A stretch of DNA of 56,188 nt, counting the filler, from Streblomastix strix (Eukaryota), in assembly GCA_008636045.1 (NCBI GenBank). It is 3 parts of 3 records of this genome, joined end to end, with 100 filler letters (N's around TTAATTAATTAA, not from the genome) between each part and the next. Parts side by side here need not be neighbours in the genome. Positions count along the whole stretch, not along the records: positions 37,527 to 56,188 come from SNRW01000591.1; 2 more parts are not named here. The stretch is one strand, 5' to 3'. Position numbers and translations under genes: made by a program. Below the pieces are notes generated by a model. That model was not told the DNA's origin, did no database searches, and saw nothing but the letters and a program-made list of their open reading frames with translations. Each line of letters opens with the position of its first letter. The stretch's first letter is position 1. This document shows positions 1-56,188 of the stretch, piece after piece.

Positions 1-324
1 TATGATTAATATAAAACGTTTATAATTTCCTACGATTATTAAATCTTTTTATTATTCTCATCCAATTATTTTTATGCTATTTCTAAAACCTCTTAGGGCT
101 GACAACCATACGTTTAATTTGTATAATGTAGTGGATTATCAACCCAATCTTAATATTTTTTTATATTTCTTCTATACCCCATAATATTAATAATGGTATT
201 TTCATAATGGTCCAATCGAAGCCGAAGGCTAACACTCAATTTTTGATTTTCCATTTATTGAGGAATAAAATTATATGATAGATTAAGAGAAGAAGACCAA
301 GACATCAACGAAGACATTAATATT

Positions 325-700
325 TGAATAATTTGTTTATTTATTTTTTCATATTTCGACTATTTGGCGGATCGACTGGCATTTTTCATAGAATGCATTT
401 GACTCGGAACACTCGGAACACTCGGAACACCAAAAAGTCATTCATTACCTATTCCGTTTATTCGTGCCAATTTCGAAGAATATTAACGTTTTCACGAATA
501 ATTTCATAAGCATTCAATAAATTATTTATTTATTTTTTCATATTTCGACTATTTGGCGGATCGACTGGCATTTTTCATAGAACCCATTTGACTCGGAACA
601 CTCGGAACACTCGGAACACCAAAAAGTCATTCATTACCTATTCCAATTATTCGTGCCAATTACGAAGAATATTAATGGTTTCTTCAATGATTTCACTAAC
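325..700 (-). repeat. Tandem duplication (~190-bp unit) of the Polinton-associated intergenic repeat family A, each unit with (CTCGGAACA)x3
   Basis: Two near-identical units begin at ~325 and ~515 (TATTTTTTCATATTTCGACTATTTGGCGGATCGACTGGC...). The reverse complement aligns with 23195-23345. Confidence 0.85.
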
Positions 701-815
701 GAATTCATAAACAAATATATTTTTTGTTCAAAATTCAACGAATACAGCGTAGCAACTACAATAATTTTAGGTTTCCGTCAATAAAATTCATTAACCAAAT
801 TCATCAACTTCACCA

Positions 816-1850
816 TGTAGTTATGAGAATATGGAGAGTGCCATACGTTCAAAAATCAACATCATTAATCGATTCATTAATCAACTTCATTAATCAATTT
901 AATTAATCAATTTCAATATTTTCAAACAATAACAAAATCACTTATGAATATTCTGGATTACATTATTTATTAATTATTATTTATTTTCATTATTTATTAT
1001 CATTATTTTATATTCATTATTTTATTTAACATTATTTATTTTATTTTTCTATGTGGGGCACTCTCCATATTCTCATAACTACTCTGGATATATCTAATAG
1101 ACAAAGCTATTTTGTTACTATTATTGATGGATATCAAATCAAGTTTTCATTAATGAAATTGAAATAATGGCATCGAGTAGTTAGTCGATTGATGAAACAC
1201 ATTATTTGATGAAATTGATGATTATGTAGAATCAAGTTTTATTAGTGAAATTGAAATAATGTTAAAGAGCACCAACTATGTTGGCGGCTTACAGCTAGTT
1301 AGTCGATGAATGAAATACATTATTTGATGGAATTGATGGTGATGAATAGTTACTGAATTGATTAAAATGATTGTTTTTGGAATTTATGACTAAGATATGA
1401 CCTTAGGGTGATGTATCAGACATATATGAAAAATTGAAGTTTTAATGAGAAATGAACTAGTGCATCGAGTGCGTTGGGTCCGAACTCGCCATTTTATTTT
1501 CCTGCCATATCAGACATTTTGCCATATTATTCATTTTGAATCATAATTTGAATGGATAGTGAATAGAATTAATATAGGTGCTGCCATAGATTACAATTAT
1601 GGTGCTTGCTCATCTTGATTGATTAAAAAAATTAAAAGTATCTTTTCTCTAAAAGATTTCAATATTTTATTTTTAAGATAAATGGCATCAGAAGAATCCA
1701 CATGCATCGAAACAATCTCAAATGAATCCATAAACAATAAAAATATTACATTAGATAAAGGTCCAAAAAGATCATATAATCGTAAGACAACTCCCAATTC
1801 AAAATCCGATGATAAAGCTAAAGAATTAATTGGTCAAATAAGTTAGTGCA
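816..1850 (+). mobile_element. Remnant of a Polinton-like element end (terminal region plus start of the primase-helicase gene)
   Basis: 1090-1490 resembles 44830-45420 (shared GATATGACCTTAG block). 1682-1845 translates to MASEEST...LDKGPKRSYNRK...DDKAKELIGQ, matching LEKGPTRKYNRKSKTNDKAKALIDQ at the N-terminus of the 45991 gene. Confidence 0.65.
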
Positions 1851-2124
1851 GTAATTTTACTAAGTACGGTACTTTAGTAAAGTTATTTAATGGATTATAA
1901 TAAAATGATATTAATTATAATTTCACAAAAATAATTAGATTGTGAAGAAGAAAAGCATGCAATTTAATAGGAAAATATTTCTTAAATTCACCATTTATTA
2001 ATATTCTTAGTTTAAAATATTTATTATATAGAAACAATGATAAGGCGGAGTGTGATAAAAAGAATCTGATGTTTCAAAATGATTTTCACATCTGAAATGA
2101 CAAAGTGAAATGAAGTACAATTAA

Positions 2125-2127
<3 letters not shown>

Positions 2128-2180
<53 letters not shown>
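2128..2180. repeat. (TA)n microsatellite
   Basis: Direct reading of the sequence. Confidence 0.95.
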
Positions 2181-2183
<3 letters not shown>

Positions 2184-2184
2184 C

Positions 2185-3039
2185 TCAATGTGATAAATTA
2201 TCAGATGATCCCATTCCTGTGAGGGATATAATATAATTTTTTATTATTTCTTCCAAAGACTAATCAAATCTTGAATTTGTTTCTTCTCGAATCTTTTCAA
2301 AAACTTAAGGCAAATTCTAAAACAGAAATAAAATGTAAAACAAATAAAATTTAATTAACAAACATCTTTATCCTTTACTTATATTCTATTTTTAAAGCCA
2401 TTAAGTTCTCCTTCCATATTTATTATGAATGAATCAACAATATTTTCATTTAATTCTTATATTTTCTAGATCATCGGTTGCTACATTAAAAACAATAAAT
2501 TAAATATGTTAATGTTGCATTTAATTGTAAATGAATAATCAGAAGCACACGCTACACATGGCATTATCATGCAATAAAATACATTTAATTGTAAGTGAAC
2601 TCACAATTCTCTATGTACTGACAAGACCAACACTCCCACGACCAGAAAGTGAGGGTGCATGTTCAGTTCCAAATTTAAATATTCCTTAATTTCTTCGAAC
2701 CTCTTTGCCAGTAAGAGTATTCTCGAAAACCATACGAACTACATCACGCTCATCTACATTTTTCAAGTAACATTAAAAATTTATACAAAAATATGTGTAA
2801 AAAAAAAGAAAAAATGCAATACTAGTTGGTATTCCTTATTCGATTGTATTTGCAAAGAGCTGCATTACCTCTATAACGACCCAAACTTGCTTTGATTCAA
2901 AATTTTACTCAACCAGTTCCTACTAATCAAAAGGACGAGATTCAAAAATCGTTTGTCCGTTAGCTCTCTCATATATTAAAACTTTCAGTGGGTGAGCGAA
3001 GAAATCGTGGCTAGTAACGCCTTATAATGATTACTCCAT
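2185..3039 (-). CDS. Hypothetical multi-exon protein
   Basis: With TAR=Gln it reads MEQSLQGVTSHDFFAHPLKVLIYERANGQTIFESRPF... and ends ...SLTGMGSSDNLSH-TGA. Exons are separated by AT-rich introns. No family recognised. Confidence 0.6.
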
Positions 3040-3277
3040 TTATTGGATGCCAAATGCACTATACAAATAAGATATGAGAAAGGTTAAAAGGAGAATTTAT
3101 AAAGAAATTATCTTAGCAGATAACTTTTTATTTTGCATAAAAATTTGATAAATTGTTTAGATATAAACTAGAATATTGAATTTGTTTAATTATGTATAAA
3201 AATATAAATCGTGGCGGGTGTATCATATAATTTTATATAAAAAATTGGTAAAATTGTTTCAACGCAATTAAAAATGT

Positions 3278-4552
3278 TCATTTAAGTGTGAAATGTTCGA
3301 GCATTTCCCTCTCAATGTCGCAGAGTTAATCACAAGCAGGAATAATAAGCGAATGAAGTGGTTCACCAAAATCAAGTGCCAACAATTTTTATGCTTCTCC
3401 AACAACAATTTGTTGTGTAGACCAACCAACGCGTGCAAGGCCAACACAGATTGAAGTAGGAGATAATACTTCGTATTGAAAAAAATATTGATTGGATTAA
3501 ATAATAATAAAACAAAGAAAAGTTGTCATTAAACCTCCTTATTTTTTCTCTTCTTCAATTTGGAATAGTTGCTATATAGCTGTATTAATGCTCATATATC
3601 TTGGAGGCTCATAAATTTTTAATCCACTTTAAGCATTAATCAGAAAATTAGAAAAATAATATGGGAATCATTATGAAACAAACCGAACCAAATTCTCTAT
3701 TGATTATTCCTTCACTTTAATATCTAATAGAACAAAAGGACAAAATTATAATAAAAATAAAAGAAAAATTAAATAATAGAATATTGATTATCAACCTAAC
3801 AAGCAAAGTGTGTGCATGCCCACTTGTAGATTAGATTTAATCTTATCATAGAAACTTGATGGACGCCATTTATCTTAACAAGAATAATAAATAAAGAAGA
3901 ATAATAATTAAAAGGTAAATAATAATAATTAATAAAGAGACAATATACAAACCCGTAAAAAAAGGAATACTAACAGTGCGGCCGAAGTTGTAAAGTTACA
4001 ACCCGCAACATCCGACTGCTGTCATAATTCCAGCATTGTGGATACAACTGACTTTAACACCCTTATTAACAGCACGGAGATATAAATCACAATGTGTGGT
4101 AGCACTTGCATGTAGTGAAAATTGGTTAATTAAATAAAAAAATAAAAAAATTTGAGAATTTCATGATAATCTACTCAACAAACCAAAATACATCTCCAAC
4201 TACTAAAAAGCAAATTTCGTCTGTCAATGCCTCATTAATCATTTCATCACAATTCTAAACATTTACATACAATAAAATTATGGAAAAATAAATAATAATT
4301 ATCATACTTATTCAACAAACTCCCTATCTGCAATAAGAATTTCTCTACCATATAGTTCTTCCTGTACATGTAAATATAAAATTGATTTACACCGAAGCAA
4401 GAAAAATGATTACAAACCATCTCAACTCTAGTGCTCTCCAAGACCGATGTATATCCTTCTAAATACACTTTTTTAGAATGTTTTACTATCTCCAACCCAC
4501 GTAACGTGATATCTTTGGCTGATCCTAGCCCAAGCCCAATAAAAAATAGCAT
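3278..4552 (-). CDS. DPH5: Diphthine methyl ester synthase (multi-exon)
   Basis: N-terminus [24 protein letters not shown]...VYLEGYTS. Internal [12 protein letters not shown] and GMHTLCLL. C-terminus [14 protein letters not shown]...[12 protein letters not shown]...[14 protein letters not shown]. Several introns. Confidence 0.95.
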
Positions 4553-4796
4553 CAGTAATACTATAAAAGAGATAAATTAGTAAATTTTAATCAATTTTAA
4601 ACTAAAATAAGTAAAATAATTAAAAATTATAATTTATCAACTTGTGATAGCTACTTAATTAAAAATATTTATTTAAAATGGTTATAAATAATATATTTTA
4701 TTTAAATATTATATTTAAATAATCATTGCCTTTTTTATCCGTATAATAATCTTATATTTTAATTATTTTTATTTTTTAGTTTTTGGAAATATACAA

Positions 4797-6247
4797 ATGA
4801 GTATTTCACCAATGTAAGCTTTATTCATATGCATTATTGCATTTGTTGCTATAATTGCATTATGGTACAACATAGTAGCAAGTCTTCCACAAAATTATAA
4901 AGTAAAACATTCTTTTTTACGAATATTCTGCTAACGCAATCCTAGATCATTCTTCAGACTTATTTAAACTTTCACCTACTTTTTCACACGTGATTTTAAG
5001 GCATCACTTGCTTTTTTAAGAACAAATTATTCTGAAATTGGAATTAATTACATAAACAAAATCAAAATTCTATTTCAATTTGGAAAAACTACATTTAATA
5101 TTCGTGGGTTTCATTCTTAGTCAGAAATGCTTCACGCAGTTGATACAATATTCCACCTTGCTTAATCGAAACTTCATGAACAAATAGTCAATGAAAATGA
5201 TGTATTTTGTATTGTCGAATGCGGTGTTGCCTCTGGTTCTAGTACTGCGAAATTAACCTATGCTTCCAGAATCATGTAAGATTCAATCAACAAGAAAAGA
5301 AAGGATAGATAAAAACTTGAAATCAAATATTTTGCACTTGATAGTTATTGTGGAATTCCTATTAACAGCGAAGTTCACAGATAAATATCATTTGGGGTTG
5401 TAAATGAATGTTAGATAAGTGAGGAACAAGAAAGCAAAATAATAAATGACAAATAATAGAGTCGAGAGAGATCTGTAATTGCACAGCCTCAACCATCACC
5501 TTGGAGATTTAGAGATGCTAATTGTGCTTCAAATGAGAAAGATAAAGAAAGTAAAGAATAAATATAATTACTTCGTAAACCAATTTAATTTTATTAAGGT
5601 AGTTTTCGAGGAAATTTATAATCTGTTAAAAGAGTAGTTGAAAAGTATGGATGTATAGATATATGTACCTTCATTAAAGGATGGTTTGACGATACAATTT
5701 ATCCAAAAGATGCGGATATTGAATAAAATAATAAACGTGAAAAAATAAATAATTAAAAAAAATCAAAAAAGAAACGATAAAGAAACGAAAATGATAAGTC
5801 AGAAAATGAAAATAATAAACTTAATATTGCACATATTGATGTCGCATTAATTGATGTTGATCTTATTAGTTCAGCTCGTACATGTATTAGTAGAATTTAT
5901 CCTCATTTATGTGCAGGGGGAATAATGTTTGAATACATTTCATTATTTTTCCTTTTACTCTCCTATTTAAATAATATTACATTTGTTTACTATAATATTT
6001 TTTATTTTATTTCATACTTATTCATTTCTATTTTTATCTTGACTTTTATAGTTTAAGTTAAGATGGGCATCTTTTAGCACATATTGAACTATTGGAGAAT
6101 AAAGAATTCTTAGATGAACTTGACACTTCTGCGAAAGAGTAATTTAAAACTTCATTTGAAACCCAGGATATAGAAAGAGTATCATTTTATCCAATTGTAG
6201 AAGGATTAAGATAGAGGAAATTTATCGAAATAAGGATGCCAAAGTGA
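4797..6247 (+). CDS. TylF/MycF (macrocin O-methyltransferase)-like class I SAM methyltransferase with N-terminal hydrophobic anchor
   Basis: Motifs IVECGVASGSS, YFALDSYCG, FIKGWFDDT, IDVDLISSARTC..IYPHLCAGGI|ILSQDGH, with one intron at ~5928-6051. N-terminal ALFICIIAFVAIIALWY. Confidence 0.8.
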
Positions 6248-6687
6248 TATTAATTGTGAACTTTGTTTAATAAACAAATTTTCAAACTTAAATGTAAATT
6301 TTGATATTTTTTAAAATTATTATAAAACATCTGAAATAAATATTATTCTTGTGAATTAATAATTTGTTTTTAAAGCATATTGGTGAGTTATTATTATTAA
6401 AAAAATAATTTTTATTAAATATATATATTTTTTATAAAATATAATACGAACCTTAATCATTTTAACCACTTGTATACAAAGAACCGTTACTTTTTGAAAT
6501 TCGCCACATTATTACATGTATAAATTGATTAATACTAAATATTAATTCTTAATTTTATTTTACAAACTCAAATTTATTAAATATGATAATCATTATTGCT
6601 TTGTATTTGATTTATTTTAATTTTCAATTTTACTTCATTTTTCTTGGTTATTAGATTATTATTAATATTGTAAAATTATAGATATCA

Positions 6688-9547
6688 ATGGCAGAAGAAG
6701 AAAAATTTGAAGATTTAGTGTTTGATCCGTTATAGTACGAACAGATGGAGAAGGATTGTGTGGAAACCACAGATGAACTCCGCCAGATTCCAGCTCTCAC
6801 TACGTACTTGGATGAATATGGCAAGCTATTTAAAGCTATGAAAAAGGGCCATGAGAGCGAGATGCGCTTAGTCCAGCGTTGCAAAATCCTTCAAGCGGAT
6901 AGAAAAAGAGCAGTTGTTAAAATATAAGCTGCAATGAATGTTGCAATTGAAGACTCGGGTACAATTGAAACATTCTAGAAAGAGAGAGATACTCTCAAGA
7001 ACACACTAAATGAAGCAAAACGACTATTAATAGAAACCAAGGAAGAGATCGATCGTCTTACATAAGAGATGGAAGACAAAAAGAAACTTTTGAATATTGG
7101 TCCTGAACTTGCAGCGGATTATAAAAGATAATTAGCAGATATGGGATCTAAAAAATAGTAACTTTTGAAAGACAGAGATGAAATAGCCAAGCGTGTTACA
7201 GATTCACGTAAGGAATAGACAGATCTTAATGATAAGAATACAAGACTTCATAATGAGAATAATACTCTATCAGATGAAATTGATGAATTAGAAAGACAAT
7301 ATTAAGAGAAAAGAGCTGAAATGGAAGCAGCAAAGCTAAGAAAGATCAGAGCTGATGAGGAATCAAAGAAATTGAAAAAAGAAATTGATGAACTGAATGA
7401 CAATACGGATAAAGAGAAGAATGAAGGATAATCCATATAATAGAACCTATAAATGCTTTCAGTTAATATAAATTAAATTAATTAAGATATTGATAAGAGA
7501 ACAACAGAAGCAGGTACATTATCAGATTCAAGATAGAAAGCAGAAGAAGATCTTAAGAGAGAAAGAGAAAGAGTATTACATCTAAGAGCTGAGAATGATG
7601 GTATAGTGAAAGAGATTGCTGATCTCCATAAATAGATCATATAGACATAAATAACTGTTGGTGAATAAAGAAGAGGAAGAGATAGAGTTGTTTAATAACT
7701 GCGTTAGACAGAAGCTAAAAGAGCTGAGATGGAGAAGGAGCGTATTGCAAAGAGAGAAGTACTTAGAGAAGCTGAAGAAGCTCATGAGTAACAGGAGCGT
7801 GAGAATAAAGAAGCAAAAGGAACTATTGAGATGTATGAAAAGAAACTATAATTACTATAGAAGAAAGTTGTGTCTAATGCTTAGGAAGTTAAAAGGAAAT
7901 AAGAAATGAAGGAATTGGCTCTGATGGAGAAGAGATTTATGGAAACTCATAAAGCAAATGCAAAATCTGATCTTGAAAAATTGAAGAAAGATATTGAGTA
8001 ATATTTAACTGAGAAAAACAGGTTTTTATGAGATGAATAATTATAATAAATTAATTTCTTATTATATACTTTAAATTTTTACATATTAATCCAGATATGA
8101 TGAAGAATGTCTTAAAGCATAATAAGAACTACAACAAATGCGTAGAACACTCTCATAGAAAGCAGAAATAATCACACAAGCTAATGGAGCAGTTGATGAA
8201 GCTGAATAAAGATTAAGAAGTCAACAAAATATGTTAGAAACAGTTCAGACTGAACGTAATTTAGGATCTCGTAAACTCATTACAGCTTAGGATGCTAATA
8301 CTGAGCTATAACATAGATTCATGGCTCTTGAATAAGAAATATCACAAGTAAAAGAAACTATTAAAACAACTGATAAATAATTATTAGAAGAGAATCTGAG
8401 ATTAGATTAAATGGTTGCAAGTGCAAAAGCTCTTAGAAAGAAGGTTGTTGAATATGAAGCATAATTGGCAGTTGCTGAAGAGACTGTTAATGCTTAGAAA
8501 GATTAGATCAAATAATTAATGTAAATCATATCAACATCAGAGACTTAAGTATTATAATTATTATTATTATTATTAATAATATTCATATATTAATTACGTT
8601 ATTTCTTATTTTAGGTTCATAGAGAAAGAGAGGAATATAAACATGTAATGGGTGAAAGAGCTGTTCTTGATTAATAACTAATTGAAAGAGATCATGAATT
8701 GTCAGGTAAGATATTCAATTTATTATTAATCTATATTTTAATTTCTCCTTACATCTATAAATTAATAAGGTCTTTATGAGCGAATGGTATTATAATAAGC
8801 AACATTAGGTAAAGGAGAGTCTCAATATGCAGATATAACTGATAAGATTGATGAAGCAGTTTAAAGGGTTATTGTACTCAGATAATAATCAGCTGCTCTT
8901 CGTGCAAGAGTTGTACTCATCAAATAATTAGAAAGAGAAGTACTTAGACTTGATGTATGCATTAATAGTATAAATAGATAAGAGTATTAATTATATTAAT
9001 ATTAATATTATATTTCAGAGTGATGTAACAAATGAAAGATTGAAGATTAGGGGAATGGAAGATGAATTTGTTGCACCAATTAATGCACATAGATGGAGAA
9101 TGCTTGAGTCAATAGATCCAGATTGTTTAGAGATATTGAGTAAGATTCATGCATTATAAAAGAAATTAATTGTAGTAACTGACGAATTAACTGAAAAGAA
9201 TTAATTAATATAAGAGAAAGAAAGACTTGGAATATAATTGAGTGAACTTATTCATAAATAATCTGGACCAGAGCTTGAGAAAGAAATTGAAAGAATGAAA
9301 TCTCAATTAAAGGAGAAAGAAGGAAGTGTAAAGGTATATTTAACTATAATATATATATATATATTATTTGCTTTTTATTATTTATTTTGATTTCAATATA
9401 CAAATATAGACTATTAACACAGAGTTACGAATAGCTCGTGAAGAAGGAGCAGGATATGAAGAGCAGATTGATCGTTTGAGGGAGGAATTATATATGTTAA
9501 AGGAAAGTTATTTGGAGAGCATGAAACAAGCTACAGGTCTCAGGTGA
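6688..9547 (+). CDS. CFAP58: Cilia- and flagella-associated protein 58 (CCDC147)-like coiled-coil protein
   Basis: EYGKLFKAMKKGHESEMRLVQRC, LETVQTERNLGSRKLITAQD, ERAVLDQQLIERDHELS..LYE..QQATLGKGESQY and PINAHRWRMLESIDP match CFAP58 blocks. About 5 introns; ends with TGA. Confidence 0.85.
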
Positions 9548-9675
9548 CAGTTTAATATATAACATCTCACAAATGTTAGATCACTTCATATTACATCACC
9601 CATTTTATTAAGTTTTAAACTATGAAATATAAATGAATTAAAATAATTAATAATCATAAATAACTCACATATTAA

Positions 9676-12600
9676 TCATTTTTTTTTCTTTGGTACACTC
9701 CTTGATGAGTGTGGAGAAAAAGATTTTACAGGAAGTTATTTACCAACTGAAGATTTTTTAGGTTTCCTTAATGGACTGCTGATAGAACTACTTCCAGAAC
9801 TACTAGATGCGAAACCTGTACTTGTTGTATCTCCAGTTAATGAACTAGAATTATCTCTTATAGGACTGCTCCTACTTATACCAACAGTTGCAGTTGGACT
9901 TCTTCCTCTTGATGATCTCTACAAACTTGAAAAACGAGATCCTTTCTTACTCTTTTTCTAACTTGATCTTCTTCGTCTTCTCTTTCTAACCAATAAGTGA
10001 TGAAGTTCAAGTGCATATTCTGCCGCCTCTTACAATTACATTGATTATTAAGCAACCTGTTTCTCAAGTTGTTCACGCTCTGATCCAAGAAGAGGCCTTC
10101 CTTCCTGAATAACATTATCAATAATAATAATAAACATTTGAGATTAATTTGGGTTTGTTCAATATATAATATTATATTCAACCTCCTTACTCATAAATAT
10201 CTTGTGTTTAGCAGATACAGATACAGCTTCTGATCTATGCATTAAACCAATATTTCTTCTCACAGCTTGAGTTAATCTCATTTAAAGTTATTCACTTACT
10301 GAAGGATATCTAATTTGATTAATGATACAAATATGAATAAATAAATATATAAATAAATAAAATATTTTCAAACAATCTTGTGTCTCCAATTGAAAGTAAT
10401 ATGGGCCTCTCCCACCATTTATTAAGAAGAGTTATTTCATCATCAGTTAAAATGACATCTGCCTCAACATTTAGGATTTTACTTCCAGATTCTAAAGGAA
10501 TCATTTATTCAACATTTTCACTTTAACTGTCTCTCATTGGAATTTTATCTTAATTTAAATTTCCTTTATTAGAATCAGGGAAATCTCTGCTTAATTCCTG
10601 ATTTATATTAGTTACATCTTATAATGAAGGAACAGGAGGTGAAATATCTGAATTCTAAGGTTTAGATGATTTCATAACAATGGCATCTTATTACATAGCT
10701 CTGGTATGTAATAACAACAATGAATCTGAATTATTACCTCCAGAATCTGCCCTTGTTTGTAATATTGGATTTAATGGCCCAATTAAAAACTATTCAAGTC
10801 TTTCAGCGAATTCATTATTTAAAGCAGGGTTTCCATGAAGGGCAAGAGCTGTTAGTGTAGAACCAGAACAAATCTTTCTTGAATATATTGATCTAATTTA
10901 TAGTGTGGTAATAATACTATTTGCTACATGAAGTGGTATATTTGTATAAGAGAGATCAAGAGCTACTAAAGTTACATTAGTTCTTAACATTGAACAGATG
11001 CATTTCTTTACTGATTCTTCATCTGCTAATAAATATTATGTTCCTTAGATTGTTTATTCTTTTAAACTATCAGCTAATGATATATTCTGTGTACTCAAAA
11101 CTGTTTCATTAAAAGGAGATGAAAATGTATTTGATGATCTTCTACTGAATATTGGACAATAAGAAAGTGAAAGCATAGTAATTGGAGGATTAAGAGAAAG
11201 AGCATAAAATAATAAAGAAGCAGATCTTGCATCTATTCCTGATCCTGAAAGATCCAGTGATGTTATATGAAATCCAATTGATTGTGAAATAGCAGCATTT
11301 GGTCTTAAAGGAATACTTCCTATTCCACGTTATTATATTCCACTAATTGATGTACTTGATGTTGATAATGTTGATTGAGCTCTTATTTTAGATTATGAAT
11401 TGGAAGGAGTTGCTGATATTGATCTTTTAACTTAAGATATTGATGATACTTATGTTGGAGATTTTGATATTGATTTCTTTGAAGGTGATATTCGAGATTT
11501 GGTAAGACTTATTTTCTTTGCTTTTTATGCTTTCATAACTTTTCTAGCCATAACTGCTTTCATCTCTTTCTATAATCTTTTTTCTAACTTCTTAATTGCA
11601 GAAGAAACATTATTAGATTCTAATTTAATAGAAATAACGCTCTAATTATCATTTAAATCTATTTTCTTATCATTACTCTTAGTTTTCTTAGATCTTATTG
11701 ATGGTCCTTTTTTAATTGAACCTTATTTCTAACTTCCTTTATTTGTACTAATGGAAGATGAATTTGAAGAAGGCCTTGATTTAGAGGATACATCTGAACT
11801 TGGTCTTGATTATTATCTTATATTTGGAGACATCGATGTTTTTGTTGACTTTTTATTTAAAGATGCTTATGAACTCTTAATTCCTCTTCTTATTGGATTT
11901 CCTTTGACTTATTTTTTTGTTATACTTTATCCTTTAATTGTCTTAGATTATTAAGTTGTTCATTTCTTGGATGATGAATTCATAGCCTACTTTAAGAATT
12001 AACTCTTATCTTTGTCTATTTCTTCAAATAAATGTAAGAATTAAAGCAAATGAGGAGTTTCAATAGATGATCCAACCCATCCAAAGTTCATTACACCTCC
12101 AATCTATTTCAAACAAGTGAATAGTTTATTCATTGCAGATGAAGATCCAGATAATCTGAGTGCTTTAATTCCTGTGTTGAATGGAAGTGCTATTGATAGT
12201 GCATTTACCCATGCTGATAATGTTGATAGAGTTTTATTCATTGATAGATCAAGACTATATATTATTGGTCTTTTAGTTATAGATTCGCTTAATTAAATAA
12301 CTGTATTCTCACCTATCATATTACCTGATAAATTAATAATATGAATTGATTGATTATATTCAAATGCTTATGCTATAGAAACTCCTTCCTGATCTGTTAA
12401 ATTACAGAAACTCAAATCTAATTCTGTTAATGAATGTGAGTTGGCTATAATCTGCCTTATTGAGTTTTAAACATATCTATCTGAAAACAAGCCTTTTTAA
12501 CTTCCACTGAGGCACAATCGAGTTAAATGAGGATATAGCGATAAACTAAATATTGCTGATGCAATAAGTGGTGGATGCTGATCCTAAATAAAATATAGAA

Positions 12601-12757
12601 GATTTTTAATAAAAATATAGTAAGAAAAACAAACGCTTGATAGTGTTGCCAATTCAATTTAAGTGCGATGGAGTTTTAGTGCATCTACAAAAGGCGTATA
12701 CATTGAGACACCTGAATCTTTACATCTAAGAAAATAGCAAATATCTGTGACAGTCAT
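9676..12757 (-). CDS. RNI-like leucine-rich-repeat protein with long Ser/Lys-rich linker
   Basis: LTRLCLSG, LTELDLSFCNL, IHIINLSGNMIG, IYSLDLSMN, ITSLDLSGSGI and LVALDLSYTNI repeats in a long frame open under TAR=Gln. About 3 introns. Confidence 0.75.
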
Positions 12758-12788
12758 TTGTTCTCTATTTAATTAAAAACTATAAATA

Positions 12789-13318
12789 GAAAAACGCGAT
12801 ATTACAGTTTCTATTTTCAAAATTTCAAATCAAAATAATGTAGTTGTATAAGTTTAAATATGAATAAATAAGTATGAATATTACCAATATTGTAAATTAA
12901 TATAGAAATTAATATGTATTAATATAGTTAAGATGCTACAACAACGAGAATTGTGTATTTTTCATAAATTTAATCTATTTGTTTTAAAGTTAGAATTTAA
13001 TATTGTGTTTAAATAAAATTTACAGTAAATATGGAGAATTTGCCATAATTTTAGGTATATTCAAAAAATAAACATATGGTGAACAAAAATACAGCACTTT
13101 TTAAATTTCAAGTTTAAAATGTCTTTTGAATCAATTTCTTTTAATGAAACATCAATACTTTTTCCTCAATAATATTTTAAGAGTCATATTCATAGTCAAG
13201 AAATTTGAAGATTTGAAAATACAACGATAAATGAAAATTCAATCTTGTGATCGCTCATAACAATCTGTAATATTCCTTAGTTTTACTTATTAGAAAATAT
13301 ATACAATAAAAATTTAAT
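12789..13318 (+). repeat. ~520-bp dispersed direct repeat, copy 1 (immediately 5' of the LRR gene)
   Basis: CGATATTACAGTTTCTATTTT...AAAAATACAGCACTTTTTAAATTTCA...GAAATTTGAAGATT is collinear with 15648-16177. Confidence 0.85.
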
Positions 13319-13419
13319 AGATTAATAAGTTTAAAATATGTTGCAAAGGTAAATTTTTGATTTGTTATTCATTATTGGATAATGATGAACATTAAGAAAA
13401 TTCAATGAAATGGATACAA

Positions 13420-15557
<2,138 letters not shown>

Positions 15558-15647
15558 TATCAAGTTTTCACTATGGCTATAATATAAAAATGAAAAAATT
15601 AGTTAACATATTAAATCTGTATCATGTAGATTAGTAAATAACAAAAA

Positions 15648-16177
15648 GAAAAACTCGATATTACAGTTTCTATTTTTTAAAATTTTAGAAATAGAATTAT
15701 GTAGTTGTGTAAGTTTAAATATGAATAATTAAGTAAGAATATTATTAATATTATAAATTAACATAAAAATAAATATGTTTAAATATAATTAGTATGTTGC
15801 AACAACGGAAATTATGAATTTTTTCATAAATTTGAGCTATTTGTTAAAAATTTAGAATTTAATATTGTATTTACATCAATTTTACAATAAATATTGAGAA
15901 ACAGTTAGTATTTTATGTATAATCAAAAAAGAAACAAAGGATGAGCAAAAATACAGCACTTTTTAAATTTCAGGTTAAAATTGACTTATGAGCTAATATT
16001 ATTTAATGAAACAATTATTTTTCTTCAATAATATTTTTAATATTTGCATTCTTGATCACGAAATTTGAAGATTCAAAAACACAAAGATAAATGAAATTTT
16101 AAACTTTTGGTTATTAACAATAATCCATAATATTTCATAGCTTTACTTATTGGAAGATATATACAACAAAAATTTAA
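15648..16177 (+). repeat. ~520-bp dispersed direct repeat, copy 2 (immediately 5' of NUF2)
   Basis: Collinear with 12789-13318, with scattered substitutions. Confidence 0.85.
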
Positions 16178-16229
16178 CCAAAAAATTGAATAATAATCTA
16201 TCAATGAGAAATTATGAACAAAATTATCC

Positions 16230-18663
16230 TCAATTTTTATTATTGATCAATTTGCAAGATCCCTCCTAACAACTTTCCTCCTCTATTTAGGAGCAGAAGC
16301 CCCAATTTAACTCGATTTGGCTACATTCGGAAGGATATAGGATGAATTTAGTAATAAAGGAGCAATCATTAAATCATTATCATCCCTTTTCCTCATAGAA
16401 CCTAATTTATAAAGATCCATTGTAAGTTCAGGAATAACAAATAGCGATGTTGGTGTTGGGATCATCACTCTTGTAAGAAGAGTAGCTTTATCTGCATTAC
16501 TATTAATTATATTGGTATTATTTGTATTCAATTATGCATCTATATATTATTTGGATGTATTCCAGGGTAATATTGGATGAAATATCTGATTGTTTTATGC
16601 CTGTTTGTTTGGCAAAGAATTAATTATATTATTTATTCTTTATTCATTAATAGCAGTCATTCTATATCTATTTTCTATATTAAACTTCCATTCAGTTTAT
16701 TTAACATTCCAATCTCCATTAGATACTTTATTTGAAAGAGCAATTGTATGCAGAACAGGAAGTGTAATTGCAATTTTTCCTCCATTGTTATCATAAGGTT
16801 GAAATTATTAATTATATTAATTATTTGGTTGTAATGTTTCTACTGGTTCAACTCCACGAATAAATCCAACACAAATTGAAGGTGAAGCCAAAGTAATTAT
16901 TTCTTTTCTTGATAAGTTTAATGAAACAAGATCAGAAATTTCAGAAATGAAAAATTTACTAAATGCAAAATATGCTCTTTTTCTTCTTTCTAATATTCTT
17001 TATTAATTTAATAATTATAATTACTAATTATTTTATTCTTAAATTGAGTATTAATTCTACTATTCTTCAATTAATAATGAATTTTCATTTAATGTATTTG
17101 GTTCTTACATTTCAATATCATTTTAAGATTATTAATGTTGACGAATCTCCTCATCTTAACCAATAATGGCATATGAAGGTGCTTCTTCTTCAAATTCATT
17201 CATGTTAAGTGATTTATTTTTCTTTCTTAATTTCTTTATTGGATCCATTTTTATTGGTAGATTAATATTTATTGGTGAAGAATTTGGAGTTATATTAATT
17301 GGTGATTATTAAATATTATTAGGTTATTAATTCAGACGTGTCAACCATTCTTTCATTATCCATCTTACCTGTCTCTTTATTATCCATTTTCTTTCCTCAT
17401 CTTCAACAACTCCATCAAATTATAACATTTATTCCATTTATTTCTAATCTTATTTATTATCCCCTTATTATTAATAATTACTATATATTATCCCTTCATC
17501 CCATTTAGATCCCAGAATAGCCATTTATATTGGAAGTGACAGATGCATATATTGAGTCTAAGGGGGATTATCTGTTCTGAGCCAAAGTAGTGTTGTATTT
17601 CTGGATCCAATAACTAAAGGAGGTTGTAATGAAAGAAGTCGAGGTGCAGATGAAATATTAAATAGAGGAGAATTAATACATTAATTGGACGTAGTTTTCT
17701 ATCCTGAATTTGGATTATTTATATTTAAATCTTATGAAATTGGAGATTATATTTGATTTTAATCTTTATCATTTGATAAACTAATAATATTATTTTATAA
17801 ATTTTCATTCACATTCATTTGAATTGTTTCTTGATGTTCATTTTAATCATTTATTTTAATAGATTCATTATTTTATTCTTTTTCAACTTCTTTTTATTTT
17901 CCTTTCTTTTGTTAATTTTTAATTTTCTCTTTCTTTATATTTTATTTTTCCAATTAATCTAATTTTTCAGATTCATTAATATCATCCATAAATCTATTCA
18001 TAAATATAAGTTGTGACCATCCACAGAAATAGTTTAACCACCTCAATTCTCTGGATTCATTTGTAGCACATCCTCTTGGATACGGAGCATCAACTTCATT
18101 CTAATTAAGAAGTATTGTTTGAATGCCTTAAATAATGCCTTTGTATTCTCCTGCATTTGATTCTTCATTTAATTATCCATCTTCCATATTTGAATTTATG
18201 CTATCAACATCAATTATTTATTATTTCTCTTTGATTCATTTCATTTTCAATGAATCCCAATTAGGCATATTATTCAAATTCATTTAGGGCCATCTGAATC
18301 CATGAAGTGGCACTTATTCATCTCTCACAAATTTAGATATAATATCTGCAACTCCAATAGTGTTATGGGTAAGTTATAATATATACATTGGATTAACTGT
18401 TGATATAGCATCTAGAAGTAAGTGCATAGCAATACCTTATATCCATCCAGATGTATTAACAATAAGTGGTATTAGTATTGGATTAGAAGTTTGTTCTTAT
18501 TTAATATGTGATTATTAAGACAAATATTATTAATATTCATCATCATCACAATCTACATCAATATCTTCATCTATATTACATAGTCTTCTATATTCCCAAA
18601 TCATCTTCCTAATAGCTGCTGAATAAAGAGAAGGAAATCCTTATTAAGATGAATCACCAATTG
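16230..18663 (-). CDS. Polynucleotide 5'-hydroxyl kinase NOL9/GRC3 (Clp1 family)-like, 5'-truncated at the contig end
   Basis: IGDSSQQGFPSLYSAAIRKM...IPLIVNTSGWIQGIAMHLLLDAISTVNPMYIINL matches the Clp1/Nol9 P-loop domain C-terminal part. SICVGFIRGVE lies near the C-terminus. Long low-complexity inserts. Confidence 0.7.
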
Positions 18664-18763
18664 NNNNNNNNNNNNNNNNNNNNNNNNNNNNNNNNNNNNN
18701 NNNNNNNTTAATTAATTAANNNNNNNNNNNNNNNNNNNNNNNNNNNNNNNNNNNNNNNNNNNN
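18664..18763. other. Artificial contig-concatenation linker
   Basis: 100-nt N run with central TTAATTAATTAA (stop codons in all six frames under the standard code). Confidence 0.95.
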
Positions 18764-20750
18764 GCTGTTTTATCTTTAATATTATATTTTTCATTGTCTT
18801 TAATACTTTTATTACTATTATCTTTCATTTTCTCATTTTTATTCTCAAAATAGCAATCATATTCATTTCTATTCTCATCTAAATTTAAATTTTCTATTTC
18901 CTTCATTGTTTTGTCTTTTTCTAACTCATTCTCATTTTCAATTTGCTTTTCTTTATCCTAATAACTTTCTTTTTCACTCTCTTATTCTTTTCCATTTTCT
19001 ATCTTATTCCCTTATACTTTATTTTTCTCGATCAAAATTTCATGTTCATTCTCTTTTTCTGTCCATTTCTAGCTATCATTATCATTTTCATTTTAATTAA
19101 TTATTATTTTCTTCTTTTCTTTCGTTTTAATATTTAAATGTATGAAAAAAAATGCACAGAATTATTTAAATATTTAGAATAATCATAAAAATAATAATAA
19201 TGAAAAAGATAAGAAAAATATATATAATTTTCATTAAAATTTATAATAAAATTAAATTTGCAAACACTCTTTTCGGAATTATGAGATAAATTAAAACCTG
19301 ATTCTTTTGGAGTAGGTTAAACTTCTGTCAGATATATTTAATAATCATTTTCTTAAATTGCTTTTGTGTATTGAGCAATTATAGTTTTACCATCAATAAT
19401 ATATTTTTAAAATTGTTCTTATTATCCTTCCTCTTTTAATTTATTATTTTTAATTTAATTTTCAATATCAATTTCTTATTGATTTGAATCATTATTATTT
19501 TAATATCTTGGTCCAATATATACATTTAAATTTAGATTTTTTCTCTTATTTTCTTAACTTATTTATTTATCATTTGAGCTTCTTAATAATTCTATTGCAA
19601 TTTGATAAATCTCGATAAATAATAAAATAATTTTTTAAAAAAGAAAGATATCATAATAAAAGAAAAAATTATGTATCAATTCAAACATTTCTGAAAGTTA
19701 AATTTGCTATTATTAATTAAATATCATCAAGTGCATTTGGATGTTATTTTTCAAGTAATTATTTTAATGTAATATGAAGTCCTTCCAATTAATATTTGTT
19801 TTAATACATTTCTTTAGAAAATCCATTATCAAACTATATAGGAAATAAATCAGGCCTTTCACTTTATTCGGTTTGTGTATACTGTAGAGGATAAAGACTT
19901 TAAATCATTTTTTCATTCTAAATTTCATAGCAAAATGGCAATTCAAGTAAGCTGACATAAGGATTATTGCCCTCAGTCTGATATTTCTTTATATCAAAAA
20001 TAGCAATTTCATTATTATCCTTTTTCAATTAATCTTCCAATGAATTTTCTACATAAATAGCAATGCAAATTATAATAAGAATAATGTAAAATAGTAAAAA
20101 AAATAATATAGCATACAAAATTATTATGAATTAAAATCATGAATTTAAGTTTGTTGTTAAGATGAAGATGAATATGATTTCAATGCTAAACATTTCATAA
20201 AGCCAATTTTCTTCCAAGATATTTAAAACAACTTCTCTAAATCTTTTGGTAATCGTTTAATTTCCATTTATGTTTCTTTCCGCATTTCTTCAAAATTAAA
20301 CCATTCTTTATCTATTACTATATTAATTATAACACCTTCATATCCAAATTTTTTTGTTAATCCAATACGCTGTTTGTAATTATTGGCATTTATAGGTAAT
20401 TCAATATTAATCACAAGTTAAACTTGCGGAATGGCCATATTCTCGAAGATCTGACCAGTCATGTTCTCAAAAATTTAATCAGTCATAATCAATGCACATA
20501 ATTATCCATTAATAAATTAGTTCAACACATATTTGCGCTAAGATATTTCCATTTCGTTAAAAATCATATTTGCGGTGAAATTTTCATTCCGCAAAAAAGA
20601 AACATAAAATTCCATTTATTGCATCGTATTACAGAAGATAATAGTCCGTCCAAGCTGCTGTATTAAATACAAATCTATCAGAACATTCTATTTATGTTCT
20701 TAAGTTTCTACCCAAACGAAGAATTATTGCTGCTTATATATATGGTCCAT
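18764..20750 (-). CDS. Divergent DEAD-box helicase C-terminal (RecA2) domain fused to an unrecognised, charged C-terminal region; possibly a pseudogene
   Basis: 20130-20750 reads QQFFVWVE...GRTIIFCNT...LIMTD...IPQVQLVINIELPINANNYKQRIGLTKKFGYEGVIINIV (eIF4A/DBP5-like). Downstream exons are uncertain. Confidence 0.55.
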
Positions 20751-23394
20751 TTTCTATATAATTTAAGAAAATGTATAAAGAATAATAATAAGTATATTAT
20801 AGCTAAAAATTCAAGCCAGATATTTCAGTAAGTTACTTAAGATAAATTTTCAATTGCAGTGAATTAATAGATGATTAATTTTGACGTTCATTCAAAATAC
20901 ATTAGATAGTTCATGAATAGACTATTAATGTTAAATAGGACAACTTTTTATAGAAGATAACTATTAATGGTGGTTCATTAATAAAAAGAATTGGAATTTT
21001 AGCTTTTATGAGAATATTAATTAATTTAATTTGCTTGTTTTATATTATTTTTAGTTTAAATTTAATCATGTAGTAAAAAAATTGAAATACGAACAAAATT
21101 TTAATTTATAACAAGCTTTAAAGCTTTTTAAAGCTGAAAAAATTAAAATATTATTTTTCATGTCAATTTTTCTAAATTTGTTATAGATTATGTAAAAAAA
21201 TTAAATAGCATTAAATTGATATCACTATATAGTTATTACTTAAATTAATTATTAGGTTTAGCGTGTGGTTTGATATTCACTGCTGATAAAGTGAATGAAT
21301 GCTTCAATGTTTGGACAAATATAAAATATTCAACATATTTCTTGTAAAAATAATTTTCTAATATTTTAATTAGTAACCAATAAGGGTGGCGGAATGATGG
21401 ACAGAAAGTGCGGATTTTTCATATTAATTGTTATTATTAAGTTAAAAATTTGCATATTTAATTAAAATACTTATATATTTTTAAACAAAGCCTGTTTCTT
21501 TTAATTTTTAATTATTTTTCTATTTATTTTCATAGATGAAACCGGTTGGATCATTATTAAAAGTTAATTCGGAATCTATAACTTAAAGTGTTCCTAAGAA
21601 GAGAATTCTTCCTGTGTTAGAGAGGAGTGAGCTGAAAATAAACTTAAAAAATAGACTTAATAAGAAAAATAAAGAGGGAAAGAAAGATGAACCTACATAT
21701 TTTTCTGGAATATTTGTTGATTTTTTGGAAATGAAATTGGAAAGTTTGCATATTATGAAGAACCTCCTATAAATTCAGACCCAAAGAAAGAGAGTTTGCA
21801 TCACTTTAATAAAATTTTTTAATTATTGGTTCATTTTTTGAAAAAATTGAAATATTGAGGATAAAAACTGTATGAAGTTTACCGAGTTATACCTGGTTAG
21901 GACGCAACAGGACATGAAAAGAAATTAATTACTTGTTTGAAATGCCATTAAAAAGGAATATATAGAGTAGATGAATAGAATACTAAAGGGCATGATTTTA
22001 AAAAAAGACATAGAAAATAAAAAATATAATAATTTTTCAATAAAATAAATTGGAAGAATAAACAATTATAAATTATGAGGATTTATGATAAAAAATAATA
22101 TAATGATTTATAAATAGAAAGAATTAAAAAAATAAATTGTATGGAATTATGGGTATAATTTATTGTGTCAACTAATGAGATAAGTTTATTTTTCGGAGTT
22201 AAATTATATTGGGCAGACTGTTTCTTTTGCATACTATTAATGGTTATTAATTTTAGAATGATTGTTCGAGATGATTATTTTATTTATGAGAATTTTTTAA
22301 AGATTAAAGAATTTTAGTTTAATTGTACTAAAATAATTAGAGAAAATATGGGGTATCTCCAAGATTTTAGTAGTAATATACAATAAATGAAAAATTTTTA
22401 ATCTTAAGAATTGAAGATGATGAACAGTTGTAGAATTGATTATAATCATCATTTTTAGAATCTATGTCCATGATATGACCTTAGGATAATGTATTCTCGA
22501 CAATCAGTAAAAAAGTACTACCACCTCATACGAAATATATACCTATTCATGTAGAATAACAAGAATTTTCAGCTATATGCTTGTTCAAAGAAGTGTATGA
22601 TAAATCGTCAGCAGTATAGATAGCGGTTAGTGGAATATTGAATATGTTTGATTGTAAATTTCAAAGAACGTATGTCCTTTATAACTACATCAACGAATTT
22701 GCTTTAAATGTTGCATTGTCTGAAGATGTAGAACATCGCATCGACGAAGTAATAATAAAACATGAAAAATAATAAGATTCATTACCACAACCACAATATA
22801 CGATAACAAATGTATTCAATTAATTTTTAATTAATGAAGTATTCAATCAATGTGTATAAGCGTTAAATTCGTTCTATATCGCTAATGATGGCACTTGCAG
22901 AGTATGTGTATTCAATCTATATTTCGAATAAAAAGGAATGAAAAGTTCTAAAACATAAGAAGTAGGTCGGATTCCTGATTCGGTAATACCTGCTGAAGGT
23001 AAAAATTTAGGCCTCCCTGCAACTGTATAGGACATAAGGCGGATGATAGAACAATTTTAATGTAAATTATTTTATTTTAAATGCATAATATTAAATGCTA
23101 TACTTCTAATTATTATAATCATAACAAGTAATTGTGGATTCAACGTATGTTTTAAATATTGCGCAAGTGGAATGTATTATTTGTGAAAAAATTCAATGAA
23201 ATCATTGAAATTGACACGAGAAATTGGAGTTGATAGTTAATGACTTTTGAGTGATTCGGGTGATCAGGGTCTGAAGCTTTCTATTTAAAATGCCAGTCCA
23301 TGCGACAGATTGTCGAAATACAAAAAATAAATATCATCTATTCAAATCCAAAATAATATATATTAAATTTTATATTTATTGTAAATAAATTATA

Positions 23395-23706
23395 ATGATC
23401 GGTATATTCCATAAAATAAAGCAATTAGTTTAAATGGTAGGGAAAGGTCTTTAATGGACTAATGATAACGTTTATAAACCGTTCATATTATCATTTACTA
23501 AACCAATAATTGCAACATTCGGTTCTGTTGGCAAAACAATAGGCAAAGGCTTAGATGTAGCTAGATCATTTCATAATTATGGTTATGGAGCAGATATAAG
23601 TGGCTAATTTAGATAAGATTTTGATACGTTGAGAAATGATGAATATTTAAGATAAAAATTACCCATTGATATACAGAGTCGAAGAATATAACTATAGAAC
23701 CAATGA
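23395..23706 (+). CDS. Small protein with amphipathic helices, just upstream of the putative capsid gene
   Basis: MIGIFHKIKQLVQMVGKGLQWTNDNVYKPFILSFTKPIIATFGSVGKTIGKGLDV..., open to TGA. Confidence 0.55.
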
Positions 23707-24012
23707 AAAACGAAATATTTAAAGAAACGCCAATTGATTTTATTTTTGATACAAGCCATGAGAAATACACTTGTGTTTCTTATTTAATTTATACCCATTG
23801 GCACTTTGATGGATTGGCAGCTATTTTTTAAAATGAGTTAAAAGTGCACTCAGGGTATGGCACATTGATCACTTTATAGACATTCATTATTCAAACCAGA
23901 TTATCGTGCTAAAATCATGAACTTTTAAATTGCAAAATTGATTTGCATCTACAGTTTATTGTTTCATTAAGTATTTATTTAACTATTTCATTTTTTTTAT
24001 TGAATGTAAAAG

Positions 24013-25723
24013 ATGAATAGATTTCTAATGAAAGTCACACATTTACAACAAGCTGGAACCATTGAAGAAATATAATTAGGTATTACGGTTGTTCCATTCA
24101 CTAATGATGGAGAACATCATAATTCTATCATGGAAATCAAACCAGAATCATAAATGCTAGCATTGTTTGATAAAGAAATAATTATAAGTTTATCAGACAC
24201 TGACCACGACATCACATAGATTTAAAATTCATTCTTGTCAGTAGTGCTAACTGTTAATATCTAATTTGACGATAAATTCGATAAAATTGACGAATTATAT
24301 AAAGACGAATTGGTTCTATTTTTAGGTCTCAAATCAGGTTCAAATCTTATTAGAGAATATACCATCTATCACAGAGGCAAAACCATTGATGGAAGTCTAT
24401 TGAATGATGCAATAACTAAATCATTCATTTATATCACAAACAAACTAAAAAATAAGAAAACTATTAGAAAATATATTTATTTTCTTTAAGAGAATATTAA
24501 TAAATTTGATATATCAGCGTGTGGAACATATATAAGTATGCGAGAGATTGAAGAGCTAATAGGAAATCAAACATCCGTTACATATAAAATTCCAATATGC
24601 TTCCGAGTCAGCATTCCACTTGATGACCTCTTGATATTCTCTGCTTTCACTGATTATCCTAATTGCTTATTTAATGATATAAAATAAAATTTTAAATAAA
24701 TCATCATGTGTTTGTTTTCTGTCAAGCGAATCCAATAGTTTCTAAGGCTAAATATTACACAATAAATAAAAATGAATTATTGGGTAGTAGTCAGTAGAAG
24801 TTAATGGATATCGATTTGATATTCAGAAACTGGAGTCCGATATTCTAATCTACCAAATAATTTACACATTTTTGATGCATAACGGATTTGATAACAGAAC
24901 TATATGCTGAACCATTAATTAAATCAGTATTGAAGAACTATGTTTGTGACATCAAACCGGTGACCATGAGCATAAAGAATCATATTATAACTGATATATC
25001 AGCCAATATGGCAGGTTATAAAGCTACTGATGCATGCTTTAATCGTGTCTGTTAATTCTACAGCTAATGTCTATTTATTGTCTCTGCTCAGCGAGTAGAA
25101 ATATGGCAATTTCCAACATTTGCATCACTGACAGGAATATGAACATCTTAAATATTGCACTGTCTCATGTGACGGATTTCTGTCAGCTATTTATGAAAGA
25201 AGTTAGAGCTACGACTTGCTTTGAAAATCTTTGTTATTAGAACATGTAAGTAACTACCTGTGGTCGCAGCTTTCCAGATATGCCTATGAATACACTTGAC
25301 TAATAATTCTTCTAACATTAACTCAATGCGTCAAATATTGACCTGTTATTCGAAACAATTGATGAATTCGAAGATCTTTTAACAACACCAAGAAATACAG
25401 CAACCGGAAGACTGAACCCTCATACAGATTTAACAAGCTTATTGATAACTCTTTAATGTGAAAGGAACAGCAACGGAGCATTAATTTTCGATGGACTAGG
25501 CACTCAGAACTAAAACACATCTGTCGAACTCAGAGGAGCACCAATATATCAATGAGCAACAGATTCATATTATAATATAGATACCAGTGGAAAAAGACCA
25601 CCGACTCCAATTCTATGTACAGTTCATGATACATTTTGGTTGTTCTCACCTGCTGCGGGCGGAAGCTGCATATATGATACTAACCATTCATTTGATGAAG
25701 TTATTGGACCACTGACAGGATGA
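24013..25723 (+). pseudogene. Putative major capsid protein of the Polinton-like element (frameshifted)
   Basis: ~570 codons, beta-rich (IIISLSDTDHDITQIQNSFLSVVLTVNIQFD...IREYTIYHRGKTID...FRVSIPLDDLLIF). The capsid call comes from size and context only. Confidence 0.45.
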
Positions 25724-25859
25724 GAAAATTAACCCGTTATTTGAGAATATTTTTTATTTTTTATTTATATATATAACTAACACCTAAACATTAATATAGT
25801 TAATTAATTAGGTCATTAGTTACATGCACATTTATTATTTTTTATTTATTTTATAATAA

Positions 25860-26252
25860 ATGGCTTCAAATATGACATCAGCATAAAACTTAAAATATTA
25901 CACTTTAACATAAAATGATGGAATTGTAATCGGAGAAAACGGTTAAAATGGAGTTGGTTCTGCATTACCATATACGTTTGTAAATTCTGATAATTAAAGA
26001 AAAATAATATTCTGCTAATGTTATTGTTCAAACTAAGGCGCTAATGAAGTTATTTCTGTTCATAGTTCAATGGTTCAAGAAGATTAATATTTCGATTAAT
26101 TTGTAGGCTATTGTAATGAATAACGAGTTTATAAGCTTTTCATACAATACAACCACAACAGATATTTATATGTATGATTCTGTTAAAATTAAGATTTATT
26201 AGATATAAATTAATAATTAAAATTTGTTATTGAGTTGATGCTGGAGTACTGA
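25860..26252 (+). pseudogene. Putative minor capsid/structural protein
   Basis: MASNMTSAQNLKYYTLTQ...ISVHSSMVQED...KFVIELMLEY-TGA with one internal TGA. Assigned from position after the putative MCP. Confidence 0.35.
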
Positions 26253-26460
26253 GAATGTTGCTGGCTCAAAAATGAGCTAGCACATTGACATATTTATATT
26301 TTTTGTATAAATCATCGGGACTCGCTACCTCTAGAAAAATGGAGGTAGATTATTTTGAGTCTGACGGATATCCGCCGTACAAGTTAATGTTTAAATAAAT
26401 ATGATTTTAAAATAAATCGTTTTATTTTTACGTAAATTCAACTTCTTATCTTTATATAAA

Positions 26461-27312
26461 ACGGAACAAGTTAAAACTACCTCTAAGATTTCAAACAATA
26501 ATATTCGTTTTGTTGAAAGCTCATATAATGGTTTAAAATTACTTATTAAATCAGATGATAATTACGTTAATGCTTCTAAATTTTGCGAATAAAATAATAA
26601 ACGATTTAGAAGGTTGTTAATAACTGAACATTGGAAGGATTATTTTGCAGAGGAAATGAATGAAATGCGGTCCGCCTCAAAAAGGGCGGACCGATTAATG
26701 TATAAAATTAATAAAGGATTTGATTACGAATATAAAGGTCATTACATTCATCCTATTTCGATTAAATATGTTGCAACATGGATAAATCCGAAATATACCG
26801 TATATGTTTCTAAAACTATGGATTTATTCGATGAAAGAATACATTTGGAATATTAATTAGATGATTCGACAAGTATGGCAGAATAAGCTTCAATAAAATT
26901 TGATAGAGATATGGAAGAAATGAAAGCAAAAATTAATGAATTTGAGGAATAAATTTAATAGAAAGATAATGAAAATAAATAGTTGGAAGCGCATGCTGTT
27001 CCAGATGGATATTAAACAGAATATATATTCGCTGTTCAAGTAGAAGATGATGATGAGAACGACAACGCTGTCCTTAATATTAGAAGGAGAAATAAATACT
27101 GCACGAGTAAAAAATTAATGGAAGAGTTGAAGGATAGTCTATTATTCTATGAAAAAATACCTATAAGTATGTCGAAAAATTCTGAAACTAAAGATTAATT
27201 ATATGAAATGTTTGGAGATTAAATAAAGTTTCATTAGTGCAGATACATTTTTAAACCTGAATTGATGGATGACGTCATTGATTTTATAAAGCACAAGATG
27301 GAAAACAAATGA
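26461..27312 (+). CDS. KilA-N domain protein (start codon appears mutated to ACG)
   Basis: YNGLKLLIKSDDNYVNASKFCEQNNKRFRRLL...KGHYIHPISIKYVATWINPKY is a KilA-N signature, followed by coiled coil. Confidence 0.85.
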
Positions 27313-27829
27313 AAAACATAATTTTATTTATTTTTGTAGAAATAAAATGGAAAGAATATTGTTCGGCAACAGAAAAAACAATTAATTTACTTCGAAATTA
27401 TAAATAGAAACGGATGAATAGGAAGAAATACCACTCGAGGAGGGGGTCTAAGGTTAGACTAATGGACATAAATATTTTGAGAACTTAAACGATTTCAAAT
27501 AATTTATTTCCTAAAATCAATAATAATTATCTAAACGATCAACGTAAAAAATAAATAAATTATATAAATTGGACGGTTATAAGTTATCAAAAAATAGAAG
27601 GTCAAGTATGTATAAGAACTTGTGTTAAAGATTAATTGAATAGAATTGAGTATAAATTAGACTAGTTTTTTGATGTTCTGAACCATTTGGTTTAAGCGCT
27701 GAAATGAATGACTTTTGACTGGACCGTGTGGATTGGGTGGATTGAGTCAAAAAACTTTTATAAAAGGCTTTGGCCAACTGGACAAATGGCTAATTTATTA
27801 ATGAAAAAAACATTTGCGAAAAAAAAAAG

Positions 27830-28632
27830 TCTATTAACTATTTCGGATTATTTTGACAACTGTTCCACTCATTTCATATTATACCACTAATGCTTATTAT
27901 TTAGTTAGTCGCACATACCCATACCGTATTGTTTCTTTATCTGAAGGTATAGAAAATTAGTAAAAAAATTATTTAAATTTTAATCTGTTAAATGAACCGA
28001 AGAACCACAATGAATCAAGATTTGATTTAATCGCAGCATCTAAACAAATAATGTCCTATAAACAAAGTAAGTATGTTATTCTGGGTTATCTGTTCTTAAA
28101 TAGCATTTTAAACAGTGGATTATTTTTATTTTTAAATATACTCATTGCATCGTCAAATAAAACAATTGTATGAGGAAATTTTACATCAAAATTACCTTCT
28201 CCACTAGCTCCAAATACATTGGTTAATATATCATCTTTTGGTTGTTCCGTTAGCTCTTTTTTATAATTATTTTTCATAAATTTCGTCATACGCTTATTTA
28301 TATTCTATCGAATCATTCAATACTTAATCCGCTTCGGCATATGGAATAATTTTAGTTTGAATTTTAATTAAATCTTTCATCTTTTTATAAGTGGTGTCAT
28401 TATTTGAGTTGCTGACGTATATGAATAGTGTATAACAATGTTTTTTTAATTAATTTAATGTTATTAACTCTTTGAAGACATTATACGTCTTGCCACTGCC
28501 GCGCTAACCTATCAATAAATTTACAGAGTTATATGTAAAATTTAACTCTTTATGAATAATTGTTTAAATTTCGTGCTTATTCGCTTTTATTTCTTTTAAC
28601 ACGTTATCAACTTTTTATGTTAAACTCGCCAT
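27830..28632 (-). pseudogene. A32-like (FtsK/HerA) virion packaging ATPase
   Basis: Walker A LLIGQRGSGKT, Walker B TIVLFDD, and KNRQPRITYLLCLQ...IKSNLDSLWFF. Frameshifted mid-gene; 3' end approximate. Confidence 0.85.
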
Positions 28633-28638
28633 TTTTAT

Positions 28639-29460
28639 TATATGAGAGTTTCCGATTAGTACCAACCACTCAGTTTTTATTTTAAAAAATTTTTACATGA
28701 TTTAAGACAGTCAAAAGCTGGAGTTGTAAAATCTTCAGAAATGCATCGTAGCGAATTTGTGCAAAAAAAATTTTTTGGTTCGTGAGCCATCGGCAGTTTA
28801 CATATGTTAATGAATTTTATTTAATTTATTTTATTAAAATTTTATATTTAATATTACTAATATTTGTGATATTTTTATGTATTGATGCAAGAAAAAACGA
28901 AGATTTTCTTTATTTTTTATTTTTCACATCATCCAATGTTTAATTTTAGTTTTTTTTGACAATTTATTTAAATAAACAATAAAATACAAATTATAAAATT
29001 CGAATATTATATTTATTTCGACAAAAGTGCTAATGCGCGGAAATGAAAAAATTAAAATCGCGAATTTGCGTCATGCAGATTAAAAATTATCAATTTTGTT
29101 ATACCAAATTTAATTAAAAAATAAAAAACATCAAATTAAATATTAATTAATAAAAATAATAATATGAATGTTTCAAAAAATGGAAAATATAAAAAAAAAT
29201 TTTTTATCCATCGCTGGTGCCTAAAAATATCGTAAATATTAATAATATTTAATAAATAATTTTTATAAAATAAATTTAATAAAATTCAAAAGCATATACA
29301 ACCTGTCGCTGGCTAGCGAACCAAAAAAAAATTTTCGCGCAACTCCGTCATGGTGGATTTTTAAACATTTTACAACTCGAACTTTTTTTAATTTTAAATC
29401 AAGTTATTTTATTTTTAAAAAAAATTGGGGTGGTTGTTTGTGATCGGATACTCCCATATA
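28639..29460. repeat. ~820-bp imperfect palindrome (foldback/MITE-like) between divergent genes
   Basis: TATATGAGAGTTTCCGATTAGTACCAACCAC... pairs with ...GTGGTTGTTTGTGATCGGATACTCCCATATA, and TTTTTGGTTCGTGAGCCATCGGCAG pairs with CTGTCGCTGGCTAGCGAACCAAAAA. Arms are ~300 bp. Confidence 0.8.
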
Positions 29461-29656
29461 AAACTTTTTTTTATCAATAAGAAATAGAATGTTGGAAATT
29501 GATTTCAATGCACTTTAAAAAGAAGCAAGAGAAGAGTTTGAAGCTGAAAAAAGCTAATATGGCTCAGGTGGTGCAGATGGTTAAGGTTTGATGGAAGTTG
29601 ATGGAATGGAAGATGATTATGATTATTATGAATCACAAGCTGCAAGATAGGACAGA

Positions 29657-30589
29657 ATGAAATCACGAGCAAAACCGTTTGGTAGGCTGCCATTCCTTCC
29701 CAGTATGATTCTAAGAACAAAAAAGCATGCAGGCCCACAATTTAGAGAGGAGGCAGGGGATGTCCTTGCTACACTCGTTGTTTATTTGAACAGAGATATA
29801 AAGAAAATTAATAGGTTATCGTCTGCCGTCAGTGCTCAAAAGTATGAAAATGATAAACATTTAGGTAATCAATATAGCGTAGTTGAATGTGATTTAGATA
29901 ATAATGTAGTCACTCCTGATAATGTAGTTAATTTTGATAAGAAAAAGAACGCAATTTATTCAGTCGATGATTATACAACAGCTGTAGGATTTGGCGACCT
30001 AGAACATCAACATAAAAGAAATTGGAAGAAAAAATATTATTCAGATATTAATGATTTAGAACGAGCTACATTGGCAGCAAAATTAAAATAATAAGGAATA
30101 AAAGGTGGCCCTTACATGAAATGGCTATCAATGACTACGCCGCATAAAGAGAGAACGATAAAGCTACATAGTTTCAGAGCATTCACCGTTGAAGCCAAAA
30201 AAATTCATAAACGCTAATGGAGGCGCATAATTGCCAATGGCTACCAAACAACAAATAATGGCATCTGTATGGAATTCAGTATTTATTACTCCAGCTGTAG
30301 AAATATTAGAAAAATAAGACGGAAAAATAGTCATATATAACAGAAGTAATAAAGTAAATATATAATATGGATAATTTGAATATTTACCACTTGCAAAAAG
30401 ATTGTATAAGAAAGAATTGCCTACCGCTATTGCTCAACTATATTCTACTTATGAATAGTTTAATAATAAGATTTGGATAAGCTCTTACGCTCGCTATGTA
30501 AATATTATTGTCAAATTCTAACATAGAGATAATAACGAATAGGTGGTTATGACTTAGCTAAATACAAGTTTGTTTAAAATAATCAATGA
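29657..30589 (+). pseudogene. Hypothetical Polinton gene (frameshifted)
   Basis: The 144-aa ORF in the track extends under TAR=Gln. No family recognised. Confidence 0.5.
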
Positions 30590-30846
30590 TTTCAATAATC
30601 GATTTATATTATTTATTTTTCATTAATAAATTGGTCATTTATCCAGTTGGCCACAGCTATTTATAAAAGTTTTTGACTCAATCCACCCAATCCACACGGT
30701 ACAATCAAAAGTCATTCATTAACAAAGCCATTTCTTCGTGCTAATTTCATAAAATGCATTGAAGCTTTGACTCAATCCAATCAACCCAGTCCAATTTATA
30801 AATCATTATATTTATGTAATTATTTTTTATTTATATTTTTTAATAA

Positions 30847-33800
30847 ATGGCAGATAAATAGTGATAAGACTCATAAAAACGACTCGCACCTCCGATTGTG
30901 CCTCCAATTGTGCCTACTACTCAAGAATTACCAGAGCTATTACCATTAAATTTACCACTTCATCAATCGCCCAGATAAACATAATAATAAATGACTTAAA
31001 TGTAAGAATATATAAGATGGGCGCAAGCACGCGATTATTAGCCAGTGCCATAATAATAAACAGAATAATAATAATAATAGGTTTTAATGTAGGACTATAT
31101 TACGTAAATGTAAGCACGGAATTATTAATTATCGCCTGAATTATAAATGGAACAACGACAATAATAATTGATATAAATGCAGTATTATATAACGTAAATG
31201 CAAGCACGGAATTACTAGCCATCACCTGAATTATCACATGAACTGCAACACGAACAAGGCTAAGCTCACGATGTGCGGAGGGAGGATTATCAATTGGATT
31301 TAAGGCCCAAAAAATTAACTCTAAATGTTATATGAGAATTAATGATTTTATATGACCCTGAAATATAATAGAAAATAAATGGTAATGAATTGAGGTCATA
31401 ATTTTCATAGATTTTTGATAAAATCGGTTTAAATCATGGTAGAAACAATAGAGATATAGTTAGAAATGCTATATTATAATCAGAACCATTTGCAAGACGC
31501 ATCAGATAAGACATTCAATAAGGCCTTCAAAACGAATAAATTATCGGTGATACTTACACTAAATAAGTTATGCAAGAATAGAATAACAAATAGCAAATGA
31601 ACGCTTAAGACGAATATAGCCAACAGCACAATTAATAATGGGAGCAAGTTATGGAAGATTAACGAGTCAGACATGCAAATTTATTAAAAGAAATTAAAGA
31701 ATAAAAAATAAACCTTAAATAAAAATAAAATGAGGATGTGTTTAAAAATGTTAAAGATGAAATAAAATTATTTAACGAAGAAAATGAGGGCAAGATTTTT
31801 AGGCCAATTGATGCTTTTAACGTCCTATAGAGTACGATTACGCTATGTGAGCCACAACTCGAGTAAAAATAAGAATGAAGAATTAATTTTGAGCGAAAAC
31901 ATATGTAAAATTAGCAAGTCAAATATATCCCATTCTATGTTCATACAATCAGCCTTACAAAAAAATATTACAAAAAATGATTTGAAAACGATTGAAGATG
32001 TTGATGCTTACTTATAAAAAAAATATTAACGAGAATAAAAATTCGCATTTAAAATTGCGTTTGATTTTGGAGTAGTTATTGAACGAGTCGATGGTTAAGA
32101 AAATGAATAAAAAATAACGTATAAAAATATTCATCCTCTTAAAGCTAGAACAGAGATGAGATCACCAACAACCATACGCACGCACTTAGATTTAGAAGAT
32201 TATAAAAGGTACATTAGAAATCATATTATTCAAATGTAAGAGAGAACCATTATGGACACCAAGGAGAAAATAATAGGTATATTTTCAATAATGATTCAAG
32301 TGTTTAGGCTTCTATATGCAAGAGCAGATGGTCGAACAATACCTTTATTAAAGAAGCATATTATGAGGCGATAGATTCGATATATTGATCCTGAAATAAA
32401 TAATTAAAATTTTTATTTCTTTCTAGCATATTCATTAATTTCAATACCAGGCATTAAGGCAGATGATTCAATGATTGCAAAGCGTTATAAGGAACATTCA
32501 CGTATTGCAGAAATAAAGTAATTATTTTAAAGAATTTATTGAAAAACAATTGATAATAAATATTAAGGATTTAATTTTCCAACAGAAGCAGATAAATTTA
32601 TTTAGAACGAAAATTTAAATATTAATGTGTTCACCTACGAAAAAAAAACAACGGCAACATCAATGATAAGTGGCAGTTATTATCTATGGAAATAATTTTG
32701 AAGAAACGAATAGAACTAATAAATAAAAAAATTTAATGTTCTTTTAATTAACCCATCTATTGAACAATTAACAGCTCACGTTTTTTATTTAAATGATGTT
32801 TATGCATTAACTGGTTTAAAATATTGTCCTATTTGTGGAGTGCAGGCTTATAAGACCAAATATTCAAATTTATAATCTAAGCTAAAAAGACACATTTATT
32901 AATGTTAAAAAAAATGGAGGAAAGATAGTAAAAAAGTATATTTTGAAAGATTTCCAAGACTTTACGTTCCTCATATATTGAATAATGTTCGCTATAAGTA
33001 TCTTCTGGCACATGGTCGAGAGGATAAATTTAAACCTACTAAATATTATTTAATATATAATATTGAAATCGTTGAAAGAATCGTTAATGAAAAATTCGGT
33101 GATAATTCAAATGAAATCTCAAAACTAGAACCATTATCAATTGCAAGTACAATAAAAATAAAAAAGAAAGTCGTTGAAGTTGATAATGTTGGTTCTGATA
33201 ACGGCTCCGTTTATTACATATATTTTATTTATTTTGATATACGAACCTTTAACTTCATTAAGGTATAGATTAAATAATTGTTTAAGGAAGCCAGAAAAGT
33301 TATTGATTCAAAAAAATATGAAGATGAGACGATACTATAGCATTATGAGGTACCAGTTATTGGCTTCAATTCTTCAAAGTTTGATGTTGCTCTAAATCCT
33401 TAAAAATTTATAAAGCGATGAATGGTAAATAATAAAATATATTGGTTATTGTTCAAACGCTAAATAAATCATTGTTAAACATAACATAACAGGAATCAAA
33501 TTGCGATTCATTGATGCGTTGATTTATTCTACGAAAATGAATTTGAAATAATTCTTAAAAGATTTCTCAACTAAATCAATGTAAAACATTCCAACAAAGT
33601 TAAAGTTTTCATACGAATTCATCAATTACGACAATTACAAAGAAATAATGAATAATCTTTAGCCATTTCCGATTTAAGCGTTTAAAATTACAATTAAAAA
33701 TAAAGAAATAAGTGAAGAGAAGTATTATAATTATTTGGCTGTTGCATAGCAATATTCGAATAGGTGGGATTATATTTGACACTACAACCTTGAAGATACA

Positions 33801-35916
33801 TGATTAATGAATCAGCAATTGGATTACTTAATTGATTTGTTCTTCAGTTATAAAATTGGTATGTTGCAGTTTATGTCGATGTCAGCATGCGCCAATACTA
33901 TCAAATATGCCCTTGCTTATAGCGACTTTAAATTGGATTAAGATTACACGCCAAAAGATGATTATGCATTATTCTTTCTTACATAAAATTATTGGAACAT
34001 TAAACTTTAAATTATTTTGAAAAAAAATGAAATATAGATACAAGCAACAACATCAAAGAATACGATTGTGCGTTCTACAGAAAATTATTTCTATCGACAG
34101 GATGCCATATCTGTAAGGCACGATTCACAAGCAAAATTCCGCCAACATTAGACAGAATTAACAACGACGGAGGTCATTCTGTAGATAAAATAAAAACGTG
34201 CTACTTATTCTGTAATAAATTTAAATAAAATAAAGATGAAAATTTAACCCGTTTAATAATACAATTAAAGAATTTTTTGACTGTTGAAGTCGCTTCTAAT
34301 GATAATAACTGATGAAAAAGTTTATCAAATTTTACGTTCTGGAATGATTGTTGGATTATCGTAAATCATGCATAGATATAGTGTTTCAGGTGAAACTAAA
34401 ATAAATTAATTAAAATATATTTATAGAAAAGTCATCAGTTGCTATGCCCAATATACTATGACCCATCTTTTAATACTTGATTTCAATTGTTAATATCCCA
34501 GCGTTATGAGCTCAGAGCCGCATAAGTTAATTAAATATACAGGAAATAAATTATACATGAAGGGACAAATATTGGATAAAATTACTGAAAAAATAAACTG
34601 CAAGAAATTTAATTTTTAATCCCCTGCGATTTAATGACGTTTGAGGAATGCCGTTATTTATCGCAGTTGTTAAAGGACGTATCGACGAATAACATATTAA
34701 CGATTTCATTAATTTTCTTCCGATATTAAGAAACATTGACATATTGACTGATTAAAAAACATTAAGTTCGTAAATGTATAATCTGCTGCTGAAAAATAAC
34801 ATGTAGCACGACAAAATTTAACGAAAATTAACAAATTTTCCATCGACGCATGGGTAGTTCATGTCGTTCAATAATTATTATTTATGGCTTTTCATTGATG
34901 ATTTTCATTTCATTATTGACGATATTTAATGTGTTATAACGTTCTCGAAGCATGACAGATTCAATCCATTTGTTAAAGAATTTATGAGTCAAAGAATATA
35001 GGCAATAAATGAAAAAAAATGATCGAAAAAATAATTCTATAAATAAGCTATGAACTCAAGCTATGGAATTGATGGGATGAATTAAGAAAAATATTCACAA
35101 ATGAAATTGTTAGGTTCTGATAGGACGTGGTTGTATCATCCCTAAGGTTCATTCATTAATGACCAATAATTAACAAAAGATTTAGTTGCTGTGGTATTTA
35201 ATGCTGAGAGCTGCAACTGCAACACCTGCCTCCATTCTGCTTATTTCGTGCTTGATAATAGCAAATATTGGTATATAAATTTTATCTATAATTTTATAGC
35301 CAAAGCTTTCGATATGAACAAGATGCACTATGTTTGTGGTGACACTGATTCGATGACATGGGCCATCAGCGGCAACCCAGAAGAGGATTACAGACAGAAG
35401 TTTAAATACGTATTCAAAGATTAATAGTTCTTCGATGAAAATTATCCCCTTTTCTTCGGTTAATATAAGCAACTGTTTGGAGTCAGTTATGAAGCAGAAG
35501 GAACAGCATGCATTTCTCTAGCACCAAAAATTCATTACATTTATAATCCCCTACCTAAAGAAAATGAAAAGGATTATAATTATTGTTTGAAAAAAATAAT
35601 TAAAAAATAAATTGTTCAATTGAACAATAAAGCATTCAAAAAATCATTATTGGGAGAATAAATTTATGCTCAAAATATTATCCTTGGTTAAAGAAATAAA
35701 TAATTGTCAAAAATATAAATAAATAAAGTTGGTTTAACATCAATTCATAATAAAATGGTTGTTCTTGAAAATTAATGCTGTGTTCCATTCCTATATATTA
35801 ATGGATAATAACTAAGTTCAGATAATTACATATTCTAGAAAAAATAACAACGAAAATATCAACAAAAACATCAATAAAACATCAACGAAATCTATGAAAT
35901 TGACACGAGAAATTGA
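30847..35916 (+). pseudogene. Protein-primed family B DNA polymerase (pPolB), element 1
   Basis: ExoI YNIEIV, ExoII VPVIGFNSSKFD, motif A LDFNCQYPSVM, motif B YKIAMNSSYG, motif C VCGDTDSM, and LAPK. HNH-like TLDRINNDGGHS insert and a Gln-rich repeated N-terminus. Multiple frameshifts. Confidence 0.9.
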
Positions 35917-36070
35917 TGTAGATAGTGAATGATTTTTGACTGCACTGAGTGCATCGAGTCAGAAACTTTCATAAAAGGCTGTGACCAACTGGACAATGGC
36001 CAGATTGTTAATTAATTTCATTAATGATTTAAACATAAATTATTTTATTTTTGTAAGAAATAAATATAAA

Positions 36071-37426
36071 ATGAAAATAGATTATATGAAGATATACTTT
36101 GGACTTTTGTTGGTGAATAATATCAAATAGATGAATATGAATTTGAATTATAATAAGATATTGATGATAAAACTTTTAAAGTTTAATATATATTGAATCT
36201 ACGAGAGTTTATAAAAAAATTTCTTTAAAATTACAAATAAGAAACACATTGATGTTATGATAGAAAAAGCAGATGAAATAATTATTAGAAAACGTACAGT
36301 GACGGATTGTAACTATTATTATAGTTCAGATTAATCTTAATATGAACTAACAAAAAAAACAATGACTAAAAAATTAACAATTGGATAAAGATGTTTAATC
36401 ATCCAGTCAATCATCCGTTGCTGATGACGAGGAAAATATGCCCTATTTTTTATATAAAACAAAATTACAATTGTTTGAAATATTCAATAAATAAAAATAT
36501 GCTAATAATCAATATATATCCATTAGAGATTATAAATTAAAACTATTATAAAGACTATAACGACCTTATTTCTCTCCAAAGTTTGGCAGTTGGGAAATAG
36601 ATATTGTCTTTTCTGTCGATTAAGTCTTGTAGGAAAATAATGATGAATATGTAGTTGCAATCTTTGAAGAAAATGAAATAAGAAAATATACAGGATGGCA
36701 ATAAATAAAAACAGGTACGTATCTATTTTGCATAAACATTAATACGAAATATTTAGTGGTATATCCATTGATTGATAAATCAGCCGCATAAGTAGTTGGA
36801 TGATTGCAAAAATTAATTAAAAATTATTACGTAAATAATATTCGTGGTGTTGGAGAGAAAGAATTTAATGGTTCTTATTTTAATTTATTTTGATCATTGA
36901 ATAAAATTAATTATTATTTCACTGATTCAAAATTCACAAATCATAATGGAGTTGTCGATTCAGTTATTCGTACAATAAGGAATGCATTTGGTTATAAATT
37001 TAATTAATTTTCAACGAATTAATAAATGTAAATAGTCGTTAGTATATACAATAGTACACCGCATCTAGCATTTCAAAATAATTATAGCTCATATTAAGTT
37101 CAATTATCAAGAGATTTAGAAGGATTGTATATACATTCATAAATGAAGAAATTAAAGCGATAATTAGCAAGACAACGATAACAGGGCATAGTATCATTTA
37201 AGGCTGGAAATATAATTCTAATCCATCTTGAATTCTAAAAACATAATAAAAATTTATGAAATAAAGGGAAAATTTCAATTAATTAGCGGAGTTTATTACA
37301 TATGTAAATGGTAATGTTTTATGCAGATTATTGAATCATTCTTATAAAATAAATATAATAAAAATACCTTCTTATTATTGTAAATATGTTAGTGAAAATA
37401 AGGAATCACTTCCAGAAAATTATGCT
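36071..37426 (+). pseudogene. Retroviral-type (rve) integrase, element 1, 3'-truncated
   Basis: RPYFSPKFGSWEIDIVF...YLFCININTKYLVVYP...NNIRGVGEKEF...HNGVVDSVIRTIRNAF...IYNSTPH. Internal TGAs. Confidence 0.85.
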
Positions 37427-37526
37427 NNNNNNNNNNNNNNNNNNNNNNNNNNNNNNNNNNNNNNNNNNNNTTAATTAATTAANNNNNNNNNNNNNNNNNN
37501 NNNNNNNNNNNNNNNNNNNNNNNNNN
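37427..37526. other. Artificial contig-concatenation linker
   Basis: 100-nt N run with central TTAATTAATTAA. Confidence 0.95.
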
Positions 37527-37626
37527 CAGTTATCCTTCTATAATAATAAATCCAAACTATTACCTTCCTAAACAATAATAAAGCCAAACTGTTACCTTCC
37601 TACAAAATAATAAAGCCAAACTATTA
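37527..37626 (+). repeat. ~33-bp tandem repeat (about 3 units) flanking the transposon
   Basis: AATAATAAA(G/T)CCAAACT(A/G)TTACCTTCCTA is repeated. Confidence 0.75.
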
Positions 37627-38120
37627 CAGTGGGAATAAATCAAACTTTCATACGAATAAATCAAAGTTTCAATCGAATAAATCAAAGTTTCATAGTTGCA
37701 CTTTTTTCAAAATTAAGAAAACTCACTTATATAATGTTATTAAACATCATATTACTATAACTTTTCAACTCAGGCATGTTCTCAAAATTTTCTTGGGTGA
37801 GGCGGTAAATCGACATTTAATGTATTTATAGAATATTAGAAATGTGGAATAATCAATATGATAAACAATTAAAGTTACAAAGATATAATTTATATTTAAA
37901 TATGATTCCATAATAAAAATTAAAAAATTTCTATGATTCATGAAGATATTCAACATTTAAATTTTCGAGTCCCTTAATACCAACATTTTTTTCAAAAAAA
38001 AATTATTTATCATAAATCGAATAAAAACATAAATGTTCAATTATATTTATTTATTTATATACTCTTTAAATAAAAATTTCTCTTTAAATGCAGTTCGTAG
38101 TAGAAATATTAAAATTAATT
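37627..38120 (+). repeat. Left terminal inverted repeat (~495 bp) with three subterminal GAATAAATCAAA(C/G)TTTC direct repeats
   Basis: Near-identical reverse complement of 43845-44338. It explains the twin 63-aa ORFs in the track. Confidence 0.93.
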
Positions 38121-38547
38121 TTAATTGATTTTTAATACTAGGTAAATGATCTAATAACTGTTTATTCATTGTTTTATATATTTTTATGCATTAAAATTAT
38201 TTTTTAAATAATATATAATCAATAAATTGAATTTTTAATAATTCAAAACTCGTTGATTTAAATTTCAATGAAAAATTCATTTTATTCCTTGACTTGGATA
38301 CCAATATTAATATATATTTTTTCAAACAAACAAATAAATTATTTTGTAATTAATTTTAATTAATTTGTTAATATTTATGTTATTGATTTTGATAAATGTT
38401 ATCTTATTAACTATTACAGTTTTCCTAGAATATTCTGTTTATTTCAATATTTTAATTAAAAATTAACAATTATTTATTTTGTTTAATACCATACAATTAT
38501 ATTATTATAACAAAATTATCATTATTAATAATTTATATTTATTTTAG

Positions 38548-39893
38548 GAGGGTTTTCTTTTGAGAATGAAAACAGACCAATTATCGCCATATCATTTGAT
38601 ATTATTGCAGCAATTGGTGTTGAAAAGAAATCTCAATTATTTATTGACTTTAAAACTAAACAAAGTAGTGTGTTGGTATATTCTAATATTATTTCTGTTT
38701 AATTCATTATTAGTATTTATTTCTTAAAAAATTATTAAACTGAATAGAGATGAACTTGTTTCAACGAAAATATATGTTTCTCCAACTGTACTCAATGATG
38801 GAGATGCTGCTGATGTATTATGAATATATATTATTCATCTATAATATTATATATTATATCAATTTATATTTTATATTATTTAATTTATTAAATTATATCA
38901 ATTATTATATTATAGTCTTTCAACCTTAAAGTTTAAAGACTTACAAAGATCATTTCATTAACGATCTCAGATGTTGCGCGTTTTGCTGATATGAATATTC
39001 TTGCTCCAAGGTATGAGCTATGATGATGAAGAAGAAATTTTATTATTCTATTTGTTTTCTATATACATACTTTATAATTATATAATTATATATATTAGAG
39101 GTCATCACGACATTGAGAAGGGTAAAGAAGTATTTGCTTTAAGAGGAAAGTTATATGACTACAAAATTATATATAAGACTACTACACATCTCACTTAATA
39201 CCAAAAGCATAAGGAAGTTTATTCTATGTGGTATTATATAATTAAATATACATTTATTAATATTAATTAAAAAAATATTACTTAAAGAAATAATTTAATT
39301 TTATTAATTATTTTACTCTCTTTTATTTTATTAATCAGCGTAAATCAATGATTTAGAAGGATGTTGAAGTAGTGGATGGTGACGACAGTGGATAAGATAA
39401 AAGTAAAAGGTATAAGTTTATTTTTATTTTATAAATCTGAAGAATAATTTTATTATTATATCAATATATGTAATTTAGACCAAGAAGAGAAAAAGCATAA
39501 TTAGCAGCAATGATTATTGCAAGAGAAGAAAGAGAAAGATACGCATGTATATCATTATTATTTTATAATAATTATTATGTTTAAAATTATATATTATATT
39601 AATTATATTATATATAAGAAGAAGAAAATTATAAAGAAGAAGGAGATGATGATTTTGTGGATGAAAGGGCAGATAAGATTGATAAAGGAAATGGTATCAG
39701 AAAGAAGAGAAAGTTGAGTGAAATATAGAATAAGAAGAAAAAAAATGAAGATGAAAGCTAAGATGAAAATAAGAAATCAATATTTGAAGAGGATGAAGAT
39801 TCAGAAGAAAGAGAGAAAGAAATAGAATTAAAATATGCAGAGGATGAGATCGATGAATAGTAGGATGAATTTGCTCAATTAAAAGAAGCTTGA
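38548..39893 (+). CDS. SSRP1/Pob3 (FACT small subunit)-derived multi-exon cargo gene with acidic/basic tail; 5' end unresolved
   Basis: Exons read FSFENENRPIIAISFD...KSQLFIDF, DELVSTKIYVSP, and VARFADMNILAPR|GHHDIEKGKEVFALRGKLYDYKIIY. These parallel Pob3/SSRP1 RPAFEIP...DELVEMRFY.P...FQDV..LTPRGRYDID...LRGKTYEYK. A D/E/K-rich tail follows. Confidence 0.7.
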
Positions 39894-40856
39894 GATGAAT
39901 ATAGTGAAAATAAATAGAAAGGAAGAGAAAGGATGAAGAAGGCTAAGTCTATTTTGAAGGATGATAGTAATGATGCTGAGTCAATCTATAATTCTCATTA
40001 ATTTTATGTAATTTTGAGGTAATTGATCTATTGAATAAGTTTTATTTTATATTATGTATAATATGTTAATAAATAAATCACATAATCATTACAATTTAAA
40101 ATTTTTCAGTGTTTTTTTTGATAGAAAAAGATATATAATAGCTTTTTACAACAAATAGTCAATTATTAACATTTTTGCGATATAATTTTATATCAAATGG
40201 GCTAATTATAATTATTTTCTTTGTTATATTTATAAAAAACCAAACAATTATGTTGAATGCATTTTATTGTCAAATTCACGTTTTTCACTTCTAAACGAAA
40301 CTATTATATTTATTAAACAATCATTTTTTATAGAAACATTTTATATAAATGTAACTTTATAACGAATGATAGCAAATTATTCTTTATTATATCACAAATC
40401 ATGCAACAAATATAATCTTGATATTTTTTATGAAGAAATAGTATAATATTTATTATTTTTTTGTATATTGCAACAATTTATTGATATATATCATTTATTA
40501 TCAAAAATTCTCAATATTGTTTTAACGATGAAAAATACATAAAAATGTTTAATATAATCATAGATATAACTTTCTATTATTTATTTATATGTTTTTATTA
40601 TTTTAAGTTAGATTTCTTATTATTTGCAACATTGTTTTCTTCACAATACAAGAGTGGATCTTTCAATACGGCATGAAATTTTTTTTCTGTATCCTTTTTC
40701 CATTTTAAACTTAGATTTTTTGTTTATTTTTTATTTATGAGTTCATTATAATAAAGTAAAATATAAGAATTGATGATATTAACTCTATTAAACTAAACAG
40801 AAATAAAATAATACTTTAATACAATTAATAAAATCAAAATTAAATATCACAATCAC

Positions 40857-43815
40857 TCATTCTTAACTCTTCATTGACCAAAAATGATTATTATTAATCA
40901 TTGCTAAATGTAAGGCTTGTTAATCATCATAGATATCTCCATTTATAACTAATTTTAACTGATTCTAGGATCATAAATAACAATTTATCTCTGCAGCTTA
41001 GATGAAAGGGCCCATGCCTCTCTTTCACTTGCATAAGCTCCATTCTTTGAATTTTTCAAGATATACTTTGCTCTCGCTTCTGGTGTAATGAAATCTGGTA
41101 AATACGTATCAGGATAGCCTTACATTTCAAGAACCATTAATTTGCGCAATTGAGTTGGTGATTTGTCTTATTTAATATCAGCAATAGCACTGGGAATAAT
41201 ATATTATAATATATTTATTAAAAATATTTTAATTATTATTTAATATTTATAAATATAGTAATATATGCACAAACTTATATAAACAGTTACCATCACCCTT
41301 AATATCTTTGTTAAGAAACAAACCAAGACTTTCAGCAATTGCTTCGAGAACTTATTCATCCTTGTTTATTTTTTAAATATTTATTTTTTTTTAAATTTAA
41401 AAGATATAATATAATATATTATTATTATTTAATATTATTTTATACATACATCTTCTTCATTAATTCTCTTTGGACCTATATCATTCATTATTATATCTAC
41501 TCTTTCTAATTCTTCTCTATTATTAATTAAATATTCTATTTTTCTTTTACTATTATCCTTATTTTTTTACTCATCTTGTTCCTTTTATGGTATATTATCA
41601 TTTTCCTCACTTTCATATGATTTTCTTCTTCTTTTTCGATTATTTTATTTTTCTCTTCTTTTATTATAATTTTAATCATCATTACTCTATATTGATTCAC
41701 TATCACTTTCCATATGACTTTTTTCAGATCCATCAAACAATTCATTACTATTTATTGATTGTTTTGTGTCATCATCTTCACTTGTTTCACTATTTACTTT
41801 CCTTTTCTATTTCTTTTTCTTCAATTTTGCTTATTTCTTTTTCTTTAATTTTGCTTATTTCTTTTTCTTTTTAACTGATTTATTATTTTTTGACATATAA
41901 TTCTTTTTAACTTAATTAGTATTTGCTCTTTTTTACTATGATCTTTTTCTTTTCTTTTTACCAACTTCAATAATTTCTTTATCTTTAATCAATTAATTAT
42001 TATTATTAGAAGCTTATTCATTACCTAGAGAATCATCTTTTTATTTTGATTATTCATGATCTTAACTATCATCGTTTGATGAATCATTAGAAATATCACA
42101 GTTAGTATCTTCATTTTCCTCTACTAAACCAGCATTTTATTCGATTTCATTATCAAATCCATCTATGAACACAATCATATTTCCAATGTCGTCCAAGTCA
42201 CCGGTATATGAATCAATTATTCTTTTTACATGTGTGATGGCAGATTAGTTTGATAGGTTTAACTTTCTTTCTGCAAGAGGATGAACAAATGTCTCTACAG
42301 AATTTATACTTGATGATACTTCTTGTTAAGTTACAGTACGAAATGCTTCGTCTAAGAAGGGAATAACGGTAGATGATGAAGATACATCTGGAGGAAGATG
42401 GACACGTCTTTTGAAGAAACCAAACACAAGCTCTATGGGATTTAATTCGCAATTGAATAGTGGAGTATGCATGATTCTAGCTTTTGCATTTTTGCAGAGT
42501 TTTTCCACTTCTTCTGTTTTATGTATCGGTGCATTATCCATTACGAAAATCATATTTATTATATTCAGGATAACTATTTGCTTTAACAGTGATGTAAGAA
42601 AGATGCAGAATGTCTTTGAATCAACTCCACCTTCTACAAAAGTACATTAGATGACTCCAAATCGTGAACAAATAGCTGAAATACATGAAAGATGTTGGAT
42701 CTATCTACATTTTCTTTTCATAATGCATCGCTTACCTATAGGTGCCCTTCCTCTTGATCTTAGTTACGTGAGATTGAATCCTGTTTCATCGATGAAGATG
42801 AAATCCACCCCATAAACCTTTGAAAGCCGATAAGACTTAATAAACAGAACTCTTTGATCCATTATTTCGGGTGAATTTCGTGAGTATTCATGCGTTTCGA
42901 TCTTTTTCATTGAATATAGGGGAAAATTATTCTTCTTCATTCCTTCACGTAGGTGTTAATTAACAGATGATGCATGAATTTTTAGTTCAAACTTATCTAA
43001 TATTTTATCAGCCAATTACTAACCAGTAATATCAACTTCTTTAGTAATTTCTTCTGTAATGAATTTACTTATAAAAGGATTTATCTTATAATGTGCTCTT
43101 CCTCCTCTTTTTTTCTTTTATCCTTATCTATTAATTACATTTCTTATTGTTTTTGTACATACTTTAAATCCTTTAGCTAACTCTTCTATTATATGTTTAT
43201 TTTATTCATTTTCTTCCTTTTCTTCATTCTATTTAAATAAGGCACATATATTTATTTCTTATTCATTTGTTAATTCAACACTTGCCTTCCTTTCAGTTCC
43301 ATCTTTCTTTAATTTTATTATCTTCACTTTAACTTTTTTTCTTCTTCCTCTAACTTTTTGAATTGCAATCTGCATAATTGCTTATTGTTCGATCTCTGCA
43401 ATGTGTTCAAGAGGAGGAGGGTGGATAATTGGAATCTCAGCTTCTTATAGTCTTTCTTTTAGTAATTACTCTAACTACTAGTCAGAAGATTCTAAGTTTG
43501 TGCGGATAAATTCTGATTGTAGTTTCTCCGCTAAAAATCAGAAATAAAAAGAATGAAAATTAAAATTACAATATTTGTTTAAATTCAATATATATATAAT
43601 AAATATTTTGTTAAATAAATGTAATTAATATAATCTTTTTATTTTTTTTAAAATGAATGATAATATTAATATTTTAATGGAATAATTAAAAACTATTTGA
43701 AATTGTTAAATTCAAAGAAACTTAAATTAAAATAAAAAATTTGATATAAATTTATGTTTATTATCTTAATTTATAATTAAAATAAAATTCACATTATTTG
43801 ATTCATCTTACCCAT
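40857..43815 (-). CDS. DD34E transposase fused in frame to a C-terminal OTU-family cysteine protease domain
   Basis: Probable microexon ATG G|GTAAGA, then a long exon (43530 to ~41450) without TGA. It contains an HTH region, FIFIDETGFN, FVMDNAPIH-(34 aa from D to E)-LNPIE and a K/D/E/S linker. Two introns then join IKGDGNCLY|NAIAD...GAYASEREAWALS...LHLAMINNNHFWSMKSQE-TGA. Confidence 0.88.
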
Positions 43816-43844
43816 GAAGAATGAAATGATTCAAAACCTTAAAC

Positions 43845-44338
43845 AATTAATTTAAATATTTCTACTATGAATGACACTTAAAGAGAAATTTTTATTTAAA
43901 GAGCATATAAATAAATAAATGTAATTGAACATTTATATTTTTATTCGATTTATGCTAAATAATTTTTTTTTGAAAAAAATGTTGGCGTTATGGGACTCGA
44001 AAATTTAAATGTTGAATATCTTCATGAGTTATAGAAATTTTTTAAATTTTATTATGGAATCATATTTAAATATAAATTATATCTTTGTAACTTTAATTGT
44101 TTATCGTATTGATTATTCCACATTTCTAATATTCTATAAATACATTAAATGTCGATTTACCGCCTCACCCAAGAAAATTTTGAGAACATGCCTGAGTTGA
44201 AAAGTTATAGTAATATGATGTTTAATAACATTTTATAAGTGAGTTTTCTTAATTTTGAAAAAAGTGCAACTGTGAAACTTTGATTTATTCGATTGAAACT
44301 TTGATTTATTCCTACGAAAGTTTGATTTATTCCCACTG
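43845..44338 (-). repeat. Right terminal inverted repeat (~495 bp)
   Basis: Reverse complement of 37627-38120; followed by TA. Confidence 0.93.
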
Positions 44339-45990
44339 TAATGAATTATAGAATTTTTTCTTATCCATGATAATTAATTATCTTGAATGTAGAACTAAAG
44401 TATGAGGATATTTTATTTTATAATTCTCTGCTCCAATAGTAGTTTGAATTTTCTATTTTGAATCTTACGTAAGTAGTGATGTAAAAAGAAGGCTGCTCTC
44501 GAATCAAAAACTTTAAAAAATTATTCGGAGTGTAAATTATTATCTTTTAATTATATTGACGAATTATAAGAGATATTTTATAGGATTGTTATATAATTAT
44601 TTAATAAAATTATTCATATTGATAATTCTTTTTAGTTGTTTATGATTAAATTTCATACTTCATAATAATTGTTTACTGTTTTTGAATAAGTTTACTAATG
44701 TAAAGTAATTGAGATGAGCAATCAGAACAGATATTTTGATGGGTTGCTTTGCGGATTAATGAATAGGAATTATTGTATAGGTAAGCTTTGTGATTTTACG
44801 ATTCTCAGGCAGCCTTCATTTTACATCACTATTCATAGTTCAAATCTGATGATTTGAGCGATGCATTCTTACTCGTAATGATTAAAAGGACTAGGTCGAA
44901 TCAATTTTTTACTAGTGAAAATGAAACAATTGTATCGACTAGTTATAGGATGAATGAAATGGATTATTTGTTAAAATTGACGGTGATGAACAGTTACAGA
45001 ATTGATTATAAACTTCATTTTTGGATTCTACGTATGTGATATGACCTTAGAGTAGTGCATCAGAGAGATATGAAATTTTAACTTTTTAATGGGAATTCTG
45101 ATCTATGAAAAAATATTTTTATTTTTAATATATAGGCTAATAAAAAAGTGAAAAATATAAGGAAAAATAAATGTTTTCTGATTGACTTGAAAATAAGTAT
45201 GTGGGTCAATATTGATATGTTGATCACGAATTTGATGTTAGAAGTGGACATTGCAATTGTTGCTTAAGGTGAATTCTTGAGATTGATCATATCGATTAGA
45301 ATCGTGGATGAATTAAATGAATTGACTATGTCTATTGAACACTCTGATGATAATGTTTGGAATCATGGATAAATTGAATGAAATGATCAGATGTGCCAGT
45401 GCGCCGAGTTGGACCCCCTAAAATTGACCCCTTTAGCGAAAGTCAGTCGGTTGGTTGGTCGGTTGATAAATGAAATATGTCAGCCAAATGAAATTTAGGA
45501 CAGAAATTTTGTCCCATTAATGTATGAATATGCTTGCGATGTGGATAAATGAAGAGAATTATCCATTAGGACAAAAGGACGGGACGGGACAAAAATTTTT
45601 GAGTCCGAGGAAAACTGGTGACATATCGACATATTGACATATTTAAGAATTAGTTAGATAAGATTAGAATTATGGAGAAATTGAATGAATTATCAATGTG
45701 TCTATGGTTTATAAATGTAATTAATAAGGTGTGTCAGTGGAGTTGAGAAATTTATTAAATTATCCATATGTCCATGGTGTCTATGGTGGCTAGGGTTATA
45801 AATTGCCATAAAAACTATTACCATATTTACCAGATTTGCCATATCATTAGAAATGAAGTTAAATTTGAAGGATTGTGGAAGGATTATTGAAGAAAGATAT
45901 TTCCATTAGCTGACATCATTGCCATAAAAATATAATCTGATTAGAAACTTATTTTTAGCAAATCAATTTGACTTTTTATCTTTAAAGTAA

Positions 45991-48807
45991 ATGGCAACAG
46001 TAATGACATAAGATAACGGAGTAGAATATTTCGAATCAACTGAAGTTAAACTAATCGCATCAAACATTAAATATGAAACACTCGAAAAAGGTCCAACGCG
46101 TAAATATAATCGTAAATCGAAAACCAATGACAAAGCAAAAGCATTGATTGATTAAATGATTAAATAACAAACTATTAAATAACTTACAGAATAATCTATT
46201 GAATAATCTATTGAATAACCTATTGAATAACCTATTGAATAAACCATATCTGATTTAATAAATTCTGAAGGATGAATTGAAACAAGACTTGAAAATTAGC
46301 AAGCGGCATATAGAATATAGCAGTAGTCGGAAAGATCAGAATAAGAATAATTAGATAAAGCTTCAATAGACAAAGTCTTAGCTGTATTAGACCCTATCGT
46401 TGAAAAATAACTATCTGATATATAAACTAAAACTATTAGCGTAAGAGTAAAAAATGCAATGATTAATGCAGTAAATTACACTAAAGTTTGTTAATAAGTA
46501 GGTAAGAAAGCATAGGTAACTGGAAAGATAATTGATTTATCGTTAATGGATGATGATGAATTATGTGTGATTGATTTTGATATTAATAAGAAACAATCAA
46601 TTGAGGAAATTGATAGAATTCACTAGAATCTAATCAATAATGTGCTTCCACCAAATGTAGGTCTAGTTAAAACAGCACATGGAGGACTTCATATCTATTG
46701 CAATAGAAATGGTTATAAATTACCTTCAAATCGATGTGTTAAAGTTATAACTGGAGATAATTTTGATGTTGATATTTTCGCTCAAATGACTAAGTTTAAA
46801 GTAGACGATAAAGGTAAAGAAACTGATGAAATTGTATAAAATAGAATAGTTGTACCAAACACTTCAATTCAAGAAATGAAAAATAATTAACAAGTATAAC
46901 TTAAATATGAAGCAATTAATGATTGGGCTAACATGACACATTTTGCAAATCTATGAGACATATTGGATAAATGGAATGTTGATATTGAGATGTCATAAGC
47001 TGAATATGAAAAATAAAGAATTGAATGAATATATAATTAATAAATCAACGATGATGGAACTGTTGATTCAATGCCTAATGATTTTGCACATGCATGTATC
47101 GATGGATTGATGAATATAACAATTCATAACTATCCTTAAGCAATTAATATGGAAGTCTCTCTTCTAAGTATATTTTCAGGATTATATGGAATTAATAATG
47201 AATCAATTAGAGCTGAAGGAGTAAATAACATACGTAAATTTAATATGTTAACTGTAAACGCTGAAAAGAACTATGGATAAGCTGCTTCTAATGGTGAACG
47301 TAAACCTAACACATGGATTCTTGTAAAAATTCTTGGATATCATAACAAAGATTATTATGAATAAATAATCCAACCATTACATAAGAAAAATTATGAGTTA
47401 AAGAAATAGTAAAAAGTAACAAATGTATTAAAGTCAATAGAGAAGTGTGAAATTGATTTAAAAGATCCATTCACATTAAAGAATATTCTTGATAAAGCAT
47501 CTAATGGAGAATACGCTAACATAATAGAGCTAGTTGCATAAGATTTATAGAAGATATTGAAAGTTGCACCTTGTTAGAATGGATCATGCTATATAGTTAA
47601 AGAATACGATTGTATTAATGATACTAATGATATTCATTATAAAAATAAGTAAGCTATATATTATTAGTTAAGAGCACTTAGACTTTGGTAAGATGGAAAA
47701 AAGAATATAACTGTTTTTGATGCTTTCGAGTAATTTTAATCATTGTTCTATAAAATTAGAATAAAGTTCATTAGTTAAAATCCATTAATTTTCAATGTAT
47801 TTCAAGGATATAAATATAAATAAGTTGATGAGATCGACTAATCAAAAATAGAATAATTCTTAGGATTAATAAAAGACACCATCTCAGCAAATGATGATAA
47901 GGTTTATGAATATTTATTGAATTGGTTCGCTTATATTGTATAGAATACAGGTAAGAAAACTGAAACAGCAGTTATACTTCAAGGGTTATAATGAATAGGC
48001 AAGAATGTTTATACTAACGTTTTGTTCGAATTATTAGCAGGATATTCAGCTAAGAATATTACTTATATAGATGAATTTGTATGTAATTTTAATTCAGTTA
48101 TCGAAAATAAGATGCGTGCAGTACCTAATGAATTGAAAAATTGTGGCGAGTAGAGAACGTCAAATATGGATGCAATGAAGTCAATAATAACTGAAGGATC
48201 ATTCAGAATCAATGAAAAATATGTACCTAAACATGAAGCTGAAAATGTAGTTAATTTAATAATTGTAACTAACAACCTGTTTCCAATTAAAATAGAGAGT
48301 AGTGATAGACGTTATGTTGTATGTAAATGCAGTCCAGTTCATAGAGGAGATTTAGAATATTTCACTAATTTATGTGATAACTTCGATACTGATTACTATG
48401 ATAACTTGTTCACTTTTTATATGACTAGAGATATTAGCTCATTCAATCCAAGAGATATTCCAATGACAGAAACAAAGAAAGATATTATAAGAGCTTCAAG
48501 ATCACCAGTTGATGATGTAATTATTAAACATTTCAAAGCTTTATTAGAAGGTGCAACTACACCAGTAGCTGAAGCATGGAAACCAACTGAAAAGAAGCTA
48601 AAAAATTATGAGATAGCGATTAAAAACACATATAAAAAAGTTAAAAAATAAACTAATGGTGTTCGTTAATACGTGTATCAATTAAAAGAGAAAATGGTAT
48701 CAATTTATCAGAATATGCTTGATGATGAGGAAGATGAAGAGATTAAAGATTTGGAATAAGAGAAAATTAATGATAGAATTGAATATGCAGATAATAAGAA
48801 AGAATGA
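45991..48807 (+). pseudogene. Prim-Pol + SF3 (D5-like) primase-helicase
   Basis: LCVIDFDI and VKTAHGGLHIYC (Prim-Pol). KTETAVILQGLQ*IGKN (Walker A), MDAMKSIITE, NLIIVTNN and SSDRRYVV (SF3). Several in-frame TGAs. Confidence 0.85.
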
Positions 48808-49111
48808 AGAATGATTTATTTTTGCTTTATTTTTTGCTTTGATTGATACATTAGAATAAAGTGTCCATGGTTGAAAAATGCAAGTAATAAGATGTGCTAG
48901 CGCTGTGGATGAATTGATTGAATTATCGATGTGTCTATGGTGACCATGGTGGCTAGGGTTATAGATTGCCATAAAAACTATTACCATATTTACCATATTT
49001 TCCTTATCAATAGAAATGAAGTTAAATTTGAAGGATTGTAGAAGGGTTATTGAGGAAAAGTATTTCCATTAGCTGACATGATTGCTATAAAAACATTTCT
49101 ATTTACAACAA

Positions 49112-49432
49112 ATGCGATCAACTAAGATAGTTTACGATAATCCGTTTGATGGACGTTCTTAACGTGAATAATATCTAGAGTATAGTAATCAACTTATAGA
49201 CTAAATCATTAAAAAGCATGAAGATAAATTTATCAAAGGAATGACATTTCTATAAGTAATGAATTTATAGCCCAGAGATATGTAATTTAATGAGTTTCAT
49301 ACATTAATGTATAATAGATTATAGGTGATGAATTATACTAAAAATGGAAAATTAGCTGCTAAATAAAGATAATAATTGAAGATAAATCCTCCAATTAATC
49401 TTGTGGATAATTAAATAACGAATAAAGAATGA
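49112..49432 (+). CDS. Small hypothetical Polinton protein
   Basis: MRSTKIVYDNPFDGRSQREQYLEYSNQLIDQIIKKHEDKFIKGMTF..., open under TAR=Gln and preceded by repeat family B. Confidence 0.45.
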
Positions 49433-50229
49433 TTAATTTTTGAAAAGATGTCAATGGCAAATATGGTAAATATGATAAGTGTTTTTATGGCAATTTATAA
49501 CCCTAGCCACCATGGACACCATGGACACATGGAGAAATTATGTAGAATCTATAGCTCAGAAAGCTAACTGATAGATAATGTTTAAAATAACCATGGACAC
49601 CATAGATATATTGATAGTTGACATCAATTTGACACAACTATTTTACATTAGAACTAACACATGGAGCTAATAGGCAAAAATAAATCAATCTCTTTGATTG
49701 TTCTATTGATTATTTGATTGATTGCTTGGTGAACTGTTCTACTGATTGTTTGATTAGCAGTACCGATCAATTATCTAGCTAATTTAAAGTAAATCCTATA
49801 CGTCATATATGATGGTTTTCTATAAACGTCGAATCAATAGGAGTTATAAATCGTTAGCAAATGTTCGAAATTCCTATCGCTGAATTCTATATTTTTATTG
49901 TGCGCGTTGACGTTATTAGGTGGCTATCCGTTCGGCTTCTTCTAGTGAACTATATTTTTTAGGTCTACCTCTTAGTTCTATTTTCTCTTGATCTAATTAT
50001 GTCAATGAAATAGGATTAATTGATTAATCATTTATAGATGCATTCATTAAGGAAGCATCGATTTAAGGTGCATTAATTAAATGAGAATCAATCGTAGAAA
50101 CATGAAGCACTTCATCAAATGGACTGGATTATGATTCATTTAATTATGGAATTGGTTTCTTTGATTACCTTTTACGTATTTGTTTTGTGTCACTTGCTTG
50201 CATTTGATTTAAAAATAAAAATCTCAATT

Positions 50230-52092
50230 ACTTATATTAAATTAACTTTTATAGTTTGCTGGCAATGAATTGATGTCATCACTAATAAATTTACAATAAT
50301 ATATAGGTTGTTCAACCACATCAATTCTTTAGAACGGATTCAATAATTTACATACAACATTACCGTTTTTATAAGTTAGTAATGTTGTTAATTCATTGAA
50401 CTAACGCCTTTACTTCTGGAACCTTATATTAGTCCTAGCATAATCTGCATGAATCATCAATATATTTCCACTCATGAAATTGAATAAATTTTCCAGTTAT
50501 TGATTCAAAATTTTCTGTTCCGTTTATGCTTATTTTTATCTTATGAATTTACCTTCTAAATCCCTATTCAACTATATCTATTGAGGTGTGAATTTATTAT
50601 GATATGATAGATGTGGTGTTTTGTTATATATATTAACCATCAATTACATCTTACTAGGAGTAGCAAATCCTAATAAATCTTAACCAAACCCATTTCTTAT
50701 CGTACGGATAACACTATCAACTATTATATTCTGTTACGTGAAACTTGAAGATGCGAAGAATAATGAGATATTGGTATCATTACAAAATTCTTTAAAAATA
50801 TTAGCTTTAAAACAAGTCTCACCATCCCCTCTTATATTGTTAACATATATCTATTTTATGAGCTTCTATAATGCAAGTTTAATCTATGCAGCACTCCTAT
50901 TAATCATTGATATCACAACTAGATATTTTGTATTAATATTGATCGCAAATAAGTATTACTAATTTCTTCGTGTTATTGGATTTGTACCGAATACAAGATC
51001 AATTTCCCAAGATCCAAATTTTGGTTAGAAGTATGGACGTTAGAGCCTATTTAATGGTTTCATTTTAATATCTTTGATTTATGTTTATTTCGTTATTCTT
51101 TCATTATTAATTTTTTCATATTATTTAACTTTTGATTTGAATGGAAATATCGTTATTTATTATTGATTCGTTTATGGTTATAAATTTACATAAGGTAATC
51201 TTCTTATTGTTTTTGCAAGCTTTAATGGAGCATTATATTATTATGCTTCAGTTATATATATTTAATTCCATTCACTTATACTTTTTCCACTTAATTATAT
51301 ATCATCAGCTTTATTAATTAATATATCTTATTCTGGTCTACTCGGAGTAATTTTCATATTTGAAATAAACTATGGAAATTTCATTATTCCTCCATTACTT
51401 GATCTTGCCAAATGTGTGAGTTAATTCTACATATTAATTGCTGCTTCACTAATCTACTGGTCGGTTTGATCATAATTTTATAGCAATAATTCATATACTC
51501 TATCTTACTGAGCTTATGTAAGGTGATCTCTATTCATTTTATCTTCAAAAATAATCTTATACTTCACCTGCAAAGTTTCGATTCGCAGGCATATTTAATT
51601 CCTGCTTCATAGATAATTTTCCAGATACTTTTCCAATTAATTCCCAATGAATCTAATGTTTCGAAAGAAAGTGTAATATTTGCTGCTAAATTTTCAGTTA
51701 ATGGTATGAATAATGTTTCGAATGGCATTTCATTAGCCAAAAACAAATCAATCACTCATCAATCTTCTCGACTATCTATTCTAATTCGTCTTTATAATTA
51801 TTTCTTGCTTCATCGTAATCAATTAATATATTATGTAATCTATTCTATTAACTGTTTTCAACATTCAAAATCAGTATCTCCTTCTTTAATTTTTATTTTA
51901 ATAATTATTGCATTGATTTATCTTGTTTTTATATACCCTTTTTTGCATCTAATTGATCTGCACATTAATTTAACTGATCAATAATTTGTTATAATTACAT
52001 AGATAATTTGAATAATTCCTTAGTCTATTTCATTTATGAAGTGTATTAATTAAGTTTATCAGCTACTTCTTTGTATTTCTCTTGTTTGTCCA
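50230..52092 (-). pseudogene. Retroviral-type (rve) integrase, element 2
   Basis: RPYFQPKFGSWEIDLVFG...YLFAININTKYLVV...NNIRGDGETCF...IVDSVIRTIRNGF...IYNKTPH; paralogous to 36071-37426. Frameshifted; 3' end approximate. Confidence 0.85.
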
Positions 52093-52117
52093 TTTTGATC
52101 AAACAAAAATAAATTAA

Positions 52118-55100
52118 TCACTATTTCATATAATATCTGTCTGCTTTAATCCCATGTATGAATGGTAAACAACTTTGATTAGATAATACTATTATTTTCG
52201 TCATCGACCCATTTATTGCATTTTTCTCCATTTTCAACCTGCCCATAGTCCCCTTATGTTATGCTAACGTCATATTAATAGCCGTTGTAACAGTACCATT
52301 GTTAATACAATTCACGAATGTCTGTTCATTGATCTAAGGATTCTAATCCAAAATTACTCCTTTTAAAACAATCTCAATATTAATTATGTAATTTTTAGGT
52401 GATATAGCAATATAATTATATCCATATTTTTTGACACCTAAATGCAATATCTATTTCTTCCCATTATCTGTATATACACAATCTTTGTACCTATCATAGA
52501 ACTATTAGTCTTTGATGACTGCTTCGAACAGTTACTCAGGACCACGATTTGAATCACCGCTAATCGCCCAAGTGAGACTATCAGTATCACACTAAATGAA
52601 GTGCATTCTATTCATGTCGTATGCATTGTACATAAAGTTATATATGAAATTAACGTACCAAAACTTAGCTGAGTCTAATACGAAATAAGTTACTTATAAA
52701 CATGTATTACAGTGACAATTCTCTTTATCCAATTACTCGGCGTACAAATCATCGCTCAATTCTGTAGAATTAATGAATCCTGACATCATATGCTATAGAA
52801 ACGTTCATTTAGACGATAGCAATTTAGTATTCGAGTACTTCTCTGAATTCAAACAATCACCACCAAAAGCAGAATTCAATATTATTTTTGTAAATTATGA
52901 TAGTCCATCATTATGATCATCTTTCGCTTGCTATCTTATACTAATAAATTCCTTAACAAATGAATTGAAATTAGTATGTTTCGTAAATTTTGTAACACTA
53001 ACGATTTCGTCTATTAAGAAGTGAAAACTGTCTATTAATAACCAAAGATAATAATTATTAAAACTCATTACTTAATTCGTTGTATCAACTAGATTGGTCA
53101 ATTTTCGTTCAACAGAATCATGAGGAAGATTATGCTCGACTAGATGATGGTACATAAATTCACCGATAGTTTCCTTATTAGTCTTTATATCAATGTTTCT
53201 TAATATTTGTGCTCAATTGATCACCTCATTTAAATAGTCTTCATCGATATGACCTTTCACTTCTGCAACAGACAGATACATCTAACTGACAACTAGCTTA
53301 TCACTACTAAATCTATTAGCATCATAAATCAATTATATATATTTATTTTTTTCAGTAATCTTTTCAAATAATTGTGCTGGCATATATATTGTATTACAAG
53401 TGTATGGATTTAACGCGTTTGGTTCGCCACTCATTACTGATGGATATTAGCTATGGAAATCTAACTAAACTACATGCGTTTAAGCATAATCTGAATCGAT
53501 AGAGTATACGCACTTATTCTCCTTATCGTACTCGAAATGATTGATTCTAGTTTCATTCGCAATATTATATCGATGCATCACATTTGATAAACCACCCATT
53601 ATTCCTTTATGCAATAACTAATATACTTCATCACTTGTTAGTGTCATGGGTAATTATTTAAATAACGCATACTTCTTTAGTTGTATCAGTAATTTCATTT
53701 AGTTTTCATCACGATTTGCTTTATAGGTATTACAGTACAAGCAACATGGAATAACATTGTATTTTGAATGGCCTAACTTATTATTTTTCCTATCAAGTGT
53801 AGGACGATTCTTCCAAGTGAATCTTGCATTACAAATATGACAACGTTAGTTCTTGAATATATGTTTAAAATAATAATAATCGTCAATTGAAACATTGTTG
53901 CTGGAATCTCTACCTTTTTTACTATCTTATTCGATATAGCTTTCAACTTTCGATTTCCAATAACATTACCTTATATCTATGGACTTATCAGTTGATTCAT
54001 AATTGTAGTTACCATTAATATCGAAACCATTATAACACATAGCATATTTAATAGCATTTGCGAATTAAGCCATTGAGATACTAGTTAACATATCAACCTT
54101 ATATTTGAACATCAGATTAATCAAAAAATCAATTGGTTCGATTAATATTCTAGTATCTAATATATTATAATGCTTCAAGTAATCTTATCGTGTTTTGAAC
54201 TTTGCGGCTTCGACCAGATACTCCTTGTACTTTGATTCAGTTAGTATCTTATTTCTTAATTAATTATCAAAGGCATTAATCTGAAATGGTTCACTTTTAT
54301 TTAATTCTTCCATGTAATTATTAGTATTTATGAACTCGTGTGGTAATTTGCCTTTTTTATTTATTCCTCCAAAATCTCGAACGCAATCTTTCAATCGATT
54401 ATGTGTAGTATAAATCTTAAAATCAACGAATCTTAATCAAAAAACAAATTACTTATGTTTCATAACTATCTGTTTTGCTATTGATGTTGTGCCTAAATAC
54501 TTCGAGATAGTCCAATCTTTAGACTTCAGATTCTTAAATACAAGTGATGTATCAAATTTTGCAGAATTGAACCCAGTTTCCGGCACTTCAAAATATTATG
54601 GTATTGTTTCATCTTTGTATTTATTATCTTTCTTAACTTGTTTAGCTTCTCCGAATATCTAATCGAGCCATTTTTCTAAAAAATAGTCTGTACGAATATC
54701 GTAATAGAATGAATGTATACCGCTAGCAGATTTGACAGTTGATGCGATAGCATATGGAACTATCGTTGCAATAACTAATGAACTATCACCGAATTTTTCA
54801 TTAACTTTCTTCTCTAATGTTTCAATATCATATGTAATTTAGTATTATGTAGGCTTGAACAAATGAGTTAGATTGTTCGCTTATAGATACTTGTAAGTCT
54901 TTTTAGATAATATATGAGGAACAAACAGTTTAGCAAATCTCTCAAGATTGACCTTTTTAACTATTTTTCCACCGTAAATTTAACATTTTTTCATATGATT
55001 TCTCATTAATACTTATAGATTTGGATCCTTGATTCTGAACGCTTATCTGTGACATATATTACAATAACGGAATCCAGTTAATACTTCTACGTCAGATATG

Positions 55101-56188
55101 TACATTGTGTGCACGTTAGTTCCTTCGTTAATGAATAAGATATTGAACTACTTTTCTTTTTTATCAATTGCATAGTTGTATAATAACTCATAACGTGGTG
55201 GACTATCTGAGTAAGTATACATATATATATTAACTTATTCTTTATTTATGAAATTATCAATATCATTAACAAAATCAAATCCTTAATAATTATCTCGAAA
55301 TTCCACTCCATTAACTCTTTGAAATATGCGTTTTGCTTCAGCGATTCTAGAACAATCCTTCGATCGTTTATCCTTTGAATTTGGCATTGTGATGAATGAA
55401 TAGGCTGTTCAGAAGCATAAATTTACCTTACAATCTACATAATAGATTTCTCTTCGTTTGATATGCTGTTTTAATGATGGAGTTGCTGCACCGCATAATG
55501 GATATTGAAATATGAAGAACATTACTGAGAATATAGCTATAATTTTTTTCATGAGTATCTCTATTAGTTCTCTCTTACATGCTTCCTATAACTGTACGAA
55601 GGTATTATTTGTATAAGCTAATACTTTACTCTGATCGGATTTCAAACGGAACTCTTCTTTCAGAGTTTGCATCAATAGGAAGTAGATACTTATAAGTAAT
55701 TGTCTATGCTTCTGCATTACCATCAATTCGTTCAATAATCACTCCAAAATCAACAGCTAATTTAAAAACCTATCCCTTTTAATTTTTATAAGAGCTATTT
55801 AATAGATTATCTACGTCTTCTAGCTATGAGACATTATCGTAATACTATTTAATTGGTTTCTATTTATTTTCATTAAATTAATCATATGTACTATATTTCA
55901 GAGTCTTTGTTTCTTTATCAAACCTAGATAGTGCTTGATTCTTAATCCTATTGAATTACTCTTCATTCTATGCGTCACATAGCATAATTACATCATTATC
56001 TGCATCGACTTAATGATACCTATATTTCTCATGTACTCTAATATAATCGCTAATTTCATATTAATTCGTTTCGAATAACACATCTATATTCATCTCAGGG
56101 ACACTATGTAATTCGTCTAAGAAATTTCGATGTTTTGCTTAATTATCCTCATCTTCCATTCCGATGCGCTAATTTTATTCATTAATTC
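52118..56188 (-). pseudogene. Protein-primed family B DNA polymerase (pPolB), element 2; 5' part beyond the window
   Basis: YDIETL, GFNSAKFD, YNILDT, GGLSNVMHRY, LDFHSQYPSVM, KIILNSAFG, QCDTDSL and ISPKNY. A few in-frame TGAs. Confidence 0.92.

Follow-up and report, generated by a model that had tools for sequence, protein, structure and literature searches.

A decayed Tc1/IS630-type transposon of Streblomastix strix with a transposase-OTU fusion and an SSRP1/Pob3-derived gene

Tec elements carry TIRs (terminal inverted repeats) of ~700 bp and three ORFs, and TBE elements also carry three. The additional ORFs are described as a recombinase, a zinc-finger protein and unknowns (PMC7325037). Both are known exceptions to the single-gene organization from which the sequence-only reading of the present locus had started. 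OTU domains have been reported on other transposons. Ginger1 carries OTU or Ulp1 at the transposase C-terminus, for which a ubiquitin-linked repair role was proposed (PMC2836005), and OTU-bearing Helentrons are described in PMC6431247. The latter source presents full-length gene capture by Pack-MULEs or Helitrons as exceptionally rare. A literature search, partly by title or abstract start, retrieved neither a Tc1-OTU fusion nor a transposon-borne SSRP1 in print. The impression that this combination was undescribed is upheld to that extent, although OTU on DNA transposons was already known (PMC2836005).

The window, i.e. the whole stretch of DNA analysed, comprises 56,188 nucleotides of the termite-gut protist S. 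strix, filler included, and named protein matches agree with this source. It contains an element at 37627-44338, reading CAGT inward at both ends (Table 1). The 494-bp TIRs align from base 3 over 492 bp at 95.7% identity, extendable to 514 nt at 95%, and each includes three copies of a 21-bp subterminal repeat. The TA-flanked element with CAGT ends and TIRs of ~495 bp that had been proposed is therefore confirmed. The same holds for code 6: of 45 codons for Gln in the main exon (693 codons), 35 are TAA/TAG, and TGA is absent there. This copy is a decayed relic of a multi-copy DD34E Tc1/IS630-type transposon. A TIR pattern had 0 occurrences in JGI metagenomes or GTDB. Pattern scans with transposase or SSRP1-like queries, which detect close relatives only, yielded no relatives among metagenome, viral or GTDB contigs.

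Table 1 Features of the element and its immediate flanks
Feature	Position	Strand	Support
Left TA (target-site dinucleotide)	37625-37626	.	sequence
Left TIR, CAGT end; three 21-bp subterminal repeats at 37633-37694	37627-38120	+	
SSRP1-like exon, SSrecog/PH2 part; donor uncertain (38664-38675); no evident upstream start exon	38548-38670	+	Pfam SSrecog E 0.018
SSRP1-like exon, end of PH2; acceptor 38748 or 38750	38748-38814	+	
SSRP1-like exon, start of middle domain	38916-39010	+	
SSRP1-like exon, first half of PH3; frameshift near 39193, then no remaining PH3 or PH4	39099-39230	+	Pfam PH1_SSRP1-like E 2.8e-5
Two short SSRP1-like exons (39339-39409, 39479-39546) before tail	39339-39546	+	public model P0040, copy P0052
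Acidic/basic C-terminal tail exon; TGA at 39891-39893, coding-like sequence beyond	39619-40026	+	
Transposase exon 4: OTU core; frame break near 40958; His codon 40886 out of frame; in-frame stop 40900	41189-40857	-	Pfam OTU E 1e-4
Transposase exon 3: OTU Cys motif, Cys codon at 41285	41360-41275	-	
Transposase exon 2: HTH region, DD34E core (codons 42790, 42538, 42433), long charged linker	43530-41450	-	Pfam DDE_3 4e-24, HTH_32 1e-3
Transposase exon 1 (ATG + one base), 30 bp inside right TIR end	43815-43812	-	agrees with start of public model P0001
Right TIR, CAGT end	43845-44338	-	
Right TA	44339-44340	.	sequence

A contig end lies 100 bp from the start of the element. The left flank is an abundant 32-bp satellite while the right flank is non-satellite, so that the two TAs may derive from different insertion sites; the flanks are not continuous with each other and no empty site was seen. 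These features, together with the 4.3% difference between the TIRs, would fit a layout peculiar to this locus, in which recombination between repeats, amplification or assembly chimerism brought together a non-autonomous derivative with SSRP1 and a copy with the transposase. The S. strix draft is reported to derive from whole-genome-amplified DNA with an N50 of ~5 kb (PMC8767320). Among transposase models of 382-1218 aa the search turned up no further member of family A and, among the contigs listed, none convincingly bridges both genes. However, depth is unbroken in 30/30 bins from the TIR through SSRP1 and the spacer to the OTU exons, and diverged contigs cover the spacer (40315-40558) and the OTU exon. 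More weakly, joints of equal summed depth (82.6) connect a 1492-nt OTU-exon contig, through 28-letter sides only, with 40715-40742 and with the SSRP1 exon end at 39403. We consider a layout peculiar to this locus unlikely.

The minus-strand gene has four exons and three introns, all GT-AG, and a frame of 820 codons. Its catalytic triad (D249, D333 and E368, with 34 residues between the last two) lies in a DDE_3 domain and, with the N-terminal HTH and the TIRs, is that of IS630/Tc1/mariner (ITm) elements. The NCBIfam IS630 profile scores 98.6 bits on exon 2 against a cut-off of 100. The OTU Cys is Cys721, and the domains are matched within single exons (Table 1). The proposed DD34E transposase-OTU fusion is thus borne out. 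A tree of 21 of the 39 matches, built without named reference transposases, supports only a single S. strix clade (99/99), which groups both OTU-bearing families of this species. The second, family B, is 62% identical in the DDE core (89/144) and retains the OTU with its Cys and His. The OTU regions of the two families share 52/136 residues, and both motifs are kept. Because a second, diverged family retains them, the fusion is, by sequence comparison, an old feature of the lineage. For the chromatin toolkit envisaged in the sequence-only reading, the OTU half stands as such a feature, whereas a two-part system is not shown.

The fusion recurs in the family-B models P0002 and P0003 (Pfam 1e-6 and 1e-5, the former above the Pfam cut-off), where the catalytic His is in frame with the Cys. 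P0004, also of family B, represents a half with the OTU Cys motif and P0001 a weak OTU match. OTU folds are matched at TM 0.77-0.83 by the Atlas model of P0002, and the OTU fold test gave a yeast OTU1 match at E 0.01; a single-sequence fold of the P0002 OTU was poor (pLDDT 49.5) and was set aside. A PDB search with the OTU exon of the element copy returned designed proteins only. Precomputed OTU annotations occur in 0/35 non-Streblomastix matches, and the 17 with extractable cores have just 38-70 residues beyond the core.

The OTU His loop of the element copy is in a different frame from the Cys. An assembly error at this site is unlikely because a contig ~88% alike has the same length there. 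The displaced His and this equal length tell against the OTU part of the explanation favoured below. The His could be brought back into frame by a GT-AG micro-intron of 11 nt or by programmed frameshifting. A canonical slippery site is absent, and 11 nt is below the size of any known intron.

The plus-strand gene matches the Pfam profiles PH1_SSRP1-like (2e-9) and SSrecog (0.03) and the solved human SSRP1 structure (1.3e-6), in agreement with the SSRP1/Pob3 derivation first suggested. A complete open SSRP1/Pob3 gene is absent from the element copy. There is no evident ATG, and the N-terminal piece and the PH3b-PH4 block are missing while both are present in other copies. The TGA in the tail exon falls where P0044 has Gly and probably represents a premature stop; public model P0040 ends there. 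The description of two convergent spliced genes holds for their identities (Pfam matches, GT-AG introns in the minus gene); it had not remarked on the damage that both show in this copy.

Nine S. strix SSRP1-like models are 56-100% identical to the plus gene. All are partial or degenerate (0/9 whole) but jointly they span most of SSRP1, which would be unusual for a passenger given the rarity of full-length capture. SSrecog is matched in P0045 (9e-5), PH in P0044 (7e-19, with Rtt106-like at 0.016) and Rtt106-like in P0052 (0.0025). The SSRP1/Pob3 order of SSrecog, double-PH middle domain and acidic tail is found only across copies jointly, and the family covers the N-terminal piece, SSrecog, PH3, the Rtt106-like domain and the tail. 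As regards an N-terminal PH domain, P0042, P0043 and P0048 have a common upstream piece that aligns loosely, has no Pfam match and lies outside the HMM-matched stretches. P0041 has the frameshifted reading of the element copy, and it shares the jump to the tail with P0042. TIR sequence also adjoins the gene in P0043, which comes from another locus and has a different flank. These alignments suggest that the gene was probably once near full length in the family. A one-off capture, which had been named as a sign of passivity, does not fit a multi-copy gene, although no second assembled copy with both genes was found.

A search for SSRP1-like proteins gave 24 matches, 8 from the family and 16 at 27-38%, with no second S. 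strix clade at intermediate identity among them. It is very improbable that a member of this family has been domesticated, either being the host's working SSRP1 itself or having taken its place. The SSRP1 orthogroup contains a single S. strix member with a weak best match (4.5e-24; PMC10703272 supplements), which from accession numbering and a score of 7e-19 is probably the family member P0044, and no named oxymonad SSRP1 outside the family appeared among 15 of the 16 other matches looked up (several without a name). However, P0044 has lost invariant residues and agrees with the family majority at only 44/63 columns. A normal SSRP1 may simply be missing because the assembly is 69.6% complete (BUSCO). 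A rough composite of the family matches 14 canonical proteins at ~1e-25, with ~27-31% identity. Two other oxymonad SSRP1s are listed with best matches of 5e-59 and 9e-51 (PMC10703272 supplement), values from a different database, while our composite is built from decayed, incomplete pieces. The family majority retains 18 of 35 strongly conserved SSRP1 columns, the other 17 being changed; with the composite score, this would fit an old, diverged element gene rather than a passenger.

Such a gene might have been a selected accessory, expressed inward from the left TIR, the present copies being dead remnants of a two-gene element. Its product would loosen nucleosomes at the TIRs or at target sites, either through pairing with the host's Spt16 or through histone binding, and the OTU would meanwhile strip ubiquitin marks. 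A near full-length SSRP1 in the family, divergence from canonical SSRP1 with domain order kept, a compact convergent layout and the TIR sequence beside the gene in P0043 all point this way. Precedents are the reported stimulation of ASLV integrase by FACT (PMC8149907), the need of Pgm for Spt16-1 (PMC7402521), and the transposon-borne TET/JBP and VANC. However, none of the nine models is intact, truncated lineages have themselves amplified, and no SSRP1-like partner was found for the family-B transposase, an absence that weighs little because these contigs measure only 3.0-5.4 kb. A mirrored start exon with donor at the left TIR end was not above chance (166/2000 shuffles, 29/206 controls). 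In Paramecium, POB3-1 knock-down is reported without phenotype, the level of knock-down being unmeasured (PMC7402521). We regard this accessory role as possible but on balance doubtful.

Nor is there excess conservation among copies. Deviations from the family majority affect 21/173 SSRP1-conserved and 42/306 other columns (p=0.67), and 7 of the 9 exon variants listed, among 40 of 393 differences, are non-synonymous. By these counts variation among the SSRP1-like copies is neutral. The neutrality check earlier proposed gives no decision on function, since any transposon gene that acts in trans should drift neutrally among copies, as the family-B transposase also does (19/567 vs 14/564 deviations, p=0.48). 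It was dropped as a deciding test.

The explanation that we favour, with a confidence about evenly poised, is a decayed Tc1/IS630-type copy whose OTU is likely a deubiquitinase aiding transposition and in which a whole host SSRP1/Pob3 gene was likely captured and spread as a passenger. The transposase would bind the 21-bp subterminal repeats, excise the element and insert it at TA, as inferred from ITm biology. The predicted OTU would strip ubiquitin from the transposase, or from chromatin or repair proteins near the break. It may have been kept by selection, because its motifs survive while the linker has diverged. An intron-containing SSRP1 gene would have entered as DNA after the split of the two families, come to lie beside the left TIR, been copied along with the element and then decayed. 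Deleted and frameshifted SSRP1-like sub-lineages still multiplied; an intact gene would therefore not have been needed in cis.

The Tc1-OTU fusion adds another transposon superfamily with a recruited OTU and strengthens the hypothesis that removal of ubiquitin favours transposition. For assays, P0002 provides an intact OTU domain of natural origin. A passive capture would still be unusual, a Tc1 element having taken up a whole gene, and would call for caution with the annotated S. strix 'SSRP1', which may itself be a copy from the transposon. A selected SSRP1-like gene would mean that a cut-and-paste element brought along part of the very chaperone for which a retroviral integrase relies on its host, and the nucleosome barrier to transposition would become directly testable. 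More tentatively, a Tc1-type transposon with its own FACT subunit and deubiquitinase could form a selected two-gene chromatin kit, by the searches made the first transposon-borne SSRP1/Pob3.

The second gene resembles the FACT subunit SSRP1/Pob3 in having SSrecog, PH3, an Rtt106-like domain and an acidic tail across copies, with no HMG match, as in yeast Pob3. It differs in its low identity, in its changed conserved columns and in being broken in the element copy. MuDR has convergent, TIR-driven genes. Like MuDR (mudrA/mudrB), VANDAL (VANC) and the fungal TET/JBP transposons, the element is a DNA transposon with a second gene. In the latter two this gene is described as tied to chromatin or silencing, a link only putative for the SSRP1-like gene. 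These elements belong to other superfamilies and encode other proteins, and VANC function was experimentally tested while the SSRP1-like role is only predicted. Pack-MULEs and other gene-capturing TIR elements share intron-containing host gene DNA between TIRs, amplified and decaying. However, Pack-MULEs are described as carrying fragments, with host cargo in place of a transposase, whereas here the transposase frame is present and the family cargo is most of a gene. Tc1/mariner (ITm) DD34E elements, including Tec/TBE, share the DD34E triad, HTH + DDE_3, TIRs and TA flanks and, in Tec/TBE, long TIRs and extra ORFs; the S. strix element is distinguished by its C-terminal OTU, three introns and SSRP1-derived second gene. 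Ginger1 also combines a DDE transposase with a C-terminal OTU, introns and a length of several kb. However, its core is a Gypsy-type integrase with CCGG/CCGT-specific TSDs, whereas the S. strix core is of the DDE_3, IS630/Tc1 type with TA flanks, from which we infer that the OTU was acquired independently of Ginger1.

The element lies on the third contig of the window, its left end 100 bp from the contig end. As the sequence-only reading had described, it has CAGT at both ends (37627 and 44338), each adjoined by TA, and long TIRs, which align over 492 bp with 95.7% identity and contain three 21-bp repeats each. On the left the element is flanked by a 32-bp tandem repeat with very high depth in the sequencing run X1, far above that of the element itself, and the right flank shows no continuation of this repeat. 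Since the flanks do not continue each other, the TA pair is only a candidate target duplication. The tandem repeat (37542-37627) is probably a major satellite, with the left end of the element in or beside it. N-flanked artificial linkers occupy 18664-18763 and 37427-37526, and the contigs on either side are not real neighbours. The contig of the element also includes broken Polinton-like genes (46276-55408), among them pieces which we take, from their motifs and with no Pfam hit, to be polymerase-B-like. On the preceding contig there is another group of virus-like genes, likewise fragmented (24004-35916), with pieces that on inspection by eye look like ATPase and polymerase genes.

Features of the element and of the neighbouring gene clusters
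Feature	Position	Strand	Evidence	Cluster
SSRP1-like gene, 7 exon blocks	38548 to about 40026	plus	match to SSRP1/Pob3	
Transposase-OTU gene, 4 exons	43815-43812, 43530-41450, 41360-41275, 41189 onward	minus	all introns GT-AG	
DUF5906	47995-48804		Pfam 2.6e-12	Polinton-like
Integrase (rve)	50227-51606		Pfam 9e-4	Polinton-like
Inverted repeats	45756-45842 / 49454-49540			Polinton-like (region)
KilA-N	26365-27309		Pfam 1.7e-16	virus-like

The triad (D249, D333, E368) and the Pfam matches (DDE_3 4e-24, HTH_32 1e-3, OTU 1e-4) confirm the proposed DD34E transposase joined to an OTU domain. The triad and the TIRs place the element in IS630/Tc1/mariner (ITm); the NCBIfam IS630 profile gives 98.6 bits, below its cut-off of 100. 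According to passages of PMC10120064, Streblomastix strix, an oxymonad, decodes TAA/TAG as Gln, and these account for 35 of the 45 Gln codons in the main exon, whose residues 90-460 are 100% identical to the public S. strix model P0001. The gene, with introns of 281, 89 and 85 nt, reads for 820 codons up to the first stop. Its OTU retains Cys721 while the His loop lies in a different frame beyond ~40958; 52 of 136 positions are identical to P0002, with an X placed at the frame break. This break seems common to the window copy and a ~88%-alike contig (36 differences/306) rather than an assembly error, because that contig has no gap there among the differences listed. In both, GT and AG stand 11 nt from each other near 40958, and the His frame beyond remains open and conserved. 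The sequence at the left TIR's inner end was considered as a mirrored and decayed version of the start exon and donor of the transposase gene (38121-38175 vs 43780-43844); the idea was rejected, as the similarity is not above chance. P0048, an SSRP1-like model, starts in a manner compatible with an exon of that kind.

P0002-P0004 constitute a second S. strix transposase family (family B), with 89 of 144 DDE core residues identical to those of the element; the S. strix clade has 99/99 support in a tree of 21 of the 39 hits. P0002 and P0003 score above the Pfam OTU cut-off and both retain the Cys and His, and the Atlas structure model of P0002 660-808 matches OTU clusters (TM 0.77-0.83). Precomputed OTU domains occur in none of 35 non-Streblomastix transposase hits (proteins of 382-1218 aa). 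Taken together, these results imply that the fusion is older than the split of the two S. strix families. Selection probably kept it.

The plus-strand gene does derive from SSRP1/Pob3 (Pfam 2e-9; human SSRP1 structure 1.3e-6). It has no evident start and lacks the N-terminal piece and PH3b-PH4. A frameshift near 39193 is read through in P0042 and P0044, and one contig has an additional base there; the TGA at 39891 is Gly in P0044. The element is real and odd, but the window copy is damaged.

Nine S. strix models (P0040-P0046, P0048, P0052) make up the SSRP1-like family. The full-library search gave 24 hits, 8 from the family (56-94%) and 16 others (27-38%); no oxymonad was found among the named ones of the 15 looked up. 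One of the hits, P0047 (Diabrotica), unrelated to the element locus, has an unusual arrangement, with three repeats of the SSRP1 middle domain ahead of C2H2 zinc fingers. The copies together represent an N-terminal piece without Pfam hit (P0042, P0043, P0048), SSrecog (P0045), PH3 and an Rtt106-like domain (P0044, P0052) and the acidic tail. Other copies of the element were seen only through protein records and X1 contigs. Both genes were seen together only in the window copy, as expected of a locus-specific layout or a chimeric join, which we consider improbable; P0043, which comes from another contig and has another flank, opens with peptides read from the TIR, which therefore adjoins an SSRP1-like gene at a second locus. 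In X1, 1392 records, satellite and low-complexity matches included, aligned over 37527-41360 (30/30 bins; 99 at 99+%, 207 at 95-99%, 701 at 90-95%, 385 below 90%), and diverged contigs span TIR, introns, exons and spacer. X1 possibly derives from the same sample as the window; its depth does not give copy number, and part of the variation may be between strains.

Departures from the family majority affect 21/173 cells in SSRP1-conserved columns and 42/306 in others (p=0.67; 90 aligned columns, 14 canonical rows that are hits to this query, segments hand-set to leave out gene-model junk), and 7 of 9 exon variants, among 40 of 393 differences listed, change a residue. Variation among SSRP1-like copies is neutral decay. 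Family-B transposase copies drift alike (19/567 vs 14/564), and therefore dN/dS across copies would not decide SSRP1 function: of the earlier argument that neutrality would betray passive capture, the neutrality stands while the passivity does not follow. The deciding branch is that from the host SSRP1 gene to the family ancestor. PMC10703272 gives an orthogroup in which each preaxostylan has a single SSRP1, that of S. strix being weak (4.5e-24 vs 5e-59 and 9e-51 in two other oxymonads). This SSRP1 is probably P0044, a degenerate member of the element family; the annotation may therefore lack the true host gene. The family majority retains 18 of 35 strongly conserved SSRP1 columns, and the window copy is on average 31% identical to canonical rows (canonical pairs, 45%), a divergence compatible either with an element gene of long standing or with decay of a host gene that was itself divergent.

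The account that we favour, with about even confidence, is that the element would transpose by cut-and-paste at TA, as known for ITm, that its OTU may act as a deubiquitinase, an idea put forward for Ginger1 as an untested proposal (passages of PMC2836005), and that an SSRP1 gene was captured whole after the split of the transposase families and then spread passively. We favour capture and passive spread because sub-lineages that carry damage went on multiplying, none of the nine models is intact and family B yielded no SSRP1-like partner. A selected accessory gene is a more tentative reading, suggested by the near-complete SSRP1 cargo in the family, the compactness of the convergent gene pair, the description of capture of entire genes as rare (PMC6431247) and FACT precedents in two papers, namely stimulation of ASLV integrase (PMC8149907) and the need of Pgm for Spt16-1 (PMC7402521); however, the latter source reports no phenotype for POB3-1 knock-down in Paramecium, the knock-down level not being measured. 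The two-part chromatin toolkit (OTU plus SSRP1) first envisaged remains unproven.

Consistent with the suggestion that the combination is undescribed, neither a Tc1-OTU fusion nor a transposon-borne SSRP1 was found in the open literature searched. Its components have parallels: multi-ORF Tc1/mariner elements (Tec, TBE; PMC7325037), OTU domains on Ginger1 and Helentrons (PMC2836005, PMC6431247) and chromatin-related transposon cargo such as TET/JBP and VANC are already known.
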